From positions 38,526-102,525 of the forward strand of contig CAZXUC010000004.1 of the NCBI GenBank assembly GCA_964643795.1: a DNA stretch of 64,000 bases. Reading direction: 5' to 3'. A model generated the notes under the pieces. It was not told where the DNA came from. It searched no databases and worked only from the letters and a program-made list of their open reading frames with translations. The position numbers and the translations under genes are program-made. This stretch comes from an uncultured Halobacteriales archaeon (lineage in GTDB: Archaea; Thermoplasmatota; E2; JACPAO01; JAHFTW01). Below, one piece after another: positions 1 through 64,000 of the stretch (positions within the stretch are counted from its first letter, which is position 1; every line of letters starts with the position of its first letter).

Positions 1-186
1 GTCCACGGAACGACGCACGAACGCCTGACGGCACTGCGTCTACCTGGACTCACCTACGAGGACGTCATCAACTTCGCCTTGGACCACCTTTCGGACGACG
101 AGATCGCCAAGCATTACCAGTCGTGGCAAAAGGAAGCCATGCAGAAGCTCTCCAGGGTTTCTCGCCCCCTCGGCCGAAAGGCCTGA
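1..186 (+). CDS. 3' end of a CDS entering from the left edge (61 codons + TGA); antitoxin-like C-terminal tail
   Basis: Frame 1 is open from nt 1 to TGA 184-186 (...LPGLTYEDVINFALDHLSDDEIAKHYQSWQKEAMQKL...). It resembles the helix seen in the putative antitoxins at 46635-46898 and 50820-51104. No start lies in the window, so it is absent from the ORF track. Confidence 0.3.
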   Translation, partial: VHGTTHERLTALRLPGLTYEDVINFALDHLSDDEIAKHYQSWQKEAMQKLSRVSRPLGRKA

Positions 187-204
187 TCGCCTGCCCCGGC
201 GAGA

Positions 205-271
205 CCCTACCTTCCGTCCGCAGCCCGCTCCAACGCGGCGACGTCGAGTTTCTTCATGTCCATCATGGCCG
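205..271. repeat. Direct repeat copy 1 (67 bp); detached duplicate of the 3' end of the gene at 928-1476
   Basis: ccctaccttccgtccgcAgcccgctccaacgcggcgacgtcgagtttcttcatgtccatcatggccg is read at 205-271 and again at 926-992, 66/67 identical (mismatch 222 vs 943). Confidence 0.9.
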
Positions 272-294
272 GCGTATCCCGTCGAAATCGAATG

Positions 295-522
295 CTAAGT
301 GCGTCGCCGGCGCTGTCCCTTGGGGGGGAACCATTGGTCGTACGTGTCGTGGTCGACGACGTCAAGGAAGATGATGTCGCGTTCGTCGATGGTGTAGAAG
401 CAGCGGACGTCGCCCTTGAGGTCGATGCAGTAGAGGTTCTGGGCGCCGTACCGATCGCGGAAGTACTCGGGGATGTCGCTGGCGCGGATGACGTCGCCCC
501 AGAGCGGGTCCTGGCTGAGCAT
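295..522 (-). CDS. RelE/ParE-superfamily toxin-like protein
   Basis: ...LYCIDLKGDVRCFYTIDERDIIFLDVVDHDTYDQWF is a typical RelE/YoeB-like C-terminal core. ATG at 522 lies 16 nt after the upstream gene stop; the ORF-track start at 582 would overlap that gene by 44 nt. Confidence 0.5.
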   Translation of the reverse strand: MLSQDPLWGDVIRASDIPEYFRDRYGAQNLYCIDLKGDVRCFYTIDERDIIFLDVVDHDTYDQWFPPKGQRRRRT

Positions 523-538
523 GAGGCGGGCGGCGACA

Positions 539-817
539 TCAGACCCGGCGGCCCAAAGCGGCGGCGCGGCGCAGCTTCTCATTTCCCGTGAAGGTCCACT
601 GGATGCCCTTACTACCCTCGACGATCATGCGGTGGTCGTACAGGTACTGCAGCGCCCTGTTGAGGCGCGCCGGTGTCGTGCCCGCATGAAGGCCCTTGAG
701 TTTTTCGTGGATGAAGTTGCGGCTGACGGGCTCGCCAGCCTCGCGCAGGACGACCTCTACGCGCTCCAGGGTCGTCACCTGGACGTCGATGGTGGGTTTC
801 TCGATGAGCATCGGCAC
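539..817 (-). CDS. Small winged-helix protein, putative antitoxin/regulator of the downstream RelE-like gene
   Basis: 92-aa ORF directly upstream of the toxin-like gene. The ...VSRNFIHEKLKGLHAGTTPARLNRALQYLYDHRMIV... segment reads as a wHTH. Confidence 0.4.
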   Translation of the reverse strand: MPMLIEKPTIDVQVTTLERVEVVLREAGEPVSRNFIHEKLKGLHAGTTPARLNRALQYLYDHRMIVEGSKGIQWTFTGNEKLRRAAALGRRV

Positions 818-925
818 AACATCCTATGTCCGCCGAGGGATAAAGAACTTTAGGGCCAACGCTTCTTTATCCCCCCACCCCCCACCCTGGGCAGCGGCTT
901 CCCGTCGGCACGGTGAACTTGCGGG

Positions 926-992
926 CCCTACCTTCCGTCCGCCGCCCGCTCCAACGCGGCGACGTCGAGTTTCTTCATGTCCATCATGGCCG
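926..992. repeat. Direct repeat copy 2 (67 bp), here forming the genuine 3' end of the 928-1476 CDS
   Basis: See 205-271. In this copy the repeat encodes ...MMDMKKLDVAALERAADGR plus the stop codon. Confidence 0.9.
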
Positions 993-1476
993 TGTACGCC
1001 CGCGCCGCTCTCTTGGGGTCGGGATCCGCGAGGAGCTCGAACATGCGAGTGGGGACAATCTGCCACGAGGCACCGAACTTGTCCTTGAGCCAACCACATT
1101 GCTCCGATTCAGGCACCGCGGACAGGGCCTTCCAGTAGCGGTCCACCTCAACTTGGTCCTTGCAGGGCACGATGAACGAGACGGCCTCGTTCAGATGGAA
1201 GTAGGGGCCCCCGTTCAGCGCAGTGAACTTTCGCCCCATGAGCGTGAACTCGACGAGGACCGTGTCCCCCTTCTTGCCGGCTGGGTAGTCGGTCGGAGAC
1301 GCAACGACGCGGTCGAGGCTGGAAGCTGGGAAGATGGAGACGTAGAACTTCGCTGCCTTCTCGGCTTGGCCATCGAACCAGAGGCAGGGGGTGATGGTGT
1401 CGAAGGCGCGGGACGATTGCTTGGTCTGCTTGCTCTGCGTGGTGGACGTCGTCGTGGTCGTCGTGGTGGGAGCCAT
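928..1476 (-). CDS. PhnB / 3-demethylubiquinone-9 3-methyltransferase-domain (glyoxalase/VOC-fold) protein
   Basis: ...ITPCLWFDGQAEKAAKFYVSIF...VLVEFTLMGRKFTALNGGP...DQVEVDRYW..L....ESEQCGWLKDKFGASWQIVP. Start taken at ATG 1476 (MAPTTTTTTTSTT...); the N-terminus has a poly-Thr run. Confidence 0.6.
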   Translation of the reverse strand: MAPTTTTTTTSTTQSKQTKQSSRAFDTITPCLWFDGQAEKAAKFYVSIFPASSLDRVVASPTDYPAGKKGDTVLVEFTLMGRKFTALNGGPYFHLNEAVSFIVPCKDQVEVDRYWKALSAVPESEQCGWLKDKFGASWQIVPTRMFELLADPDPKRAARAYTAMMDMKKLDVAALERAADGR

Positions 1477-1583
1477 GGAGTGTCGCCGGAGCGTGATGAA
1501 TCGGAAGGCGATAAGGACGAGGGGTGGCGAGCAGGCGTGGAGGAGGTGTCCGTGCATGTACCGCTCAGCGCCGATGACTAGCG

Positions 1584-1940
1584 TCAGCCTTCGAATCCGA
1601 GCAAGTCCGCGAGCAGACCGTCAAGGACTGCGGCATCCGAGTCGTTGAGGTGCCCAATGCGTTCCGTGAGGCGGTTTCGGTCCAGGTAGCGGATTTGGAA
1701 GGCCATCACGATGGAAGCATCGCGAAGTCCATTTTCCGCGTCTGGATCTACGCGCAGCGTACCCTTGAACCGGGAGCGATCCAAGTTCGTCGTGATGGGC
1801 AGGACGATTGTGAATCGGTTGTCGGGTTCATCCGCCACGATGACGGCCGGTCGTTTGCCGCTCTGCGCGTGGCCCTCTTGGACCGGGAGGTTGACCCACC
1901 AAATGTCGAAGCGGGGAATCTTGCTGGCGGAGGCGGGCAT
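1584..1940 (-). CDS. mazF: MazF/PemK-family endoribonuclease toxin
   Basis: ...RFDIWWVNLPVQEGHAQSGKRPAVIVADE...IVLPITTN... is the classic PemK/MazF signature. It begins 1 nt after the upstream gene stop. Confidence 0.8.
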   Translation of the reverse strand: MPASASKIPRFDIWWVNLPVQEGHAQSGKRPAVIVADEPDNRFTIVLPITTNLDRSRFKGTLRVDPDAENGLRDASIVMAFQIRYLDRNRLTERIGHLNDSDAAVLDGLLADLLGFEG

Positions 1941-1941
1941 G

Positions 1942-2460
1942 CTACGCTTCGTCTTGCGCCGATGCGGCGTCCCAGGCAGTCATTTCCTCATTCAAGGAGT
2001 CCACATCGGCGGCAGTGACTTCGCGGAAAATCCCCTTGCACTTTGAAACCCCAACGGCGACGTCGCGCGGACTGAGGAACGGCTTCGTGGCGCGCAGGGT
2101 TTGGATTGCGTCGGTTTCCGTTTTGCCTTGGTTGCGCAGGAACCGATAGGCGGCCATGACTTCCAGCATATGCGGGCGTAGTTCGACGGCGCTGCGAAGT
2201 TTGGCGATTCGCACCTTGTCAGCTTGCGTGAGCCTCACCGTGGCCTTGGAAACTGGGGCTTGGAACAAGTCCTTGGTGAGGGTGGGTGAATACGTTCCGC
2301 GCAGGTAGAAGCTGAAGGTCTTCTCGTAGCCGAGCTTGACGCCCAACTCCTGGAGAAGGTACGTCATTTTCTGTGCCATGAGGCGGTGGTCGAATTGCTT
2401 GATGTCGAAGTCGAGGCCCGCTTCCTTGAAGCAGGCGAGCGTTTTCTGCGGGTCGGTCAT
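1942..2460 (-). CDS. Putative antitoxin, SocA/Panacea-like (DUF4065-like) domain
   Basis: ...HRLMAQKMTYLLQELGVKLGYEKTFSFYLRGTYSPTLTKDL resembles the 'kLQKLlYl...GPYS' core of Panacea-domain proteins. ATG 2460 overlaps the upstream stop (ATGA). Confidence 0.4.
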   Translation of the reverse strand: MTDPQKTLACFKEAGLDFDIKQFDHRLMAQKMTYLLQELGVKLGYEKTFSFYLRGTYSPTLTKDLFQAPVSKATVRLTQADKVRIAKLRSAVELRPHMLEVMAAYRFLRNQGKTETDAIQTLRATKPFLSPRDVAVGVSKCKGIFREVTAADVDSLNEEMTAWDAASAQDEA

Positions 2461-2777
2461 GGTGATGCCAGCCATTGTTGTAGCCAGGCGCGGGCACGAT
2501 CCCATTCGGTTCGTCCGGCCTCGGTGATGTGGTAGGTCATGATTGTCTTGTTCTCCATGGGGACTTTTCGCTCCGCGATGGCCCCCAGTTCGAGTAGGGC
2601 GTAGATGTTGGAGAGGAGTTTGCCGTCGCTCATGCCCATGCGGGCTTGCAGTTCGCGGAACTCGATGCCGTCCTGGTCGTAGAGGCGCAGCACCTGCATG
2701 AGCTGGATCCGGGGCAGGGAAACCAGCTGGGGGTTGAGCGCTGTGGCGCTCGACAGGAGGGCGAGCCGGTCTGCCAT
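2457..2777 (-). CDS. MarR/PadR-like winged-helix transcriptional regulator
   Basis: MADRLALL...IEFRELQARMGMSDGKLLSNIYALLELGAIAERKV...TYHITEAGRTEW is a wHTH. It is the first gene of a three-gene chain ending in mazF. Confidence 0.55.
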   Translation of the reverse strand: MADRLALLSSATALNPQLVSLPRIQLMQVLRLYDQDGIEFRELQARMGMSDGKLLSNIYALLELGAIAERKVPMENKTIMTYHITEAGRTEWDRARAWLQQWLASP

Positions 2778-2881
2778 GGTCACCTTGTGGCCAAGCGGCC
2801 TAATAAGCATTGACATTCGCATTGTCATCAACACTCAACTTTGATGTAACATGAACATTCATAAGCCTAGCCACCTGTGCA

Positions 2882-3142
2882 GTGAACATGCCTCAAAGCA
2901 TCCCGCGCGCCCCGGCGCGCCCGCACGCCCCCGCCCACCCGCGGTTCCACGAAGACGAGAACGCCAACACTGCGGTCATCAGGATCGCCGGCATCGGCAC
3001 AATCACCCTCACGGGCCTGATCGTCTGGTTCTTCGCGGGATCCATCATGATGACCATGCCTGGCATCGTCGGCTTCATGGGATTCGTTGCCGTGGTCGCG
3101 GCCTTGGTCCTCCTCATTGCAACGTTCTGGCCGCGGAACTGA
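2882..3142 (+). CDS. Small membrane protein (2 predicted TM helices)
   Basis: ...IAGIGTITLTGLIVWFFAGSIMMTMPGIVGFMGFVAVVAALVLLIATFW. Confidence 0.4.
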   Translation: MNMPQSIPRAPARPHAPAHPRFHEDENANTAVIRIAGIGTITLTGLIVWFFAGSIMMTMPGIVGFMGFVAVVAALVLLIATFWPRN

Positions 3143-3145
3143 ACC

Positions 3146-3295
3146 ATGGCTAAGAACGAAGACTGGATCGCAACAGGCCTCGCCCTCCTTCTTGGCTACG
3201 CCGTCATGAAGGCAGTCACGAACAAGCGCTGTCAAAACTGCGGCAACATGACGCCTCGCGACAAGGCCTGCCGCCACTGCGGAGGGTGGCCTTGA
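3146..3295 (+). CDS. 49-aa membrane-anchored zinc-ribbon protein
   Basis: Translated by hand: MAKNEDWIATGLALLLGYAVMKAVTNKRCQNCGNMTPRDKACRHCGGWP*. Too short for the ORF track. Confidence 0.3.
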   Translation: MAKNEDWIATGLALLLGYAVMKAVTNKRCQNCGNMTPRDKACRHCGGWP

Positions 3296-3495
3296 CCGAG
3301 AACGCATGGCTCAAGGGCGGCCAGCTCATCATCCCGGGATTCGCCGTCTGGGGCGCCATCGAATCACTCGACAAGGGTTACCAAAGCATAGGATTCGTGC
3401 TCATCGCTTACCTGACGTTCTGGGTACTAGGACAAATCCTGGCCACGTCCGTCAACATGCGCAGCGACATCCGGCGGTTGCGCGGTTTGGAATAG
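3286..3495 (+). CDS. Small membrane protein
   Basis: GTG start overlapping the previous small ORF; two hydrophobic helices (IIPGFAVWGAI..., FVLIAYLTFWVLGQILA). Confidence 0.3.
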   Translation: MALTENAWLKGGQLIIPGFAVWGAIESLDKGYQSIGFVLIAYLTFWVLGQILATSVNMRSDIRRLRGLE

Positions 3496-3610
3496 ACTTT
3501 GGAAGGCGACAGCCCTTGACTAGGAACAGTTTCCGGTGGACTTCAAGTAGCCGGAAATTGGCCGTGTTGTAGCCGCCCGCTACCGGACCTTGTAGTGGGT
3601 CAAATCGCCG

Positions 3611-3973
3611 TCACTGCGTCGCTGGGGAACCGGACGTCGCCTGCGTGCCCGTTTCAGGGGGCGGCGATTCCTTGCCGAGGAAATCTTGCAGGAGCGCTTC
3701 CAGGACTTGGTCGGAGTCTTTGCTCCTGACTATAGGGGCGATGTAACGACGCGTTAGAAGGATGGCTAGGCCTAGGGTAATTGCACAGGCGACGACGATG
3801 CAGCCGACGAAGTAGACGGCCAGGGCGGATTCTGGCCAGCCCAGCATCCGCCACCGTGCGAGTTGGGTGGCGCCTTCCACCATGCTTGACCAGGCGCCCA
3901 AGCTCAGCAGGGCAATAGCGAGTAGGACGAACGGCAGGACGAGGGCCTGTAAGCAGCGGAGTTTGAGGCTCAT
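3611..3973 (-). CDS. Membrane protein, unknown function
   Basis: 120-aa ORF with 2-3 TM helices (LVLPFVLLAIALLSLGAW, VYFVGCIVVACAITLGLAILL). Confidence 0.4.
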   Translation of the reverse strand: MSLKLRCLQALVLPFVLLAIALLSLGAWSSMVEGATQLARWRMLGWPESALAVYFVGCIVVACAITLGLAILLTRRYIAPIVRSKDSDQVLEALLQDFLGKESPPPETGTQATSGSPATQ

Positions 3974-4151
3974 AGGCAGTGGATGTCGGTCCTTGGCTTT
4001 AGGCTAGGGGCAGAGGATAGTGAATTCATTTTCGGAACCCCTGGGGCGTTCCACCTTGCCAATTCGCCCTAATGGCGCTGACCAACGATCTGTCTCGAGT
4101 TCCTCTATACATGGCGGGCCGCATCGTGCATAACGGCTCCTGGAATCTAAT

Positions 4152-4196
4152 AGCGGGGATAGGAACCCGTCCTATCAGAATCCATACCGCCCCGCC
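4152..4196 (-). other. tRNA-like mini-helix; candidate remnant/att of tRNA-iMet at the left end of the island
   Basis: Minus strand reads GGCGGGGCGGTATGGATTCTGATAGGACGGGTTCCTATCCCCGCT-A. It reuses the acceptor strings GCGGGG / CCCCGCTA and the GACGGG of the tRNA at 35511-35584. The exact shared run is only 9 nt (TCCCCGCTA). Confidence 0.3.
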
Positions 4197-4207
4197 CAGG
4201 AGGGAGC

Positions 4208-4597
4208 GTGATGGACGCCATCCCGTCTCACACCTGGGACCAGTTTTGGATTCACGAATGGAACCCGACCGCATCACGAGACATCGGACCACGCGTCGGC
4301 AAGTGGGTCGTCACGGTCGATGCCGATGACATCGACGCCGCATGGGCAGAAATCCACGAAGCCCTCAGGCAAAACCGATTGGGGCCGTCTGCAAAGGCGC
4401 GCACCGCCCTAGCGCACCCCGACGTCGAGCCCAACGGGCACTTGGTAATCTGCGTCTACACTCACGACAGCAGGGATGCCACGGACAAGGAACGCGTGCG
4501 CCGGGCCCTCGCAAACCTGGGCTTTCAAAAGGTCCGCTACAAGACGGACGCAGAGACGAGGCGCGACTGGCGCTCATGCTTGCCTGAGGAGGATTAG
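4208..4597 (+). CDS. DUF1917/Bles03-like (putative phosphothreonine-lyase-like) domain protein
   Basis: ...VGKWVVTVDADDIDAAWAEI...LGPSAKA......HLVICVYTHDSRDATDKERVRRALANLGF.KVRYKTDAET matches that family as I recall it. Confidence 0.35.
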   Translation: MMDAIPSHTWDQFWIHEWNPTASRDIGPRVGKWVVTVDADDIDAAWAEIHEALRQNRLGPSAKARTALAHPDVEPNGHLVICVYTHDSRDATDKERVRRALANLGFQKVRYKTDAETRRDWRSCLPEED

Positions 4598-4608
4598 GAG
4601 GCGATGGC

Positions 4609-5742
4609 ATGTCATTCTTCAGTGACAAGGACCACGACGTCTGCTGGACCTACTTTGACCGGCACATCGTCCGCATCCCAAAGCCCGAGAACCAGGCCGA
4701 CTGCCGCAAGTACATGCTCGAGCGCGAAGAGAACATCGAGCTCAGCACCCTAGGCAGCTATCTGTGCCACATCAAGGCGTTCGGCATCTACCTCGGCGAA
4801 CGAGGCTGGCGCGACGCCACCCGCGACGACGTCATTGCCCACATCAAGGGCGCCGCCGGACAGCAAGGACGTATCGGCCGCACACATAGCCGGCGCGGCC
4901 GCCCCCTGGGCCAGTACACGAAGTACCAGCGAATGGTAATGCTACGGGAGTTCTACAAGTGGCTGCTCGACACCGACGAGACGCCGCCCCAATTTCGGCG
5001 CATGCCCTTCTGCAAACCGAGCATGCAGGAGCAGTCGCAAGCCCGGGAGGACCGCCTCACGCAGCCGGAAATCATGGACTTGCTTGCCGCAACTAGCGAC
5101 AAGATGGAGCGCTGCATCATCATGCTGCTTCTGGACTCCGGGTTCCGTGCCGGCGAATTGGCGGCCCTCGACATTAGGGACGTGACGTTCGACGACCACG
5201 GCGCCAAGCTGATGCACAGTCGCGCGGCGCGCGGCCTCAAGACGCTCCGCCGACGAGTGCCGACCCGAATCACGATTGCTGCGATTTACCTCCGGGAATG
5301 GATTGCCGTCCACCCATTCCGGCTCCATCCGGAAAAGCCGCTGTTCATCAGCCGCAGCAACCGCAACAAGGGCGAACGCCTCGGCGCCGGTGGCGTGTGG
5401 AGCGTTGTCGACCGCCTCGCCACCACCGCCAAAATCCGCCATGTGCACCCCCACATGTTCCGGCACACGGCGGCCAGCATCCGAGCAGGCGATGGCTGGA
5501 ACGAGGAGATGCTTCGCTTGCACTTCGGCTGGTCGAAGGGTAGCGACATGCCCAGCCTCTACTCGCACGTCGAACAGGACTACGACAACTTCGCCCTTCG
5601 ACGCGCCGGCCTCCCTGTGCCCCAGGTCAAGCCGTCGTGGACACTGCAGTGCCCGTCCTGCAAGGCAGAATGTCCGGGCGACGCGTTCTTCTGCGTCGAC
5701 TGCGGCAAGCCCTTGCACGAAACGGGGGGCGTTGCGCCATGA
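4609..5742 (+). CDS. Tyrosine recombinase/integrase (XerC/D-like) with C-terminal zinc ribbon
   Basis: LLDSGFRAGELAAL (Arg), HPHMFRHTAAS (HxxR), ...LYSHV (Tyr); C-terminal CPSCKAECPGDAFFCVDCGKPL. Confidence 0.85.
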   Translation: MSFFSDKDHDVCWTYFDRHIVRIPKPENQADCRKYMLEREENIELSTLGSYLCHIKAFGIYLGERGWRDATRDDVIAHIKGAAGQQGRIGRTHSRRGRPLGQYTKYQRMVMLREFYKWLLDTDETPPQFRRMPFCKPSMQEQSQAREDRLTQPEIMDLLAATSDKMERCIIMLLLDSGFRAGELAALDIRDVTFDDHGAKLMHSRAARGLKTLRRRVPTRITIAAIYLREWIAVHPFRLHPEKPLFISRSNRNKGERLGAGGVWSVVDRLATTAKIRHVHPHMFRHTAASIRAGDGWNEEMLRLHFGWSKGSDMPSLYSHVEQDYDNFALRRAGLPVPQVKPSWTLQCPSCKAECPGDAFFCVDCGKPLHETGGVAP

Positions 5743-5887
5743 CGCCGGGCTAGTCGACGTGGCATGACGTTGTCCACTGGCACCCGTGGCACGTCGTTCC
5801 CGCCCTCACCTCGCCGACCCTCTTCCGCCTCTTTCCCCACGCTTACGCAGCACGAGCTGCCCTTGTACCCAAGGTCTAGGCCGGGAC

Positions 5888-7963
5888 CTATCCCGCCGCT
5901 TCTCGCACGTTGGCAAACGCCTGTTTCACAATCGGGAAGGCGGCCTCGAGCTGCTCAATCGTGGCAATCTCAACCCACGGAGCGCCTTTCCAGTCTTCGA
6001 AGCCGCCGGGCGCCTCCACTTCCTCAGTGTCGATGCCCTTGACCCAAAGGGTTAGGACCGATTTTTTGGCACGAACCTCAAGGAACTTCATGTCGCTGCG
6101 GAACGCGATGTAGTTCTTGTTAACGACCTCGCGAACGGAGGAATCGAGGTTGATGACGCGCTGTTTCAGGTGCTGGTATAGGTCGAGGACGGCCCCCCGA
6201 AGGTGAGGGTGGTCGTCGAGCGTGTACGCAACAGACTCCGGGTCGTCAATCGAAATCGGCTGGTACTTGGCGAGCGTTTCTGCACTTAGGCTCGGCGCGG
6301 ACCAGATGCCAATCGCCGTACTGGCAATTCGCTTAGCACGTTGGACAATGGTGTCGCCGTTCCATCGCTCTAACGGGGCAAGTTCCCTGTTGAGCCGAAT
6401 CGGACTGTCTCGGAATCCGCCCTTCATATCGCGTTTTTCGGCAAACGGCCGATCGCTCAATTCAGGATTGTATCCGGTCAAGGTCAGATTTCCAATCGTG
6501 TGGAGATACTGGCCTTGGATTTCCTTCCACGCCGGGCCTAGATCACGCCGCCACGCTTCACTGAGGTTTTCATTTTGGGGCATGATGTGTTCGATGGTGT
6601 ACGCCTCTACTGCCACGCGCTCTTTGCGGTCGTGGTTTTCAAGACGCCGCAAAATGTAGTTGCGGATCCTAAGATTGTAGACGTCCTTTACCTGCAGTTC
6701 CGTGGCGAACTCTTCGTTGCTGGGGAACCGCAAGTAGGATTCCTTCCGCTGGAAGGCGGCGCCTAGACTTTCGACGTACGCCTCCTTGTTCAGTTCACGA
6801 CTTAGCGTCGAGAATGTCTTGTCCAACGAATTGGTTGGAATGCCGCAAATCGCGCGCCGGAACACATAACTCTCCACGGCGCGCAAGACCTGGAGTAGTT
6901 CTGGCGCGCCAATTCTCTTGGAGTAGTAGTCGTCGTAGATCTCGAGGAGAAACGGATAGACGACCGTAATCTTGAGGTCGTTCAAGTCCTGGAGCGCTTG
7001 GGAGACAGCCGCATTCTGGTCGGTCGCTTGCAGGAGATTCACGTAATGCTTCGCGTGCCGCGAAATGTCGGCAAGGAGTACCTCAATGTCAGACGACGGG
7101 TTGGACCGCGTGTATTCCTTGAATTTTGCATAGACTTCCTGAATCTTCGTGATCTTGGTACGCTTGAGCTTGAGCGTAAGGTAGTCCTTCATGAAGCGGT
7201 CAAACAAGCCCTCTTCGTCGACTTTGTTGAACCCCTGCTCCATGGGTTGCCAGAATCGGTTGTAAAAATCCGTCTGCTTGGCCGGTTCGAGCCCCATCAA
7301 AACGAAATTGCGAATGAGGTCAGCCTGGGAGAGATCCAGGCCGGTTGAGTTCAGGCTCTCAAAGATCATCTGGGCATTGTCATAGCGCCGGTCCAATGCA
7401 ACGTCGACCACAACCAGCTTTTTGATTCCCGTGAAAACGAGGTTGGCGTCGGCTCCCGCGGCAAGCAATCCCGAGAAGAACTCGAAATTCGCCGTAAGCC
7501 GAACGGATGCATCGGTGGGTGGTTCCTGGCCTTGCAGAAGTCGGATTAGGGTTTCCTTGTCCTGTTGGGTGAGAAGGAGTTTGAAACGCTGGTCGCCGGG
7601 CTCCAAGCTGTTGAACAGGTAGTAGTCACGAATGCGCTGAGCTGCCGCCTTGTCCTCCGGTCCTTTGCCGTCAAGCGACTGGCACAACGCGCCCAACAGA
7701 AGGGTGATAGTCGTGAGCCGCTGCTGGCCATCAATTACGAGGCGCTGCGGGACCGACGTGATTGTGGAGAGGCCCTGCTCGATGCAAACCAGGGAGCCAA
7801 CGAAGTGAGTGCTTGCATTGGTGTCAGACGCGACGCGCAAGATGTCGTCCCACAACTGTTCACACTGCTTCAGCGTCCAACTGTAGGGCCGCTGGTAGAT
7901 TGGAATGATGAACTGGTTCTTGCTCTCAAGGCATTTCAGGAAGACCGTTTCGTTAGCTTTCAT
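5888..7963 (-). CDS. GmrSD-family type IV (modification-dependent) restriction enzyme, DUF262 + DUF1524
   Basis: IPIYQRPYSW and DGQQRLTT (DUF262); YTIEHIMPQ...HTIGNLTLTGYNPELSDRPF (DUF1524 HNH-like). Start taken at MKANETV (7963). Confidence 0.8.
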   Translation of the reverse strand: MKANETVFLKCLESKNQFIIPIYQRPYSWTLKQCEQLWDDILRVASDTNASTHFVGSLVCIEQGLSTITSVPQRLVIDGQQRLTTITLLLGALCQSLDGKGPEDKAAAQRIRDYYLFNSLEPGDQRFKLLLTQQDKETLIRLLQGQEPPTDASVRLTANFEFFSGLLAAGADANLVFTGIKKLVVVDVALDRRYDNAQMIFESLNSTGLDLSQADLIRNFVLMGLEPAKQTDFYNRFWQPMEQGFNKVDEEGLFDRFMKDYLTLKLKRTKITKIQEVYAKFKEYTRSNPSSDIEVLLADISRHAKHYVNLLQATDQNAAVSQALQDLNDLKITVVYPFLLEIYDDYYSKRIGAPELLQVLRAVESYVFRRAICGIPTNSLDKTFSTLSRELNKEAYVESLGAAFQRKESYLRFPSNEEFATELQVKDVYNLRIRNYILRRLENHDRKERVAVEAYTIEHIMPQNENLSEAWRRDLGPAWKEIQGQYLHTIGNLTLTGYNPELSDRPFAEKRDMKGGFRDSPIRLNRELAPLERWNGDTIVQRAKRIASTAIGIWSAPSLSAETLAKYQPISIDDPESVAYTLDDHPHLRGAVLDLYQHLKQRVINLDSSVREVVNKNYIAFRSDMKFLEVRAKKSVLTLWVKGIDTEEVEAPGGFEDWKGAPWVEIATIEQLEAAFPIVKQAFANVREAAG

Positions 7964-8039
7964 TGTGAGGCCACCTTTCGCACACCTTGGCGCCCACAAT
8001 CTCTGTGCAAGCGGCACGACCATCGGCCAATCGTGCAAT

Positions 8040-8330
8040 CAATGCCTGGCGCGTATGGGCCGCAGCCAACCGCTTGAGGTTAAGCTTTCCTTTAGCTGGT
8101 CCTGCGGGACCCGCAGATAGCTGAGTTGCTTGCCGCGCATAGTCTTCTCGTATGCGGCAAGTTGCCCGCACCAGCTGCGTCGTCCGGGTGGCGGTACGTG
8201 CCGGCGCCCCACAACACACCGATCACGACGCGGAATTCTGATTTCACGGCGGCGTCGCCCACGGCTCCGCCTTGCCGAGGGCGTTAGGAGGAGGGCCGCC
8301 GCGCGAAGCGGCATCGCGAACCCATGATGT
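8040..8330 (-). pseudogene. Decayed fragment homologous to the C-terminus of the type III Res protein
   Basis: Three minus frames give ...GKAEPW..., ...SYLRVPQDQLKES... and ...LNLKRLAAAHTRQ..., in the same order as Res ...GGKPWHYLLVPHDVVRESATLKGLAAAHTRQ (9730-9800). At least two frameshifts and no start. Confidence 0.4.
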
Positions 8331-8415
8331 GCTTGCCTCAAGCACACGGCGAGCCGGCGCGAAGTTCTCCGGTTTTTGGTGGATGCCGATTAGTGTTCCC
8401 CAGGCGCGGTGAATC

Positions 8416-8949
8416 TTAGGTCGCCCCGCACGCCTCGAGGTAAGCACCGAATTCCAGAGCCTTTTGCGTCGCCACTCGGATGTCCCGGATTCCCGTCAAC
8501 ACAAACGAACCAGTGGCATAGAGGAGAAACGTCGCCCCCTCCGTGCTCAGGTGAATCGCCGGGAATTGCTCGGGCTCGTACGAAATCGTGTACGGGATTT
8601 CCAACTGGGCGATGAATTCCAGGCTGCGCCGGAGCTTGACACGTCCAATGACCACCAGGTTCTGGACCACGGGCGTTCCGATTACCGCCTGGGAACCCCA
8701 ACTCGTCAGTTTGTCCTGGACCTGACCAAATCTAGCCTCGAATTCAGCCCGCGTTTTGGCACCGGGAGTGAGGACCTTTCCGCTTTGGTAGAACGCCGCG
8801 TAGAAGCCCGCCGGAGGCTAATGCGTTCCAAGCCAAGCGGACCGACCTTCGTCAAGCACACCGTGGTTGGCGAGGAGTACCCGAAGCCCCTCGAAGTCAA
8901 TTCCCGCAAGCGGGGCCATGGCCACGATGTTGACGGTGCGGAGATCCAT
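8416..8949 (-). pseudogene. TATA-box-binding-protein (TBP) paralogue, two repeats, interrupted by one in-frame TAG (8818-8820)
   Basis: Hand translation from ATG 8949 gives two segments: MDLRTVNIVAMAPLAGIDFEGL...LGTH*PPAGFYAAFYQSGKVLTPGAK, then ...VVQNLVVIGRVKL...ISYEPEQFPAIHL...LLYATGSFVLTGIRD... It aligns along the whole length of archaeal TBP (178 codons). Confidence 0.7.
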
Positions 8950-9416
8950 TAGACTGGCCTGCCACCAATTTTTTTTGAGGTTGGCTCAGTGATAAGAGAG
9001 GCAAGAATTTCGAAATCTGGTAACGAAATACCGCGAATTGCATGGCCGCGGAACGCCAACCCCCAAGCGCGGCCTTTAGGGACAAATGACAGGGAATCCA
9101 GGACGGGCTTGACAGGAGCTGGCGTTCCCCTCAGGATCACCCGGACGGGTACACTGAATGGATACCAGGTTGCGAACCCCGGCCGACGGGAAGTTGGGGC
9201 AGGCCCGCCAGTAGACTCGATGACGGCCGCGACGCCGCTGAAGGGCCCGAGTCTGGCCATCAGGTACACGACCGCTCGAGATCCGGGCCGGAAGGTCTCG
9301 GCGGCCCGTTCGGACTGAAAGCACCATTTACGCGCATCTAGCATGGACTCGTACGTAGTCCAGTCGGCGACAACGTAGAACCGAACGTTGCAATTGCCCG
9401 CGACATCGTAGGTCAA
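8949..9416 (-). CDS. PUA-like (EVE/ASCH-type) domain protein
   Basis: RFYVVADW...RPGSRAVVYLMARLGPFSGVAAVIES...WYPFSVPVRVIL...LSFV...AIRGISLPDFEILASLI follows the EVE-type pattern. TTG 9416 is the preferred start. Its TAA shares one nt with the TBP-like ATG (TAATG). Confidence 0.4.
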   Translation of the reverse strand: MTYDVAGNCNVRFYVVADWTTYESMLDARKWCFQSERAAETFRPGSRAVVYLMARLGPFSGVAAVIESTGGPAPTSRRPGFATWYPFSVPVRVILRGTPAPVKPVLDSLSFVPKGRAWGLAFRGHAIRGISLPDFEILASLITEPTSKKIGGRPV

Positions 9417-9503
9417 GTTGTGGCCTCTAGGCCCCGCCACACCGCACACCCATTTTGCTTCATCTCTGGAGGGACGACAGGAGGAAATGGGCGTATTCTT
9501 AAC

Positions 9504-9737
9504 GTGGCTCGAGGTCCCACGAGCGTGCCCTACGTGTACACCAGTCGTGATCAACGCTGGGTGCTCCACTCGCGTGACGTCCTGATGAAGGGCGGGCACA
9601 CATACCACTCGTACTACTTCTGCAAGGAGGGAAAAAAGCCAGCTAGCGGCAAGCCGACCGAGCTTCCTTCCGGAATGAAGGTCGGAGTAAACGTCCGAAC
9701 AGGGATGCCTTATCTGCAGCGCAAAAAGGCTAGCTGA
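9504..9737 (+). CDS. Small hypothetical protein
   Basis: ...WVLHSRDVLMKGGHTYHSYYFCKEGKKPASGKPTELPSGMKVGVNVRTGMPYLQRKK looks like a conserved small archaeal/bacterial protein type. GTG 9504 or ATG 9585 start. Confidence 0.35.
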   Translation: MARGPTSVPYVYTSRDQRWVLHSRDVLMKGGHTYHSYYFCKEGKKPASGKPTELPSGMKVGVNVRTGMPYLQRKKAS

Positions 9738-12381
9738 CTCGCATTTGCCTCGTGTGCGCGGCGGCTAGCCCCTTGAGCGTGGCACTCTCGCGTACGACGT
9801 CGTGTGGTACGAGCAGGTAGTGCCATGGCTTGCCGCCGTTCTTGCCCTCGAACTCGGTGGCGCGAGCGCACCATTCGAGGATGGCTTTGGTCTTCGCTTC
9901 AACGTCGGGGGCATCGAGTTCGTTGGCGGCCTTGGTCTCGCAAACGAACTTGGCCGTTTTCGTCTCGACGACGAAGTCGGGCACGTAGCCGCCTTCCTCG
10001 TAATAGACCGGGAAGTCCCGCTTCGACGGTCGGGTCCACTTCTCGACCTCGGGGTCCTTCTCGAGGATGATGGCGAAGACTCGCTCGGTGTCGGATTGGA
10101 ATTTCATCTCGTTGAAAAGGCACTTCGTGAAGCCGTTGAAGACGTAGCGCGTGATGGTGCGCTTGTCCTCGGGCGGGCTGCGTAGGTCACGGATGGGCTC
10201 GTTGACGCTCCGAGGCCAGATCTTCGGAGTCAGAGGGTTCATTCGTTCGGCTGGCTTGACTTCCCAACCCTGGACCCTTTGCACGACATGGCCTGGCCGT
10301 GTCATCTGGTCATGGATAGCATCCACGAGCTGACGGCGGTGGTAGCGCAGGACGTTGTCGACCTCGTCCGGCGTTTTGAGGTACGACCTGAGGTGGTCGA
10401 CCATCTGCTTGGCGAGCTTGTACAGGAGCCGGCGATCGCGACCGTAGTTGACGTCGTTGAAGTCCATCAGGCGGTACACCAGCAGGTCCTCGGGGCGGAC
10501 TGGCGTCAAGTTGGCCGACTGGAGGTGGATGGTGAAGGCCTTCTCGTCTTCGAGCTGCTGAATGAGGATTTCCTGCTTCACCGGCTTCACATTGATTCCG
10601 TTGGTGTCCAGGTCGAAGTCCTGGTACTCTACGGTCACTTCACCGTTGGGCTGCACGAGGATGTGAGGGACCTCGATTGTGAGAAACTCGCGAGCCTTCT
10701 GCACCTTTTGGATGACGAGCTCGATTTGCTTGGGGGTCACCGAAGGTGGCAAACGTTCCTTGGCTTCCTGGACGAGCTTCGCCCGGTTGTCCTCGTCGCT
10801 GAGGCCGGAGAGCATCGAAATGCCCGCCGTGCCATTCTCCAGGATGTCATTGACGGTGAGCGCGATGTCTTTCTCTTCCGGTTTGAAGGAGACCTGGGGA
10901 ATCTGCGTCGCGCCTGTGAGAACGTACGTCAACCGTGGCAATGCCTCGACCTTGACCTGCGTAGCGTCGGGGATGTCTTCGCCGATGTACACCTGGCGGA
11001 TGATGGAGCCCGTCTCGCGGGCGTACCGGACAATCTCGTCGAACTTGTCGTGCGCCACGATCGTTAGTCGGTCGACTTCGGCGACGCCGGTGCGTGTGCC
11101 ATAGGGCAGACGCAGGCCGCGGCCGATGCTTTGCTCCACGAGCGTCTTCGAGTCCGCGGCCTTCAGGGGGATGATTGTGTAGAGGTTTTTGACGTCCCAA
11201 CCTTCGGAGAGCATGTTGACATGCACGACCACCTCGATGGGGTTGTCGACACGTTCTACGGAGAGGAGCTTCTCGAGGTTCTCCGCGCCCTCAGCAGTGT
11301 CGAGGTTAGTGTGGATGACGAGGGTCTTGCCTGCGTACTTGCCATCGCAGAACTTCGCCGATTGCAGTTGTTCACCAAGCTGGTCGGCATGCGTGGTGTC
11401 GCGCGCGATGACGAGTACAAACGGTTTGACCAACGGCTTGCCTGTGCCGTGCGCGTACGCCTCGAGGGCGATCTTGGTATGCTCGTGGACCCGGAGACCG
11501 TCTTCCAGCTTCATGGCATCCATCTCGGCCACGGAGGATTCGCCGTAGTTCCGGCGCGTGGCGACGGCCGGCTCTTTGACGTAGCCATCTTTCATGGCGT
11601 TGGCGAGGAGATAGTGGTACACGATGTTCTGGAACTGGATTGCCGTCTTGCCCTCCATGACCTGGGGCGTTGCGGTCAACTCCAAGCCCAGAACGGGTCG
11701 AAGCTCGTTGATCGCGCGCAGGCCCGCGCTGGCGCGGTATCGATGCGACTCGTCCATCAGTAGAACGAGGTCGTCCAAGCCGCTGAGGTAGTCGAAATAA
11801 CTTTGGCCGATGTACTCCGAGAGGCGTTTGATGCGGGGCGCTTTCCCGCCGCGGACTTCGGAGTTGATTTTGCTGATGTTGAAGATGTTGATGTGGACGA
11901 CGTCTGTGTCGTCGCCGAGTTTCCGTTGTGCCCGGGCTTCGTTACGCACACCCCGGCCCGACTCGTAGTTGTCCCCCGTGATGATCTCCGGCGGGTTCGT
12001 CGCGAATTCGGCCAGGTTGGCTAACACATACTTGGGCATGTTTGGGGTAAAATCCGTGATGAGTTTGTTGTAGATGGTCAGGTTGGGGGCCAGAACAAAG
12101 AAGTGGCGGATTCCCCAGACCTTGTACAGATACGTGATGAAAGCACCCATCAGGCGCGTCTTTCCCACACCGGTCGCGATGTTGAAACAGAGGGAAGGGA
12201 AGTCACGTTCGAAGTCCTTGACAGTGGCGTATTTCCCGCGAATTGCTGCAAGTGCATCGGCGACGGGTTGTTCCTTGGTCAGCTCAATGCGTCCGCAGAT
12301 TTCTGCGAGGATGGCGAGACTTTCCCCAAGGGGGATTCGGAGGTCCATGCGCCTGCTGATGCTTTCGACTTGTGCGTCCAT
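9730..12381 (-). CDS. res: Type III restriction enzyme Res subunit (SF2 helicase + C-terminal PD-(D/E)xK nuclease)
   Basis: ATGVGKTRL (Walker A), LLMDESHRY (DEAH-like), LELTATP; C-terminal YVPDFVVE...CETK nuclease motif. Confidence 0.85.
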   Translation of the reverse strand: MDAQVESISRRMDLRIPLGESLAILAEICGRIELTKEQPVADALAAIRGKYATVKDFERDFPSLCFNIATGVGKTRLMGAFITYLYKVWGIRHFFVLAPNLTIYNKLITDFTPNMPKYVLANLAEFATNPPEIITGDNYESGRGVRNEARAQRKLGDDTDVVHINIFNISKINSEVRGGKAPRIKRLSEYIGQSYFDYLSGLDDLVLLMDESHRYRASAGLRAINELRPVLGLELTATPQVMEGKTAIQFQNIVYHYLLANAMKDGYVKEPAVATRRNYGESSVAEMDAMKLEDGLRVHEHTKIALEAYAHGTGKPLVKPFVLVIARDTTHADQLGEQLQSAKFCDGKYAGKTLVIHTNLDTAEGAENLEKLLSVERVDNPIEVVVHVNMLSEGWDVKNLYTIIPLKAADSKTLVEQSIGRGLRLPYGTRTGVAEVDRLTIVAHDKFDEIVRYARETGSIIRQVYIGEDIPDATQVKVEALPRLTYVLTGATQIPQVSFKPEEKDIALTVNDILENGTAGISMLSGLSDEDNRAKLVQEAKERLPPSVTPKQIELVIQKVQKAREFLTIEVPHILVQPNGEVTVEYQDFDLDTNGINVKPVKQEILIQQLEDEKAFTIHLQSANLTPVRPEDLLVYRLMDFNDVNYGRDRRLLYKLAKQMVDHLRSYLKTPDEVDNVLRYHRRQLVDAIHDQMTRPGHVVQRVQGWEVKPAERMNPLTPKIWPRSVNEPIRDLRSPPEDKRTITRYVFNGFTKCLFNEMKFQSDTERVFAIILEKDPEVEKWTRPSKRDFPVYYEEGGYVPDFVVETKTAKFVCETKAANELDAPDVEAKTKAILEWCARATEFEGKNGGKPWHYLLVPHDVVRESATLKGLAAAHTRQMRVS

Positions 12382-12384
12382 GGT

Positions 12385-14145
12385 TCACGGCTCCGAGTAG
12401 TTGAGCAGACTCACCGATTTTCGGCGTTCATCCTCCGTAATCGGTTTCTCCGGAGATTTTGCGGCCGGTGCGTCAGGAGCGTTTGGAAGGCTCTTGATTT
12501 CCAGGCTGTAATCGTCCTGGCCCCACTCGCAGCGGTGCAGAACGGTCTTGGGGATTTTCTTGACGACGAGGCGAGGGAAATCCGAGAGGCTCTTCGCAGT
12601 GAACGAGCCGCAACAGACGAGCAGACTCCGTTTCGGGCCAACTTGCTCGTTGAGCGTACGGAGCTGGTCGACGGTGAGCGTCTGCGTAGTAACGTAGAGG
12701 TAAGACTCGCCGGACGTTTTTCCGTGCTGCCAGTACACGGTGTCGCTTGGTTCGTACCGGTAGCCCTCGAGCTTGCAGACGGCCTCGGCTAGCATGGCGG
12801 GGTTGTAGTCCTTCGAGACAACCCAGTTGCCGAATTCATCTCGTTCGAGGAGCGAAGGCGCCAACTCGTAAAAGCGGAACCCCCCTCCCCCGGACCATGA
12901 AACGTTTTCCGTGATTCCGCCGTCGTCGGAACCATCGATAACTTGGTGGAGCCTGGGGAGGATGTGGGTTGTACAGTGTTCCCCAAGTTCCGCCATAATC
13001 CACCGGCGTCCCATTTTGTGCGCGACGGCGCCGGTGGTGCCGGAGCCGGCAAAGGAGTCGAGAACCCAATCGCCAGGGTTGGTCGCCAGCTCGAATACTC
13101 GCTTGATGAGGGCTTCGGGCTTCTTGCCCTTGGGGAACTCCACGCCGCCCTCGTTGTGAAGATTGTTGGACAAGATGTCGTCCCACAAGGTGGTCAGGGG
13201 CTCACCAGCAACATACTCCCCGTCAACCAGCTTGAGTTTGTCGGAGTAGAACAGAATGCGCTTGCCTCCGAGAAGATAGATGTCAGAATAATCCTGCCTC
13301 GCGAGCTTGAAAATTCGTTTCGGTGAGGCCTCAGACATGTCGATAAGCGTCTTCGCCTCGGCACTGACAGCGTCGTAGTCAGGACGGGCCAATTGTATGA
13401 CGCTCTTCGCGTTGTCGAGTACGAATTGGTCCATGAGTTCCGGCTTTTCCTTGACTAGTTTCCTGGCTTCCTTTTCGGGCAATTTTTGCGCTTCGGCGAA
13501 CGCTTTGTTGAGCGTGGTGAACTTCCACGCCTCGTGGTTCTCCCCAACGTTGAGGATGAACTGCCCGTACCGAGTGTCGCGCTCTCGCCCCGTGAACACC
13601 CGGCCGGGTTTCCAGAGGCCCTTGTTCTTGGCGTAGATCAGGACGTAGTTGGTCGTGTTCACGCACCCTGGATTGATCGACTTGTGGCCGGTGGCCGAGC
13701 CCTGTTTGAACGTGGCCACGGCAACGCGATTCGAGCGTCCGAGTGTTTCGTCCAGTAGGACAATCAGATACCCGAGCTCGTTGTCGTCAATGTGCACGAA
13801 AAGCGTGCCGTCGTTCGCAAGCAGGCGTTTGAGAATCTCCAGGCGGTCGCGCATCAGCGAGAGCCAGAGCGAGTGCTCGATCCCATCGTCGTAGTGTTCC
13901 ATCGCTTGCTGCGTATTGAACGGCGGGTCGATGTAGATGCACTTGATCCGGCCTGTGAACTCCTGTTCAAGGGCCTTCAGTGCCAGCAGGTTGTCGCCGT
14001 GGATGAGGCGATTGTCGAAGATGTCGTTGTCCGTGACTTTCGCCTTGGCGTGGTATGATTTCCCCTTGTCCTCGAGGAGGATGCGGGGTTCGAGGCGGGG
14101 GCGGTTCTCCTTGCCGACCCATGTGAGTTCGAGTCTGGTTGTCAT
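12385..14145 (-). CDS. mod: Type III R-M Mod DNA methyltransferase (beta-class amino-MTase)
   Basis: CIYIDPPFNT (motif IV) upstream of LDSFAGSGTTG (motif I); located immediately upstream of res. Confidence 0.85.
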   Translation of the reverse strand: MTTRLELTWVGKENRPRLEPRILLEDKGKSYHAKAKVTDNDIFDNRLIHGDNLLALKALEQEFTGRIKCIYIDPPFNTQQAMEHYDDGIEHSLWLSLMRDRLEILKRLLANDGTLFVHIDDNELGYLIVLLDETLGRSNRVAVATFKQGSATGHKSINPGCVNTTNYVLIYAKNKGLWKPGRVFTGRERDTRYGQFILNVGENHEAWKFTTLNKAFAEAQKLPEKEARKLVKEKPELMDQFVLDNAKSVIQLARPDYDAVSAEAKTLIDMSEASPKRIFKLARQDYSDIYLLGGKRILFYSDKLKLVDGEYVAGEPLTTLWDDILSNNLHNEGGVEFPKGKKPEALIKRVFELATNPGDWVLDSFAGSGTTGAVAHKMGRRWIMAELGEHCTTHILPRLHQVIDGSDDGGITENVSWSGGGGFRFYELAPSLLERDEFGNWVVSKDYNPAMLAEAVCKLEGYRYEPSDTVYWQHGKTSGESYLYVTTQTLTVDQLRTLNEQVGPKRSLLVCCGSFTAKSLSDFPRLVVKKIPKTVLHRCEWGQDDYSLEIKSLPNAPDAPAAKSPEKPITEDERRKSVSLLNYSEP

Positions 14146-16319
14146 GGTTGCACCGGGTTCGCGACAGCTTCGATGGCTTCCGATTGGGCTGGCGTCTGGT
14201 CGAAATGCACGATGGCGGTCGGCGCGAAGAGTCGTTCGAAAATGGCGAGGAACTCGTTCGTGTTACCCGAAACGCCATCAGGAACTGTCTGCGCAAGCGC
14301 CAGAACGGCCTCCTTGGTCGTTACCGTGGAGCGGAATTTGTCGGCACCTTCCGTCTTCTTGTCGGCGGCCACAGGGAATCCGTAGTAATCCTCGATGCAG
14401 CCCTTGTCCCAGACAATAATGCCCTCGACACGGAGGTCTCGCAACAATTCGAGTTTTTGCGCCCGAAGCGTCGCGTTTGTCGCCAAGGTATCGACGAGGG
14501 CGCGGTTGCGACCCAACTTTCCCTCCATCCAATCCATCGTTGCCTGGTCCGTCGCATCGATGGCTTGGCCCGCGTTGGCCTTGGTGATAATTCCCCGCAG
14601 TCGGGCGCCGGCCTCGCGCCAGGTGGTATTGGCCTGCTCAGCGTCAGCCTGGTACTCAGGACAAAGCGCCGCCGCCTGGGCGTGCAGCGCTGCTTGTCGA
14701 GCCTTCAGCGGTGAATCGGCGGCGAGAGGCAGCTCGCCAAACCCATGAACGATGCAATCCAAATCCGCGACCACCATGGTCTTGATTTTGAAATGCGAAA
14801 AGAAGTCTGCGAACCTGCCGAAGTTCCCCTTGCCTCCGACCTTTACCAACCGAACCCGCCCCTCTTCGAAATCCCAATCCGGGTTCAGCGCCAAAGCGAT
14901 ATGCTGGAGTGCCGTTACGTCCGTGTCCCCTTCTACCAGAACTACGGCGTCGGCAAAGAAGGCAGCATTGTGGTTTTCGTAACAGAGTACCTGGAACTGC
15001 GTCTTGAGCGGGAGTTTTTTCTGAAAATCAATGGACACCAGGTCGCTGAAGGGCCGCCCGTTGTTCGGATGTTCCTTGACCAACTTCGAGAAGGCGTTGG
15101 TGCGCGAGGCCGAGAAGAAGAGCGGCGAATGTGTGGTAACAATGACCTGCATGCCGCTCGACACGGCATGAAGCGCCTCGAAGAGTAATTTCTGGGCAGT
15201 CGGATGCAGGAAAATCTCGGGCTCTTCGAACATGAGGATGTGCTTGCCTGGTGCCGCATTTGGATTCCATTCGGGCCGCTTTGCCAATTCACTGTAGGCC
15301 CGCAGAAGTGCGAAAATCACAGCCCGTTTGAGTCCGTCGCCCTTAGTTTCGACCGGGCCAGGCACCGCGTCATCGAACAGGATTTGCCCGCGTTGCAGAA
15401 TCAGTTTTGGTTCGGGTGGAGGGATGCTCAGTTTTACAGAAACGGTGGGGAAGCTTTCTTGCAGATGAATCTGAACCTCTTTTTCCAAGTCCCTGACCTG
15501 TTGCAAGCGCTTGTCTTCCGTCTTGCCCGAGGCATCAGTCTTCACGTTCAGCATGGCATCAAGTTTCGCCAACTCGGATTTGAACGTCGCAATCTCGCCG
15601 CTGATTGAGTTCAGAAGTAGTCCAATCAGCTTTCCGAAGGCCGAGCTACCGGCGGTCCCCATGTCGCTTGAAACATCGCGGACAGCCGGTACGAAAATCA
15701 CGTCCGGAAACAGCGCCTTAACGCTAGCGTCGATTCCAGTTGGAAGCGGCAGGTCATCGCGGTCCTGGAATTCGCCCTCTCCAAACGAAGCGACGTGGCC
15801 GTCGAAAACCTCGCGGAAGTCCTTCTGAGCCTTCGGAGGCGGGTTCTTGGCGGCAATGGCGGCCTTGAGATCGGGGTAGGCTTGCTCAACTGACGTTTTG
15901 AGGTCCGCGCCCTTCTTGCCCGCTACAACTTCATCAAAGGTCGCGGTTCGCCAGTTCACGTTCTTTGGTTCAGAGCCGGTCCTCGTGAGCTTGGCTTTCT
16001 GGCCGATGGCGGCCGTGTATGTTAGCTTGAACACGTTGGCTTTGATTGCGCTCTTGAGCCTTTCCCGGTGTTCCTCGTCGGAAACCGCGACCAAATCCTT
16101 GTCCGTGATGGTGGTTGTAACGGCAATGATGATAGGTTCCTTGGAATCGTAGTAGTCAGAGTCCGAAGGCGTTCTGGTTCCCAAGAACGTCTGCATTGCT
16201 TGGAGCACGGAGGATTTGCCCGCATTGTTTTCGCCGATAATGCAGTTGAAATGCGAGAGGCGGAGCGTGACGTCCTTCAGTGCGCGGAAATTCTGGATTC
16301 GTACGGACTCGATTTGCAA
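14142..16319 (-). CDS. OLD-family ATPase-Toprim nuclease
   Basis: MQIESVRIQNFRAL...IIGENNAGKSS (AAA15 head/Walker A) and AFFADAVVLVEGDTDV (Toprim). TTG start abuts the SNF2 stop; its stop overlaps the mod ATG. Confidence 0.8.
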   Translation of the reverse strand: MQIESVRIQNFRALKDVTLRLSHFNCIIGENNAGKSSVLQAMQTFLGTRTPSDSDYYDSKEPIIIAVTTTITDKDLVAVSDEEHRERLKSAIKANVFKLTYTAAIGQKAKLTRTGSEPKNVNWRTATFDEVVAGKKGADLKTSVEQAYPDLKAAIAAKNPPPKAQKDFREVFDGHVASFGEGEFQDRDDLPLPTGIDASVKALFPDVIFVPAVRDVSSDMGTAGSSAFGKLIGLLLNSISGEIATFKSELAKLDAMLNVKTDASGKTEDKRLQQVRDLEKEVQIHLQESFPTVSVKLSIPPPEPKLILQRGQILFDDAVPGPVETKGDGLKRAVIFALLRAYSELAKRPEWNPNAAPGKHILMFEEPEIFLHPTAQKLLFEALHAVSSGMQVIVTTHSPLFFSASRTNAFSKLVKEHPNNGRPFSDLVSIDFQKKLPLKTQFQVLCYENHNAAFFADAVVLVEGDTDVTALQHIALALNPDWDFEEGRVRLVKVGGKGNFGRFADFFSHFKIKTMVVADLDCIVHGFGELPLAADSPLKARQAALHAQAAALCPEYQADAEQANTTWREAGARLRGIITKANAGQAIDATDQATMDWMEGKLGRNRALVDTLATNATLRAQKLELLRDLRVEGIIVWDKGCIEDYYGFPVAADKKTEGADKFRSTVTTKEAVLALAQTVPDGVSGNTNEFLAIFERLFAPTAIVHFDQTPAQSEAIEAVANPVQP

Positions 16320-19300
16320 CTACATCACACTCCACTGAATCGTAAACAAGTTCTCCACCGTCGCTTCCTTGGTCATCTTGAGGCGCATGGCCTCGATGAA
16401 GGTCCCGGTCTCCGCGCGGATGGCGTCCAGGGCCTCGAAGTAGGCTTGTCTGGCCTTACGTTGGCGGTCCAAGAGGTTCGCCTCCTTCTGCTTGAGTTCA
16501 ACCTTGCGCTGGAAGTCCGTTTCGCGGCGCATCTGGCGCACGATGTCATCCAGAAGGGCGTCAATCTCTTCCTCGGTCTTCTTGGCGGAGGTCTTGCGGT
16601 CCTCGGACCACTCCTCAAGGCGCCCTTGCTCTTCCTCGAAGAACTTGCGGTTCGTTTCCATGACGGCTGTCACCTGGGCTTCGACGGCGAGCTGGGCGTT
16701 CATGCCGAGCCTGGTTGCGATCGGCTCTGGAATCGTGGCCGGGGTTACGCGGGGTGAAGGAAGTTGGAACAACTTGTCCGCTGTCTCGGCATCGACTGGG
16801 TCCCCTTTCTCGGTAAGGGCGCTGAGAAGGATGTGCTCCTCTGCCCCGAAGGATTTGACATGGAGTTTCGTTGCCGTGAGCCATCCTGATTGGCCTTTGA
16901 GTTTCTCAAGGACTGTGATTTTTCCTTGGTGCCCCGTGAGTTTGAACTCGACCTTGGCCACGCCGAGCCCCATCGCCTTGGCCGTTTGCAGGACGTACTC
17001 ACCAAGGGGATGTGAGATGCGGTACAGGATGTCGTCGCCCTCCGCTTCGAGTTGTCCGCTCTTGCTGCGCTGGATCAACTGGTATGGCCCCGCGCGGATG
17101 TTGGCCGCGGGGCTCTTGTTGAGACGGAACTCGTGTGTGGAGTCCGTGAATTTGGCTGCGTCGGCCAGCACGTACTTCGTGGTTCGCCAGAACATGTCCT
17201 CGATGCGGCCCAACCGTTGCTGCGCTTCTGCGAAGGAGTTGCGGAACCGCTGTTGGACTTCCGTGTCGAAGTTCTCCAACAGTTTCTGGCGCACGTCCAC
17301 GAAGCGCCGCTTGATGGATTCCGCCATCTCCTCTTGGAGACCCGCGAACTCGCGTTCGATATCGCGACGGTTGCGGCACCTTTGGTAGATTTCTAGGACC
17401 TTCTTCTCGAAGTCAATTCCCGATTCAACGGTCCCCAGCACCTCGTCGCTTGACCCAAAAACGCCCTTAAACAAGTGGAATTTCTCAGTAAGTAGTTCGA
17501 GCACCCGGCGATCGGCTTCGTTCTCGCTGTTGAGGAAGTTCACCACGGCAACATCGTACAGTTGGCCGTAGCGGTGACACCGTCCAATGCGTTGCTCGAT
17601 GCGCTGAGGGTTCCATGGTAAGTCGTAGTTGATGATGAGGGAACAGAATTGGAGGTTCACGCCCTCGCCGCCGGCTTCTGTGGCAATCATGATTGCGGCG
17701 CTGTCCCGGAAATGCTCGATGAGCGCCGTCCGCTGGTCGATATTCCGGCTGCCGCTTGAACGCCCAAGGGGCTCGTTGACCTTCAGCCAGGCATCGTAGA
17801 TCTTGCGCGACTCCGGGTCGTTGGGCTGCCCGTTGAACAGGACAACTTCACCCGCATAGCCATTGGATTCGAGGTACTTCTTGAGGTAATCCTGGGTCCG
17901 GCGGGACTCCGTGAAGACCAGCGCCTTGCGGGCGGCTCCAAGTTTTGCCATCTCTTCGAATCCCTTGGACAATCCAGTGATGAGTGCCTGGGATTTCGAG
18001 TCCACCGTGATGCCGCGGGCGACCCTGATGAATTCGGATAGCTCGCCAATCTCTGCCTTCAACTTCACCGGGTCGACGGGTTGTTCCTCGACAGGAGCGT
18101 CGTCTTCGAATTCTTCCGCTTCATCCTCGTCAATGACCTCGTCCTCCAGCAGGGACTCGATGAGGTTCTTGTCAGTCTCCTTACCGTCCAGCTTGCCTTG
18201 AAGGCGACCGCGAATCTTCTCCAACGTGGATGCCAAAGCGGAACTGGACGAAGCCAGAATCTTGCGGAGCATCAGGACCATGAGTTGGTACTGACCGCGA
18301 GGAAGCGAATAGGTATCGCCTCGTTGCAGGAACTTGCTGACCTCCTCGTGGAGCCAGTTCTCCGGCTGCGACGGGTCGAACGGGACCGTGATCGGGAACC
18401 GCTTCGTGTACGGAATGTATTCCTTGACGTCGCGCCGAAGAGTCCGCCACAGCAGCGGTTTCAGGCGATGCCGGAGTTGCTCGAAGTCGGCGTCGGGCCC
18501 TCCGAATTGCGCCTTGAAGGATTCTCGGTCGCCAAAGGCGTGTTCGTCAACAAACGTTGCCAGGGAATGAAGTTCGTCCAGCCGGTTCTGGAGCGGGGTA
18601 GCCGTGAGCAGAATCTTGCGGCACGATTTGAGGGATTCGCGCAGGTTCGTTGCTGCCTGCGTCTTGGCGTTGCGAAGCCGGTGTGCTTCGTCGATGACGA
18701 CCAGGTCCCACGGGACCTTTGCCAAGTCGTCCTTGCACTTGCTGGCATAGAGGTACGACACAATGACGACGCTCGCGTCTTGCTGGAACGGGTTGCCGTA
18801 ACCCTGTTTCCGAAGTGTTTGGTATTCTTTGCCGTCGAGGACGATTCCGGGGAGGCTGAACTTTCCGCTTAGCTCCAGCTGCCACTGCTTGCGAATGGAT
18901 GCCGGGCAGATGACAAGGAGACGTCGCTTGCGTTCAGCCCAAAATTGGCAAAGAACCAGGCCGGCCTCAATCGTCTTCCCGAGACCAACTTCGTCGGCAA
19001 GGATGACCCCCTTTGAGAGTGGTGAGCGAAGTGCGAACACGCCGGCTTCGACCTGGTGCGGCTGAAGATCCACGCGGGCGTCAAAGAGCGATTGTGAGAC
19101 GCGACCAACGCCGCCTGCAGGAGCCATGCGAGTCACCTCGTGCGCAAAGAGGCGTGCGTGGTATGCCGAGACACCGTGGATTGCCGGCGGCACATTCCCG
19201 GAGACAGACTGAAGAGTGGGAGTGTAGCGCTCCGCCGGGGCAGCTTCGGTCCGAAGGGCGACGCCTTCGGGCTGGTTCTGTTCGGCTCTGATTGCGCGCG

Positions 19301-19445
19301 CGGACTCACGGGACTTGTTTGGGCCGGATGGGGGCGGAGCGGACGGAGTTTCGGGCGCAGCGCGACGTGTAGTCTTGTTCTTGGCTAGGCCGCCGCGGCC
19401 GCGAATAAACTCATCCAACGAGTCCCTGATACCCCGCCCCGCCAT
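16320..19445 (-). CDS. SNF2-family helicase with long C-terminal coiled-coil region
   Basis: PHQVEAG...ILADEVGLGKTIEAG, VVIDEAHRLRN, LLTATPLQNR and GGEGVNLQ...WNPQRIEQRIGRCHRYGQ. Confidence 0.85.
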   Translation of the reverse strand: MAGRGIRDSLDEFIRGRGGLAKNKTTRRAAPETPSAPPPSGPNKSRESARAIRAEQNQPEGVALRTEAAPAERYTPTLQSVSGNVPPAIHGVSAYHARLFAHEVTRMAPAGGVGRVSQSLFDARVDLQPHQVEAGVFALRSPLSKGVILADEVGLGKTIEAGLVLCQFWAERKRRLLVICPASIRKQWQLELSGKFSLPGIVLDGKEYQTLRKQGYGNPFQQDASVVIVSYLYASKCKDDLAKVPWDLVVIDEAHRLRNAKTQAATNLRESLKSCRKILLTATPLQNRLDELHSLATFVDEHAFGDRESFKAQFGGPDADFEQLRHRLKPLLWRTLRRDVKEYIPYTKRFPITVPFDPSQPENWLHEEVSKFLQRGDTYSLPRGQYQLMVLMLRKILASSSSALASTLEKIRGRLQGKLDGKETDKNLIESLLEDEVIDEDEAEEFEDDAPVEEQPVDPVKLKAEIGELSEFIRVARGITVDSKSQALITGLSKGFEEMAKLGAARKALVFTESRRTQDYLKKYLESNGYAGEVVLFNGQPNDPESRKIYDAWLKVNEPLGRSSGSRNIDQRTALIEHFRDSAAIMIATEAGGEGVNLQFCSLIINYDLPWNPQRIEQRIGRCHRYGQLYDVAVVNFLNSENEADRRVLELLTEKFHLFKGVFGSSDEVLGTVESGIDFEKKVLEIYQRCRNRRDIEREFAGLQEEMAESIKRRFVDVRQKLLENFDTEVQQRFRNSFAEAQQRLGRIEDMFWRTTKYVLADAAKFTDSTHEFRLNKSPAANIRAGPYQLIQRSKSGQLEAEGDDILYRISHPLGEYVLQTAKAMGLGVAKVEFKLTGHQGKITVLEKLKGQSGWLTATKLHVKSFGAEEHILLSALTEKGDPVDAETADKLFQLPSPRVTPATIPEPIATRLGMNAQLAVEAQVTAVMETNRKFFEEEQGRLEEWSEDRKTSAKKTEEEIDALLDDIVRQMRRETDFQRKVELKQKEANLLDRQRKARQAYFEALDAIRAETGTFIEAMRLKMTKEATVENLFTIQWSVM

Positions 19446-19448
19446 GCG

Positions 19449-20549
19449 TTAATCCTTCCTTGAAGCGACAATCTTGGCAAGTGGCTTCGTCGGCGCTTCG
19501 ATAGCAAGGTTCTGGTTTCCGTCCTCGAATTCAAGGTCAAGCACCTTGTCGACGCGCTGCTTGAAGCGCTTTACGTGATCGTCACCCTTTCCGTACGCGT
19601 CCGCAGCCTTAACCAGATGAACGCCGACCTCCTCGAATCGCTCGTAGAACTTCTCGAAGCTGTATTGGACGTCGGCAAGTCCTTCCTGCAGCTTCTTGGC
19701 ATTCTGTAGCAAATCCACATTATGCACGGCAATCAGAATAACCTGCAGGAATGCGTAGAATGTGTTCGGGCTCACGGGAATGACCTTGCGGGCGTGCGCA
19801 TAGTCAATGAGGCCGTTCTCATCGTTCAATCCGTTCCGAGCCGCGATGGTCTCGTAGTAGACCGCCTCGGACGGAATGAACATCAAGGCGAAATCTGAGG
19901 TGCCCTTTTCGGGCTTGATGTACTTCGTTGCAATGCTGTCAATCTGAATTTTCACGGCCGCCTCGAAAGCCTTCCAAGCGCGACGTTTGCTTTCATCGGT
20001 ATCGGCTGTCAAGTAACGTTCGTAGTCGTCACGGGGGAACTTGGCATCAATCGGGAAAATGACTCCCTTGAACTCGACCACGGCATCGACGGTTTCCCGC
20101 CCGTCAATCGAGAACTGAGGTTTCCAGATGCCCGCGGGGAGCACGCGGCTCAACATTTCCTCCAAGATTTCTTCGCCGTAGTTGCCCCGAAGCTTGGGTG
20201 ATTGCAAGAGCGATTTCAGGTCCTCGGCGAGCTTGCTCGCTCCTTGCTGTTGGTTGACGAGTTGGCCGATCGTGGTGCCGAGCCCCGTCATGGCCTTGTG
20301 CATCTCAAGGGAATTTTTCTGAAGGGCCGCATTGGACTTCTCAACGTCTTGATGTGTGGACGCAACCGATTGCTGGATTGAGGATTGGAACGCGATGAGC
20401 CGAGTGTCCACGGCCAAGGCAATCTCGTTCTGAAGCGCCTTGCCGTCAGGTCCCTTGCGACGAAACAGGAGGGCCATCGCCACGAGCAGCAGGCCAATTG
20501 AATTCACGATCAGCAACGCGGTGACGGTGTCCATCGCTATCCACCCCAC
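19449..20549 (-). CDS. rmuC: RmuC-family protein (N-terminal TM/coiled coil, C-terminal REase-like domain)
   Basis: N-terminal TM helix, coiled coil, then ...GTSDFALMFIPSEAVYYETI...VIPVSPNTFYAFLQ, typical of RmuC. Confidence 0.75.
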   Translation of the reverse strand: MGWIAMDTVTALLIVNSIGLLLVAMALLFRRKGPDGKALQNEIALAVDTRLIAFQSSIQQSVASTHQDVEKSNAALQKNSLEMHKAMTGLGTTIGQLVNQQQGASKLAEDLKSLLQSPKLRGNYGEEILEEMLSRVLPAGIWKPQFSIDGRETVDAVVEFKGVIFPIDAKFPRDDYERYLTADTDESKRRAWKAFEAAVKIQIDSIATKYIKPEKGTSDFALMFIPSEAVYYETIAARNGLNDENGLIDYAHARKVIPVSPNTFYAFLQVILIAVHNVDLLQNAKKLQEGLADVQYSFEKFYERFEEVGVHLVKAADAYGKGDDHVKRFKQRVDKVLDLEFEDGNQNLAIEAPTKPLAKIVASRKD

Positions 20550-20684
20550 GGAGCGTAGGGGGACCGGCGCTTGAGGAACCGGCCACCCAAGTCTTCCCCG
20601 TACTCTCGTAGGAGACCCACCAAGATGACTTCAACCGTCCGGCTGGGCGTCGGCCGATGGACCCGGTTCCAAGAATCCCGCGCT

Positions 20685-23600
20685 TCACCCAAGCCGCACC
20701 ATCCCTCCACCGAGCGGCAGGTGCACGACGGCGTGGGCCTTGCCTCCCGTTAGACGCACGTAACACGCCAATTGTCCTGCGTGTTCGAGGGCTTTCTCGC
20801 CCCACCCGGCCTCGACGAAGTCGGCGCTCTTGTGGTCGACAACGAGGGTGCCTTGCGCCGAGTCAAGCACGAGGTCGATTGTGCCCGCCCACATTCCCCC
20901 CTCGTCGCGGGGCCCGGCGACGGGGACCTCGGCGCTCCAGCGGGCACCGGGCAAGTTGGTTTCGACCCACGCTTCGAGCCGGTCCCCGGCCCGGACTAGC
21001 ATGTGGGGTTCAAGTTCGCCTTGTCGGCCCCACCGGGCAAGGATCGCAGCGGCATGCGATTCCTTTGTGGCTTGGGGTAATCCCCGTAACGCGGGAAGGC
21101 TTGCCAAGTACGCGTGGACGGCCTGACCCAAGGACTGCCAATCGTCCGTCTTGACGCGGGGGAATGGGTGGTCGCCGGGAAGCGCCTCGGCACGTGTTGA
21201 GATCTCTCCGCTGGTTGGGACCTTGCTGGGGCTCGCAAAACGGTCCGGGAAGGAAGTGTGACCGCGGCTGGCCTCGAACCATTGCGTGGCCGTCGATGAG
21301 GGTTCACTCTCAGTTGGTGTTTGATTGCACGTGATGGCTGTGTAGGTCGTGTTCAGAAGACTGGATGGCCCAATGTTTGGCAAGACGGTGTTGACGGCGG
21401 GAAGCAAATCGAGGGCGTTGCTTCCACCTTCAGCGAGGATGAGCGTTGTTTTGGCGCGTGTAAAGCCGACATACAGCAGTCTCTGGGTCTCTTCGTCATG
21501 GTCCCGCTGAATGGTTTGGCCCTCCGGACTCTGGCGTGCCGCGTCCTGAACGCCTGAGCCGTCTGCGTTGAGGCCTCCCATGTACGTCCGTCCGAACGGA
21601 TACGGCCAGTACCGGATCTGGCGACCTTCGAGAGGCTTGCCCTGGGCGGCGTTTCCGCCGTCAACATGAATGGTGAAGGGGTGCGGGTCAGGTGCCTGGC
21701 CGTCCTGCAGCAGGATGACACAAGGCCACTCCAGGCCTTTGGCAGCCCAGAGCGTGAGGATTCGGATGGCCGGCACGCTCGCCGGCACGGGGAGCAGGTC
21801 TTGCTTCTTGGCGGCGAGGTTCTCGAACCAGTAGATGAGTCCGGTGAGGGTCGCGGCCTTCCCCTGTTGTTCGGATTCATCCTCGTATTTCCTGGCCATC
21901 AAGAGGAGCTCATCGAGATTGGCCGCCCGGCGCATCGGGTCCCCCCACGCGGCGATTAGGTCGGCCAGATGGAGCGCCTGGATGACGGCACCTACAACCC
22001 CGTTGGGGGGCGTGGTCTTGGCGTCGATCTCGCGCACCGCCGCTACGGTTGCGCCTTGAATTTGTCCACCAGGATTGGCAAGTGCCTCGTGGAACCAGGC
22101 GGGCGTGTCGTTTGCATCATCTAGGTGCCGAAGAGTCGCGGCGGCCAGGGCGTCATCGGTGTCGGCCACGAGGCGCAACCCGGCGAGCACCATGATGCAC
22201 TCGCGCGTGTTGAAGAGCCCAGATGTTTGGACGAGGCACGGGATGTTGAGGCGTTGGAGGTCCTTGGCTACATCGCGTGCGTCGTCGTTCTTGCGCACGA
22301 GGATGGCGATGTCGCTCGGTGGCATCGTCTGGATGAGCGTCTGCATCTGAGCCAAGAATGCGGCCCGGCGCGTTGGGCGATTCTTGCCTTCAAGTTGCCA
22401 GCGCTCAATGCGGGCGGGACCTTTGTGGTGAGCCGCTAACCTTGTGGAATGTCCGAAGATGGGCTCGAAGATGCGGTTGACGCATTCGACGAGGCCCTCC
22501 TGACTGCGGTAGTTTTTGTTTAGAGTTCGCCGCCTATTTTCGGGAATCGTGCCTAGTACGTCCTGCATGAGCCGCGCGTCGGTTCCTCGGAAACCGAAGA
22601 TGGCTTGCTTGGCGTCGCCGACCCAGAGTGATTCCTTGGCAATCGCAGCCAATTCCTGGAAGATGGCGAGTTGGATGGGATTGGTGTCCTGGAACTCGTC
22701 AACCACGACGAGGTCAAGGTCCAGGTCGCTGCGGACGGCGGGCGTGCGCAACAATTCCAAAAGACGTTCTTCGAGATCCGTAAAGTCGACGAGACCGCGG
22801 CTCGTCTTGTAGACGCGATACCTACCCTGCAATTCTAAGACGCGCTCTACAAGGCAGAGAGTGAACGATCGTAGGTCAGCGTGCAGGAGACGATGCACGT
22901 TGGCTCGGCGGGCCAAGCCGGTAAGGACGGCGGTGTCGTTCTCGCTTTTCTTGGACCAAGCCAATTTGGCGACCTTGCCCCACGCCTGCCATTGTGGGTG
23001 GGCTGTCCGTGCGAAATCTTCGAGTTCCTCCAAGGCGTCGGCAGTTTTCTTGGTGGCGTCCCCATTGCCGCGCACGCGTTGCGCCATGTCGCGACATTGA
23101 ACGTAAAAGTCTGGAAAATCCGGCAGGTCGACGCTGTTCCCGGCGCTCATGATTTGGATAAGGCGCTCCGTGCCGGCGACCATGCTAGCGCGAAACTCGT
23201 CGTCGCCGAGCGCATTGGACCGCTTCTCGTCGAGGATTTCCAGCAGAAGCATCTGAGGCTCGATTTCCCCAAGACGACGAGCGAGACGGTCCAGCTCCCG
23301 CAGGCCTTCGGAAGGCATCTCAGCTAAGATGCGCCGCAAGTGGCGTTCCTGGGCTTTCTCTTCCAGGGGCTCTAGTTGAGGACTGATGCCGAGGTGAACG
23401 GCGTAGCGGGATAGGAGGCGATGGCCAACGCTGTGAACCGTGCCGATCAGCGCGATGCGAACATTGGCAGCCAGTTGCAGCCGTTTGGCGGGAGTGAGGG
23501 CAGGGTCGCCTGGTTCGGGATGGAGAAGGCGTTGCTGGATGCGGTCCTGCAACTCGGCGGCGGCCTTCCTGGTAAACGTGGTAGCAAGAATAGCGTCAGG

Positions 23601-23696
23601 TCGGGCGCGGTTGTCCGCAAGCCGCTGGACCAGCTCACCCGTGATGGTGTATGTCTTGCCTGAACCAGCGCCGGCCTGGTACAACGTGACCGTCAT
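20685..23696 (-). CDS. UvrD/AddA-like helicase with C-terminal RecB-type nuclease
   Basis: YQAGAGSGKTY, TFTRKAAAEL, VVVDEFQDTNPIQ; C-terminal GTIDLVLD...LVVDHKS. ATG 23696 overlaps the AddB-like stop (ATGA). Confidence 0.75.
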   Translation of the reverse strand: MTVTLYQAGAGSGKTYTITGELVQRLADNRARPDAILATTFTRKAAAELQDRIQQRLLHPEPGDPALTPAKRLQLAANVRIALIGTVHSVGHRLLSRYAVHLGISPQLEPLEEKAQERHLRRILAEMPSEGLRELDRLARRLGEIEPQMLLLEILDEKRSNALGDDEFRASMVAGTERLIQIMSAGNSVDLPDFPDFYVQCRDMAQRVRGNGDATKKTADALEELEDFARTAHPQWQAWGKVAKLAWSKKSENDTAVLTGLARRANVHRLLHADLRSFTLCLVERVLELQGRYRVYKTSRGLVDFTDLEERLLELLRTPAVRSDLDLDLVVVDEFQDTNPIQLAIFQELAAIAKESLWVGDAKQAIFGFRGTDARLMQDVLGTIPENRRRTLNKNYRSQEGLVECVNRIFEPIFGHSTRLAAHHKGPARIERWQLEGKNRPTRRAAFLAQMQTLIQTMPPSDIAILVRKNDDARDVAKDLQRLNIPCLVQTSGLFNTRECIMVLAGLRLVADTDDALAAATLRHLDDANDTPAWFHEALANPGGQIQGATVAAVREIDAKTTPPNGVVGAVIQALHLADLIAAWGDPMRRAANLDELLLMARKYEDESEQQGKAATLTGLIYWFENLAAKKQDLLPVPASVPAIRILTLWAAKGLEWPCVILLQDGQAPDPHPFTIHVDGGNAAQGKPLEGRQIRYWPYPFGRTYMGGLNADGSGVQDAARQSPEGQTIQRDHDEETQRLLYVGFTRAKTTLILAEGGSNALDLLPAVNTVLPNIGPSSLLNTTYTAITCNQTPTESEPSSTATQWFEASRGHTSFPDRFASPSKVPTSGEISTRAEALPGDHPFPRVKTDDWQSLGQAVHAYLASLPALRGLPQATKESHAAAILARWGRQGELEPHMLVRAGDRLEAWVETNLPGARWSAEVPVAGPRDEGGMWAGTIDLVLDSAQGTLVVDHKSADFVEAGWGEKALEHAGQLACYVRLTGGKAHAVVHLPLGGGMVRLG

Positions 23697-26326
23697 GCGA
23701 GCTGCCTCCGCCCGCATAGAGTAGCGTAATCGCAATACTTGCACGCGGCGTGCTCCTGCGCCTCCGGGTCGAGCGCCAATTGTGAACCAGGCGCCCACTG
23801 AGCAGGATCCTGCAAAGGCCGGGCCACGATGACGCCGGAATTCATCCACGTGGATGCTTCCGTGAGGGCTTGTTCAAAGCGCTTCCACGTTTCCGTAATT
23901 GCAGGCCCATCGATGGGGCGCTCAACGCCACGAAGCGCTCCCCCTTTGGGTGTGAGCATGCGGTTATCGCCGAGAATGAAGTACGCACCGCCTGTGACAA
24001 TCTGGGCGCCCTCCTGACGACTGTGGGCATAGGTAGCAAGTTGCAGCGCGCGTCCAGAGGTGAGTTTTTCCGCGTGGGCTTGGGCCCCGCCCAGCTTGAA
24101 GTCGATGATTGCTTCGCCATCCGTGCGCCGCACAACACAATCGATGCTGCCCCGCAGCGGTAGGCCGTTGACGGCCCCTTCCGTGGGAACCTCGAGGCCG
24201 GCAATCTCGTACTCCCCCTCTCGGAGCACCGTACAGAGTTGCTTGACAGCTGCCCGCAATTCGCGCTTGAGGGTGTTTCGTTCCGTGAGTTTGCGGGGGA
24301 TGGCCAGGGGCGCGGCGTTGCGTTCAAGCAATTCATCGAAGCAGGCATCGAGGCGTTGCGCGGCCTCCTCCGGCGCTGGGACTGGCCCGGCCGGCAGAAT
24401 ATGCCGAAGAAGGTCGTGTGCGAAATTACCCTTTAGGCGACCATCCTCCGGGATGTTGGCAATGGCGCTCGGGCGAACGCCCAGGGCGTACTTGAGCGTC
24501 CATTTTAGAGGGCAGGCAAGCTGGTCTTCGAGGGCCGTGGCACTCGTATGTTTTGGGAGCGGAACTTTGTGGCCGGCGAGGCTCCACTCTACGCGAACGC
24601 CCGGGGCAGGAGCACGCTCGACGGCGCGTGTGGGAAGGCCAACGCGACCCGCTTGGAGGGCGGCTTCCAGTTGTGGGAGCGGCCCGCCCCGCCGCTTATT
24701 CACCACCAGGTCACCGTGCACACGTAGCCAGAGTGGATGCCGACTTTCTTCGATGGCCGCCAAGTCGATGACGAGTAGATTTTTGGGGCGAGCAAGGCCG
24801 CGAGCCTCGGCGGCTCTTAGCGCGGCTGAATGGTCGTCCACATCAATGGCGGCTTGCCGCAAGTGGCGGGCCTCCGATGGCGTCCAGTGTGGCCGATTGG
24901 AGACGGGCGCAATGGGTGCAAGCCAGACGAGGTGGTCGCAGTCGGATACGTGTGCCAAGCTGGCAGCATACGTGGCACCGCCGGCCTGGCTGTCGTGAGG
25001 GACGTCGCTGCTACTGTCCCGCCGAACTTCGTCAAGAAGACGGTCGAGTTGCGCCTCTGAAATGTGCGTGCCAAGTTGCGCCGCGATTCGCCCCAGGGCG
25101 CTTGCTTGGCTTGAGGCAGATTGCAGAGCCGCGATGAGATCCTCGTCGGGTTGCTCTTGCAGGCGTTCCCAAGCGGCCCGACCACTAGCCCATTGCGCAA
25201 CCAAACCACATCGGGACTCCACCAGCCTAGTGGGTGCATCCTCGCCAAGGGCGATGCGGTCATGGTCGAGCCAAACGGCGATCTTCGCGGCCTTCTTCTC
25301 ACCGTCCTCCTCACCAGCAATTGTCTTGATAGCGGCGCTCCACGCAGCACTTTGGTAACCGGGCTGCTTTTCGAGGGCCCTCGCAAGCTCGTATCCGACA
25401 CTGCGCAGTGGACCAACGGGGAGAACGAGAAGGTCCAGCAGGACGTAGGGATTGACGGGGTTCCAAAGCAGTTGCATTGCCAGGGGCAATACTTGGTGGG
25501 CGGGTTGCGCGCGGCTCTCTCGAGTTACGCCCATCGTGGGTTGGCCATCGGCGGCCAAGGCCACATCGAGCAAGTTGGCGACCTCGGGGTGTCCGGCATG
25601 GACGACGACGCGCGGCCGGTCTCGCATCCAGCGCGCCACGAATTGGACGGCGGCGTGGCGACTCGCTGCCTGGAGCGCAATGACAGACGCGTCGATTGGG
25701 CATGCATTGGCTGCGTCGTTTCTCAGATTCTGCTGGATGATGGCGAGCGAACCCGCGCCGCGAGGTGGCGTTGGTGCTTGATGTGCGACGGTGAGGCGCC
25801 CGAGAAGGCGGCGCCAAAGTGGTCGCCACGCCTCTGTCGGTTCCTCAAGGGTGATGGTGTGGGCGGGGACCTTGAGCCCCAGCTCCAGTGCCGCAACGAC
25901 GAGCAGGATTCGATCAGGAATTCCCGGAAGCATGCCGACTTGTTCTAAGCGCTCGAATTCGGCAGTGATGGCGGGATTGCCGGCGCCGCCGGGTTTCCAC
26001 CCCCCCAGGAGCAATTCGTCCCGGCGCTTGAGTTGGTGCGAGGCGGTGGCCCACGGGTCCGCCTTGAAACTAGGCGCCCAAAGGCCGGAACCGTGGCGCT
26101 TGATGCAGTCGTGGTATTGGACGACGCGGTCAGTCCACGCAGTGCGGGGACCGTTCAGTCCAAGTTGAGTTTCGAGCCACCCCAACAATTGCTCCGGGCC
26201 GCCCCGCACGACATTGATCTCGTGGGTGCCCTCCGGGGGACGACGCACGCCGCCGTACATCTGGATGTGAAGGCGGCAGGGTGGAATCCTTGTGTCTGCG
26301 ACGGATGGTTGCTTTGCACCAGGCAC
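23693..26326 (-). CDS. AddB-like PD-(D/E)xK nuclease partner (degenerate helicase body, Fe-S Cys cluster)
   Basis: SATALEDQLACPLKW, GSIDCVVRR...AIIDFKLGG, LQLATYA and C-terminal CKYCDYATLC. GTG 26326 is the preferred start; the ORF-track start at 26533 gives a non-protein-like leader. Confidence 0.65.
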   Translation of the reverse strand: MPGAKQPSVADTRIPPCRLHIQMYGGVRRPPEGTHEINVVRGGPEQLLGWLETQLGLNGPRTAWTDRVVQYHDCIKRHGSGLWAPSFKADPWATASHQLKRRDELLLGGWKPGGAGNPAITAEFERLEQVGMLPGIPDRILLVVAALELGLKVPAHTITLEEPTEAWRPLWRRLLGRLTVAHQAPTPPRGAGSLAIIQQNLRNDAANACPIDASVIALQAASRHAAVQFVARWMRDRPRVVVHAGHPEVANLLDVALAADGQPTMGVTRESRAQPAHQVLPLAMQLLWNPVNPYVLLDLLVLPVGPLRSVGYELARALEKQPGYQSAAWSAAIKTIAGEEDGEKKAAKIAVWLDHDRIALGEDAPTRLVESRCGLVAQWASGRAAWERLQEQPDEDLIAALQSASSQASALGRIAAQLGTHISEAQLDRLLDEVRRDSSSDVPHDSQAGGATYAASLAHVSDCDHLVWLAPIAPVSNRPHWTPSEARHLRQAAIDVDDHSAALRAAEARGLARPKNLLVIDLAAIEESRHPLWLRVHGDLVVNKRRGGPLPQLEAALQAGRVGLPTRAVERAPAPGVRVEWSLAGHKVPLPKHTSATALEDQLACPLKWTLKYALGVRPSAIANIPEDGRLKGNFAHDLLRHILPAGPVPAPEEAAQRLDACFDELLERNAAPLAIPRKLTERNTLKRELRAAVKQLCTVLREGEYEIAGLEVPTEGAVNGLPLRGSIDCVVRRTDGEAIIDFKLGGAQAHAEKLTSGRALQLATYAHSRQEGAQIVTGGAYFILGDNRMLTPKGGALRGVERPIDGPAITETWKRFEQALTEASTWMNSGVIVARPLQDPAQWAPGSQLALDPEAQEHAACKYCDYATLCGRRQLA

Positions 26327-26330
26327 GCCG

Positions 26331-26537
26331 TCAGAAGTCGTCGTCTGAGTTTTCACCACCATCGTCCACCTCCTGATCGCCAGATTCGCTGTAGGACTCC
26401 TCGCCAGCGTCGCCCCAGGCTTGTGCACCAGACGCGTCCTTGTGTGCTCCGTCTTCATGGCGGCTATCGCCGAAAAGCCAGTGCCAGGCCATGGCGCCGA
26501 AGAGAAAATCGAACAGCCCACCGCGACGGCCATTCAT
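26331..26537 (-). CDS. 68-aa protein with aromatic head and strongly acidic tail ending in DDDF
   Basis: MNGRRGGLFDFLFGAMAWHWLFGD...GEESYSESGDQEVDDGGENSDDDF. Its ATG overlaps the Csa3-like stop (ATGA 26534-26537). Confidence 0.45.
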   Translation of the reverse strand: MNGRRGGLFDFLFGAMAWHWLFGDSRHEDGAHKDASGAQAWGDAGEESYSESGDQEVDDGGENSDDDF

Positions 26538-27172
26538 GCTAACGCCTCCAAGTCGAATGATCCCACATCTGGCAGGAGCGTGACGACATGTTGTTTTCCA
26601 TCTCGCGCCGTCGAAACCAGCCCCATTTCCTTTAGCTCGTGGACGTGGGCACTCACCGTAGACATGGCAAGCTTCAGGCCGCTTGCGAGGCCGGAGACAT
26701 TGGCTGGACCTTTCCGCTTGAGGCGCTGCAAGAGCGCTCGCTTTGTATCGCCGAGGCCGCGAAGGCTGCGGAATGCCTTCAGGGGTACGATTGTGCCTTC
26801 CTTGGTGTCGTATTCGTCGTAGTAGAGAAGTGGCAAGTCGTGCGTGGAACAGAAAATGGTGGCAGCCATAATCATGGGCCTCGGCCCACTGCTTGCATTG
26901 AAGATGACGTGCCGGCCCGCGGGCACGCTGTCGAGCGTCCGCACGAAATTGTGAAGGGCCTCCTGGATGTCGAATCCGTCCTTCGCGGCGTGCTCGTGCA
27001 GCTTCACCTTGAAGGTTTCACTCACCTGTTGGACAGCCTTGAGAGTCGCTGAATGCCTCGGGTCCTTGGACGGACCAAAAAACAAGTGCATCTCCCGGAT
27101 CTCTGGATACTGTCGAAGCGGCGCCACCACCAGAGAAGCCGTGTACCCCATGGTGGCGAATAGGACCGTCAA
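26534..27172 (-). CDS. Csa3-like CARF + winged-helix transcriptional regulator (no CRISPR-cas nearby)
   Basis: MTVLFATMGYTASLVVAPL..., NASSGPRPMIMAATIF (CARF-like), and C-terminal LLQRLKRKGPANVSGLASGLKLAMSTVSAHVHELKEMGLV (wHTH). Size and layout match Csa3. Confidence 0.6.
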   Translation of the reverse strand: MTVLFATMGYTASLVVAPLRQYPEIREMHLFFGPSKDPRHSATLKAVQQVSETFKVKLHEHAAKDGFDIQEALHNFVRTLDSVPAGRHVIFNASSGPRPMIMAATIFCSTHDLPLLYYDEYDTKEGTIVPLKAFRSLRGLGDTKRALLQRLKRKGPANVSGLASGLKLAMSTVSAHVHELKEMGLVSTARDGKQHVVTLLPDVGSFDLEALA

Positions 27173-27193
27173 CGCGGTTCGGATAAGCGACGG

Positions 27194-27234
27194 CCATATA
27201 ACGTTCGCTTCGGGTTGGTGACGAAACGTTCAAT
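27194..27234. promoter_or_regulatory. Divergent promoter/operator candidate between the Csa3-like and CBASS operons
   Basis: Two AACGTT palindromes (27200-27205 and 27225-27230) are embedded in ATAACGTTCG ... CGAAACGTTCAAT. A TATA-like ttatat on the minus strand lies about 25-30 nt upstream of ATG 27172. Confidence 0.2.
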
Positions 27235-27258
27235 GGGAGTGGCCACTGTCCCTAACCG

Positions 27259-28224
27259 TTGACGGTGCCGCCCCGAAGCTATTCACTTGGCAGCACCGGC
27301 CTGAGAACACCACTGGTTGTGCCGTCGTTCTCCAGCAAGGACCCACTCGCTTCGCGTCGACTCAAGACCCTTGGCCACCTTCTGACCGCGCGCCTGCTGG
27401 TGTCCGCCCTCGACCTGAGCCGGCGCCACATTGCATACGAGGACCTTAGCGGGAAAAAAGTGGTGTTTGTTGACAGCGGCGGCTACGAAGCGATGGTCCA
27501 TTCCCGGTGGGCCAAGGCACTCAACGTTCCATGGCAGCCATGGACCGCAGCGGAGCAGGAACGAACGCTAACCATGCTTCCGATGGGGCCCGCCTATGTC
27601 GTGACGAGTCTCGACGAGCCATCCCCGCCCTCACCGGCGGTCCAGGTCGACAAGGCACGGGCCTTTCTTGCGCGCCACTCGGGATTCGATGTTGAATTCC
27701 TGATGAAGCCGGCCGCTGGCCTTCGAGAAATCACCGATCAGGACATTGAGGTCGTGTCATCTCAATTGGACGGTTTCATGACGCTGGGAATCACGGAGGA
27801 GGATCTTGGCCCGTCCCTGGAGGCCCGAGTACGTCGCGTTGCGGAGGTACGGCGCAGCCTCACTCGCCTAGGAGTTGACATCCCCCTCCACATCTTTGGA
27901 TGCTTGAATCCAACCATGGTTTGCCTCTATACCGCGGCTGGAGCCGACGTGTTCGATGGCCTGGGATGGACACAACATGCATTCGATTTCGGGGCCGCAA
28001 TCCACCTTGACGATTTCACAATCACCTACAAGGACTGGCCAGCAAGCGAGGGCCGGATGCATCGCGACGTCGATGCGATGAACCTGAGAGTGCTCGACGC
28101 GCTCCAATCGGCATTGCAGGCGGCCGAAGGACGTGTCGACCAGGAGGCCCTGGCCAAAGCGGGTTTGCACCGGCTTCCCTTCCACGCGATGACTGAACTG
28201 CTGCAACGTGTGGGGGTTCTCTGA
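27259..28224 (+). CDS. TGT-like (tRNA-guanine transglycosylase/DpdA-like) CBASS type IV accessory protein
   Basis: TIM-barrel TGT signatures ...VFVDSGGYEA..., PLHIFGCLNP and GADVFDGLGW. TTG start; its stop shares one nt with the CD-NTase ATG (TGATG). Confidence 0.65.
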   Translation: MTVPPRSYSLGSTGLRTPLVVPSFSSKDPLASRRLKTLGHLLTARLLVSALDLSRRHIAYEDLSGKKVVFVDSGGYEAMVHSRWAKALNVPWQPWTAAEQERTLTMLPMGPAYVVTSLDEPSPPSPAVQVDKARAFLARHSGFDVEFLMKPAAGLREITDQDIEVVSSQLDGFMTLGITEEDLGPSLEARVRRVAEVRRSLTRLGVDIPLHIFGCLNPTMVCLYTAAGADVFDGLGWTQHAFDFGAAIHLDDFTITYKDWPASEGRMHRDVDAMNLRVLDALQSALQAAEGRVDQEALAKAGLHRLPFHAMTELLQRVGVL

Positions 28225-29153
28225 TGGGGGGAAGTGGTGGCGGTGGCGCCTATGGCGGTGGTGGAGGGGGCAGGAATACCAATGCCGCGGCACGGGCGCG
28301 CACTGTAACCAACGTTGAAGAGGCTCGAATCAAGGAAGAGCAGGCGCTGCAGGAATCTTTGCATAGAACGCGGAAGCCTAACGATGGCGAAGTTCGCGAG
28401 AATGTCCAGCGCGTGGTGGACGACCTGAATGAGAAGACAAAGCTCAACGCCACGGCCGTCCTTGGGGGAAGCGCTTCGAAAGGCACCTACGTCGAGGGTA
28501 TCAGCGACCACGATGCGGTCGTCAGAATTCCCACCGAGGCCGCGCGGGGGAAAGGCCCTCGTGAAATCTTGGCCCTGCTCGCGGAAAGGATTCGAGACAC
28601 CCACCCCGCAGCAACGGATGTCCGAATTGGGCGCATGGCGGTCACCGTCGTAGAGAACGGCCGCGAAACGCAGTACGTTCCAGCAGTCCGGGACGGTCGT
28701 TACATGAGGTTTCCAGTTCCAGGCGAAGACCGCTGGGGTAATGCATGCCAGCCGAGGAAGTTCGTTGACAAGCTCAACCGGGCGAATGCGCGTCTAGAGG
28801 GCGCAGTCAAGGAAGCAATCCGAGCATTCCGACTGGTCCAGGACAAGCACTTGCCGAAGGACCAACACCTTGACGGCTATCATGTCGAGTCGGTTGCCCT
28901 TCTGGCCTTTCGCAACTACGAGAAAGGAAAGCCGCGCACCAAAATGGTAGAAGACATGGTGCGTGCGGCCGCAGGAATCCTGCGAAAGCCAGTCCGAGAT
29001 GGCACAGGCCAAAGTCTTCACGTGGATGACAAGTGGGGAGCCGCAAACAGCCCGGAACGCCAGGCCACCAGCCACGCCCTCAAGGGGCTAGCGGACCGCA
29101 TGAAGACCGATCGGGAAGAAGGAGGTACATTCTGGCGAGATCTGGAGAAGTAG
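28224..29153 (+). CDS. CD-NTase (cGAS/DncV-like nucleotidyltransferase) with Gly-rich N-terminal tail
   Basis: Pol-beta NTase motif GGSASKGTYVEGISDHDAVV (GS...DxD); N-terminus MGGSGGGGAYGGGGGGRN. Confidence 0.7.
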   Translation: MGGSGGGGAYGGGGGGRNTNAAARARTVTNVEEARIKEEQALQESLHRTRKPNDGEVRENVQRVVDDLNEKTKLNATAVLGGSASKGTYVEGISDHDAVVRIPTEAARGKGPREILALLAERIRDTHPAATDVRIGRMAVTVVENGRETQYVPAVRDGRYMRFPVPGEDRWGNACQPRKFVDKLNRANARLEGAVKEAIRAFRLVQDKHLPKDQHLDGYHVESVALLAFRNYEKGKPRTKMVEDMVRAAAGILRKPVRDGTGQSLHVDDKWGAANSPERQATSHALKGLADRMKTDREEGGTFWRDLEK

Positions 29154-29710
29154 CCGACGAACCATTCCTCGAACGCCTGTACAAGCGCACCAACCTGCAG
29201 GTGTCCGTCCGCTCGTTCTACGCACGGCGATTGGAATTGCAACAGAAGATAACGGATGTTCTTCTTCTTGCCACGGCCGTCCTCCTAGCCGTTGCGACCT
29301 TCATGGACCGCGACCTTCCCCCAAAGTACCTCAACTTGGATGCGGACGCATTCATGGTCCTCATGGGGATCCTTGGGATTGCAAACTTTGCAGTAGCCGT
29401 TCTATTGTTGTACCTGCGACCCGGTCCAAAGGGGGATTTGCAGCGAGCAGCGCGGCGATACTACACGGAAATCAACCGTGAAGTCAAGCGCGCCCTCGAC
29501 ACCACGCAAGCTGTCGACGAGGCCGACCTTGAACGGCGATTCTTGGCTGACACCATGTTCCCGGATGTCCCCGACAATTTGTTCCTGATTTACAAGGCGC
29601 GTCACATTCGCAAGATTAGCGTGAGCCGCCTTCTAGATCAGGGGCTCTCCCTGAAGGAAGCGATGCGCCGCGTAAGGCTACGAGAGAAGGGGGAGCCCCG
29701 CATCAACTAA
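29129..29710 (+). CDS. 2-TM effector, SLATT-like
   Basis: Two central TM helices (ITDVLLLATAVLLAVATFM; MVLMGILGIANFAVAVLLLYL) flanked by helical regions, directly after the CD-NTase. The start is unresolved. GGAGGT at 29121-29126 precedes ATT 29129 and CTG 29132. The first canonical start is GTG 29201, and ATG 29033 would overlap the CD-NTase by 120 nt. Confidence 0.5.
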   Translation: MLARSGEVADEPFLERLYKRTNLQVSVRSFYARRLELQQKITDVLLLATAVLLAVATFMDRDLPPKYLNLDADAFMVLMGILGIANFAVAVLLLYLRPGPKGDLQRAARRYYTEINREVKRALDTTQAVDEADLERRFLADTMFPDVPDNLFLIYKARHIRKISVSRLLDQGLSLKEAMRRVRLREKGEPRIN

Positions 29711-30241
29711 TGCAGCCGCGCGCTCCAGGCAGCTTCTGCAATTCCCGCAGTGCATCGGTCCGGGCTCCTCGCAACTGAATGTCTGCTCCAATGGAACGGC
29801 GAGGGCGCGTGCAATCTCCGCTACCTCCTGCTTTGACATCATGATGAACGGGCAATCCAGCCGGACCATTCCGCCGAATCGCTCGTCAAGCTGGCCTTGA
29901 ATTGCGTCGCGAAACTCTGGCTTGGTGTCCGCGTACTCGCATCCTGCATGAATGCCTAGTGAAATGAGTCCGGGTGGCACTATGTGCGGGACCACCGCCT
30001 CGATCAAGGCCGCGTTTCGGCCCGGAATTTCTCCCGAGGTCGGGGTCAAACCTCGGACTTCATGCGAATGGAGAGGCGTGCGAAATTGGGTAGCCAGCCC
30101 ATGTGCACAACCCCATTCGGATTCTGCGCTTGCTTGGCCGTAGTTGATCCAGTGCAGCGCCACGTCATGGCCAAGTGACCGATAGTGGTAGGCCAAGGTC
30201 GCGCTATCCATTCCCCCGCTCAGCAGGAGGTGGACCTTCAC
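29678..30241 (-). CDS. QueC-like PP-loop ATPase (CBASS type IV accessory)
   Basis: VHLLLSGGMDSAT (PP-loop), INYGQ, IPGRN and C-terminal CGNCRSCLER zinc motif. GTG 30241 overlaps the upstream stop (GTGA). Confidence 0.7.
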   Translation of the reverse strand: MKVHLLLSGGMDSATLAYHYRSLGHDVALHWINYGQASAESEWGCAHGLATQFRTPLHSHEVRGLTPTSGEIPGRNAALIEAVVPHIVPPGLISLGIHAGCEYADTKPEFRDAIQGQLDERFGGMVRLDCPFIMMSKQEVAEIARALAVPLEQTFSCEEPGPMHCGNCRSCLERAAALVDAGLPLLS

Positions 30242-30687
30242 GTTTCGTCCTCGCCAAGGTTTTGGATTGCCCAACCAATTCCCTTCCAAATCTGGCGTTG
30301 CTTGCGCCATTCGGATTCACGCCGGCGATGCTCAAGTTTCTCAGCCTCCAGTGCGAGGCGACGGGCTTCGCTTGATCCCGTTTGTTGAAGGGTGTTGACG
30401 CGGTCCCGTAGGGCAACCAGGTCGCTTTCAATGCTGCGGGCGATGCGTGCGTTTGAGTTGGCCATTGCCTCGAACGCCCGGCTTTGGCGGGTTTGGTGAT
30501 AGACCGCGTAAGCCGCAATGGCGAGGGAAGCAACGCCCGTGCTTGCACCAAGAACCGCCGTCAAGACCAGGATGTCCACATCATCAGGAGGAACGGGCGC
30601 ACGCATTAGGGTTCCGAGAAATTCTCGCGGGCCGGATGTCGAAAAATGACAGTTGATCCTGCCCAAGAGTACACGATTATTGGCCAC
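30238..30687 (-). CDS. Single-pass membrane / coiled-coil protein, translationally coupled to the QueC-like gene
   Basis: TM helix ILVLTAVLGASTGVASLAIAAYAVY followed by a coiled coil (...LRDRVNTLQQ...LALEAEKLEHRRRESEW...). Confidence 0.4.
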   Translation of the reverse strand: MANNRVLLGRINCHFSTSGPREFLGTLMRAPVPPDDVDILVLTAVLGASTGVASLAIAAYAVYHQTRQSRAFEAMANSNARIARSIESDLVALRDRVNTLQQTGSSEARRLALEAEKLEHRRRESEWRKQRQIWKGIGWAIQNLGEDET

Positions 30688-30800
30688 TAGCCTACCGGGT
30701 CAGATTGCAGGCGCGTCGTCGGCCAGCATGCAGCCGCGGGCCATGGTGAATCGTCGTCCTAGACCCAAACCGCCTTACGATTGGCTTGTAGTGCACGGCC

Positions 30801-31577
30801 ATGGAACCGCCTAAGCCACCAAATTTGGAGTTCGCGGCCTCCCTGGACGGCACGCTTCTACCCATCTGGTTTGTTGACCTCGAAGATCGAATTCGGGGGC
30901 GCAAACTTGCGAACGCCGTTGGCTTCACCGTATCGCAAAAAGCCATTCGCGAGGCTGAATCAACGATGCCAGAAGAGGGCAGGCCATTCATGAAGGACGT
31001 TGGCCTCACATTGGCGCAATTCGCGGTCGCTGGTCTTTGGACTGGACTCGAAACTTCGATTTTCGAGCTCATGCTTGCAATGCTAACCGCCAAGGAGAAA
31101 CTGGAAGGAAAAAATCCTGTTCCGCGTACGGTCGAAGCGAAAATGAAGGGCCAAATGGCAAGTGCCCCGAAAAGAACCACCACCTTCATGCGGCTGATTA
31201 GGATGATGGGGGCGAATGGCATCTCGTGCCCGTTGAGTCGACAACAACAGTTCGAGTTGGAACGATTGAACGCCATCCGCAACCTGGTTTTCCATAAATC
31301 CGGCATTGTGGACGAAAAATTCGCCCAGACCGTGCGCCAGCCGGAGCTACCACGCGGGTCCAACCTCGTGATTACTGATGTCCAATACCATCACTTTTTC
31401 GGGGTTGTAGGAGACTTCATCACGGCCGCCGTTACGTCGGTGGGGAATCATGAGGTCATCAAACGCGCCGCCCGGGAATTCTATGGCGCAGCCCCTTACG
31501 ACCGACTTGCTTTGGAGGCTTATGCCAGGAAACTTGCGAACGAAATGAAGGCTCGAAATCGCCCAGAAACGCCCTGA
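30801..31577 (+). CDS. HEPN-like (Rx4H) domain protein, putative RNase/abortive-infection effector
   Basis: ELERLNAIRNLVFHKSG contains an R-x4-H motif in a helical context (RiboL-PSP/Abi-type HEPN pattern). The opposite-strand ORF 30692-31363 is Ser/Arg-rich shadow. Confidence 0.35.
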   Translation: MEPPKPPNLEFAASLDGTLLPIWFVDLEDRIRGRKLANAVGFTVSQKAIREAESTMPEEGRPFMKDVGLTLAQFAVAGLWTGLETSIFELMLAMLTAKEKLEGKNPVPRTVEAKMKGQMASAPKRTTTFMRLIRMMGANGISCPLSRQQQFELERLNAIRNLVFHKSGIVDEKFAQTVRQPELPRGSNLVITDVQYHHFFGVVGDFITAAVTSVGNHEVIKRAAREFYGAAPYDRLALEAYARKLANEMKARNRPETP

Positions 31578-31976
31578 ACCCGCCTAGTCCTGTGTCTGCG
31601 TAGCAGTCCGGGGTACGGCATTCCTCTAGTCCGTGCCACATCCTTCCTGGTTTCTTGTCCCCAACATGGACCGGATCGGCCCTCGTAGAACCGAACGTTG
31701 TAGCCGCGTTGGGGCCGTTTGCCCTCACACTTACTACAAGGTTCGCTGAAAACCGCACACAACACCGATGACGTTGTAGGCGGTTCGGCCGCGGTGTGCG
31801 GTCCAACACGAGCCGCAACGCTCCGAGTGCGTCGCGACGGGTCTTGGACCCTGGTCCGGCACCGGTAGACCCTGTACGGCATCACCCCCTCCCAGGATGT
31901 TCGGTGGGGGTTGCTTTTTTGCCAATCCTGCCACGAGGCCAAGACCGGTCGACGGCTCCAAGCGCAACTGATGGGG

Positions 31977-34283
31977 CTAGCCACCCAAGTCGTCAAAGAC
32001 GCTCCGCTCGGAGACACTGTGCCCGCCTCCGGCATAGGATTTTTCGCCGTTCCGCGCTTTCATTTCCTTTCGGTAGTCGTCGGCAGCAGCGTCAAGGGCG
32101 GTCCATTCTTCGGCACCGAGGTCATTCATTTTTTCTCGGCCCGCATCTAGCCGTTTGGAAACAAAGGCATCGCCGGGGAACCAGTCTTCGATTCCTTGCA
32201 GCAGCTCCGTATAGGTACTGAACGCTTCCTCGGGGGATTTACGATCCCGTGGAGCATTCGACCATTCATCGGCAGCAATGTCTTCCAGTCGGGGCAAGAC
32301 GTCTTCGTATAGCGCCTTCGAAAGCCGTGCTTCGTCCTCTTCATTCATGATGGCGCGGATTGTCTTTTCAGTAAAAACGGACGGGTCCGCGGCGTCGAGG
32401 AGTGCCTGGAAGACTTGGTCGATGATGGACTGCCGGTGGTCCGGCCTCATCCGGCCGAGGTGAACTAGCCTGCAATAGAATGGCAATCGTTCGTCCGTGT
32501 TGAGGTAGAGATTGAACTCGGGCGGGTTTTCAAGGGAAGGACGTTTGGAAAGTACCTTCTCGATGAATGCTGGGCTTGCCTTGTGTGTAAGGAAGTTCCA
32601 ACAGGAGCGGCGGTCCCCTGGCCTGGTTAGGCCGGCTAGCAGCCGTTCCGCGAGAAGACCGTGCATTGCTGGAGGTACTAGGATGCCATGCCCGCCCTTC
32701 TCGAGCTGTACTTCGCGGAACAAACGGTCCGCGGGCGCACCCCGTACGTAGGACTCGAGCAATTCAGGACGGTCTGAAACCTGACTAGCTAGAGCATCGA
32801 GCATGGTTGGGTGCTTCGGACCCCAGGCCGTTCCATTTTCCGTTTGCCGGAGTTCAACGATGCTTCCTTGCAGGTTCTTCAGGGCAGCGAGCCCGCCCGC
32901 CAAGGTTCCACCCATCACTTGCAAGAGTCGTTCCTGGTCCCTTGTTGGTTGGAATGGACTTGGAATAGTCCCCCCTTCAGCGAGCAGAAGGCCGAGAACC
33001 GCCTGCGATTCAGCGTCAAGGTTCTCGATGACTTCGCGAAGATAGCGCTCAGGCTTTTCGAAGAACGCTAGGATTCCCTGCCGGGTCAATTCCACGCCTC
33101 GCGTGAATGATGCATCTCCAAGGCGCCTGGCGGACTCCGGAAGGAAGCGGGGGGATCGGGCAGCCTCAGGCAGGAATGGTTTAAGTTTCTCCAAAAAGGC
33201 TGCGGATTGGTTCCCCAGGCGCAGATGGTTGTACAGAATCTGCTCCTTCTCTTCGACGCTGAGTTCGGTTACTGAAACGACTACTTCGTTCTCTCCAAGC
33301 AGCGGGAAAGCCGATAGCTTGAGCGTTGACCTAGCCGCTCTGTAAATGTAGTCGCGAGAGGTCATCACAAACTTGGCCCCCTGCTTGACGGCCGCTTGAA
33401 CGACCGGAGCTAGCGAGTTCCAATCGTGGGTCCGCGAAGGGTCATGTTGCGTTGCTCCGAACGCATCGTCAATCCAGAAAAACTGGCGCGAATCGTTAGG
33501 GTTCCAATTGGTGCGAATATCCGCGGGGGAGGTCACGAACACGACGCTGCTGCGCCAATTGTCAAGGGCAGCCAATCCGAGCACAGACGCAACGGTCGTC
33601 TTTCCCGCGGCAGGCTCGCCAAGAAGCAAGACGAAGCCATGCTTTTCCAGGGCGGAAGCGGCGCGGCCATAGGCCTCCGTTCGAACGAAGGTTGGCGCCC
33701 GTTCTCGGAACATCGCCAGAACCTGCCGGGCCTGCGCGAAGGCGCGCTCATCCAGGATCTGGCCTAGGTCGCCGAGCCCATACAGCCGTGGGACTAGCAT
33801 GCGAAGCCTCGGGCTTTCAAGAATGGTTTGTTCGAGCCATTCGCGCCCGAAGATATTCGAAGTTGCCACACCGACATTTTCCAAGGCCTTGGCCGTTGCG
33901 TCGCGTTCAGCTGCCGAAAGTGGCATGCTGGTTACCAGCACGTAGGAGCGGATGCGACCTGCGGCAACGAGGCGCTCAATTTTTGGCAATTCGTCGTCCA
34001 ACATGGCGGCCGTCCACTTCTGCGCGGCCTTAGCGGAGTGCTTGGCTTGGATGGCAACTGGTCCAGGCAAATCGGGGAGTTTGCTTGGTGTCGGTCCCAC
34101 AAAGAGCCCGTCTAAGCCTTCGTCAGCTGTTTCGCGAAACTGCTCAAGGGCCGCCCCGAAAACCTCGCGGCCGCAAGTGTGCACCAACCGTTGGAAATCC
34201 TTCCAGCCGAGCGTGTGGAGCTGGAACGACACGTTTGCAGTGGCGGCCGCGACGGCAGGCAAGGCAAGGGCGGGACGATTCAC
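31977..34283 (-). CDS. STAND-type P-loop NTPase with N-terminal Mrr/REase-like nuclease domain (Avs-like)
   Basis: N-terminus WKDFQRLV...DEGLDGLF...VAIQAKH (Mrr_cat-like). LLLGEPAAGKTT (Walker A), FFWIDDAFG (Walker B), MTSRDYIY, EEKEQILYNHL, then a helical C-terminal region. Confidence 0.6.
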   Translation of the reverse strand: MNRPALALPAVAAATANVSFQLHTLGWKDFQRLVHTCGREVFGAALEQFRETADEGLDGLFVGPTPSKLPDLPGPVAIQAKHSAKAAQKWTAAMLDDELPKIERLVAAGRIRSYVLVTSMPLSAAERDATAKALENVGVATSNIFGREWLEQTILESPRLRMLVPRLYGLGDLGQILDERAFAQARQVLAMFRERAPTFVRTEAYGRAASALEKHGFVLLLGEPAAGKTTVASVLGLAALDNWRSSVVFVTSPADIRTNWNPNDSRQFFWIDDAFGATQHDPSRTHDWNSLAPVVQAAVKQGAKFVMTSRDYIYRAARSTLKLSAFPLLGENEVVVSVTELSVEEKEQILYNHLRLGNQSAAFLEKLKPFLPEAARSPRFLPESARRLGDASFTRGVELTRQGILAFFEKPERYLREVIENLDAESQAVLGLLLAEGGTIPSPFQPTRDQERLLQVMGGTLAGGLAALKNLQGSIVELRQTENGTAWGPKHPTMLDALASQVSDRPELLESYVRGAPADRLFREVQLEKGGHGILVPPAMHGLLAERLLAGLTRPGDRRSCWNFLTHKASPAFIEKVLSKRPSLENPPEFNLYLNTDERLPFYCRLVHLGRMRPDHRQSIIDQVFQALLDAADPSVFTEKTIRAIMNEEDEARLSKALYEDVLPRLEDIAADEWSNAPRDRKSPEEAFSTYTELLQGIEDWFPGDAFVSKRLDAGREKMNDLGAEEWTALDAAADDYRKEMKARNGEKSYAGGGHSVSERSVFDDLGG

Positions 34284-34399
34284 CCGGATATAGGTGCCCG
34301 TGGAAACCCCGTGATGGCCTTCAGGACCGTTTTCGAGCCGGTTGGAGCGTCGCCAAAGTCGGCGGCAACCGCTTATCTAAATGGACTGGTGGCCACCCC

Positions 34400-35224
34400 A
34401 TGGCCGAAGGCCTGCCGACTCGCGAACAATGGCGGGCGTTCGAGCGACGCGTTGCGACGCGGCTGGTGGAGGCCGGCGGAGAGGTACTACGAGAACCGTC
34501 AGTCGGTGGTGCGCGCCTCGATTTGGTGGCCCAATTTGCTCATGGTGAGGGGCGTGAGCCGTTGCGCATTGGAGTCGAGGTGCACTATTATCGGCGACAG
34601 GCGGGCCGCAACACGGTGCAACCGTTCTTGGCCCTCATGGAGTCCCTGATTTCTCGCGGCCACCTAGATGGGGCGCTTCTCGTGGTGAATTCGGGCTTCG
34701 TCCCGTCAAGCTTCCAGGAGTTCGACCGCCCCGGCATCGGATCAACGACCTTGGAGAAAATGCAAGAAACGGTCTCCACGATTCTGTCGTATCTGCGGGG
34801 ACGTCCAGGATCCGTATCAAGTGACCACCTGCCTCGCCACCGAATCGAACGTATCGACCCGAGTAAGCAGTTGTTCGTGATGATGCCCTTTCATCGGAAG
34901 TACCTGGATACCTTTGTGAGCGGAATTGTTCCCGCAGCGGATGACGCTGGCCTGACGGCGTTTCGTGCCGATCAGATCGTGCACAACCGGGACATCATGC
35001 AAGTTGTCCGGGAAAGCATTGTGACCTCCCATCGTCAGCTCGCGGTGACCACAGACGCGAACGCTAATGTGCTCTACGAGCTGGGATTCGCTCATGCCCT
35101 CCGAAAGGAACCCATTCTGGCGGCGAACAACACCGTGAAGCTTCCCTTTGACATCGCGAACATGAACCATATTCTGTATTCGTCGCCAGTCTCGCTCCGT
35201 AACCAATTGCCTGCGTACCTTTGA
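34400..35224 (+). CDS. Fusion of REase-like (Mrr-type) domain and NDT/TIR-like Rossmannoid domain
   Basis: N-terminus ...ARLDLVAQF...LRIGVEVHYY...V. C-terminus LFVMMPFHRKYLDTF...AFRADQI...DANANVLYELGFAHAL, the nucleoside-2-deoxyribosyltransferase/TIR-like pattern. Start at MAEGLPT (34400). Confidence 0.45.
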   Translation: MAEGLPTREQWRAFERRVATRLVEAGGEVLREPSVGGARLDLVAQFAHGEGREPLRIGVEVHYYRRQAGRNTVQPFLALMESLISRGHLDGALLVVNSGFVPSSFQEFDRPGIGSTTLEKMQETVSTILSYLRGRPGSVSSDHLPRHRIERIDPSKQLFVMMPFHRKYLDTFVSGIVPAADDAGLTAFRADQIVHNRDIMQVVRESIVTSHRQLAVTTDANANVLYELGFAHALRKEPILAANNTVKLPFDIANMNHILYSSPVSLRNQLPAYL

Positions 35225-35510
35225 CCGCCGGTTTGGACGAATTCGGTGTACGGCATCAAGCCTAACTGGCGCCGCCTCTACCCTTTGTCCGCCCCCAAGG
35301 CCGTACGAACCACCGCTACATGGATCCCGCGTGGGTCCGTGTTTTAGGCAGAACGTATGCGATGGCGCCGGAACCCACTACAAGGTCGCATGCTGCGCAG
35401 GTACGGCTCAATGACTAAGTCACGGAATCCCTTGGCCCGGCTCGTCCGACAGGGTCAAGCCCTGCACCACACGGTTCGCCCTGGAGTATGTGAAAGACTG
35501 GCCCTGAAGT

Positions 35511-35584
35511 AGCGGGGAATCGATTTGAACGATTGATCTACGGGTTATGAGCCCGTCGGGATCTCCTGGCTACCCCACCCCGCT
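35511..35584 (-). tRNA. Initiator tRNA-Met (anticodon CAT)
   Basis: Minus strand: AGCGGGG-TG-GGGT-AGCCAGGAGA-TCCC-G-ACGGG-CTCATAA-CCCGT-AGATC-AATCG-TTCAAAT-CGATT-CCCCGCT, discriminator A. It has a 7-bp acceptor with A1:U72, G29-31:C39-41, A14, G18G19 and a T-loop. The sequence is close to known archaeal tRNAiMet. CCA is not encoded. Confidence 0.9.
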
Positions 35585-35690
35585 GGATGGTGCAGTCCCC
35601 GGCGAACCGGGTGCAAAGTCGGCCACACGGGTCCTTGATATGAAGGCGACGGTGCGGTAACTTCAAGGGCCAATGCTCGAATGAGTCGGC

Positions 35691-36155
35691 GTGGTGGAAC
35701 CTCTTCGGATGGCGCCGGGGACGCGGCTCGCGCTGCAGATTGTTGGCCTCGTCGTCCTCATTGCGGGTCTCGTTCTGTTTGGGCTCGCTATTGCGACGAT
35801 GGCCGGATTCGCGAATGCCATGGACGAATTCAGCGGCTCGGGCGACGTGGGCAGCATGGGCGGACGCATGGCGCGCGCGGCCATCTTCGGCTTCAGCGGC
35901 GTCTTCACGATAGCCATTGGTGCCATGTTGACGTCGCTGGGCTTCCGCAAGCCGATGTCCGAACTCGCCGCCACGGACACCTCCATCGCGGTCGAACACT
36001 CCAGCACCGCGATGGGTCGCGGTTTGGCGCGGGGCCTGCATGAAGCCGGTGGCCTAAGCCGTGGCCGGGACATCGTCAAGGTCAAGTGCCGTGCGTGCGG
36101 GTTCCTCGAATCGGAGGACGCGAAGTTCTGCAGCCAATGCTCGAAGAAGATGTGA
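35691..36155 (+). CDS. Membrane protein with C-terminal zinc ribbon
   Basis: Two TM helices (LALQIVGLVVLIAGLVLFGLAIA; IFGFSGVFTIAIGAMLTSLGF) and C-terminal KCRACGF...FCSQCSKKM. Confidence 0.5.
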   Translation: MVEPLRMAPGTRLALQIVGLVVLIAGLVLFGLAIATMAGFANAMDEFSGSGDVGSMGGRMARAAIFGFSGVFTIAIGAMLTSLGFRKPMSELAATDTSIAVEHSSTAMGRGLARGLHEAGGLSRGRDIVKVKCRACGFLESEDAKFCSQCSKKM

Positions 36156-36171
36156 CGCGGGCCGTGACGGG

Positions 36172-36459
36172 ATGGTGACGGGGGAGTTGGCCGACGAGCC
36201 ACGAGGTCCTCGTGCTGGTGCGCGGCCGCCCGCTTGGCGCCAGGTTCTTGGTTGGTTGACGTTGGTGGCCGCCGTCGCAATCGCCTTCTTGGCGTTCCAA
36301 CAGTTTGGTTCACTCGAAGGGCCCGCACCGGGACAACCGGGGCATGAAGAGTTTGCGCGGGAACAACTATGGGACGCCACGCGCAGCGCGATTCTCGGCC
36401 TCGGCGCGGCCTTCAGTTTCCTTGGCGGCGTCTGGCTTCTCAGGTGGAACCGCTCCTGA
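36172..36459 (+). CDS. Small membrane protein
   Basis: MVTGELADE...VLGWLTLVAAVAIAFLAF...ILGLGAAFSFLGGVWLL; 2 TM helices. ATG at 36172. Confidence 0.4.
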   Translation: MVTGELADEPRGPRAGARPPAWRQVLGWLTLVAAVAIAFLAFQQFGSLEGPAPGQPGHEEFAREQLWDATRSAILGLGAAFSFLGGVWLLRWNRS

Positions 36460-36509
36460 AGGCGGGCAACCCAAGCCTTCATCCCCGTTCAATTCGTCAC
36501 CCAACCAAG

Positions 36510-38324
36510 ATGCGAGGTGACGCTGAAGGCAAGGGGGTCCTGGGGACCGCAGGGCCCCGGGTCGAGGGAAGGATTCCCTCGCACGGCGTTGCTTGGCTCA
36601 TCGCCGGGACCGCGGGCGAAGGCCTGGAAGCCGGCGGCGAGACGTTCACGCGAGCCCTCGCCGCATCGGGGTACAAGCCGACGACGCAACGCGATTTTCC
36701 CAGTCGGATCCGCGGCGGCGACACGACGTTCACGGTTCGTTTGACCCCTGAGGGCCGCCTGGTCCCTCCCGCACACATTGACCTCGCCCTCGCATTCAAC
36801 GAGACAGTCGTCCCACGGATTGAGCCGCGTCTCGGCCGGGGCAGCTTGCTCTTGCTCGACGAAGGGCACGTCCCCGACTTCGTCACCGCCTCCGGCGCGA
36901 CCGTGCAGGCTTTTCCCTTCACTGCCCTCGCGAAGGCGGCTGGGTTTGAGCGCGCGAAGAACATGGTCGCCCTCGGGGCCTCGGCAGCGCTGCTGGGCAT
37001 CGACATTGGCGCCCTGCGTACGAGCGTCGAGGAGCAATTCAGTTCCAAGGGCGAGAAAGTCGTCGCCCAGAACCTAGCAGCCCTCGCGGCTGGCCACGAC
37101 GAGGCCACACGGCGCTTTGGGTCCAAGCCGCGTTTCGATACGCCGGCTCCAGTCAGCGGGCCGGCGCTCCTGCTTTCCGGGAACGAAGCCTGTGCGCTCG
37201 GCGCATTGGTCGCGGGTTGCCGCATCGCCGCCGCCTATCCAATCACTCCCGCGAGTGACATCCTGGAGTACCTGACGCCGCGCCTGCAACTTCTCGGCGG
37301 CACTGCCTTGCAGATGGAGGACGAACTTGCCGCACTCAATCTCCTCGTCGGAGCCGGATTCACGGGAGCCAAGTCCCTCACTGCCACATCGGGACCCGGC
37401 CTCAGCTTGATGACGGAAGCCATCGGCCTTGCTGGTTCCGCGGAGACGCCGTGCGTCATCGTCGACTGCCAACGCCCCGGCCCATCGACGGGGATGCCCA
37501 CGAAGCACGGGCAAGAGGATCTGTGGCACATGGTGCACGGCGGCCACGGCGAATTCGTTCGCATCGTCATCGCCCCAACGGACGTCGCCGATTGTTTCCA
37601 CGCGACATCGGAAGCGTTCCGCCTGGCGGAGAGGTTCCGCGCCCCCGCCTTCGTCGCGATGGATCAGCAAATGTGTTTGTTCAAGCAGACCGTTACTCCG
37701 TTCGACGCCGCCGCCGAGTCGAAGCGACATGAGCCCCGCGCGGCCAACACACTTCCCGAAGGTTCTAACGCGTGGGACCGCAGCTACAACGCCTACTACG
37801 GCGACGGCTCCGAGCACCCCGTCCGCGTCGGACTGCCTGGAGAACCCGGCGGTCGATACTATTGCAATTCCACGGAACACTCGCCGAGCGGCTTCACGAA
37901 CGAAGACCCAAAAGTCCGCACCGATATGGTGGAGCGAAGGCTGCGCCGACTGAAGACCATCGTTGGCGAAGTCAAGGACCCGCTCGTCGTCGCAGGCGCA
38001 GCGGACGCGGAGCTCGTCTTCGTTTCATGGGGTTCGACTGTCGAAGCCTGTCGCGAAGCCGCCGAGCGCATGGCGAGACATGGACGCAGAGTGCGCGTCG
38101 TCGCCGTGCGCCTCCTCTGGCCGTTCCCGCGAGAAGCCTTCGCGAAGGCCGTGGGGGAATTGCCAATCTTCGTCGTTGAAGCGAACGCTATGGGACAGCT
38201 TGCCCGCCTCATCAAATCAGAATTGCCGCTGCACGACCGCATGACGTCCATCCTGCAATACGATGGTCGAACGATTGCGAGCGACCGAATCCTCGAAGCC
38301 GTCCGGACGGAGGTCGAGCCGTGA
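36510..38324 (+). CDS. korA: 2-oxoacid:ferredoxin oxidoreductase alpha subunit (fused gamma-alpha type)
   Basis: N-terminal gamma-like domain (LIAGTAGEGLEAGGETF...DFPSRIRGG), then GNEACALGALVAGCRIAAAYPITPASD. Start at MRGDAEG (36510). Confidence 0.8.
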   Translation: MRGDAEGKGVLGTAGPRVEGRIPSHGVAWLIAGTAGEGLEAGGETFTRALAASGYKPTTQRDFPSRIRGGDTTFTVRLTPEGRLVPPAHIDLALAFNETVVPRIEPRLGRGSLLLLDEGHVPDFVTASGATVQAFPFTALAKAAGFERAKNMVALGASAALLGIDIGALRTSVEEQFSSKGEKVVAQNLAALAAGHDEATRRFGSKPRFDTPAPVSGPALLLSGNEACALGALVAGCRIAAAYPITPASDILEYLTPRLQLLGGTALQMEDELAALNLLVGAGFTGAKSLTATSGPGLSLMTEAIGLAGSAETPCVIVDCQRPGPSTGMPTKHGQEDLWHMVHGGHGEFVRIVIAPTDVADCFHATSEAFRLAERFRAPAFVAMDQQMCLFKQTVTPFDAAAESKRHEPRAANTLPEGSNAWDRSYNAYYGDGSEHPVRVGLPGEPGGRYYCNSTEHSPSGFTNEDPKVRTDMVERRLRRLKTIVGEVKDPLVVAGAADAELVFVSWGSTVEACREAAERMARHGRRVRVVAVRLLWPFPREAFAKAVGELPIFVVEANAMGQLARLIKSELPLHDRMTSILQYDGRTIASDRILEAVRTEVEP

Positions 38325-38503
38325 AGGGCTGGATGTTCATGGTCCTGGGAGGGGCCGCGCTCCTCGCGGGCGCCATCGCAATTGTGGCAGGCAGCGCGCT
38401 TGGGGCCTCCTGGCGGAATGCGGGTTTCGTTTTGGTCATCCTGAGCGTCGTCCTCATGGCGGGGGCCATGGTTGGCGGCAAGCGCAAGGGGGGGCATCCT
38501 TGA
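38321..38503 (+). CDS. 60-aa membrane protein inserted between korA and korB
   Basis: GTG overlaps the korA stop (GTGA). Two TM helices: MFMVLGGAALLAGAIAIVAG and FVLVILSVVLMAGAMVG. Confidence 0.45.
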   Translation: MKGWMFMVLGGAALLAGAIAIVAGSALGASWRNAGFVLVILSVVLMAGAMVGGKRKGGHP

Positions 38504-38751
38504 CAATCGAATCGTGGCGGCGCCAGATGATGACGTTGTGCCTCGTCCTTCTTCCGGTCGGCGTGGCCCTCATCGTCATCGGATTGCTTGACTCGGGAAA
38601 CGGGGACGAGAACACGCGAGGGTTCGGCATCGGTGGACTCGGCCTCATGCTCGCCGCGTCCGGCGCCATCTTCGGGAAGTTCTGGCTGACGGGTCCATTC
38701 CCCAAGCGTTCCGCAGCCGCCATCAACGACGACACGGAGGACGGCATCTGA
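38500..38751 (+). CDS. ~83-aa membrane protein inserted between korA and korB
   Basis: TTG overlaps the previous stop (TTGA). Two TM helices: MMTLCLVLLPVGVALIVIGLL and FGIGGLGLMLAASGAIFGKFW. Confidence 0.4.
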   Translation: MTIESWRRQMMTLCLVLLPVGVALIVIGLLDSGNGDENTRGFGIGGLGLMLAASGAIFGKFWLTGPFPKRSAAAINDDTEDGI

Positions 38752-39695
38752 CCGCGCTCCCCATCGCCGGCCGACCGAATCAGGCAAATCAGTCCAATCC
38801 GGCGAATCCTGTTCTCACGTTCAAGGACTACAAGGGCAAGGACCCGAACTGGTGTCCCGGCTGCGGCGACTTCGGCGTCCTCACGGCTCTCCAGAAGGCG
38901 TGCGCCAACCTCGGCCTCGACCGCAACCGCACGGTTCTCGCAACGGGTATTGGCTGCTCGGGGAATCTCACGGCGTTCTTCCAGACGTTTGGAATCCACG
39001 GCATCCACGGCCGCGTCCTCCCACTCGCCACGGGCGTCAAACTCGCGAATCCGCACCTCACGGTCTTAGCGGCAGGGGGCGACGGGGACGGGTTCGGAAT
39101 CGGACTCGGACATTTCCTGCACGCTGCTCGACGCAACGTTGACATCACGTACATCGTGATGGACAACCAAGTGTACGGACTCACGAAGGGCCAGACGAGC
39201 CCGACGACACCGGCAGACATGGCGACGAAGGCCAGCCCTCTCGGCCCCCTCGCGGTGCCACTCAACCCGTTGGCCCTCGCGTTGTCGGCGGGCGCGACGT
39301 TCGTGGCGCAAGGCTACTCCGCGAACCAGAAAGAACTCGTTGACCTCATCGAGCAAGGCGTCCGCCACAAGGGTTTCGCGTTCATCAACGTGCAGAGCCC
39401 GTGCGTGACGTACAACCTCGTGAACACGTTCGATTGGTTCAAGCAGCATGTGAAAGCCGTGAGCCACGACGCGACAGACAAGGACGCAGCCATGCGTGCG
39501 GCATGCGACACGAGCCACGTGCCGACAGGACTCTTGTATCAGACCCAGAGGCCGACCTTGCAGGAAGCAAGCCACCCGTTGAAGCCGGACGATGGGACAC
39601 TGGACGCCGTTTCGTCCGCGGCGGACCCCCACAAGTCGTACTCGGCGAGCTCGAAGCGGTTCAACGACTGGATGCAGGAATTCCGGGTGCGCTGA
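38748..39695 (+). CDS. korB: 2-oxoacid:ferredoxin oxidoreductase beta subunit; start codon unresolved (no ATG/GTG/TTG in the first ~135 codons)
   Basis: ...FKDYKGKDPNWCPGCGDFGVLTALQKA...GIGCSGN...LAAGGDGDGFGIGLGHF...IVMDNQVYGLTKGQ. The frame is open from 38592. The ORF track only starts at GTG 39156, which would delete the TPP-binding N-terminus. CTG 38748 overlaps the upstream stop (CTGA). Confidence 0.75.
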   Translation: MTALPIAGRPNQANQSNPANPVLTFKDYKGKDPNWCPGCGDFGVLTALQKACANLGLDRNRTVLATGIGCSGNLTAFFQTFGIHGIHGRVLPLATGVKLANPHLTVLAAGGDGDGFGIGLGHFLHAARRNVDITYIVMDNQVYGLTKGQTSPTTPADMATKASPLGPLAVPLNPLALALSAGATFVAQGYSANQKELVDLIEQGVRHKGFAFINVQSPCVTYNLVNTFDWFKQHVKAVSHDATDKDAAMRAACDTSHVPTGLLYQTQRPTLQEASHPLKPDDGTLDAVSSAADPHKSYSASSKRFNDWMQEFRVR

Positions 39696-39750
39696 CGAGG
39701 TCCAGCAACCGCAGGGCTGACCTGAATCTGAGGTCATTGCCTCGCCAGTG

Positions 39751-39853
39751 TACCGGAGGCCTGGGATTGCACGGATTCATTGGATTCCGTTACCCTACCG
39801 CTGCCAGTTTAGGTCATTCTGTGAGGTCTGTGAAATCCCAAGCCTCCCACACT
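39751..39853 (+). mobile_element. MITE-like element, short copy (~103 bp) with terminal inverted repeats
   Basis: Left end taccGGAGGCCTGGGATTGCACgg; right end ctGTGAAATCCCAAGCCTCCcacact (reverse complement GGAGGCTTGGGATTTCAC). Confidence 0.5.
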
Positions 39854-39867
39854 GAGCCGCGGCCGGG

Positions 39868-40061
39868 TACCGGAGGCCTGGGATTGCACGGATTTACACA
39901 GAGCTGTTGCCTCAGCCAGCTTCGGCCTTCAGGCGGAGGTCGCTGAAAAACGCGGAAACGGGTTCCGCGCCGTTCCGCGCGCTCCGCGTGAAAGTCATCT
40001 TGCCCCGCACATTGAAGCCAGCGCTCTGTGAAGTTCTGTGAAATCCCAAGCCTCCCACACT
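39868..40061 (+). mobile_element. MITE-like element, long copy (~194 bp); a solo terminus follows at 40079-40095
   Basis: Same termini as 39751-39853; the left 27 bp are identical to 39751-39777. The core is a palindrome of CGCGGAA/TTCCGCG words. It is homologous over its whole length to the inverted copy at 42941-43135. Confidence 0.55.
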
Positions 40062-40126
40062 GGCCTGCCGGCTTAACCCCCAAGCCTCCCACACTCGGCT
40101 TGACGGCCTAGCCTGAAAGCAATCCG

Positions 40127-41977
40127 CTACGCCACGCGCCGCCGCACCGGCGCCTTGGCGCGTCGGTCGAGCTGCTGTTTGACGACGGGCTTGATGACGC
40201 CTCGCTTGCCCTTGCCCTTCTTCGGCTTGGGGCGGCCTGCGCCGATCCACGCCTTGCGCCGACGGGTTCCCGCCGCGTCCTTCTTGCGCTTCTTCACGGT
40301 GAACTTGTCCTTGGGCAATTCGACGAGCGGGACCTTGAAGTGGCGAATACGCCCCTCCCGGAAGACGACGACTTCGACTGCGTCGCCAACTTTCATCTGC
40401 GCGACTTGGTCGTGGAAATGGTCGGCCTTCCACTTGTAGCTCTGCGCTGCCAGAATCTCGTCGTCCGGCTGCAGGACATTGTACGCAGGGACGTCGTCCC
40501 AGATGCGCGCAATCGTCGAACCACCCGGTTTGAACTCAACGCCGAGCCCCTTCGTGCGCTTCGGGTCCTTCCATTCCATCTTCAGGTCCCACCCCAATGT
40601 GCGCAGGGCTTTGTCGATGGGGAGTTCTTCCGTGCCGTGCGTCCACGCGTCAATCTTGGTCCGCAGGTTGGTCCCCGTCGCCTGCTCGACCAAATCCGGG
40701 AAGGCGTCGTCGGTAACTCCCATGCCGGTCCGTCCGTGCTTGCGCCAGATGTGCTTCATCACTGCATCGAGTCCGTCCTTCGTGCCGCGCTTGCGCAACT
40801 CGGCATCGAGGCACAGGCCGACCCACATGCCCTTCGTGTAGTAACTGACGTTGCGGTTGACGTTGTGTTCGTGCGGCTGGTAGAGGAGCGTCCACGTCAG
40901 GCGGCTTGCTTGCGAGACACTGATGCGCTTGCGACCGCGGGCCTTGTGGTACATCTCGAGGTCTTCGCCGACCATCTTCGCGAACTCGTCATCGCCCACG
41001 ACCTTCGCGCGGTACAGGGTGGGAAGCTCGTAGTAACTCGTGAAGCCTTCGAAAAGCCAGAGCAGGTCCGTGTAGGATTCCGTTTGCAGGTCATACGGTT
41101 GGAACGCGGCGGGCAGGATGCGTTTGACGTTCCACGTGTGGAAGAACTCGTGCGCGACGAGGGGTAGCAAGCGCGTCTGAATCTTCTCGTCGTTTTGGAA
41201 GTGCGCCGGGTCCGCGCCGAGGACCGTCGAGTTGCGGTGCTCTAGTCCGCCGCCGTAGTCGGAGGCGACGTGCGTGATGAACGTGTAGTGCTTGTAGGGA
41301 ATCTCGCCCCACACCTTGGCGACCTGCTCGCAGGTCGCCCTCATGTCACGGTCAATCCGACCCCAGTTCACGCTCGATGGAGCCCGCCACACGACGTGGC
41401 GATGCGTCGTGCCGCGCAGCTTGAACCGGCGGACCTCGTAGTCCGCAGGCGGTCCCAATTCCATGGGGCAATCCATGAGGTGGTCGAGCGAGTCTGCGAC
41501 CTCCAAGTCGCCACGAAGTGCGCCGGTCTCCAGGCCGCTCCAAAGACGCCACCCGCGCGGGGCGAGCAGCTCCACCTTGTGGGGCAGGCCACGGCTGTGC
41601 GCGTCGTAGAGCAGGAGCGTCGCGGGGAACAAGTGCGCGTGGTCTGCCGTGACGTGGCTGGTATCGACGGTGAGTTCGCGGCCGTAAACGTCGAACGTGA
41701 CCTCGATCGCGCGTCCGTCGGCGTCGTGGATGACCCATTCGTCCTTTCCAGGCTGCGTGACCTTCATCTTCTTGCCTGCGACGCGAGCCGTCAGGTCCTG
41801 GACGTGGCGACCGAAATCGCGGATCTTGTACGACCCCGGCACCCACGCCGGCATGCGCAAACTGCGGTCGCGCCCGGGCACGGCCGGGAAGCGCTGAGTG
41901 ACGCGCACGAGGTGCGTCTCGGGGTTGCGCACGTCGAAGCGGACGTGGACGAGAGGCTTTCCGGTGGATGTTGGCAC
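40127..41977 (-). CDS. M61-family (glycyl) aminopeptidase with PDZ-like region and Lys/Arg-rich C-terminal tail
   Basis: HEFFHTWNVKR (HExxH), ...WLFEGFTSYY...; tail KKRKKDAAGTRRRKAW...KPKKGKGKRGVIKP...APVRRRVA. GTG start at 41977. Confidence 0.75.
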   Translation of the reverse strand: MPTSTGKPLVHVRFDVRNPETHLVRVTQRFPAVPGRDRSLRMPAWVPGSYKIRDFGRHVQDLTARVAGKKMKVTQPGKDEWVIHDADGRAIEVTFDVYGRELTVDTSHVTADHAHLFPATLLLYDAHSRGLPHKVELLAPRGWRLWSGLETGALRGDLEVADSLDHLMDCPMELGPPADYEVRRFKLRGTTHRHVVWRAPSSVNWGRIDRDMRATCEQVAKVWGEIPYKHYTFITHVASDYGGGLEHRNSTVLGADPAHFQNDEKIQTRLLPLVAHEFFHTWNVKRILPAAFQPYDLQTESYTDLLWLFEGFTSYYELPTLYRAKVVGDDEFAKMVGEDLEMYHKARGRKRISVSQASRLTWTLLYQPHEHNVNRNVSYYTKGMWVGLCLDAELRKRGTKDGLDAVMKHIWRKHGRTGMGVTDDAFPDLVEQATGTNLRTKIDAWTHGTEELPIDKALRTLGWDLKMEWKDPKRTKGLGVEFKPGGSTIARIWDDVPAYNVLQPDDEILAAQSYKWKADHFHDQVAQMKVGDAVEVVVFREGRIRHFKVPLVELPKDKFTVKKRKKDAAGTRRRKAWIGAGRPKPKKGKGKRGVIKPVVKQQLDRRAKAPVRRRVA

Positions 41978-42037
41978 GTGGGGCAGCAGGGCGCATGATT
42001 ATTCAGGCAGTCGGTCGCGCCATGCCTTGCGCCTTCC

Positions 42038-42108
42038 ATCCACCGATGACACCGATTCCCACCGATGAGGTTGCAACCGCATCGGTGTCATCGGTGAAAT
42101 CGGTGGAT
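42038..42108. repeat. 71-bp 'tandem-word' palindrome (3 x CACCGAT / 3 x ATCGGTG)
   Basis: atCCACCGATgaCACCGATtccCACCGATGaggttgcaaccgCATCGGTGtCATCGGTGaaATCGGTGGat, in the convergent spacer between 41977 and 42161. Confidence 0.85.
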
Positions 42109-42160
42109 CGGCCGTGGCAGTCGAGACGGCATTAGCGTCATCGGCGGCCCAATCCGTCCC

Positions 42161-42859
42161 TCAATCGAGGCGGTGAATCCGTTCGCAGCGCGGGCACTTG
42201 AGGCGGATGGGGCGGGTCTTGGGGGCGAGTACCATGAGGCCGCAGCCGCCGCATTTCCCCAGGGTCGACCCGGGGCCAGCCTTCGGGTTGCGGCCGGCGG
42301 CTTTTGCCAGAAGGAGCGGCGGTTCGGCTGCCACGCGCGGGACCACCGGGGGCGCAAGTTCGTGCGGTTCGCTTGTCGCCGCTGCAGCCGACCGTTGCAG
42401 TGCTGCCTTGGCTTGGCCGCGCGTCATTCCGGACGGAGACCGGCGGCCGGGCCAACCTTTCGTGTCCTCGACTTGCTGCTGAGCGCGGGCGAGGGCGCGT
42501 TCGTGCGGCGTAGGCTGCGCCGGCTCCGGCTCGACCTCGGCGATTGGCGCGTCGGGGAAGTCGAACTCTGGATTGGATTCTGCACCGGCCTCGTCGGTGA
42601 TTTCGAGCATGGTCTGCGGGGGCTCGACGCGTGCAGCCCGAGTTCCCGACCGACTTTGGCCAAGTGGATGGATTCCGGTGAGGACCACGGCGAGAAGCGC
42701 TGCGCTGCCCGCTAGGGGGAGAACGACGCCGAGCCACTCGACGAAATCGTCGGGTCCGAATGCCTGGATGACCATGGCGAGGCCGAGGACGCCGAGCCCA
42801 AAGAACACCAAGGCAAGAATTTGGTATCCCGCGCGACCGATTCCGTCATGCATATTCAT
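42161..42859 (-). CDS. Membrane protein with disordered linker and C-terminal zinc ribbon
   Basis: Two N-terminal TM helices; C-terminal KCGGCGLMVLAPKTRPIRLKCPRCERIH. Confidence 0.5.
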   Translation of the reverse strand: MNMHDGIGRAGYQILALVFFGLGVLGLAMVIQAFGPDDFVEWLGVVLPLAGSAALLAVVLTGIHPLGQSRSGTRAARVEPPQTMLEITDEAGAESNPEFDFPDAPIAEVEPEPAQPTPHERALARAQQQVEDTKGWPGRRSPSGMTRGQAKAALQRSAAAATSEPHELAPPVVPRVAAEPPLLLAKAAGRNPKAGPGSTLGKCGGCGLMVLAPKTRPIRLKCPRCERIHRLD

Positions 42860-42940
42860 GGGCGAGCGACCGAGTGCGCGCTACTTGAACGAAATGGGTA
42901 ACGGCGCAGAGGAACGCCTTCAGGTCAAGACGGCAGGCAC

Positions 42941-43135
42941 AGTGTGGGAAGCTTGGGATTTCACAGAAATCCACAGAATTTTTGACCTCGACGCTCCGGG
43001 TAACATGCCGGTCACGCGGAGAACGCGGAAACCTGCGGAGTCGAATTCCGCGTGGTTCCGCGCCTTCCGCGTGAAGGCCGAAGCGGGCTGAGGCAACAGT
43101 TCTGTGGATTTCTGTGCAATCCCAGGCCTCCCGTT
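42941..43135 (-). mobile_element. MITE-like element, long copy in inverted orientation
   Basis: agtgtGGGAAGCTTGGGATTTCACag ... ctGTGCAATCCCAGGCCTCCcg. The reverse complement aligns with 39868-40061 end to end, with several long identical blocks judged by eye. Confidence 0.55.
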
Positions 43136-43185
43136 CCCGCACGAGCGGCACGTGCCTGCGACGCGCCCGCCTGCGGGCGGCCGCG

Positions 43186-43857
43186 TCACGACTTGCGCGG
43201 CTTGAGGCTCTCGATGTCGATGCGGAACGATTGGCTTGCCGCGTCGACGGACCCTTCCTTCATGCCGCGGATCGACACTTCGGCGGCAGCGCGCACGACG
43301 TCTTCGAGCTTCTTCTTGCTGCCGGCCTTCATGCCTTCGGACAAGCAATGTTCGGCTTGGCTGGCTTCCTTGCCGAGGGCGATCCCATTGCGGTCCGTCG
43401 CGTTGCCATCGACGTCACAGTGGTAGACTGCCGGGATGGAGCCGTGATTGTCGTAGCCGGCGACGATGATGCCGACGCCGAGCGGGCGGCGGTAGCTCAT
43501 GCCGAGTTCGTGCAGGTAGTCGCTGAGGGCCAGCGAGACTTCCTTGGGGGAAATCTCGGAGCCGAGGACGAACTTATGGTTGACGGCCATGTCGCGCAGC
43601 ATCTGGCGGACCTGGTTCGTATCTCCGCCGTGCCCAGTGACGAGGACGACGCAGTCCTTTGAGACGCGGACGATCTTGTCAGCACCAGTGTAAAGCGGGT
43701 TTCCGTCGCGGTTCACGGTGGCGACGACGACTTGCTTGTCGTCCTTGGCGGCAATGATTGGCAAGCCCATCCCGAGCGTAATTCGGGCGTACTTGATGGC
43801 GGGGATACTGCCCGTCTCGTCGAAGTGGAGGTAGGCAGTGTCGACGGTGGGCTTCAT
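43186..43857 (-). CDS. psmA: Proteasome alpha-type subunit, divergent
   Basis: ...HFDETGSIPAIKYARITLGMGLPIIAAKDDKQVVVAT..., ...YRRPLGVGIIVAGYDNHG...VYHCDVDGN. It lacks the canonical N-terminal YDR motif. It follows the beta gene after a 1-nt gap. Confidence 0.55.
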   Translation of the reverse strand: MKPTVDTAYLHFDETGSIPAIKYARITLGMGLPIIAAKDDKQVVVATVNRDGNPLYTGADKIVRVSKDCVVLVTGHGGDTNQVRQMLRDMAVNHKFVLGSEISPKEVSLALSDYLHELGMSYRRPLGVGIIVAGYDNHGSIPAVYHCDVDGNATDRNGIALGKEASQAEHCLSEGMKAGSKKKLEDVVRAAAEVSIRGMKEGSVDAASQSFRIDIESLKPRKS

Positions 43858-43858
43858 C

Positions 43859-44473
43859 TTAGGCCTCCTTGAGGTCTTCCGTGACTTCTTGGCTGAAGGT
43901 GTACGTCTTCAATTCGTATTCGCCGACGTTGGGGAGCGTGTAGACGATGAGGCCGTTCCCGGATGCGACGTCACGCTGAGTGGCCGCGCGGACCGCTCGC
44001 TTGGCGAGTTCGGCTGCGTCCTTGAGGCTCTTGACCTTCGACCAATCCGCGGATTCCAGCACGCCGATGGCGGGACCCGTCCCTGAGCCCGTGACGGTGT
44101 AGTCCTTCTTCGGGATGAGCGAGCCGTCGCCGCCGACGTCCCACAAATGCGTGCCGTCGCGGCCGCGCGTGGCGAGGATGAATTGGCCGTAGATGCCGCC
44201 GGCGCGTTGAATGGAGTGCGCCGCCAGTTTTGCAAGTTCTTGCGGCGAGAGGGGCCAGCCACGGCGCGACTTCGTGTATTCCAGGTTAAGCCGCAGCATG
44301 TGCGCGTAGGACTGGGCTTGGGAAACGGAGCCGGCAATTGTGAGGGCAGAGTCGCCGTCGAGGGGCTCGATTTTCACGACGTCCTTGTCTGCGACGTAGT
44401 AGCCCATGGTCGCCCGGCGGTCCGTCGCGAGGATGATTCCCTCGGCCGTTTTGATGCCCACTGTGGTCGTCAT
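43859..44473 (-). CDS. psmB: Proteasome beta subunit (no propeptide; Thr directly after Met)
   Basis: MTTTVGIKTAEGIILATDRRATMG...TIAGSVSQAQ...YTVTGSGTGPA. An in-frame stop lies 18 nt upstream of the ATG. Confidence 0.8.
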   Translation of the reverse strand: MTTTVGIKTAEGIILATDRRATMGYYVADKDVVKIEPLDGDSALTIAGSVSQAQSYAHMLRLNLEYTKSRRGWPLSPQELAKLAAHSIQRAGGIYGQFILATRGRDGTHLWDVGGDGSLIPKKDYTVTGSGTGPAIGVLESADWSKVKSLKDAAELAKRAVRAATQRDVASGNGLIVYTLPNVGEYELKTYTFSQEVTEDLKEA

Positions 44474-44498
44474 CGAGCCCGGGCATTGTCAGCGCTCG

Positions 44499-44504
44499 TA
44501 TTAA
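44499..44504 (-). promoter_or_regulatory. TATA-box candidate for the proteasome beta/alpha operon
   Basis: The minus strand reads TTAATA, centred ~28 nt upstream of ATG 44473. This is consistent with a leaderless archaeal transcript. Confidence 0.25.
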
Positions 44505-44798
44505 TCGCGCATGGTCCGGGACATCGGAGTGGCTTCCCGATTTCGGAGCAGACATGACTCGTGATGCAGGCGGCTCGTTGGTCAGGCGGCTAGCGCGTCA
44601 AGCGGTGCGACGGCGACGGGCGACGGCCAAGGCAACCACGCGATGGGCAAGCAACGCTGGCAGACCGGGTCCCGCGATTCCCTTCTTCGGTTCCGCCTTG
44701 TTGGCGACGTCGCCGGCGTCGGGGGCGTTGAGGTCGGCGCCGGCTGAGAACGTAACCCAGGAGACTTGCTCGCCCGGGAGGCACAGAACTCCGACCGG

Positions 44799-46391
44799 TC
44801 AGAACGTGAACCGCGTCTGTGCGCCCCGCCCGGGAACGGTGGCTGCGGGCGCCGCTGGAAGAGCCGGCGATTGGACTGCCGTGGCCGGCGCCGGAACCGG
44901 AACCGCGTCCGCCGCGCGCGGGGCTGCGGCGAGCGTCGGCGCGACGCGTGCGACTCCAATCTGCGCCGCCACCGTCGCGTCGAGCAGCGCCAAGAAACTA
45001 GCCTCGGCCTCGCGTGGAATCGTCGCCCCCGCCGCGCCCTTGTGGCCGCCTCCCTGCCCGCCGAAGGCAGCCGCGGCGTCCCGCATAGCGACAGAGAGGT
45101 CGATGCCGCGCGCCTGCAATTCATTCGGTGCTCTTGCCGAGGCCTTGCTTCGGCCATCATCCGTCCAGGCCAGGCCGACCATGACGAGGTCGCGGCGCAG
45201 GCCGAGGCCGTCGAGCGCCATGCCACACACGATGCCGACGACGGTGTCACGCACTTGGTCACGCAGGTGGACGTGCTGAATGGCTAGGCGCTCAGTGACC
45301 CGCTGCCTCGCAAGCACGTCCAACGCGTTTGCGAGGTGCTTGCGGTGGTCGAGCAGGAGGTCGAGGGCTTCCGCGTACCCGAGGGCGCGGTCGCCCATAG
45401 CGACGGCCAGGCCGACTTCGGCGCGACCGTAGCGCGCTGTGCTGTTGAGGAGCGTGCCGAATTCTTGCAGCTCCCGCGTCGGCGACCCCGTTGGCTCGCC
45501 GGTGATGCGCACGACTTGCCGCCACAGGCGGTCGACTTCCGGCGCCAAGCCGCTATCGAGGAGGCGGGAGACGATGAGGCTGCGAACTGTTCTCCGTTCG
45601 TCGCGGCTCAGCCGGCTCCACGTCCGTTCGCCTTCGTCGTCCGTCAGGGGGATGCCTAGTTGCAAGAACATCTGCTCGACGCCGCGCCGGTCCCGGCTCA
45701 GCCCAGGTACTGCGGGTTCACTTGCGAGGCTGAGGTACTTGCGAAGCGGGCGCGTCTCCGGGCCAAAAAAGCCCAGGTCCATCTCGGTTTCAAGCAATCC
45801 TGCTGCAACGCCGTGGCACAACAATGCATCGTTAGTTCCGTGGAACTTGCGCTGCTTGCGGTCCTGCAGGTCCGCTGCGGCGCCGACGAGGGCCAAGGGA
45901 AGGAGAGGTAGGTTTGCGTTGTCGAGGGAGGCGGCCACGAGATATGCGCAGCCAGCCCCTGAGACCGTCTCGCCATCGCCTCCGTCGAGGAGGGGGTTGA
46001 CATGGGCGAAGGATTCCTCGTTGCCGTCGCGCACGAGCTGGTGGTGGTCGCAGACGAGGCGCGGCGTGGCGGGGAAGTGCATGTACGCGGTCGAGCCGAG
46101 GTCGCAGAACCACAGCGCCTGCGGTTTGGATTCGTCAATCTTGGCGATGTGGACGGCATCCAGCGACTTGACGGGGAACATCAATCGCGGGATGCCGGCG
46201 CGGTCGAGGGCCGATGCCGCGATGGCCGCCGAGGAGACTCCGTCGGCGTCGATGTGGTGGACAACCGTGACTGTCTGGCCGGCGGATTTTTGGGTCCGGA
46301 GCCATGTCGCCCCCGCTTCCGCCCGGCGCCGCAACGCGGGGTCCAGGTCGGGGGGGAGGGCGGGCACGGTAGTGCCCAGGAGGTTAGGCAT
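44799..46391 (-). CDS. recJ: DHH/DHHA1 phosphoesterase, archaeal RecJ/GAN-like
   Basis: VVHHIDADGVSS, LVCDHHQL (DHH) and GGQGGGHKGAAGATI (DHHA1); Ala/Pro-rich C-terminal tail. Confidence 0.7.
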   Translation of the reverse strand: MPNLLGTTVPALPPDLDPALRRRAEAGATWLRTQKSAGQTVTVVHHIDADGVSSAAIAASALDRAGIPRLMFPVKSLDAVHIAKIDESKPQALWFCDLGSTAYMHFPATPRLVCDHHQLVRDGNEESFAHVNPLLDGGDGETVSGAGCAYLVAASLDNANLPLLPLALVGAAADLQDRKQRKFHGTNDALLCHGVAAGLLETEMDLGFFGPETRPLRKYLSLASEPAVPGLSRDRRGVEQMFLQLGIPLTDDEGERTWSRLSRDERRTVRSLIVSRLLDSGLAPEVDRLWRQVVRITGEPTGSPTRELQEFGTLLNSTARYGRAEVGLAVAMGDRALGYAEALDLLLDHRKHLANALDVLARQRVTERLAIQHVHLRDQVRDTVVGIVCGMALDGLGLRRDLVMVGLAWTDDGRSKASARAPNELQARGIDLSVAMRDAAAAFGGQGGGHKGAAGATIPREAEASFLALLDATVAAQIGVARVAPTLAAAPRAADAVPVPAPATAVQSPALPAAPAATVPGRGAQTRFTF

Positions 46392-46638
46392 CGTAGACGT
46401 TCCTGCGGTGGCCGACCTGCGTCACCCAAATGGTCGTGGTCGGAGGGTCAATCCGCCCAATCACCCGGTAAGTCCCCACCCGCAGCTTCCACTCGGGTCG
46501 GCCTTGCAAACGCTCGAAGAAACGATAAGGGTCAGAGGCGACCAGAATGAGCTTGCGCATGACGCGCGAACGAACGTCCGGAGGCAAATCATGAAGCTGC
46601 TGCTCCGCCGGCGGCGTCAGCGAAACCTGCCACTTCAC
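46384..46638 (-). CDS. relE: RelE/ParE-family toxin
   Basis: MKWQVSLTPPAEQQLHDLPPDVRSRVMRKL...GRPEWKLRVGTYRVIGRID...IWVTQVGHRRNVY. 4-nt overlap with the upstream antitoxin. Confidence 0.75.
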   Translation of the reverse strand: MKWQVSLTPPAEQQLHDLPPDVRSRVMRKLILVASDPYRFFERLQGRPEWKLRVGTYRVIGRIDPPTTTIWVTQVGHRRNVYDA

Positions 46639-46898
46639 AGGCCGTGTTCCGCCATGTATTGTTGGAGCGTCTTGCCGCGCCCCGCCCGGATGTGTTCCCG
46701 CGCTTCATCCAGTTGCTTCACGACCTCGGGACGCAGCGCCAAGCCGGCGTCTTCGTCGAACCCATTCAATGCCCGCTGGATCACGGCCTCGTAGGTTTCC
46801 CGGGGATGCAACTTGTGTTTGGCAAGCCGACGCTTCAACTTCTCGGAAACCTGGATGGTTGTGGGCATCTGTAGAAGGCTATAGTGTGCCATAGTCAT
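46635..46898 (-). CDS. Antitoxin (RHH-like) of the RelE-type toxin
   Basis: ...TTIQVSEKLKRRLAKHKLHPRETYEAVIQRAL...; immediately upstream of and overlapping the toxin gene. Confidence 0.6.
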   Translation of the reverse strand: MTMAHYSLLQMPTTIQVSEKLKRRLAKHKLHPRETYEAVIQRALNGFDEDAGLALRPEVVKQLDEAREHIRAGRGKTLQQYMAEHGL

Positions 46899-47102
46899 AG
46901 GCCTGACGGTCAGAGTGGTGGCCGGAACTTGGCCTTAGCCGGGGGTGGAGTGAAATCGCGCACTCGTTGGCCTGGCATGATTTCTCCTCCTGGCGGCGTG
47001 GGGCCTGCCTTTTTGATGCGGCCTCCCTTGGGCACACCGCCAATGACCGTGTCCCAACCCAGCACAGCAACGAATTCGTTGACTCCGGCCGCCAGCTCCG
47101 GC

Positions 47103-49904
47103 ATGGACCCCGTGCTCGCGAAAATGCTGGACCTGAAGTTCTTCCATGCGAACGGGTACAAGCGGCGCATCTGCCCCACGTGCAAGGATCCGTTCTGGAC
47201 GACGGATGAATCGCGCACTCTCTGCGGCGACTCTAACTGCGTCGAGTACGACTTCCTCGGCAACCCCCTCACGAAAAAACCGCTGTCCCTCGCCGAAATG
47301 CGGGAGGCCTTCCTCTCGTTCTTCGAACGCAAGGGCCACAAACGGGTCCCCCGCAACCCCGTCGTCGCTCGCTGGCGGGACGACATCTACCTCAACATCG
47401 CCTCCATCGCGAACTTCCAACCGCACACGACCTCCGGTGAAGTCCCGCCGCCCGCGAACCCGCTCGTCGTGTCGCAGCCCTGCATCCGCCTCAACGACTT
47501 GGCCAACATCGGACGCTCTGGTCGCCACTTCTCCTGCTTTGAGATGATGGGGCACCACGCCTTCAATTCGAAAGCCTGGGGCGAGAAGTATTGGACCGAG
47601 GAATGCGTCGCGTACGGCGTCGAGTTCCTCACGAAGATCCTCGGCCTCGACGGCAAGCGCATCACGTTCAAGGAAGGGACATGGAACGGCGGCGGCAATG
47701 CCGGCCCATGCGTCGAGGTCTTCGCGGGGGGCCTCGAGGTCGCCACTCTGGTCTTCATGTGCTTGGAGGAGTCGGACAAACCCGACGCGACGTTCGTCAT
47801 CAAGGGCGAAAAGTATCGCATGATGGACTTGCGCATCATCGACACGGGTTGGGGGCTTGAGCGGCTCGCGTGGGCTAGCACGGGGACTCCGACGGCGTAC
47901 GACACCGTTTTCCCAGAAGCCATTGCGCAGGTGAAGCGGCTTGCCACCAAACCCATCCGCGATGACCCCGAGGCGCGCCGAATCATCACGGAGCACGCCC
48001 GCGTGCAAGGCATCCTCAACCTCGACATTGGCCAGAAGCTCGATGGCTTGCGCGGCGAAGTCGTGAAGCGGCTGGCGAGCCACGGCATCACGACGACGGT
48101 CGCCGAACTCAACGAAGTCATGGCGCCCGTCGAATCGATGTACGGCTTATGCGACCACTTGCGCTGCATCTCCTTCATGGTCGGGGACGGCATCGTCCCG
48201 TCGAACGTCAAGGCCGGCTACCTCATGCGCCTCGTCATCCGACGCGCCCTCCGCTTCATGGAAGTGCTGGGGATCCAGGCCAGCCTATCCGAACTCGTCA
48301 CCGGCAACATGGCGCGGATGCTACGAGAATTCCCTGAGTTCAAGGCCGCCATCCCCCGTGCGAAGGAAATGATGGACCTGGAGACCCAACGGTACCACGA
48401 ATCCCGCGACAAGGGACTGCGCCTCGTCGAGCGTACGCTGCAAAAGAAGAAGACACTCACGACGGAGGACCTCGTCGAGCTGTACGACTCGCATGGGCTA
48501 GGCCCCAACACCGTCGCGGAGGCGGCCGCGCAGATGGGCATCGTGGTCCACGTCCCCGACGATTTTGACATGGTCGTCGCGGCTCGCCACAGCAAGGAGA
48601 AGAAGGGCAAGGAGAAAGGGCTAGGCCTCACGGTCCCGGCCACGGAGCTTCTGTACTACAACGAGCAAGGCAAGCGCACGTTCACGGCCAAAGTCCTGTG
48701 GTCGGGTCAAGTCGATGGAAAACCCGCCGTCGTCCTCGACAAGACCTGCTTCTTCGCAGAGACGGGAGGCCAACCTGGCGACCAAGGACTCCTCCGCCTC
48801 GTCGACGACTCCATCATCAAGGTCCTGACCACGACCAAGGACGGCCAACACGCGGTGCACCACACAAGCGGCCCAATCGCCGTCAACGCCACCGTCCACG
48901 GCGAGGTCGACTGGGAGCTGCGGATGGATCACACCCGCAGCCACACGGCGACGCACATCATGAACGCCTCCGTCCGCCAGGTCCTCGGCAACCACTCATG
49001 GCAGGCCGGGACGCAGAAGTCCCGCGATTGCGCTCGAGTCGACATGACCCACTACCGCAGGCCAACTCGCGAGGAACTGCATGCCATCGAGAGGCTGGCG
49101 AACCAAATCGTCCTTGACGGTCGCAAGGTCAGCCGCACTTGGTTCAAGCGCGAGGAAGCCGAAGCCAAGTGGGGCATGGCTCTCCTGCAGGGCGGCATTC
49201 CGAAGGGCCGCGATGTGCGCGTCGTCATGGTGCACGGCCCCGGCGTGGTGCCCGTCGGCGATGACAAGCAGTTCTTCGACGTCGAATACTGCGGCGGCAC
49301 ACATTGCGAGATGACGGCCGAGGTCGGCCCCATCAAATTGTGGCGCACCGAACGCATCCAGGATGGCGTCGAGCGCTTCGAGTATTCGGCCGGCCCCTAC
49401 GCGGTCTCAAGGTGGCAGGAGACTGACGAGGTTCTGCGCGTGGCGGCCGCCGAGATGGAAGTCGCCTCCGCCGAGGTCCCGAACGCCGCGAAGCGATTCT
49501 TCGGCGAATGGAAGGAGCAACGCAAGCAGTTGGAGACGCTCAACCAACGCCTAGCAGAACTGGAATCCAAGGCCGCCTCCGCCGGGGCGGAACAAGTCAA
49601 CGGCGTCAAACTCATCGTCAACATCCTGCCCGGCGCAACCCTCGGCCAGACGGCGAAGGAATTGGTCGCGCAACCCAAGACGGTCGTGCTGCTGGGTTCC
49701 ACGGATGGCGCCCCCCGGCTGCTCTTTGCTCGCAGCGCCGATGTTTCCACGGATGTGGGGGCGCTGTTGCGGGAGGTCATCCCAATGATTGGCGGACGCG
49801 GTGGAGGCAAGCCAGACTTCGCACAAGGCGGTGGTCAGGACGCGTCCAAAGTCAAGGAATGCCTCGCAACTGCCAAGGAACGAGTCGCACAATCCCTCGC
49901 CTAG
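47103..49904 (+). CDS. alaS: Alanyl-tRNA synthetase (archaeal type)
   Basis: MDPVLAKMLDLKFFHANGYKRRICPTCKDPFWT..., ...FEMMGHHAF..., editing-domain HTATHIMN and CGGTHC. ATG 47103 preferred (47043 also possible). Confidence 0.9.
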   Translation: MDPVLAKMLDLKFFHANGYKRRICPTCKDPFWTTDESRTLCGDSNCVEYDFLGNPLTKKPLSLAEMREAFLSFFERKGHKRVPRNPVVARWRDDIYLNIASIANFQPHTTSGEVPPPANPLVVSQPCIRLNDLANIGRSGRHFSCFEMMGHHAFNSKAWGEKYWTEECVAYGVEFLTKILGLDGKRITFKEGTWNGGGNAGPCVEVFAGGLEVATLVFMCLEESDKPDATFVIKGEKYRMMDLRIIDTGWGLERLAWASTGTPTAYDTVFPEAIAQVKRLATKPIRDDPEARRIITEHARVQGILNLDIGQKLDGLRGEVVKRLASHGITTTVAELNEVMAPVESMYGLCDHLRCISFMVGDGIVPSNVKAGYLMRLVIRRALRFMEVLGIQASLSELVTGNMARMLREFPEFKAAIPRAKEMMDLETQRYHESRDKGLRLVERTLQKKKTLTTEDLVELYDSHGLGPNTVAEAAAQMGIVVHVPDDFDMVVAARHSKEKKGKEKGLGLTVPATELLYYNEQGKRTFTAKVLWSGQVDGKPAVVLDKTCFFAETGGQPGDQGLLRLVDDSIIKVLTTTKDGQHAVHHTSGPIAVNATVHGEVDWELRMDHTRSHTATHIMNASVRQVLGNHSWQAGTQKSRDCARVDMTHYRRPTREELHAIERLANQIVLDGRKVSRTWFKREEAEAKWGMALLQGGIPKGRDVRVVMVHGPGVVPVGDDKQFFDVEYCGGTHCEMTAEVGPIKLWRTERIQDGVERFEYSAGPYAVSRWQETDEVLRVAAAEMEVASAEVPNAAKRFFGEWKEQRKQLETLNQRLAELESKAASAGAEQVNGVKLIVNILPGATLGQTAKELVAQPKTVVLLGSTDGAPRLLFARSADVSTDVGALLREVIPMIGGRGGGKPDFAQGGGQDASKVKECLATAKERVAQSLA

Positions 49905-49913
49905 GGCGCCGAC

Positions 49914-50312
49914 TCAGGCCTTGGCTTCGACCGCGATGAGTGCGTAGTCGACGACGCGCTCCACGGCCAGAGCGAAGGAATCGAAGTCGATGGGCTTCTG
50001 CACGTAATCGAGGACGCCCAACTGCTCGCATACGGCAATCTCCTCGGGGAGGCTGCTGGAACTGAAGATGACGACCGGCAAATCCTTGCGCTTCGGGTGG
50101 GCGCGCATCCGGCGCAGGGCCTCGATGCCACCGAGGCGCGCCATCTTGAGGTCGAGCACGACGAGGCGCGGCGTGCCTTTCGCGAGCTCCTGCAGCAGAA
50201 CGAGGCCATCCTCGACGAACGCGACACGCGGGGCTCCAGGGATGTCTTGCAGGGCCGCGTGGATGAGTCGGCGGTCTTGGGAATTGTCTTCGGCCCAAAG
50301 GATGTCTGGCAT
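49914..50312 (-). CDS. Single-domain response regulator (CheY-like receiver)
   Basis: ILWAEDNSQD...LVVLDLKMARLGGIEALRRMR...PVVIFSSS...DYVQKP. Confidence 0.8.
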   Translation of the reverse strand: MPDILWAEDNSQDRRLIHAALQDIPGAPRVAFVEDGLVLLQELAKGTPRLVVLDLKMARLGGIEALRRMRAHPKRKDLPVVIFSSSSLPEEIAVCEQLGVLDYVQKPIDFDSFALAVERVVDYALIAVEAKA

Positions 50313-50544
50313 GTGCTACGCCTCCGCAGCGCTCCCAATGAACCACGTCTGCTGGAAAGCCCTTTCGGGGCAATCGAGCGGATTTCCAAGACCTGTCTTG
50401 GTGGCGCGTCCGGCGAGCGCCGTCGCGCGGGCGGCGTAACAGGGGAAAATCAACCAGCTTTGGTGGCCGAAAGCGGCCTGGTCTAGGCACGGTTAGGCGG
50501 GTGATTTCTGGCGTCCTTGATTCCGCGGCTCGCACGGCGCCGCG

Positions 50545-50829
50545 CTAGTTCCACGGATCGAATTGGTCAAGCCAATCGTAGCCGTCGCGGCGGTGTTGGA
50601 TGCGCCAAACGTACGTGGCAATGGAGCGAGGTGTGTAGACGATTCGGTAGTCGCCGACCCTGGCGCGAAAGAAGCGCACCTCCGTCCGCCCCCGCAGGAG
50701 CTTGAAGTCGAGCTTCGGGTGGCGGGCATCTTCTTCCAGGAGGCGAAGCGCCGCCCGGATTGCCTTCCGGGGGCCCGGGGCGACCGTTGCAAGGTAGGCC
50801 CGCGTGCCTTGCCCGTATCTTAGCGCCAA
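50545..50829 (-). CDS. RelE/ParE-family toxin
   Basis: ...RKAIRAALRLLEEDARHPKLDFKLLRGRTEVRFFRARVGDYRIVYT....YVWRIQHRRDGY. Confidence 0.7.
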   Translation of the reverse strand: MALRYGQGTRAYLATVAPGPRKAIRAALRLLEEDARHPKLDFKLLRGRTEVRFFRARVGDYRIVYTPRSIATYVWRIQHRRDGYDWLDQFDPWN

Positions 50830-51104
50830 ACGGAATCACGCTGCAAATCGATTTCTTCCCAAGGGTAAGCTGGATCCTGGATGGCTGCCTCGAAGGATGC
50901 GAAGAACCGTTCCGCCTCGACGAGGTCCATCAGGCGAGTGACCGCCTCGGAGTAGGAGATGCCCCCGCCGCAGTACGCCTTGAGGCGGTCGCGCACCTTC
51001 GGGTCCAGGTTGATTGTGGTCGTCGGTCCCATAGTATGCATGAGTTGCATGGAATCACTGGTTAAGGCCATTGTGGCCTGGGAGACATGGACTAGAACGG
51101 CCAA
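50820..51104 (-). CDS. Antitoxin (RHH-like) of the ParE/RelE-type toxin
   Basis: ...TTTINLDPKVRDRLKAYCGGGISYSEAVTRLMDLVE...; overlaps the toxin start by 10 nt. The true start may be an internal Met. Confidence 0.55.
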   Translation of the reverse strand: MAVLVHVSQATMALTSDSMQLMHTMGPTTTINLDPKVRDRLKAYCGGGISYSEAVTRLMDLVEAERFFASFEAAIQDPAYPWEEIDLQRDSVWR

Positions 51105-51176
51105 ATGTCGTTGCGCGAGGTCGGTGAAACCATTTCGAAGGCGCGCGAAACGGACCGCGCCACCGCGCGACGACGG

Positions 51177-51234
51177 GCCGCGGAATCCGCGGAATCACGG
51201 GAAGCGGTTTCCTTGGTTTCCCTGATTCCGCGGC
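51177..51234. repeat. 58-bp palindrome of CCGCGGAAT words (family B)
   Basis: GCCGCGGAATCCGCGGAATCACGGGAAgcggTTTCCttggTTTCCCTGATTCCGCGGC. It is related to 52661-52719 (inverted) and to a half copy at 50516-50532. Confidence 0.8.
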
Positions 51235-51286
51235 TCGGCCTGTGCTATGCCAATCAATTGCACAACGTCCCTCGCAAGTCTCAAGT

Positions 51287-51532
51287 ATGTCGCAAACCCA
51301 CGTCCATGCAATGGTCAAGGAACGCCGCCATGTCATCCTCACTCCGGTCGAGGATGGCTGGTGGATGGCCGAAGTCCCCAGCCTCCCCGGCTGCGTCACC
51401 CAAGGTGCGTCGAAGAAGGAAGCCCTTGAGAACGTGAAGGAAGCAATCGAGGGCATCATCGCCTCCATGCGCCAGCATGGTGAAGACGTTCCGCGGGACC
51501 TCCCCATCGAAAGCGCAGTCGTCGTGGTTTGA
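51287..51532 (+). CDS. hicB: HicB-family antitoxin
   Basis: ...HVILTPVEDGWWMAEVPSLPGCVTQGASKKEALENVKEAIEGII...HGEDVP (UPF0150/HicB core). Confidence 0.75.
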   Translation: MSQTHVHAMVKERRHVILTPVEDGWWMAEVPSLPGCVTQGASKKEALENVKEAIEGIIASMRQHGEDVPRDLPIESAVVVV

Positions 51533-51753
51533 TGCGCCTCTCGCAGGTGTCGGGGCGTGATGCCTCGAAGGCGCTGCAACGCCTCGGCTTCGTCATCGAT
51601 CATCAGACCGGAAGTCATTTGATTCTTTACCGCGCGAATCCACGCGGGCGCGCTTCGGTCCCCCAGCACGACGCCATCAAAGTCGGTACGTTACTCGGAA
51701 TCCTTCGAGAGGCCGGAGTGTCGCGCGACGAATTCCAGCGCGCCCCGCGCTAG
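51529..51753 (+). CDS. hicA: HicA-family mRNA interferase toxin
   Basis: ...SGRDASKALQRLGFVIDHQTGSHLILY......SVPQHDAIKVGTLLGILREAGVSRDEF. 4-nt overlap with hicB. Confidence 0.75.
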   Translation: MMRLSQVSGRDASKALQRLGFVIDHQTGSHLILYRANPRGRASVPQHDAIKVGTLLGILREAGVSRDEFQRAPR

Positions 51754-51755
51754 CC

Positions 51756-52295
51756 TCACGCCTTCAATTTCCTCTGCCAGTTCTTCCTGAACTTCGCAAG
51801 CTTCGGCGCGATGACCGCGCGACAGTATCCCTGACCAGGGTTGCTGCGGTAGTAGTCCTGGTGGTACTCCTCGCCGGCGTAGAACTTCGTGAGAGGCTCC
51901 ACTTGCGTCACGATGGGGTCGGGGAACACGTCATCCTTCGTCAGCTCAGCGATGATGGCTTCGGCCGCCTTCTGCTGCTCCGGGGAGTGGGTGAAGATGA
52001 CGCTGCGGTACTGGCTCCCGACGTCGGAGCCTTGCTGGTCGAGGGTTGTGGGGTCATGCACTGTGAAGAAGACCTCGAGAATCTCGCGATACGAAACGGC
52101 GTCGGGGTCGAACGTGAGTTGCACGACTTCGGCGTGTCCGGTGTCCCCGCCGCAGACGGATTCGTAGTCGGGGTCCTCCATCTCGCCCCCCGCGTAGCCG
52201 GACACGACGGAATCGACGCCCTGGATTTGTTGGTACACGGCCTCGATGCACCAGAAGCAGCCGCCGCCCAAAGTCGCCATTTCGCGCTTTGCCAT
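51756..52295 (-). CDS. msrA: Peptide-methionine (S)-S-oxide reductase
   Basis: ATLGGGCFWCIEAVY...VVSGYAGG...YESVCGGDTGHAEVVQLTFDP. Confidence 0.9.
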   Translation of the reverse strand: MAKREMATLGGGCFWCIEAVYQQIQGVDSVVSGYAGGEMEDPDYESVCGGDTGHAEVVQLTFDPDAVSYREILEVFFTVHDPTTLDQQGSDVGSQYRSVIFTHSPEQQKAAEAIIAELTKDDVFPDPIVTQVEPLTKFYAGEEYHQDYYRSNPGQGYCRAVIAPKLAKFRKNWQRKLKA

Positions 52296-52320
52296 GGAGT
52301 CCCGTGAAGTCCGGGGGACT

Positions 52321-52562
52321 TTAAGGCGACCGCGGCCAGCGACGCAGCACGACGTGTCGTGGTGCCACGGATTCCACCATGTACTTCACGGGGCCGTGTC
52401 CGCCCTTCGACCCGGGCACGAGGCCGCCATCGAAACGTTGCGGCCACCATTTGTCCCCGGCCACAAGCGATCATGATGCGCAGCTAGGTCACGTAGGAGG
52501 CGCTCCGCCTCGTCGCCGGATGCGGGGAGAACGCGGTGGTGGACGTTGTGCACGTGCGTCAT
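52321..52562 (-). pseudogene. Frameshifted, truncated fragment of a small SRPBCC/START-like-looking gene
   Basis: ATG 52562 gives MTHVHNVHHRVLPASGDEAERLLRDLAAHHDRLWPG. After a 1-nt frame change it continues DKWWPQRFDGGLVPGSKGGHGPVKYMVESVAP... to TAA 52321. The 242-nt length is not a multiple of 3. Family assignment is from memory only. Confidence 0.25.
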
Positions 52563-52597
52563 TCGTTAGGGCCTCCCGCCTTCACGCCCACCCGCTT

Positions 52598-52784
52598 CAC
52601 GCGGAGAACGCGGAAGCCCGCGGAACGACGGGAGCTGGGTCGCGTTGCCTTCCCCAGCGGGCCGCGGAAACCAGGAATCAGGGGAACCATGTTTCCTCTG
52701 GTTCCGCGGATTCCGCGGCTCGCCAGTTGGGAGCCCGGCGTCAGCGGTCGTCGTGGGTTCCGCGCTTTCCGCGCGCTCCGCGTG
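52598..52784. repeat. Nested ~190-bp palindrome of CGCGGAA words enclosing a family-B palindrome (52661-52719)
   Basis: Left arm CACGCGGAGAACGCGGAAGCCCGCGGAAC (52598-52626); right arm GTTCCGCGCTTTCCGCGCGCTCCGCGTG (52757-52784). The first 18 nt are identical to the MITE core at ~43012. Confidence 0.7.
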
Positions 52785-52993
52785 TCGGCCGGCAGGAGCC
52801 ACCGCTGCGCCACCAGGCCTTGCGCCTACGGCCTTCTTCCTGCGCGCCGCCCCACGCCCGCCCGAATTGCGCCCGCTCCGAGGAGCGTACGGCGTCTTGA
52901 ACCGGCCAGCATCGGCGTCGCCACGCACTGGAAGGCCGAGGGCTTTGCGGGCGGCCTTCTCGTCGGCGCGCTCCTTCCCGGAACGGGCGGAAC

Positions 52994-54313
52994 TCACGTC
53001 GGCTCCTCCTGCGGAGCGGTTGGTCGGTCGCGGGTTGGCTTGCTCAGACGCGCCGCCCTATTTCCGGGTGGTTCCGGTTCGAGCCGCATCGGCATCCACG
53101 CGCAGCGGGCCGTGTCGGCGGCGGCCCACGCGAAGACGGCGAAGCGCGCGAGGACGGCGACGGCGACCGGCGTGAAGAGCGCGCCTTCCGTCGTCGTGGG
53201 TGAGACCGCGAAGTACGTGAACAGCGTCACGAACACGGCCACGTCGGCTGCCACGAGGGCGGCGCGCTGCAGGACCGTGCGTCCCACGAGGATGAACAGC
53301 GGAACGGCCCACAAGGTGTACTGCACGCTGAAGACCTTGTTGAAGGCAAGGAACGCGAAGACGGGGATGGCGGCGGCCCAGACGGGATCGAGGCGGTCGC
53401 GCCATGCCGCCCACGCGGAGAACGCAAGGGCCGCCAGGACTGGAATCGGACTCAGTAGACCAGTCGCGGTGTCGCTGCCGAGCCATTCCAAGAACCGGGC
53501 GTCAAACGCGCGGCCGAGGTGGCCGAGGACGTACCAGATGGACTCGAAGTTGGCGCCGCGCTCGAGCTGGAACTTGTAGCCTTGCCACAGCAGATGGGGG
53601 TCGCCCATGATGAACGGCAGGTGGACGACTAGGACGGTGACGAAGAACGCGGCGCCGAAAGCCCACGGCCGCCAGGATTTCCAGGTGTGCACGCGGGCAA
53701 TCGCCATGCCGAGTGCGGGCGCGAGGAGGGCGGGGAACAGTTTCGCGCATGCACCCAGTCCCAGGAGGACTCCAACCCACGTCGTGGCGCCCTTGCGGAA
53801 GGCCCAGATTGCGGCGACGGCGAAGGCCACGGCGAGCATGTCCCAATTGTACGTGGCGTAGAGCATTATTGCGGGTGCGGCGGCCCAGTACAGCACCTTG
53901 CGGCGGGGGAGGATGTGCGCGAGCAGCAGCGTGATGGCGATGGCGAGTGCACCCATGACGACGGCGGTGAGCGTGATGTAGGCCGCCTTCCCGTGCGTGG
54001 CTTCCGCGACGACGTGCATCATGACGCCGGTCAGGACTGGGTACTCGTTGAATTCGTCGAGGTAGGGCCACTTCCCGTCGGATGCGCCCCGGGTATCGTA
54101 GAGCGCCTGCACGTCGCTGTAGCAGTAGTGGTTGAACGGATACCCCGCGTCCCACGAGTGGTCGATGCAGGGCTGCTTGATGCTCCACGCGATGAGCAGC
54201 GTGACGAGCGTGACGCCGACGAGCGCCCACATGCGCCAGTCGCGCCACCAACGGGTGGTGCGGGTTGACCCTTGCTCGACGGCCGCCACGAAGCGGCATG
54301 GAGCGCTAGACAT
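52994..54313 (-). CDS. Polytopic membrane glycosyltransferase-like protein (DUF2029/GT87-like)
   Basis: ...CYSDVQALYDTRGASDGKWPYLDEFNEYPVLTGVMM... followed by ~10 TM helices. Start taken at MSSAPC (54313). Confidence 0.55.
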   Translation of the reverse strand: MSSAPCRFVAAVEQGSTRTTRWWRDWRMWALVGVTLVTLLIAWSIKQPCIDHSWDAGYPFNHYCYSDVQALYDTRGASDGKWPYLDEFNEYPVLTGVMMHVVAEATHGKAAYITLTAVVMGALAIAITLLLAHILPRRKVLYWAAAPAIMLYATYNWDMLAVAFAVAAIWAFRKGATTWVGVLLGLGACAKLFPALLAPALGMAIARVHTWKSWRPWAFGAAFFVTVLVVHLPFIMGDPHLLWQGYKFQLERGANFESIWYVLGHLGRAFDARFLEWLGSDTATGLLSPIPVLAALAFSAWAAWRDRLDPVWAAAIPVFAFLAFNKVFSVQYTLWAVPLFILVGRTVLQRAALVAADVAVFVTLFTYFAVSPTTTEGALFTPVAVAVLARFAVFAWAAADTARCAWMPMRLEPEPPGNRAARLSKPTRDRPTAPQEEPT

Positions 54314-54384
54314 AAGAGCAGGGAGTGCGCGCGGCGGGCTCCGGCGGCGAAAGTCCTTCAACTCCAAGCACCCAATCAGGGGCA

Positions 54385-55098
54385 ATGGTTGACCCAATCG
54401 TCCGCGACGCGTACCGGGGCAAGCCGCCTTGGGACATCGGACGGGCGCAACCGGCCTTCGTGGAACTGGCAAATGCCGGCCTCGTCACCGGATCCGTCTT
54501 GGACGTGGGGTGCGGCACCGGGGAAAACGCGCTCGAGATGGCCGAACGCGGGCATGAGGCATGGGGCATCGACATCGTGGAGCGCGCCATCGACCAGGCC
54601 CGCGCCAAAGCCAAGCTACGCAGCCTCGCCGTGCACTTCGAAGTGCAGGACGCCCTCGACCTTGCCGGCATGGGGCATACGTGGGACACCATTATCGACT
54701 GCGGCCTCTTCCATACGTTCTCCGACCCCGAGCGGGAACTCTACGAACGGCAACTTCGCGCCGTGCTTCGACCTGGAGGAATGCTGCACATCCTCGCCAT
54801 GAGCGACCAAGAGGACCGTTCATGGGGTGGACCGCGACGCATCACGCAACAGGAAATCCTCGAGACCTTCTCCGACGGTTGGCGCGTCGACGACATCCAA
54901 GAGGCCCGCTTCGTCGTCCTGCCACAATTCCGTATCAAGGGCCATGCCTGGCTCTCCACCATCGTGCGCGAGGACAGCACCCCGGCGAAGAAGAAGCGCG
55001 CCGCCCGCGCCAACCCGCCCCGCAAGAAGTCGAAGGAAGTACCAAAGCCCTTGCCGATGGTCACGGCCGGCGGCGCCACGGTCGAAGTCACACGGTGA
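54385..55098 (+). CDS. Class I SAM-dependent methyltransferase with basic C-terminal tail
   Basis: VLDVGCGTGENALEMAERGHEAWGIDI (motif I); tail PAKKKRAARANPPRKKSKEVPK. Confidence 0.75.
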   Translation: MVDPIVRDAYRGKPPWDIGRAQPAFVELANAGLVTGSVLDVGCGTGENALEMAERGHEAWGIDIVERAIDQARAKAKLRSLAVHFEVQDALDLAGMGHTWDTIIDCGLFHTFSDPERELYERQLRAVLRPGGMLHILAMSDQEDRSWGGPRRITQQEILETFSDGWRVDDIQEARFVVLPQFRIKGHAWLSTIVREDSTPAKKKRAARANPPRKKSKEVPKPLPMVTAGGATVEVTR

Positions 55099-55211
55099 GG
55101 CTCGGTCGGGTTTGGCGCGGACGGCGCCGCGTCGCTTGACCCCGTCGCCCCTCCTGATGGCCGTCGGGCGGCCGGCCGTCGGCCTCATAAGGGTGCAAAG
55201 GTGATGCCTGG

Positions 55212-55445
55212 ATGGTCTGGTCCGTCCTGGGAGGGGCGGGTCGGCCCTTTGGAGGAATCGACGTGCCCATCCGAGCTTGCCCTGATTGTGGTTCTGACCG
55301 CCTGACGCCCCCGAAGGGCGCGACTTCGTACGAATGCGTCGATTGCGCATGGCGTGGAGCGCCCAACGAGTTTGCGTCGTGGTCAAAGTGGCAGGAGTTC
55401 CGCTCCGCCGTGAAGGCGCCTGTCTCGCGCCAGTTGCTCGCTTAA
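55212..55445 (+). CDS. Small zinc-ribbon protein (paralogue 1)
   Basis: ...IRACPDCGSDRL...YECVDCAW.... It shares the 13-nt string atccgagcttgcc with the next gene. GTG 55263 is an alternative start. Confidence 0.4.
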   Translation: MVWSVLGGAGRPFGGIDVPIRACPDCGSDRLTPPKGATSYECVDCAWRGAPNEFASWSKWQEFRSAVKAPVSRQLLA

Positions 55446-55702
55446 TGAAGGGCGACATCCGAGCTTGCCAACGTTGCGGTGGCGACGACCTCGGCATGCC
55501 CGGCATCCGCGACGGCGCCGTCGTCGGCTACGGGCAGGAACTGGCGAGCTTCACTTGCCGCCGCTGCGAACTGACCGCGGTGCCGTTCATCTTCGACGAC
55601 GAGGCCGCGCGGCTGGCGTTCGAGGCCGAGCAGGCCAAGCACCCGTCGAAGGATTGGCCGGCCTCGGGCTGGCCATCCATCAAGCCGTTCAACAAGCCGT
55701 GA
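55445..55702 (+). CDS. Small zinc-ribbon protein (paralogue 2)
   Basis: MKGDIRACQRCGGDDL...FTCRRCEL.... ATG overlaps the previous TAA (TAATG). Confidence 0.45.
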   Translation: MKGDIRACQRCGGDDLGMPGIRDGAVVGYGQELASFTCRRCELTAVPFIFDDEAARLAFEAEQAKHPSKDWPASGWPSIKPFNKP

Positions 55703-55712
55703 CGGCCTCGCC

Positions 55713-57167
55713 GTGGTTTTATCGTCCCCGGCCTTGGAACGCGTCGTGGGCGTGGCCGCGGACGAGGTGCCTGGACCGGCAGGTTGGCCCCCCGCGGCGC
55801 CAGCGATCCTCTTGGCTGGCGCCGCGTTCTCGCTGGCCATCTTCTTCAACTTCGGTTACCAGGCGGGAGGCAGCTTCGCCTTCGCGGGCCTGGGGGTCGC
55901 GGCCTTGGTCGCCGGCGTCATCGTGCAGCAGCGTTCGCCGCTCCAGCACGGGCCCTTGGCCGGAGCCCTCCTGGCCTGGTTTGCCGTGGTGACGGCCCTT
56001 GCCGCCTCGGACGAGCCGTGGAGCATGTTCGTCCACTTCGCCCCGCACGCCTGGCAGCCGGCCTGGGCCCGCGTGCTGTTCATCGTCGCCTTGGGCCTCG
56101 TCGCCGCCGGAACCGTGCGCGACCCACGATGGGCCTCCGTCGTCCGCCTTGCCATCCTCGGCGTCGCGTTCCTGCTTGCGGCCACCTGGACCATCGACCA
56201 AAGCCCCACCCCTGGCATCGACGTCTGGCACATGCACACCGAGGCGGCCCAGCGCCTCCTGCACGGGCACAACCCGTACAGCCTGGCCTTCGCCAACCCC
56301 TACGGGCCCGGCGTCATCGACTTCTATGCCTACCCGCCCGTGACGCTCCTCGTCCAGACGGCATCCTACGTGGTCCTGGGCGACGTGCGTTACGCCTCCG
56401 TGGGCGGCATCCTCGTCGCGGCCGGATGCGCCCGCCTTCTCGCGCGCCAGGCCGGCCTGCCCCGCTTCGCCGCGGACGCGGCGGCCGCGATCCTGCTGCT
56501 CCAGGGCCGTCCGTTCTACATGGTCGAGCAAGGGTGGACCGAACCCGTCGTCGCCGGGCTCGCGGGCCTTGCCGCCTTGGCGTGGGCCCGCCGGTCGCAG
56601 ACAGGTCCCGTCGCCGTGGCCCTTGCGCTGGCCTCCAAGCAGTTCCTCTGGGTGTACCTCCCGGCGCTTGCCTTCGCCCGTCTCACGGGCCGCGAACTGG
56701 CCCGCGCGACGCTCGTGCTCGCCGCGGTGTTCCTGCCCTTCTTCCTGTGGGGACCGGCCGCTTTCTGGCGCGGTGTGGTCATCAGCCACTTCGACGGCAG
56801 CGCCGTGAACATCGCCTATCCCGACGTGCAGCCCGGCGACCCGTGGCCCAACTCGGACACCGTCGCCGTCAACCTGCTGCAGTACCACGTCGACTGGCAG
56901 TGGCCGCTCTGGGTCGGCATCGCGCTGTGGTTGGCCACCGCCGCCGCCTTCGTCGGGGCGCGCCAGCGCGACGTCGGCACCCTCTTCGTCACGGCGGCGG
57001 CCGGTGTGGCCTGCGCCGGGTACTTCGGGTCCGCCTTCCACCCCAACTACATCTGGCTCGTGCCCGTCTTGGGCCTCTTGGGCGTCCTGGCCCATCGCGC
57101 CCGGCAGGACGCGCCGGCGCCGACGGCCGGCCCTGAGACGTTCGCCATCGAGCCGCCGGTCGCCTGA
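55713..57167 (+). CDS. Polytopic membrane protein, GT-C/DUF2029-like glycosyltransferase candidate
   Basis: ~12 hydrophobic helices, with ...HGHNPYSLAFANPYGPGVIDFYAYPPVTLL.... The 558-aa antisense ORF 55719-57395 is Arg/Gly-rich shadow. Confidence 0.5.
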   Translation: MVLSSPALERVVGVAADEVPGPAGWPPAAPAILLAGAAFSLAIFFNFGYQAGGSFAFAGLGVAALVAGVIVQQRSPLQHGPLAGALLAWFAVVTALAASDEPWSMFVHFAPHAWQPAWARVLFIVALGLVAAGTVRDPRWASVVRLAILGVAFLLAATWTIDQSPTPGIDVWHMHTEAAQRLLHGHNPYSLAFANPYGPGVIDFYAYPPVTLLVQTASYVVLGDVRYASVGGILVAAGCARLLARQAGLPRFAADAAAAILLLQGRPFYMVEQGWTEPVVAGLAGLAALAWARRSQTGPVAVALALASKQFLWVYLPALAFARLTGRELARATLVLAAVFLPFFLWGPAAFWRGVVISHFDGSAVNIAYPDVQPGDPWPNSDTVAVNLLQYHVDWQWPLWVGIALWLATAAAFVGARQRDVGTLFVTAAAGVACAGYFGSAFHPNYIWLVPVLGLLGVLAHRARQDAPAPTAGPETFAIEPPVA

Positions 57168-57193
57168 CGCCCGCCCCGCAAGCCGGAACCGGC

Positions 57194-57469
57194 CTATTTC
57201 GCGACCGGCAGCGACGCCGTCTTGCCCGACTTCCCCGTGATCTTGTGCCACACGATGGCGACTGGGTCGAAGCGGTCGGACACGATGCGCTCCTTGAGCG
57301 GGATGATGGCGTTGTCCGTGATGGTGATGTGCTCCGGGCAGACCTCGGTGCAGCACTTCGTGATGTTGCACAGCCCGATGCCGCCCTCGCGCCACGTGTC
57401 ATCGAGGCGGTCGGCCCCGTCCTTTGGGTGCATCTCGAGGCTTGCGATGCGGACCATGAAACGCGGGCC
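57194..57469 (-). pseudogene. Orphan 3' fragment (91 codons) of a second sdhB copy
   Basis: GPRFMVRIASLEMHPKDGADRLDDTWREGGIGLCNITKCCTEVCPEHITITDNAIIPLKERI... parallels SdhB 59061-59336 residue for residue, with high nt identity by eye. Upstream of it the frame is only shadow of the plus-strand gene. Confidence 0.7.
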
Positions 57470-58979
57470 CGAAACTATTAGAGGGCGGCTGAAGCCTCTT
57501 CGATTCGTGCGCGGCCCGGGGAAAGCGGCGGGGATTTTGCTGGCCGCCGTGGCTATTTCGGGATGCTTTGCAGGTGGCCCCGGTGATAACCGTGAGGGCA
57601 ATGCGGTGGCGGCCGCCTGGCAGCTCGACTGCTCGGTCGGCGCGAGTGGTTTCCAACCCTGGCTGCAACCTTGCGTCGCGCGCGTCTCGACGACGGCCGG
57701 TTCCAAGACCGAGCAGTGGGTGGCCATCAACCCGCTTGATCCATTGAACGTCGTAGTGGGCTCCAAAGACCTCAATCCAGAATCGAGCCCGGGATGCGTT
57801 TGGAACGGCGTGTCCGTCACGAAGGACGGCGGCAAGTCGTGGACGGAAACGGTCATCGGAGGCAGATACGTCGATCGGGAGCCGACGTCCATCTACTACG
57901 GCTATCAGTGCAATACCGATCCGCGCTTCGAATTCGGTTTCGACGGACTCCTCCACTACAGCGTGGAGATATACACGCTGAACCGCGATGTGTATGACTT
58001 GTCGACGCAAGAAGGACTTCCGAAGGCCTTTAGTCGAATCGTCTTGGCCACAAGCAGCGATGGTGGCCTGACCTGGCCTCAGGCCATCGTGTGGAGCGCT
58101 GCAGGATTCGATGATTATGGACGAATGGCCGTGTCTCCGTTGACCGGCTCGATCTTCGAAGCCGTCGGGGACATCGGCACCGGGATGACGTGCCATATCC
58201 TATCGTCGCGTGACCACGGCCAGACCGCGGCTCCTCCCCTCAAGATCACGCCGACATCGACACCAGCGGATTCACGGTGCCGCGATATCCAAGTCTCACC
58301 CGAGGGCGTGCTCGTTGTGGTGTTCCAGGGGCCGCAGTTGATTTTTGGCTTGCTCGACGAAAGCAGCATCGAGGTCGTCCCCTACAGGATCTTCATGCGC
58401 AGTGACGACGACGGCCTCACGTTCCGTGAAGTCGGCGGGTTCAACGCAGCAGCCACCACGCCCAACCCCTCCGAGAACGACATTGACGAGCCATGCATCG
58501 ACGACATGGTGTATGACCATTCAGATGGGCCCCACCGCGGTAGGCTCTACTTGATTGACTGCTGGTCCGCCACAGGCGATTCCGACGTGTATCTCAGATG
58601 GAGCGACGATGATGGCTCGACTTGGACCGAGCCTGTGCTCGTTCACAGTCCGTCCGAGCATGACCAGTTCCTCGCGAACGTGGCGGTCGCCGGCGACGGA
58701 TCCGTCCACGTGTTCTACATGGACAAGCGTTGGGACGAAGAGAACCGGCTCACAGGCGTGACCCACGCTTGGAGCCTTGATGGGGGCGCCGCTTGGGTGG
58801 AGGAGCAAGTGACGGGCCTCCTCTCCGACCCCGACTTGGGCCGGCACCAAGATGGGTACGCCTTCTGGGGCGACTACATGGGGGTCGCTGCGTGGGGCGA
58901 CCACGTCTGGGCCGCCTTTCCGGACACGAGCCTGGGAAGTGAATCGGTCTCGGCCGTCGCGCACGCGTCGTTGCGGTAG
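57456..58979 (+). CDS. Secreted BNR/Asp-box repeat (sialidase-like beta-propeller) lipoprotein
   Basis: Signal/lipobox-like ...GILLAAVAISGCFAG. Asp-boxes: SVTKDGGKSWTE, SSDGGLTWPQ, RSDDDGLTF, WSDDDGSTWTEP and WSLDGGAAWVEE. Confidence 0.65.
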   Translation: MKRGPETIRGRLKPLRFVRGPGKAAGILLAAVAISGCFAGGPGDNREGNAVAAAWQLDCSVGASGFQPWLQPCVARVSTTAGSKTEQWVAINPLDPLNVVVGSKDLNPESSPGCVWNGVSVTKDGGKSWTETVIGGRYVDREPTSIYYGYQCNTDPRFEFGFDGLLHYSVEIYTLNRDVYDLSTQEGLPKAFSRIVLATSSDGGLTWPQAIVWSAAGFDDYGRMAVSPLTGSIFEAVGDIGTGMTCHILSSRDHGQTAAPPLKITPTSTPADSRCRDIQVSPEGVLVVVFQGPQLIFGLLDESSIEVVPYRIFMRSDDDGLTFREVGGFNAAATTPNPSENDIDEPCIDDMVYDHSDGPHRGRLYLIDCWSATGDSDVYLRWSDDDGSTWTEPVLVHSPSEHDQFLANVAVAGDGSVHVFYMDKRWDEENRLTGVTHAWSLDGGAAWVEEQVTGLLSDPDLGRHQDGYAFWGDYMGVAAWGDHVWAAFPDTSLGSESVSAVAHASLR

Positions 58980-59060
58980 CCATCTGCTTGACCACGCCCC
59001 CGCCGTCGGCGGACTGCGGTAAGCCATGTGGCGGCGGATAAGAAAACGTAGCTCGTCTTC

Positions 59061-59933
59061 CTACTTCGCCATCGGCAGTTTCGCGACCTTGCCGCTCTTG
59101 CCGGTGACCTTCTTCCAAATCATGCCGATTGGGTCGAACCTCTCGCCCGCGATGCGCTCCTTGAGCGGGATGATGGCATTGTCCGTGATGGTGATGTGCT
59201 CGGGGCAAACCTCGGTGCAGCATTTCGTGATGTTGCACATGCCGATGCCACCCTCGTCCCATGTGGCGTCAAGTCGGTCGGCCGCATCGACGGGGTGCAT
59301 TTCGAGGCTGGCGATGCGCACCATGAAGCGTGGCCCCTGGAACTCGTCGTGCGCCTTGTGGGTCCGCAGCACGTGGCAGACGTCCTGGCAAAGGAAGCAC
59401 TCGATGCACTTGCGGAACTCTTGCGAGCGGTCCACGTCGCGCTGCTGCATCTTGAACTCGCCCTTCGCGAGTTCCTCCTTCGTCATGGGCCGAGGCGTAA
59501 ACGGTTGGATACGCTTGTTCTGCGCGTAGTTCCACTTGACATCGGTGACGAGGTCCTTCACGATGGGGAACGCCTTCATTGGCGCAACCTGAATCGTGGA
59601 GCCCTCAGGGTAGTCGCTGATGCGCGTCATGCACATGAGGCGAGGGACGCCATTCACTTCGGCACTGCAGGAGCCGCACTTACCGGCTTTGCAATTCCAG
59701 CGACACGCAAGGTCAGGAGCTTGGCCCGCTTGCACCCGGTGCACGGCGTCGAGGACGACCATGCCCGTGTCCATCGGAACCTCGTAATCCACGTATGACC
59801 CGCCGCTCGCGTCGCCGCGGAATAGTTTGAGGTGGACGTTCCTCCCAGTGACGGCAGACTCGACCTGCTTCGCCTTCGATTCGCCGAGGATGCCCTGGAT
59901 GCCGGCGTCCGTGGACGTCTTTGGGTCGGCCAC
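59061..59933 (-). CDS. sdhB: Succinate dehydrogenase/fumarate reductase iron-sulfur subunit
   Basis: CRWNCKAGKCGSCS (2Fe-2S), CIECFLCQDVC and CNITKCCTEVCP (4Fe-4S/3Fe-4S). Confidence 0.85.
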   Translation of the reverse strand: MADPKTSTDAGIQGILGESKAKQVESAVTGRNVHLKLFRGDASGGSYVDYEVPMDTGMVVLDAVHRVQAGQAPDLACRWNCKAGKCGSCSAEVNGVPRLMCMTRISDYPEGSTIQVAPMKAFPIVKDLVTDVKWNYAQNKRIQPFTPRPMTKEELAKGEFKMQQRDVDRSQEFRKCIECFLCQDVCHVLRTHKAHDEFQGPRFMVRIASLEMHPVDAADRLDATWDEGGIGMCNITKCCTEVCPEHITITDNAIIPLKERIAGERFDPIGMIWKKVTGKSGKVAKLPMAK

Positions 59934-59958
59934 CTACGCCACCTCCCACGACGCACCG

Positions 59959-60017
59959 AACCACGAATTACACGAAAACGCAACGCGCGTTTCGTGGGGT
60001 TCGTGAAATTCGTGGTT
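59959..60017. repeat. 59-bp 'tandem-word' palindrome (CACGAA / TTCGTG words) in the sdhA-sdhB spacer
   Basis: AACCACGAATTaCACGAAAACGCaacgcGCGTTTCGTGgggTTCGTGaAATTCGTGGTT. Confidence 0.85.
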
Positions 60018-60040
60018 AGGCAGGCGGGGCGTGACGGACA

Positions 60041-61876
60041 TCACGCGCCTCCCTTGTTGTGGATGGCTTCGACGTCGCCTTCGATCATGGTCTTCACGTC
60101 AGCAGGCCACGGGTTGAGCGGGGCGGTCTCGACCACCATGCGGCCATCGGGTCCCTTGTGCGCGATGATGTTGACCTGCGACCAGTTGCCCTTGTCCGTC
60201 TCGGGGTGGTCGCCGCGCGTGTGGCCGCCGCGCGACTCTTGGCGCAGTTTCGCCATGCGGGCGATGGCCTCCGAGGAGACGAGCATATTGTACAAGTCGA
60301 GAGCAAGGTGCCACCCGGGGTTGAATTGCTTGTGGCCGGGGGCCTTGACGTGGACGTACCGAGCGGTGAGGGCTGCAACGTCTTGGATGGCCTTTCCGAG
60401 GTCCGCCTCGTAGCGGATCATGCCCGCGTTCGCATCCATCGTCGCCTGAAGGGCTTCGTGTAGGACCGCCGGCGGCTCGCCGGTCTCGCGGTCGAGCGGC
60501 GCCATGGCGTCGCGGATTGCCGCGGACACGGCGTCGGGCGACAACGTCGCGGGCGTCGATTGTGCCTTTGCGAACTTGGCGGCGAACTCCCCGGCGCGCT
60601 TGCCGAAGACGAGGAGGTCGGAGAGGGAGTTGCCGCCGAGGCGGTTTGCGCCATGCAGGCCCGCAGCCGTCTCGCCAGCCGCGAACAGGCCGGCGACTTT
60701 CGTCATCTGCGTCTCCGCATCGACGCGCACACCGCCCATCGTGTAATGCATGGTGGGACCGACTTCCATCGGTTCCGCCGTGATGTCGACACCGGCGAGT
60801 TCCTTGAATTGGTGATACATCGACGGCAGTTTCGCCTTGACGTAGGCTGCATCACGCCAGGAGATGTCGAGGCTGACGCCGCCGTGGGCGGTGCCGCGTC
60901 CGGCGCGAATCTCCGACATGATGGCGCGCGCCACGACGTCCCGCGTGAGGAGCTCGGGGGGTCGGCGAGCGGATTTGTCCCCGTCGAGCCAACGCTTGGC
61001 TTCTTCCTCCGTCGTGGCAAAATCGCCCTTGAACATATCGGGGACGTAACGGTACATGAAGCGCTCGCCCTCAGAGTTGCGCAGGATGCCACCTTCGCCC
61101 CGAACGCCTTCCGTGACGAGGATGCCGCGCACGCTGGGAGGCCACACCATGCCGGTGGGATGGAATTGCACGAACTCCATGTCCATGAGTTCCGCGCCAG
61201 CGTCGTAGGCGAGACCGTAGCCGTCGCCCGTGTACTCCCACGAGTTGGAAGTGACCATGAACGCCTTGCCGACTCCGCCGCAGGCGAGGACGATGGCTTT
61301 GGCGCCGAAGAGGTGCAGGACGCCGGTCTCGCGTTCGTAAGCGAGGCACCCAGCGACCTTGTCCCCATCCTTGAGAATCCGCGTGACGGTGTGCTCCATG
61401 TACACGTCGATGCCAGAGTGGACGCCCTTGTCCTGGAGCGTGCGAATGATTTCGAGGCCCGTGCGGTCGCCGACGTGGGCGAGGCGCGGGTACTGGTGGC
61501 CGCCGAAGTTACGTTGATTGATCCAACCATCTTTCGTGCGGTCGAAGACGGCGCCCCACATCTCAAGCTCCCGCACCCGGTCGGGGGACTCCTGGGCGTG
61601 AATCTGGGCCATCCTCCAGTTGTTGAGGTACTTGCCGCCGCGCATGGTGTCGCGGAAATGCACCTTCCAATTGTCGCGCGCATCGGCATTCGATAGGGCT
61701 GCCGCGACGCCGCCTTCGGCCATGACGGTGTGGGCCTTGCCGAGGAGTGATTTGCAGATGAGGGCCGTCTTCGCTCCGGCGGCTGATGCTTCAACGGCGG
61801 CTCGCAGGCCTGCTCCGCCGGCTCCGACGATGACGACGTCGTACCAGTGGCGCTTCGGTTCGGGGGGGCCTGCCAT
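60041..61876 (-). CDS. sdhA: Succinate dehydrogenase/fumarate reductase flavoprotein subunit
   Basis: YDVVIVGAGGAGLRAAVE (FAD), ...HTVMAEGG..., ...HPTG..., HYTMGGV, ...RGGHTRGD. Confidence 0.9.
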   Translation of the reverse strand: MAGPPEPKRHWYDVVIVGAGGAGLRAAVEASAAGAKTALICKSLLGKAHTVMAEGGVAAALSNADARDNWKVHFRDTMRGGKYLNNWRMAQIHAQESPDRVRELEMWGAVFDRTKDGWINQRNFGGHQYPRLAHVGDRTGLEIIRTLQDKGVHSGIDVYMEHTVTRILKDGDKVAGCLAYERETGVLHLFGAKAIVLACGGVGKAFMVTSNSWEYTGDGYGLAYDAGAELMDMEFVQFHPTGMVWPPSVRGILVTEGVRGEGGILRNSEGERFMYRYVPDMFKGDFATTEEEAKRWLDGDKSARRPPELLTRDVVARAIMSEIRAGRGTAHGGVSLDISWRDAAYVKAKLPSMYHQFKELAGVDITAEPMEVGPTMHYTMGGVRVDAETQMTKVAGLFAAGETAAGLHGANRLGGNSLSDLLVFGKRAGEFAAKFAKAQSTPATLSPDAVSAAIRDAMAPLDRETGEPPAVLHEALQATMDANAGMIRYEADLGKAIQDVAALTARYVHVKAPGHKQFNPGWHLALDLYNMLVSSEAIARMAKLRQESRGGHTRGDHPETDKGNWSQVNIIAHKGPDGRMVVETAPLNPWPADVKTMIEGDVEAIHNKGGA

Positions 61877-61907
61877 CTAGGCTGCCCCCTTGCCCAACCA
61901 CGCGCCC

Positions 61908-61975
61908 AACCACGAATTCCACGAAGACCACGAAAACGCAAAGTGCGTTTCGTGCGGTTCGTGCAATTCGTGGTT
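61908..61975. repeat. 68-bp 'tandem-word' palindrome (3 x CACGAA / 3 x TTCGTG) in the sdhC-sdhA spacer
   Basis: AACCACGAATTcCACGAAgacCACGAAAACGCaaagtGCGTTTCGTGcggTTCGTGcAATTCGTGGTT. Direct-orientation relative of 59959-60017. Confidence 0.85.
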
Positions 61976-61992
61976 TCGTCCAGTGGGCGGCC

Positions 61993-62817
61993 TCATACCG
62001 GCACCCCGAAGAAGATGGTCGTGGCGCCGGTCATGCCGACCCAGCGAATGTAGACGTCCGTCAAGGCGACCGAGAAGAGGCTCGCCATGGCCCAGAAGGC
62101 GTGCCTCTGGTTGAGGCGGGTGACGTACTGCCAGAACGTGTAGCGCGTTTGGCTGACGGCGTCGCAACTGAAGCAGTCGAGGCTGCCGCCTACGAGGTGG
62201 CGGAAGGAGTTGCAGCCGAACGTGAAGGCGGCGAGGAGGACCACATTCACGACCATGATGACGTTGCCCAGGCCGAAGTAGAGGCCGTGCGGAGTCCAGA
62301 TGCCGCGTAGCGCGTCGTAGGCGAGGAAGAAGGTGACGATGATGGCGAGGTAGAGGAAGTAGCGGTGCAGGTTCTGGAAGATCATGAGGCCGCGCTCGCC
62401 GCGGTACTTTTGGCCTTTGAACGCCTCGACGGAGCAGTTGGCGGGGCGGGCGACGAAGGCGCGGTAGTACGCCTTGCGGTAATAGTAGCACGTGAAGCGG
62501 AAACCCGCGGGGATGGGGAGGATTAGGAAAGCGGGGTTGGCGAGGAACACGCCGACGACGGGAATGCCCATCAGGAAGCCGGGGATGAGGAACGTGAGGT
62601 CGGGCGTGCCGAACGGGGACAGGTAGTGGTAGTCGCCGTTGTCGACGTGGAAGTACCTGGTCGCCTCCGTGTTGCCTTCGAAGATGCGCCAGGTCGCGTA
62701 GACGACGAATCCGCCGAGGATGAGGATGATAAGTAGCGGCTGAACCCACCAGAAGTCATTGCGCTGGGTGGTCAGGAACCCCTTCGCGTGCGCCAGCTTG
62801 GCCCCCGATTCCGCCAT
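61993..62817 (-). CDS. sdhC: Succinate dehydrogenase membrane anchor (single large cytochrome-b-like subunit)
   Basis: 5-6 TM helices, first gene of the sdhC-A-B order. Start at MAESGAKL (62817). Assignment rests mainly on position and topology. Confidence 0.55.
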   Translation of the reverse strand: MAESGAKLAHAKGFLTTQRNDFWWVQPLLIILILGGFVVYATWRIFEGNTEATRYFHVDNGDYHYLSPFGTPDLTFLIPGFLMGIPVVGVFLANPAFLILPIPAGFRFTCYYYRKAYYRAFVARPANCSVEAFKGQKYRGERGLMIFQNLHRYFLYLAIIVTFFLAYDALRGIWTPHGLYFGLGNVIMVVNVVLLAAFTFGCNSFRHLVGGSLDCFSCDAVSQTRYTFWQYVTRLNQRHAFWAMASLFSVALTDVYIRWVGMTGATTIFFGVPV

Positions 62818-62874
62818 GGACGAGCCGCGCCACTCCACGGACCATTAAGGCACTTTTGCAGCCCTCGCGCGCCC

Positions 62875-63996
62875 TCATTTCGACTTGCGGAACGCGGCGC
62901 CCGCGATCTGGTCCGATAAGAGCTTGACGCCGATGGTGACGAGGCCGACGGCGGCGATGACGCCCACGACGATGAGTTTGAGGGCCATCTCGGGCGGGTC
63001 GGGTCGGCGCACGATGGATTGCGCCGGGTAGACCTTGTTCGGGTTGACGATATCCTTGCGGCAGGATTGGTAATCGTCGTAGGCCTGCGCCCCGAATGTG
63101 ACGTTCTCCCACCACATGTTGAGCTCGAATTCCTCCGGCGGCTGCAGTTCGACGGTGATGGTGTACCCACCCAGGGCGACCTTGCCGGAGACCTGGATTC
63201 CATAGATGCCGAAGGCCGTGAGCGGCAAGTCGAGGGTCGCCGTGTCGTCGGCCAGAAGGGCGGGCGCCAACGTCACGTTCAGGACCTCGTTGCTCGCCGG
63301 GTCGCGCACGGAGAACGTGAATTCATTCATCCCGGCCGGGGCGGTTGCGGTCGTGGCAATCTCGATGTGGGCGTTGCCGCCGAACTTGATGTTGTTGAAT
63401 TGATGGTGGGCTCCGAACGCCTCGCTGGGTGCCCCGACCGGGACCGGAGTGCCATACGAACTAAACGTATGCGTCCTCGTGCGGGGCGGCGCCTCCGGGC
63501 GACTTTCTACCCGCAGATGCATTTCAATGTCATTGGGCGCAGCCTCGCCCAGGATGGCTCTCGTCGCATTGTCGCGGGTGCCTTCGGAGGAGATGTAGAG
63601 GCTTCCCAGCAGTTTGGGGGCCTCGCGGTCCGCGTCAAGGTACGCCAGGGGCTCCGGAGGTTGGGGAAGCGTCGGATCAAACTGGGCGCTCACCGGGTCG
63701 AAGTACCTGGCGCCGTTGGATCGCATCGTGGCGTTTCCGATGGCTACCAAGTCGGCCACCACGGTTGGTTGGCCGGAGTGCTCGACGGGAGTATCGTATG
63801 CGTACCCGAGGGTGCCGTTTGGCTGGACGAAGTTCTCCACCGAGAACTGCACCGGGGTGACGTTGTCGTACCTGGCCTCGACGAGGATGCGACCGTTGGG
63901 CGTGCCCGGATGCATCATGACGAACGCGCATGCGCGCATCGGGAGCCCCCCTGCGCCGTCGGCGCCCATGCCCAACATGATGGATTCGGTGTCCAA
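62875..63996 (-). CDS. Extracellular protein with C-terminal TM anchor; N-terminus may lie beyond the window edge
   Basis: 373-aa ORF with C-terminal LKLIVVGVIAAVGLVTIGVKLL + basic stop-transfer. No recognisable catalytic motif. Confidence 0.4.
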   Translation of the reverse strand: MDTESIMLGMGADGAGGLPMRACAFVMMHPGTPNGRILVEARYDNVTPVQFSVENFVQPNGTLGYAYDTPVEHSGQPTVVADLVAIGNATMRSNGARYFDPVSAQFDPTLPQPPEPLAYLDADREAPKLLGSLYISSEGTRDNATRAILGEAAPNDIEMHLRVESRPEAPPRTRTHTFSSYGTPVPVGAPSEAFGAHHQFNNIKFGGNAHIEIATTATAPAGMNEFTFSVRDPASNEVLNVTLAPALLADDTATLDLPLTAFGIYGIQVSGKVALGGYTITVELQPPEEFELNMWWENVTFGAQAYDDYQSCRKDIVNPNKVYPAQSIVRRPDPPEMALKLIVVGVIAAVGLVTIGVKLLSDQIAGAAFRKSK

Positions 63997-64000
63997 GACT

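Follow-up and report, generated by a model that had tools for sequence, protein, structure and literature searches.

Canonical type III restriction-modification (R-M) systems, exemplified by EcoP15I and EcoP1I, consist of Mod, with a beta-class motif order, and Res, an SF2 ATPase joined to a PD-(D/E)XK nuclease. EcoP15I Res uses ATP as a switch, slides on DNA and cuts near an unmodified site, with communication between two inversely oriented sites. In one described type III subgroup, represented by Eco86II, BspHIV and EcoF9792I, mod is preceded on its 5' side by a gene for a further helicase-like ATPase (Murray et al. 2021, PMC8259958); as to cleavage in this subgroup, only site-specific cutting by Eco86II has been demonstrated, and the Eco86II ATPase is dispensable for both methylation and in vitro cutting (PMC8259958). 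Surveys of embedded genes are the source of the concept that autonomous defence genes can sit on the same strand inside Hma, BREX, DISARM and type I R-M systems, in the gaps that separate their core genes (Payne et al. bioRxiv 10.1101/2024.01.29.577857; PMC12839542). These include HEC-04 (an ATPase-Toprim fusion) and HEC-05/06 (GmrSD) (Payne et al. bioRxiv 2024.01.29.577857), as well as auxiliary OLD-ABC modules in BREX/BR systems (PMC12839542).

The locus described here lies within a 64,000-nt stretch of archaeal DNA (the window) and comprises five minus-strand genes: RmuC (19449..20534), SNF2 (16320..19445), OLD (14142..16319), Mod (12385..14145) and Res (9730..12381), all five confirmed as open reading frames. 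The RmuC frame extends to 20549 if a GTG start is used, but translation more likely begins at an in-frame ATG (20534; MDTVTALLIV..., with a hydrophobic N-terminus); the TTG start of OLD is supported by a Pfam match that begins at residue 1. Base-by-base reading of the junctions placed the RmuC TAA (19451-19449) and the trinucleotide CGC before the SNF2 ATG at 19445, the SNF2 TAG (16322-16320) immediately before the OLD TTG at 16319, the OLD TGA and Mod ATG in an ATGA overlap (14145-14142), and the Mod TGA (12387-12385) and ACC before the Res ATG at 12381. SNF2 and OLD share one reading frame with a single TAG between them, and no fused SNF2-OLD homologue was seen. Third-position GC content differs little between genes (OLD 0.69, RmuC 0.71, Mod 0.76, Res 0.80).

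The first-pass annotation had described five co-directional, almost unspaced genes packed as one operon, with the identities given above; all of this was borne out, with gaps of 0-3 nt or an ATGA overlap at every junction, domain labels upheld by Pfam and PADLOC, and genes with intact catalytic motifs in all five proteins. It had further proposed a single new ~11-kb functional unit, with SNF2 as a second translocase and OLD and RmuC as additional nucleases supplementing a type III core; this would make the five proteins one integrated machine acting on a common target. The close junctions and intact motifs are in keeping with this, as is the lack of a terminator-like T-run at any of the four internal junctions of the five-gene block (the sole internal T5 lies inside SNF2). 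The composition was rightly said to match none known, as none of the named multi-gene systems of PADLOC and NCBIfam covers all five genes. Tight spacing is nevertheless frequent in operons and is alone no proof of one machine, and the co-directional array itself continues upstream beyond RmuC, comprising eight genes up to position 27172.

Mod (586 aa) is a beta-class N6/N4 DNA methyltransferase (Pfam N6_N4_Mtase, 131 bits; PADLOC MTase_III PDLC03636, 609 bits), with motif IV (DPPF73) preceding motif I (FAGSG365), and is 38-70% identical to the Mod proteins of 29 SNF2-linked loci. Res (883 aa) combines an SF2 helicase-like ATPase with a C-terminal PD-(D/E)XK endonuclease (Pfam ResIII, 71 bits, and RE_endonuc; PADLOC REase_III PDLC03648, 628 bits), carries the motifs GVGKT71, DESH210, QSIGRGLR417 and PD801...ETK, and is only remotely similar to EcoP15I Res (4ZCF_C, E=4e-5). 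Judging by its family, Mod would recognise a short asymmetric site and mark it on one strand, and together with Res would form the usual type III complex.

The SNF2 protein contains SNF2-rel_dom (148 bits) and Helicase_C domains, is DrmD/RapA-like without a nuclease domain, and retains the motifs GLGKT, DEAH and QRIGRCHRYGQ. Across SNF2-anchored loci, by approximate ORF-based censuses of metagenomic contigs, a same-strand Mod was present in 57/64 loci with at least 3 kb of downstream sequence and, where 9 kb or more was available, in 40/42; Res was detectable by tblastn in 23 of the latter 42, and divergent long Res genes were verified by Pfam/PADLOC. The triad was complete in all eight plasmid or E. 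coli loci inspected, five of them anchored on Res (Salmonella, Roseomonas, Paracoccus, Sphingopyxis and Aeromonas), two on SNF2 (E. coli APEC E16002 and E. coli F9792) and one, Ketogulonicigenium, assessed by hit coordinates only. In the EcoF9792I host, E. coli F9792, the order is HTH-SNF2-Mod-Res, with an SNF2 of the same family as that in the window. On these distributions, three of the five genes (SNF2, Mod and Res) form the conserved unit, and co-occurrence supports a functional link between SNF2 and the Mod/Res pair.

By gene content and motifs, this triad matches the extra-ATPase type III subgroup: the core follows the same order of ATPase, Mod and Res, with SF2 helicase motifs but no nuclease motif in the ATPase, a beta-class Mod, and a Res that combines Walker A/B motifs with a C-terminal PD-(D/E)XK domain (PMC8259958). 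It differs in that the characterised members of the subgroup produce m4C and have a long Mod and Res (about 1040 and 1126 aa), whereas those of the window represent a shorter, divergent branch in an archaeal host, with an OLD gene between ATPase and Mod and RmuC upstream. The earlier view that Mod and Res alone would make a canonical type III R-M system is not supported, given both this precedent and the presence of SNF2 in essentially every Mod/Res locus examined; an obligatory third gene, like the marginal similarity of Res, sets the family of the window apart from EcoP15I. Since SNF2, an intact predicted dsDNA translocase, is genetically obligatory in essentially all loci examined yet its counterpart is dispensable in vitro in Eco86II, it likely acts as an in vivo accessory, for instance by clearing or remodelling invader DNA that is coated with protein, or by gating restriction.

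The SNF2 scores also raise a DISARM-like or Hma-like reading, in which a DrmD-like SNF2 and a methylase would be the defining module, with Res replacing DrmABC or HmaC. SNF2 reaches 683 bits against PADLOC DrmD (PDLC02619) and 687 bits against NCBIfam DISARM_DrmD_b, with a weaker match to HmaA (178 bits), and class 1 DISARM (DrmD, DrmMI and DrmABC) likewise sets such an SNF2 beside an adenine/amino-methyltransferase marking asymmetric sites. However, the DrmD_b score falls under the curated equivalog cutoff of 950, DrmA, DrmB and DrmC are absent, Mod belongs to the type III-like PF01555 rather than to pfam13659 (DrmMI), and Res matches only REase_III and type IV models. This reading is largely refuted already by gene content, and we find it barely credible. 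MADS (Maestri et al.; bioRxiv 2023.03.30.534895) is likewise a multi-gene defence based on methylation; in RefSeq, the HTH gene that precedes E. coli SNF2 genes of this family is labelled MAD1, and the OLD of the window weakly matches the MAD3 ATPase model. The window has no counterpart of the kinase, specificity subunit, bipartite type I-like motif or mandatory MAD6-8 of MADS (bioRxiv 2023.03.30.534895), nor a MAD1-type HTH.

Comparison of sister loci showed that the spaces between the core genes vary widely, from 30 to 7743 nt between SNF2 and Mod and from 24 to 1952 nt between Mod and Res. The SNF2|Mod slot is filled in 24/29 close loci (it is empty in L113, L118, L133 and L157) and the Mod|Res slot in 8 of 29. 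The cargo comprises AIPR, SLFN/AlbA_2 (Schlafen-like), ABC ATPases, DUF2130, HerA, RhuM, DUF3800, OLD, Mrr, YhcG, ImmA-HTH, S8 protease with SIR2, and GmrSD, with OLD/ABC-ATPase-type genes the commonest class. Both junctions thus serve as slots for cargo, the first of them for varied stand-alone defence genes. Such slots are without description in PMC8259958 and resemble those of the embedded-gene surveys, where the host is also a methylation-based, helicase-containing system and the cargo also consists of ABC ATPases with or without Toprim, GmrSD, HEPN or Abi; the SNF2-type III triad is absent from the hosts of those surveys (bioRxiv 2024.01.29.577857; PMC12839542).

The OLD protein (725 aa; AAA_15 and OLD-like_TOPRIM domains) scores higher against PADLOC Old (PDLC02358, 306 bits) than against GajA (141), has the class 1 OLD 6P74 as its nearest solved structure, and retains invariant Walker A, H-loop and Toprim E/DxD motifs. 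Like the class 1 OLDs (P2 Old; Thermus scotoductus OLD, 6P74; E. coli YbjD), which have no obligatory partner gene, it joins ABC-ATPase and Toprim in a single chain. It differs from them in its larger size, with a C-terminal extension conserved in its own family, in its embedding in an R-M operon, and in that part of its family pairs with DUF2130; being a class-1-like protein of this length, it also differs from HEC-04. Its nearest relatives (62% and 44% identity) lie outside R-M loci, 76/80 OLD-anchored GTDB loci have no SNF2, Mod or Res neighbours, and in a neighbour-joining tree the embedded OLDs are polyphyletic, those of L011 and L015 being 82-90% identical to OLDs from other phyla. These observations suggest that OLD is an independent, horizontally mobile gene captured in the SNF2|Mod slot, most likely an autonomous second-line (abortive or backup) effector merely co-expressed with the R-M core.

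The recurrence of the order SNF2-OLD-Mod(-Res) in L125, L015 and L011, and with a different OLD type in L137, together with the prevalence of this cargo class, means that OLD/ABC-ATPase-type nucleases may have a specific functional fit with the core. A stronger version would be a four-gene subtype, SNF2-OLD-Mod-Res, in which OLD is a coupled back-up effector, triggered for example when the core is inhibited or stalled, and RmuC is incidental. Split OLD-like pairs (AAA_21 and DUF4276) embedded in L088 and in an Aeromonas plasmid fit this idea, as do reports that BREX, BR and Hma systems have widely recruited OLD-ABC/Toprim modules (PMC12839542; bioRxiv 2024.01.29.577857). Separate captures from different OLD lineages, however, suit autonomous function equally well, the OLD family of the window mostly occurs alone or with different neighbours, DUF2130 and Eco57I-type MTases among them, and neither a fusion nor a co-evolution signal was found between OLD and the core. 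We therefore consider a dedicated four-gene subtype quite unlikely.

RmuC (PF02646, 176 bits) is a PD-(D/E)XK family protein with an N-terminal hydrophobic helix and a coiled coil. It is preceded by a UvrD-type SF1 helicase gene (AddA/GajB-like; 20685..23696, minus strand; UvrD-helicase 157 bits, UvrD_C; PADLOC GajB 122 bits), whose product carries an N-terminal Walker A, MTVTLYQAGAGSGKT, and by a gene for a large PD-(D/E)XK (AddB-like) nuclease protein (23693..26533, minus strand; PDDEXK_1 89 bits), for which an independent gene call gives a shorter version of 889 aa. The helicase ATG overlaps the stop of the upstream gene as ATGA, and the two are translationally coupled. The first gene of the array encodes a regulator with HFX_2341_N and winged-HTH domains (26534..27172, minus strand; Pfam HFX_2341_N, HTH_20, HVO_A0114); the HFX_2341_N family also flanks L086 and L081. 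An OLD-family nuclease and a UvrD-type helicase within one array recall Gabija (GajA and GajB), but here the two genes are separated by RmuC and SNF2, OLD favours the class 1 model over GajA, and the helicase is ~1000 aa long and paired with the AddB-like protein.

Among the ~88 loci examined, RmuC adjoins the SNF2 system only in the window and in L086 (65% identical), and its relatives at 50-65% identity sit among housekeeping genes (peptidase, RsmE, PPIase and similar). RmuC, possibly with the UvrD/PD-(D/E)XK pair, which is AddAB-like in order and size, could therefore belong to host DNA repair, with the R-M system inserted alongside and no role in defence. Against this, the helicase falls below every NCBIfam AddA/UvrD equivalog cutoff, the RmuC-SNF2 junction is only 3 nt, L086 likewise packs RmuC and a UvrD/PD-(D/E)XK gene against SNF2, and the genes belong to a ~31-kb archaeal defence island that has an integrase and tRNA-Met at its borders and contains GmrSD, SMODS, nSTAND3 and Mrr around the array, in agreement with the initial assignment as a defence locus. 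A purely host-repair role is, on balance, unlikely. PD-(D/E)XK-type genes 5' of SNF2 in L086, L125 and L135 hint at a recurring theme rather than chance, and RmuC, on its neighbourhoods, is a lineage-specific upstream neighbour. An RmuC-family nuclease domain is also reported in a defence context in the Shield effector ShdA; the RmuC of the window comes from a widespread short family found among housekeeping genes.

These distributions also bear on the proposed five-part machine. Its SNF2 component stands, conserved beside type III R-M elsewhere and tied to Mod/Res, while OLD and RmuC fall outside the conserved unit: the OLD slot is empty or filled by unrelated genes in most sister loci, embedded OLDs have several origins, and RmuC meets SNF2 in just one other locus. 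A single machine with two extra nucleases is in our judgement very improbable. The reading we favour, and consider probable, is a composite locus, in which an SNF2-Mod-Res core has captured an autonomous OLD, and RmuC with the UvrD-like/PD-(D/E)XK pair are lineage-specific additions on the 5' side; the 0-3 nt gaps and ATGA overlap count against it to the extent that they are equally expected of a single complex, and so do the recurring SNF2-OLD-Mod(-Res) order, the PD-(D/E)XK-type genes 5' of SNF2 in other loci and the small size of the third-position GC differences.

Candidate transcription signals were located at both ends of the array. The sole sizeable gap in the eight-gene array, ~150 nt before RmuC (20535..20684, minus strand), contained no TATA-like element in a scan for A/T-only hexamers. 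Across the 120 nt preceding each of the nine gene starts, a single such hexamer occurs: TTATAT (27196..27201, minus strand), a putative archaeal TATA box that lies 29 nt before the regulator start, against a background of 0.34 per kb per strand in the window. Shortly after the Res stop lie two oligo-T tracts (T5 at 9727-9723 and T6 at 9637-9632; 9632..9727, minus strand), candidate archaeal terminators that account for two of only four T5+ runs on the minus strand between 8.8 and 27.4 kb; a T-run preceded by a hairpin was flagged there as well. On these candidate signals, the whole array is probably transcribed from a promoter at ~27.2 kb and terminated shortly after Res.

A six-frame ORF list and a reading of every junction bore out the five consecutive minus-strand genes (RmuC, SNF2, OLD, Mod and Res) and the near-zero intergenic spacing described in the first-pass annotation. 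RmuC, whose likelier start is an in-frame ATG at 20534, ends with TAA at 19451–19449 and is followed by SNF2 (16320–19445; ATG at 19445, stop TAG at 16322–16320). OLD begins with TTG at 16319, a start supported by a Pfam match beginning at its residue 1, and its stop overlaps the Mod start as ATGA (14145–14142); Mod (12385–14145) stops with TGA at 12387–12385, and Res (9730–12381) starts with ATG at 12381. One reading frame is common to SNF2 and OLD, interrupted by a single TAG (16320–16322). Read-through or a decayed fusion was rejected as an explanation, given that no fused homologue was seen and that alignment of OLD starts at its very first residue, and the in-frame arrangement is probably a coincidence.

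The labels of the five proteins also held up against Pfam and PADLOC, and all catalytic motifs were intact. RmuC matched PF02646. SNF2 carries SNF2-rel_dom and Helicase_C (top PADLOC model DrmD, 683 bits), with GLGKT, DEAH and motif VI present, and a Pfam search for a nuclease domain gave no match. Its C-terminus, in an AF2 model (pLDDT 79), consists of a helical/coiled-coil part and a small alpha/beta domain; a Foldseek search of the PDB with this model returned nothing with E < 0.09, the matches being coiled-coil noise. OLD combines AAA_15 with an OLD-like TOPRIM (PADLOC 'Old' 306 bits vs GajA 141), and its Walker A/B, H-loop and Toprim E/DxD motifs are intact, with the invariant residues present. 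Mod (N6_N4_Mtase; MTase_III, 609 bits) has the beta-class order, with motif IV before motif I (DPPF73...FAGSG365), while Res (ResIII and RE_endonuc; REase_III, 628 bits) shows GVGKT, DESH and QSIGRGLR of an SF2 ATPase and PD801...ETK of a C-terminal PD-(D/E)XK domain.

Comparison of the neighbourhoods of homologues (loci labelled L, proteins labelled P), whether anchored on SNF2 or Res, tied SNF2 to Mod/Res, and the conserved unit is therefore SNF2-Mod-Res. The SNF2 family is large (>8000 matches, typically ~960 aa at ~50% identity), and its neighbourhoods were taken from four relatives and 80 further metagenomic loci analysed with tblastn. All four relatives showed SNF2, an N6_N4 MTase and ResIII in this order, with differing intervening genes. 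Mod lay on the strand of SNF2 in 57 of the 64 SNF2-anchored loci with ≥3 kb downstream; among the 42 with ≥9 kb downstream, 40 contained Mod and 23 a tblastn-detectable Res. In the remaining SNF2-anchored loci, Mod/Res were long and divergent but still assigned to type III by Pfam and PADLOC. When annotated plasmids were anchored on Res, SNF2 was upstream in every inspected locus (Salmonella, Roseomonas, Paracoccus, Sphingopyxis, Aeromonas), as it was in a Ketogulonicigenium locus judged from coordinates alone, and two E. coli chromosomal loci had the same SNF2-Mod-Res layout. The window has this ATPase-mod-res order with OLD intercalated, and the order recurs in L172, L133, L113, L157 and L181. 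A reading of Mod and Res as a self-sufficient, canonical two-gene type III system did not survive this comparison: SNF2 accompanies the Mod/Res family in all inspected loci, Res- or SNF2-anchored.

Ahead of many bacterial triads (L170, L180, L179, L089, L178) stands a small HTH gene (MAD1 in RefSeq) or a WYL/BrxR regulator overlapping the SNF2 start; the window SNF2 has a disordered ~90-aa N-terminus and no small HTH, WYL or BrxR gene ahead of it. Its nearest relatives after P0122 (P0123–P0133, L087 10001–14002; 55–59% identity) are ~1330 aa long, with a ~290-aa N-terminal extension lacking a Pfam match. A fusion of RmuC to SNF2 (a Rosetta stone) was considered as the origin of this extension and rejected, as neither Pfam nor tblastn gave a signal.

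OLD behaves differently from SNF2. An alignment of OLD homologues yielded 80 loci from GTDB species representatives; in only four Planctomycetota loci (L011, L015, L021, L051) did close relatives of the window SNF2, Mod or Res lie beside OLD, the other 76 lacking these R-M neighbours. The nearest relatives of the window OLD, P0002 (62% identity) and P0004 (44%), sit in unrelated contexts. In a neighbour-joining tree, embedded OLDs occupied at least four separate positions: the window OLD clustered with P0002 and P0003, that of L125 with the solitary L001, and those of L051 and L021 formed another pair. OLDs of L015 and L011 were 82–90% identical in protein to those of other phyla (L010, L040, L044, L060), in a group spanning Planctomycetota, Chloroflexota/Anaerolineae, Usitatibacteraceae and unclassified MAGs, a degree of sequence identity that points to very recent transfer between phyla. 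The near-identical copies of L010 and L060 adjoin Eco57I/MmeI-type methylases. Judging from the tree and these identities, OLD appears to have been captured rather than co-inherited with the core, as a very mobile gene repeatedly caught in methylation-based operons; the polyphyly of embedded OLDs speaks against the five genes having been inherited as one unit.

The closest solved match to the window OLD is the class 1 OLD 6P74, and the window protein has the class 1 make-up of a single-chain ABC-ATPase and Toprim with intact motifs and no conserved partner, with the caveat that 9/80 homologues pair with DUF2130. This domain (PF09903, PD-(D/E)XK superfamily) directly adjoins the ~720-aa OLD family in those nine GTDB loci and beside the closest relative of the window OLD (L001, L007, L021, L027, L031, L038, L055, L073, L079, L081–083; also L115, L124 and L135), and occurs as cargo within or ahead of SNF2-Mod-Res loci as well. 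As the papers searched contained no link between DUF2130 and OLD, the pair may be an undescribed two-gene module.

The position held by OLD was surveyed in 29 loci whose Mod/Res align full-length to those of the window, distinguishing the SNF2|Mod junction (slot 1) from the Mod|Res junction (slot 2). Distances ranged from 30 to 7743 nt between SNF2 and Mod and from 24 to 1952 nt between Mod and Res, with same-strand ORFs in slot 1 of 24/29 loci and in slot 2 of 8/29. This cargo clusters into many small families, and its content resembles an inventory of autonomous defence genes (AIPR; Schlafen/AlbA_2-HATPase; several ABC ATPases; DUF2130; HerA; RhuM; DUF3800; a second OLD type; Mrr; YhcG; ImmA/IrrE-HTH; an S8 protease with SIR2; GmrSD). 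Annotated plasmids and genomes hold IS256 with Abi, AAA with DUF4276, or Abi with AIPR at the same position. Among the closest Mod relatives (62–70% identity), slot 1 contained OLD (L125, L015), GmrSD (L136), a 1050-aa ABC ATPase (L141) or others, so that cargo turns over even between close relatives. The window OLD has the features of embedded cargo sensu Payne et al.: it lies on the same strand between core genes, its homologues are common outside the host system, and sister slots differ or are empty.

Alternatively, slot 1 could be a functional 'effector socket', with SNF2 as a shared sensor/motor handing over to, or licensing, the adjacent effector (OLD in the window; AIPR, ABC-ATPase/Toprim, GmrSD, HerA or SIR2 elsewhere) and the upstream PD-(D/E)XK genes (RmuC, DUF2130, PDDEXK-RNaseH) as a second socket. 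In that case the window would hold a true archaeal multi-effector system, a prospect we regard as quite unlikely. The locus is built by a known process, embedding. Embedded defence genes have been described in Hma, BREX, DISARM and type I R-M systems (bioRxiv 2024.01.29.577857), as have OLD-ABC/Toprim modules recruited to BREX and its relatives as auxiliary effectors (PMC12839542) and Abi/HEPN genes inside R-M operons (PMC3710099); for the SNF2-type III triad, we found no published description of cargo slots. The two slots bring one more host system under 'guilt by embedding' and point to uncharacterised candidates, among them ORFs of 269–283 aa after SNF2, a Sphingopyxis ORF of 527 aa and the DUF2130-OLD pairs. 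The first of these lack a Pfam match and directly follow SNF2, often overlapping it, in five loci (L086 13099–13926; L129 10097–10936; L130 6465–7292; L132 8025–8834; L165 6323–7174). A shared family was not supported across the five, those of L130 and L132 alone being detectably similar, and they are unrelated small cargo genes or else members of one hypervariable family.

Among the loci compared, RmuC neighboured SNF2 in the window and L086 alone. L086 harbours the closest SNF2 relative (63% identity) and an RmuC 65% identical to the window's; its Mod/Res come from another branch, and a fused UvrD/PD-(D/E)XK gene lies between RmuC and SNF2. UvrD identity between the two loci is only 24%, and the fused gene is analogous but non-orthologous to the window's pair. 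RmuC relatives at 50–65% identity neighbour housekeeping genes. PD-(D/E)XK-type genes upstream of SNF2 were also seen in L125 (PDDEXK_1-RNase_H_2) and L135 (DUF2130), hinting at a possible accessory position there; a BLASTP comparison of RmuC with DUF2130 was not significant (E = 0.86). Co-occurrence beside Mod/Res thus held for SNF2 and failed for OLD and RmuC, and from the integrated five-gene system first proposed the SNF2-Mod-Res linkage is retained, whereas membership is not supported for OLD (variable slot, polyphyletic) and RmuC (relatives among housekeeping genes).

In the Eco86II/BspHIV group of type III systems, an extra, highly conserved SF2 helicase-like ATPase gene lies 5′ of mod; the protein has no nuclease motif, is encoded near Mod/Res in >500 genomes, is not needed for methylation and was not detected in partially purified active Eco86II (PMC8259958). 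The window SNF2 resembles it in having helicase motifs without a nuclease motif, in not being homologous to Res and in the position of its gene 5′ of mod. An indirect link runs through EcoF9792I (Table 4 of PMC8259958), whose host, E. coli F9792, has a locus reading HTH, SNF2-related gene, Mod and Res. At the DNA level this SNF2-related gene is ~70% identical to the SNF2 of a Salmonella plasmid, whose protein shares 45% identity with the window SNF2; this indirect chain of identities places the window SNF2 in the same protein family as the published extra ATPase. The beta-class Mod and the Res with SF2 ATPase and C-terminal PD-(D/E)XK are those of canonical type III systems, but SNF2 accompanies the window's Mod/Res family. 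The locus is an archaeal, OLD-carrying, RmuC-preceded version of a known, mechanistically unexplained type III kind.

Other named systems were rejected on composition. The array lacks the DrmA (helicase) and DrmB (DUF1998) of DISARM class 1 (bioRxiv 2021.12.28.474362), and SNF2 scored 686.9 bits against NCBIfam DISARM_DrmD_b, below the cutoff of 950, covering only model positions 22–658 of 868. For Hma, HmaA was a secondary match (178 bits vs DrmD 683) and HmaB was not among the top Mod matches; Res matched only REase_III and type IV models in PADLOC. BREX-related (BR)/MANTIS (Gao_RL) systems, defined by a DUF499 AAA+ ATPase (MtsA) with co-regulator, MTase and helicase-nuclease (PMC12839542; bioRxiv 2026.09.23.753747), were dismissed for want of a DUF499 gene. 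MADS was considered since RefSeq calls the upstream HTH 'mads1', and fell on its mandatory MAD6–8, kinase and specificity subunits; its models did not match SNF2, Mod or Res, and OLD reached 54.8 bits against MAD3 (cutoff 420). The likeness is limited to the MAD1-type HTH family in some triad relatives, the window being without such an HTH. Gabija, with adjacent GajA-GajB, disagrees with the separation of OLD from the UvrD-like gene by RmuC and SNF2, and with the higher 'Old' than GajA score.

A large Mod/Res family with members in E. coli, Salmonella, Klebsiella, Burkholderia, Planctomycetota and one archaeon is not plain two-gene type III, the SNF2 motor being part of it. Annotation tools break the locus into 'RM type III', an orphan 'DrmD' and 'Old'. 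The value of the finding lies in its slot architecture and in the question around the SNF2 partner, and the compact, cargo-free loci L133, L113, L157 and Paracoccus pCP157_04 are natural constructs for the extra-ATPase question standing since 2021.

Type III Mod hemimethylates asymmetric sites, and ATP switches Res to sliding, with cutting when inverted unmodified sites communicate. Eco86II cuts ~25 bp from GAGCC (PMC8259958). Around such a core, SNF2 would act as an in-vivo accessory translocase and OLD as an autonomous second-line nuclease co-expressed with it, RmuC and the UvrD/PD-(D/E)XK pair presumably being lineage-specific additions.

The host is archaeal: AlaRS clears the archaeal equivalog with 1072 bits (cutoff 745), and RecJ passes RecJ_archaeal (413 vs cutoff 360); the proteome is not acidic. 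The segment from 4.6 to 35.5 kb (4609–35584, ~31 kb) is an archaeal defence island, running from a tyrosine integrase (4609–5742) and GmrSD (PADLOC HEC-06/Orf5-like, 5888–8038) through the five genes, a UvrD-like helicase, a PD-(D/E)XK gene, a regulator, a SMODS nucleotidyltransferase (28224–29153), a QueC-like gene (29678–30310), an nSTAND3 NTPase (31977–34283) and an Mrr-like gene (34085–35224) to tRNA-Met (35509–35584), with housekeeping genes beyond. A search for a tRNA-Met-derived att repeat delimiting the island found none. The cargo inside this archaeal island, with its very mobile OLD gene, is probably of bacterial type.

Tight packing extends upstream of RmuC into a UvrD-type helicase (~1003 aa, 20685–23696), a 946-aa PD-(D/E)XK protein (23693–26533) and an HFX_2341_N and wHTH regulator (26534–27172). 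PD-(D/E)XK and UvrD overlap at stop and start in an ATGA, and the regulator TGA abuts the PD-(D/E)XK ATG by longest ORF, an independent gene call having a later start. These three translationally coupled genes (20685–27172) passed no AddA, AddB or UvrD equivalog cutoff; they may form a separate AddAB-like defence module. The sole real gap in the eight-gene array is ~150 nt before RmuC, where a TATA-like element was sought and was absent. In the 120 nt ahead of each of the nine gene starts, the sole hexamer made up of A and T only was TTATAT, 29 nt before the regulator start, and two of the four minus-strand T5+ runs in 18.6 kb fall <100 nt past the Res stop. These TATA-like and oligo-T signals suggest one long transcription unit ending after Res. 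They replaced a scan for sigma-70 promoters and intrinsic terminators, which gave chance-level counts and was unsuited to an archaeal host.

Between Res and GmrSD lie a 219-aa ORF without a family match (8949–9608) and an 84-aa ORF (about 8200–8460; L182 20776–21030) with a TBP (PF00352) match in a public gene call. A 67-nt direct repeat, 99% identical, occurs at 205–271 and 926–992, 721 nt apart.

Follow-up and report, generated by a model that had tools for sequence, protein, structure and literature searches.

A Csa3-like CARF-wHTH regulator with a conserved operator heads an AddAB-like helicase-nuclease operon in an archaeal defence island

An operon that opens with a Csa3-like CARF-wHTH transcription factor and carries an AddAB-like helicase-nuclease pair is best explained, with a probability of roughly 0.55, as a self-contained and horizontally mobile archaeal defence cassette under the ligand-gated control of that regulator. 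The operon was described in an earlier note on a 64-kb stretch of DNA, the whole of which is called the window here, and the observation as a whole has been confirmed as a real feature. The findings beneath this reading are the order and coupling of the genes, the folds of their products, intact motifs, the conservation of an operator and the modular neighbourhoods in which the regulator is found. The operator is an element first brought out by the present analysis.

At the level of gene organization, the chain of four minus-strand genes reported by the earlier note was recovered in full, with all ORFs at their positions and with the ATGA overlaps and the gap to the divergent operon as claimed. 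The regulator (26534..27172, 212 aa) starts with a TTG, and its TGA overlaps the ATG of a 68-aa ORF (26331..26537). The AddB-like subunit (23693..26362) follows, and its own TGA overlaps the ATG of the AddA-like subunit (20685..23696, 1003 aa), a start backed by the alignment of homologues. Successive genes are joined by 4-nt overlaps or short gaps up to the end of the AddA-like gene, after which comes a gap of 135 nt that bears on the extent of the transcript. For the AddB-like gene, the GTG at 26326 (877 aa) remains an alternative start, but the NCBI call is the ATG at 26362 (P0019, 889 aa), which lies 6 nt downstream of a GGAGGTG and would overlap the 68-aa ORF by 32 nt; residues 1-24 of this longer form are disordered in the structural model. 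The 68-aa ORF, predicted from its ATGA to be translationally coupled to the regulator, is hydrophobic at its N-terminus and has an acidic tail whose last residues are DDDF, and no family match to it was found among Pfam and PADLOC profiles. It looks coding because its codon score of 0.257 per codon falls within the in-frame range (mean 0.365, sd 0.13, for in-frame windows of the same length; off-frame maximum -0.094), while a competing 946-aa extension frame scores -0.125.

The assignment of the first gene to the Csa3 type has been borne out by HMM, predicted fold and ligand-pocket motifs, and on these grounds the protein is a genuine Csa3-type CARF-wHTH protein. Profile matches were obtained with PADLOC CARF3 (3e-22) and Csa3 (2e-14), with Pfam HFX_2341_N in the N-terminal part (1e-7) and with HVO_A0114, HTH_20 and HTH_5 over residues 140-197, the wHTH region to which ArsR/MarR structures align; Pfam Csa3_N gave just a faint precomputed match, in relatives of the regulator. 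Against TIGR01884 it reaches 55.9 bits (3.6e-15), under the cut-off of 60.2, and so misses the curated Csa3 threshold. The AF2 model (pLDDT 90.9) finds its best Foldseek matches in Csa3 (2wte/6wxq/6w11, E 1e-10, TM 0.66-0.70), with other CARF proteins next in rank. CARF fold, wHTH domain and both ligand-pocket motifs of Csa3 (T-h-G-F after beta1, G-h-R after beta4) are all present; the pocket sequence is T7-M-G9-Y10-T11 and N92-A-S94-S-G96-P-R98, in which G9, T11, N92, S94, G96 and R98 are invariant across an alignment of 16 family members. The invariant or conserved G9, aromatic residue at 10, G96 and R98 are the cA4-contacting positions of Sulfolobus Csa3a, where the contacts are made by Gly9-Phe10 and Gly96/Arg98 (PMC8699464).

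Csa3 proteins are usually associated with CRISPR-cas, typically of type I-A. The regulator is an orphan within the window, as the earlier note had held: no CRISPR array was detected there by repeat searches and Rfam, and no cas gene by PADLOC and Pfam scans of ~29 ORFs, the sole cas-related matches being weak ones of Cas4 to the PD-(D/E)XK domain, and neither an array nor a cas gene was seen in 12 regulator loci. With Csa3/Csa3a of Sulfolobales (PDB 2WTE, 6W11, 6WXQ), a cA4-binding CARF-wHTH factor that regulates DNA-repair helicase and nuclease genes (PMC5587795, PMC7515695), it shares a two-domain layout of ~210 aa and two pocket motifs in the very same places, T-h-G-[FY] at 9-10 and G-h-R at 96-98; however, the two proteins are only ~16% identical, and the gene of the regulator stands in cis at the head of defence operons of a non-CRISPR kind. 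The haloarchaeal HFX_2341 (Crr; PF19810/PF25212), from Haloferax mediterranei, shares with the regulator its Pfam N-domain family and an HVO_A0114-type wHTH, and both proteins come from Euryarchaeota-type archaea, lack a CRISPR link and are probably repressors (PMC11434293). In contrast to the present family, which is of ~212 aa, rare, island-borne and placed at the head of defence operons, HFX_2341 has 308 aa, is vertically inherited, occurs in most haloarchaea and regulates metabolic genes on a global scale (PMC11434293).

Between the two divergent start codons lies a predicted palindromic operator, ACGTTTCG-N9-CGAAGCGA (27205..27229), whose core TTCG-N9-CGAA is the candidate binding site of the Csa3-like dimer. 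In the window it is found ~53 nt before the start codon, abutting a TATA-like box (TTATAT, 27196..27201, minus strand), and its exact match occurs there as a single copy. The core recurs with at most one mismatch in all 12 non-redundant regulator loci, at -52 to -63 relative to the start codon, where 0.02 occurrences per 30-nt zone would be expected from background; TTAT is nearly invariant at the matching alignment columns, and the spacing from operator to TATA and start codon is fixed throughout. This conservation fits the invariance of S171, T172 and H176 in the recognition helix of the regulator across the family alignment. The TATA-like box is centred ~26 nt before the TTG, which, given the established geometry of archaeal promoters, implies that the mRNA is leaderless or nearly so. 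Whereas the present operator abuts the BRE/TATA, the site of Csa3a lies 12 bp upstream of the BRE (PMC8699464).

Fold and motifs likewise substantiate the AddB-like and AddA-like identities that had been proposed for the partner proteins. The AddB-like protein is modelled as a helicase-like scaffold followed at its C-terminus by a RecB/Cas4-type nuclease that bears a 4-Cys cluster: it matches Pfam PDDEXK_1 (6e-25), its AF2 model (pLDDT 87.4) is closest by Foldseek to B. subtilis AddB (4ceh_B/3u44_B, E 3e-20, TMq 0.50-0.55) and then to AdnA and RecC, and its motifs are intact (C617 with C874-x2-C877-x5-C883, D741, D754-x-K756, Q774..Y778). A motif scan found no Walker A in it, and it has zero matches in NCBIfam and zero PDB sequence matches. 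The AddA-like protein is predicted to be an SF1A UvrD-type motor with a C-terminal RecB-type nuclease, as it matches UvrD-helicase (7.5e-46), UvrD_C and PDDEXK_1 in Pfam and carries GSGKT at 11-15 (Walker A), DEFQD at 333, DHK at 954-956 and QLACY at 975. Its best NCBIfam model, addA_alphas, reaches 160.7 bits where 860.75 is the cut-off, and neither protein reaches the AddA/AddB equivalog thresholds (TIGR02773, 02784, 02785, 02786). The pair thus displays the features of AddAB, an AddA motor-nuclease fusion and an AddB helicase-like fold with a 4-Cys Fe-S nuclease, and with AddAB of B. subtilis (PDB 3U4Q/4CEH), AdnAB and RecBCD it has in common a two-gene operon, addB then addA, in which one protein joins a UvrD motor to a RecB nuclease and the other is a helicase-like scaffold bearing a Fe-S-stapled RecB nuclease. 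Unlike in those enzymes, the AddB-like protein lacks a Walker A and is 12-13% identical to AddB, both subunits are smaller than canonical ones (~890 and ~1000 aa), and they occur in an accessory context of islands and plasmids under a dedicated regulator. The family is large (1844 clusters at E≤1e-30). Bacterial pairs lie on 26 plasmids and, in an island, behind XRE and ImmA/IrrE M78 peptidase genes; relatives are also carried by conjugative plasmids, 3 viral contigs and one phage record. A housekeeping locus, which would have undone the earlier proposal, was not what the sampled relatives revealed, and where sampled the pair is a large accessory family.

The regulator itself belongs to a rare family, with ~31 clusters in 5.8 billion proteins, identifiable only in Thermoplasmatota, and the census of its neighbourhoods covers 12 non-redundant loci, many of them on short contigs. 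Each of these has it at the start of a co-directional operon of the defence type. It heads an AddAB-like pair in four of the 12 and a single-chain UvrD-nuclease in another four, and the remaining loci have DndFGH-like, DruE/SNF2/MmeI-like or unknown genes behind it; the UvrD-PDDEXK gene behind regulator homologues is accompanied by PDC-S02, Mrr or GmrSD. The order regulator, ORF, AddB-like, AddA-like recurs at 42-60% protein identity to the window in three independent loci (L008-10, L012/13 and L015), which speaks against chance juxtaposition and bears out the chaining of regulator and AddAB-like pair in other genomes, and the partners that AddB-like genes have in L008, L011, L012 and L015 share 45-60% identity with the AddA-like protein. 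The slot of the 68-aa ORF is variable, being filled elsewhere by non-homologous ORFs of 80-290 aa, mostly with 4-nt overlaps. The regulator is not specific to AddAB-like genes, since several effector types are seen behind it, and with its operator it would form a portable header that Thermoplasmatota place before differing defence effectors. Comparable portable sensor-regulators, BrxR/CapW (wHTH-WYL) and CapH/CapP (XRE HTH with M78), stand 5' of many bacterial defence systems and autoregulate through a palindromic operator. The regulatory logic is alike, and bacterial AddAB-like relatives have XRE and M78 genes in the equivalent position; the sensor here is a CARF domain rather than a WYL domain or a protease, and the promoters, in this archaeal host, are of the TATA/BRE type. 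Membership in BrxR/CapW was rejected because Pfam and PADLOC detect no WYL domain in the regulator; Pfam finds no M78 domain either, and the resemblance is functional only.

The island that holds the cassette in the window spans from an integrase to a tRNA-Met, is lower in GC and contains DrmD-like, Old, type III R-M, GmrSD-like, CBASS IV and nSTAND3/PDC-S73 genes. No PADLOC model exists for the combination of genes described here and, as far as those models go, the statement that no described system has this composition stands. Gabija was considered and discarded: the GajB matches of the AddA-like protein fall on generic helicase regions, and the protein paired with it is of the AddB-like and not the OLD type. 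For the OLD gene of the island, Old (1e-91) is a better match than GajA, and RmuC and SNF2 genes stand between it and the AddA-like gene.

The divergent operon begins with a TTG at 27259, 86 bp from the start of the regulator. The earlier note was right about this distance and about CBASS, but the first gene encodes a TGT-like Cap10 (27259..28224, plus strand; PADLOC TGT 1.1e-60) and the CD-NTase comes after it (28224..29153, plus strand; PADLOC Cyclase 3.4e-65, Pfam SMODS, NCBIfam CBASS_cyclase_b 2e-43). The N-terminus of the CD-NTase, MGGSGGGG, fits the M(G/S)G(G/S)GG deazaguanylation motif, and both active-site motifs, GS and DHD, are in place. A 2TM CBASS effector (29150..29710, plus strand; PADLOC 2TM effector 1.5e-16) follows; its ORF opens at 29033, the PADLOC match begins at residue 45 of this long ORF, and the start is probably near 29150. 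Convergent with it is the gene for the QueC-like Cap9 (29678..30310, minus strand; PADLOC QueC 9.9e-45, Pfam QueC 1.2e-21). With the CD-NTase N-terminus, Cap9, Cap10 and an effector all found, the operon is, as judged from its composition, a complete type IV CBASS with its own 2TM effector (for the role of Cap10 see bioRxiv 10.1101/2025.04.06.647259). It differs from the type in having cap9 on the opposite strand, no OGG gene was seen at this locus, and it is a neighbour of the regulator cassette, not a part of it.

In the mechanism that we propose for the defence cassette, its order would be operator/promoter, Csa3-like CARF-wHTH regulator, small variable ORF, AddB-like gene and AddA-like gene. 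A dimer of the regulator would sit on TTCG-N9-CGAA next to the BRE/TATA of the leaderless operon that encodes it and would most likely keep that operon low by autorepression, and probably the divergent operon too. A messenger, presumably of the cyclic-oligoadenylate type, would enter the CARF pocket, the wHTH domains would reorient and transcription would switch. The induced AddAB-like heterodimer, with a single SF1A motor and a pair of RecB-family nuclease domains (one Fe-S-stapled), would then load on free dsDNA ends and degrade them, candidate substrates being viral genomes in linear form or the fragments that neighbouring restriction enzymes produce, so that the cassette may have an antiviral role. 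The control of DNA-repair helicase and nuclease genes by Sulfolobus Csa3a (PMC5587795, PMC7515695) is a precedent for this scheme. Against it count the lack of a messenger synthase consistently linked to the regulator across the 12 loci, the global rather than local action of the haloarchaeal relative HFX_2341 (PMC11434293), the binding of DNA by Csa3a in vitro with no dependence on cA4 (PMC8699464) and the plasmid, viral-contig and phage relatives of the pair, which could instead serve the recombination or repair of a mobile element.

This last point leads to an alternative in which the AddAB-like pair works for the mobile element or island as a module of recombination or end processing, in repair, integration/excision or replication restart, and the Csa3-like protein is a local stress-responsive regulator. 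Canonical AddAB is a repair enzyme, the size of the family and its presence on conjugative plasmids, viral contigs and a phage record suit such a role, and the gene behind the AddA-like gene is RmuC, a recombination-associated one. Csa3a, too, regulates repair genes in Sulfolobus (PMC7515695). However, the genes that flank every sampled locus are defence genes and not replication or transfer genes, the regulator elsewhere heads restriction-type effectors (GmrSD, Mrr, DndFGH-like, DruE-like), and the XRE and M78 peptidase above the bacterial pair represent a regulator type that gates defence systems; the alternative is therefore considered unlikely. Far more improbable is that the genes were packed together by chance in a crowded island, with the regulator acting on nothing but its own expression or on some other part of the genome. 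Defence islands do shuffle genes, and the divergent neighbours of the regulator are otherwise unrelated between loci, but start and stop codons that overlap by 4 nt, one gene order kept in four loci at 42-60% protein identity, the leading position of the regulator in all 12 loci and the lack of a second operator copy in the 64-kb window all argue against it, even if HFX_2341 is global and unlinked to its targets (PMC11434293).

The earlier note had favoured a further idea, that the CARF domain senses the cyclic nucleotide of the adjacent CD-NTase and so couples CBASS to the expression or control of the AddAB-like pair. The single 86-bp control region common to both operons, the intact CARF pocket and the active-site and type IV N-terminal motifs of the CD-NTase would allow this, and genes of nucleotide metabolism lie beside the regulator in two other loci (RelA_SpoT in L001, HD_4 in L007). 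Nevertheless, the proposal found no support as stated in the comparison of loci, and we regard it as quite unlikely: the CD-NTase adjoins the regulator in the window alone, one locus of the 12, despite the same invariant pocket and operator in the others, where tblastn with this CD-NTase as query found no match. CBASS already has its own effector, the regulator is not AddAB-specific, and the pocket residues are of the Csa3a cA4 type, against the cyclic di- and trinucleotides that CBASS enzymes make according to the type IV CBASS preprint (bioRxiv 10.1101/2025.04.06.647259). Signalling from CBASS to CARF is thus unsupported as a general logic, and it is possible that the regulator senses the CD-NTase product at the window locus alone. 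As 29 nt separate the operator from the Cap10 start codon, it is plausible that the regulator co-regulates the CBASS promoter.

The first gene of the minus-strand cassette (26534-27172, TTG start) encodes a 212-aa protein that had been read from the sequence as an orphan Csa3-type CARF-wHTH regulator, an assignment that stands because HMM, fold and pocket residues agree. Over its full length the protein matches the PADLOC models CARF3 (3e-22; CARF3 is taken here as the name of the model) and Csa3 (2e-14), it falls slightly under the cut-off of TIGR01884 'Csa3' at 3.6e-15, and Pfam recognizes in it HFX_2341_N together with an ArsR/HVO_A0114-type wHTH. The best PDB matches of its AlphaFold model (pLDDT 90.9, built on 14 homologues) are the S. 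solfataricus Csa3 structures 2wte, 6wxq and 6w11 (TM 0.66-0.70), which include apo and cA4-bound forms, followed by the CARF domains of Csm6, Can2, Cam1, Card1 and ring nucleases. An alignment of 16 members, 42-77% identical to the window protein, keeps G9, T11, N92, S94, G96 and R98 invariant, with Y, F or H at residue 10, as well as S171, T172 and H176 of the recognition helix. In Csa3a, Gly9-Phe10 and Gly96/Arg98 grip cA4 by its ribose, base and phosphates (PMC8699464). The regulator is therefore alike to Csa3 in its fold and intact pocket but unlike it in curated score and CRISPR association, and since it stays below the curated score threshold and lacks the link to CRISPR, it is classed as a member of a Csa3-like family and not as Csa3. 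Repeat, family and PADLOC searches likewise agreed with the earlier note that no CRISPR array or cas gene lies within the 64-kb window.

The regulator opens a translationally coupled operon of four minus-strand ORFs, continued by a 68-aa ORF (26331-26537), an AddB-like gene (23693-26362) and an AddA-like gene (20685-23696), and an ORF check of the window recovered all four where they had been placed, including the ATGA overlaps. The start of the AddB-like gene was revised: GTG 26326, the earlier choice, is kept as an alternative, and NCBI calls instead ATG 26362 (889 aa), with GGAGGTG 6 nt upstream of the ATG.

The regulator family is rare. In 5.8 billion proteins it is represented by 18 clusters in a single-sequence search and by 31 tight relatives in a profile search; among 185,579 GTDB species, a scan of genome contigs located it in two Thermoplasmatota MAGs only, a scan of metagenome contigs added one locus, and neither the viral-contig nor the plasmid collection gave a match. 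Relatives in Thermoplasmatota MAGs, together with archaeal promoter features, make Thermoplasmatota the probable lineage of the window too. Short metagenomic contigs make up about half of the loci compared. In every locus the regulator heads a co-directional operon, usually with a 4-nt overlap with the next gene. AddB-like and then AddA-like genes follow in the window and in loci L008-10, L012/13 and L015, where regulators are 42-48%, AddB-like proteins 42-54% and AddA-like proteins 45-60% identical. Elsewhere the regulator is followed by a single-chain UvrD-PDDEXK nuclease with PDC-S02/NucS-like, Mrr-like or GmrSD genes (L001, L006, L017, L021), by DndFGH-like genes (L005, and a second L008 cassette behind a truncated second regulator), by a DruE-like helicase, SNF2 and MmeI-like methylase (L002), or by unknown genes (L007, L023). 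From these arrangements, the regulator is a portable header and not a partner specific to the AddAB-like pair. The truncated regulator-like gene of L008 (15552-16115), with 36% identity across residues 97-185, begins the stretch that leads into the DndFGH-like cassette and shares an overlap with the end of the AddA-like gene. In L009, a 122-aa ORF after the AddA-like gene (15636-16004, ending FCDYRILCP) is what remains of the C-terminus of a single-chain UvrD-PDDEXK protein, and the two relics suggest cassette shuffling.

When the 90 nt preceding the regulator gene were aligned across 12 non-redundant loci, three conserved blocks emerged: a palindrome, TTGAACGTTTCG-N9-CGAAGCRA; a TATA-like TTAT(A/C) 3-4 nt beyond it; and a CGAAC-like box immediately ahead of the start codon. 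Allowing at most one mismatch, 12/12 loci carry the core TTCG-N9-CGAA between positions -52 and -63 relative to the start codon, against a chance expectation of 0.02 per 30-nt zone. In the window, the predicted operator occupies 27205-27229, the only exact copy in the 64 kb, and the TATA-like box (27196-27201, minus strand) lies about 26 nt from the regulator start codon at 27172, a distance that fits a leaderless mRNA. On the other side, the divergent gene for the TGT-like CBASS protein Cap10 starts at 27259, 29 nt past the operator, with TTCAAT at the position expected for a divergent TATA box; in most other loci, coordinate arithmetic places the divergent gene start 23-46 nt from the operator. 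Because this conserved operator sits at the promoter between divergent starts, the regulator very probably autoregulates its own operon and might also gate its divergent neighbour. Repression is favoured over activation, since the right half-site abuts the BRE/TATA.

The name 'AddAB-like' proved correct as a description of architecture. The 1003-aa AddA-like protein contains UvrD-helicase, UvrD_C and PDDEXK_1 domains with Walker A, DEFQD, D-H-K and QxxxY motifs. For the AddB-like protein, sequence identified a C-terminal PDDEXK_1 domain only, there was no match in NCBIfam or, by sequence search, in PDB, and a profile search against PDB returned nuclease domains only, so that a fold comparison was needed. 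Its AlphaFold model (pLDDT 87.4) has B. subtilis AddB as top match (E 3e-20, TMq 0.50-0.55), with AdnA and RecC next. Walker A is absent, the nuclease residues D741, D754-x-K756 and Q774..Y778 are kept, and cysteines C617, C874, C877 and C883 are laid out as in the AddB/Cas4 Fe-S staple. By score, the pair is not an AddAB orthologue, because the AddA-like protein reaches 161 bits against a cut-off of 861 bits. Orthology with the single-chain UvrD-PDDEXK proteins of L001 and L006 (50% identical to each other) was also considered and rejected, the helicase core being only ~23% identical; these are two separate helicase-nuclease families behind one regulator type. The membership test for Gabija excluded that identity for the window locus.

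The AddB-like family is far wider than its regulator, with 1844 clusters at 50% identity (E<=1e-30), and is mainly bacterial; its nearest named relatives are Planctomycetota proteins (35-40% identity). In a complete Planctomicrobium genome the pair stands behind an XRE-HTH gene and an ImmA/IrrE M78 peptidase, in an island that also carries AbiE, an AAA_13 ATPase, a DncV-like protein and a resolvase, and in comparison locus L011, which lacks the regulator, an M78 peptidase is nearby. Full-length relatives (27-29% identity) are carried by 26 plasmids, 17 of them conjugative, with a UvrD gene next in every case and transposases, ubiquitin-like/MPN/ThiF, ImmA/IrrE and DUF4238 genes as neighbours. 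The pair is accessory and regulator-gated in the genomes sampled, on islands and plasmids, and not a housekeeping locus. Further full-length relatives were seen in a human-faecal 'Bacteriophage sp.' record that carries no annotation (MT835507.1, 23880-26459) and in the IMG/VR loci L024-L026 (26-29% identity). Viruses or prophages carry the family too.

The second slot, which separates the regulator from the AddB-like gene, is variable. The 68-aa ORF is probably a genuine gene, because its codon-usage score (0.257 per codon) sits within the distribution of in-frame windows of the same length (mean 0.365, sd 0.13) and above every off-frame window (maximum -0.094). A 946-aa ORF (23693-26533) was considered as the true AddB-like gene and discarded: its N-terminal extension scores off-frame (-0.125) where the 68-aa frame is coding, and similarity among homologues begins downstream of the extension. 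Non-homologous ORFs fill the slot in L008 (145 aa), L012 (290 aa) and L015 (80 aa, a Zn-ribbon protein). Across loci, no homology was found among second-slot ORFs or divergent neighbours, with three exceptions (L008 with L012, L007 with L023 and, weakly, L008_145 with L021_165). The 68-aa product closes on acidic residues and a final aromatic one (...GGENSDDDF), resembling the C-terminal tip of bacterial SSB (DDDIPF), which recruits helicases and nucleases; the product might be an adaptor or an inhibitor of the helicase-nuclease. In L017, a 101-aa gene in the second slot also ends in acidic residues and Y.

The most probable reading, to which we give a probability of roughly 0.55, is that a messenger-gated regulator switches DNA-end degradation by the AddAB-like pair. 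At rest, a regulator dimer on the operator would limit transcription; upon infection, a cyclic-oligoadenylate-like messenger would alter the geometry of the wHTH, an effect that cA4 has on Csa3a (PMC8699464), switching the promoter or promoters, and the AddAB-like enzyme would then degrade DNA from free ends. Candidate substrates would be linear viral genomes, or fragments that the nucleases next door (type III R-M, Old and GmrSD-like) leave behind. That the pair serves the mobile element in repair or recombination is an unlikely alternative; carriage on conjugative plasmids would suit it, and the defence genes around the sampled loci speak against it. That regulator and pair are neighbours by chance is highly improbable: the earlier note had made this depend on the genes never adjoining elsewhere, and their order recurs in L008-10, L012/13 and L015.

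The earlier note had also proposed that CD-NTase signalling is coupled to the helicase-nuclease, and the neighbouring genes gave grounds for it. Divergent to the regulator stands a canonical type IV CBASS, made up of Cap10/TGT (PADLOC 1e-60), CD-NTase (PADLOC 3e-65, with GS and DHD motifs), 2TM effector and Cap9/QueC, the last convergent with the effector gene. The CD-NTase N-terminus MGGSGGGG fits the motif M(G/S)G(G/S)GG, the target of deazaguanylation by Cap9/Cap10 (bioRxiv 10.1101/2025.04.06.647259). This CBASS is self-sufficient. On the visible contigs of the other regulator loci, tblastn and Pfam (E<=0.1) detected no CD-NTase or other cyclase, RelA_SpoT (L001) and HD_4 (L007) being the only nucleotide-related genes. 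Because the pocket is invariant in all loci and the CD-NTase is present in the window locus only, the ligand is unlikely to be defined by the neighbouring CBASS, and the proposed coupling becomes doubtful; co-regulation of CBASS through the shared operator is plausible. An equally doubtful extension would make the Csa3-like family a messenger-gated switch in a bidirectional promoter, activating the cassettes on both sides and wiring CBASS to the AddAB-like antiviral system, with a messenger that could come from the adjacent CD-NTase, RelA/SpoT-type synthetases or type III CRISPR elsewhere. If true, it would join abortive-infection signalling to a second-line RecBCD-like DNA-destroying enzyme, to our knowledge otherwise missing from archaea. 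CBASS-type signalling and nuclease defence would then communicate through transcription, and the output would be an AddAB-like antiviral system that has had no name so far.

Understanding of CARF sensors is almost wholly confined to type III CRISPR signalling, and a compact Csa3-like family with its own conserved operator at the head of non-CRISPR operons would show CARF sensing gating non-CRISPR archaeal immunity. In bacteria, portable sensor-regulators of defence systems are known (BrxR/CapW and CapH/CapP), of which the messenger-gated regulator would be the archaeal counterpart. The operator, the invariant pocket residues and the small protein would be handles for finding a Thermoplasmatota infection messenger, and the pair, whose family is a candidate for a defence or anti-linear-DNA system still without a name, would bring RecBCD-like activity to archaea. 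The pair is not covered by any PADLOC v2 model, and our literature search found no description of it as an accessory defence candidate, nor of a Thermoplasmatota regulator family that stands, with its operator, in front of non-CRISPR defence operons. In principle, CARF regulators outside CRISPR are already known (PMC4012209), with precedents in HFX_2341 (PMC11434293) and, reportedly, MM_0565 (PMC7465815), and repair nucleases are under Csa3a control (PMC5587795, PMC7515695).

The cassette lies in a modular defence-island context. The GC content of the window is 58-68%, and its left half (~4.6-35.6 kb) is a lower-GC island with a tyrosine integrase at one end (4609-5742) and tRNA-Met at the other (35509-35584), followed on the right by the housekeeping genes PFOR, AlaRS and succinate dehydrogenase; a repeat search of the window gave no convincing att direct repeat bounding it. 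The stretch of ~31 kb from integrase to tRNA is full of defence genes (GmrSD-like/Orf5, type III R-M, Old, DrmD-like, AddAB-like, CBASS IV, nSTAND3/PDC-S73 and Mrr). Beginning 135 nt past the AddA-like stop, RmuC, a DrmD-like SNF2 helicase (PADLOC DrmD 2e-205), an Old-family ATPase-TOPRIM and type III Mod and Res (9730-20549, minus strand, gaps or overlaps of 0-4 nt) constitute an unusual composite R-M/DISARM-like operon, and L009 and L012 likewise have SNF2 and methylase genes after the AddA-like gene.

Several minor observations concern the neighbouring genes. Read as a long ORF, the 2TM effector gene overlaps the CD-NTase gene by 120 nt (29033-29153); its real start is probably a GTG near 29150, overlapping the CD-NTase stop, because the PADLOC match begins at residue 45. 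The RelA_SpoT synthetase-like gene of L001 (8291-9914, Pfam 1.8e-12) belongs to the operon divergent from the regulator and the HD_4 (SpoT-type hydrolase) gene of L007 (8481-9029) to the regulator operon itself; counting the window CD-NTase, nucleotide-messenger enzymes adjoin the CARF regulator in three loci. In L012, where tblastn detected no CD-NTase, TIR, Peptidase_C14 (caspase-like), TGT-like, OGG-like, QueC-like and second TIR genes (883-5546) lie 3-7 kb upstream of the regulator and amount to type IV-CBASS-style accessory genes in different company. Near the left end of the window, a 67-nt direct repeat (205-271 and 926-992, 721 nt apart) is 99% identical.
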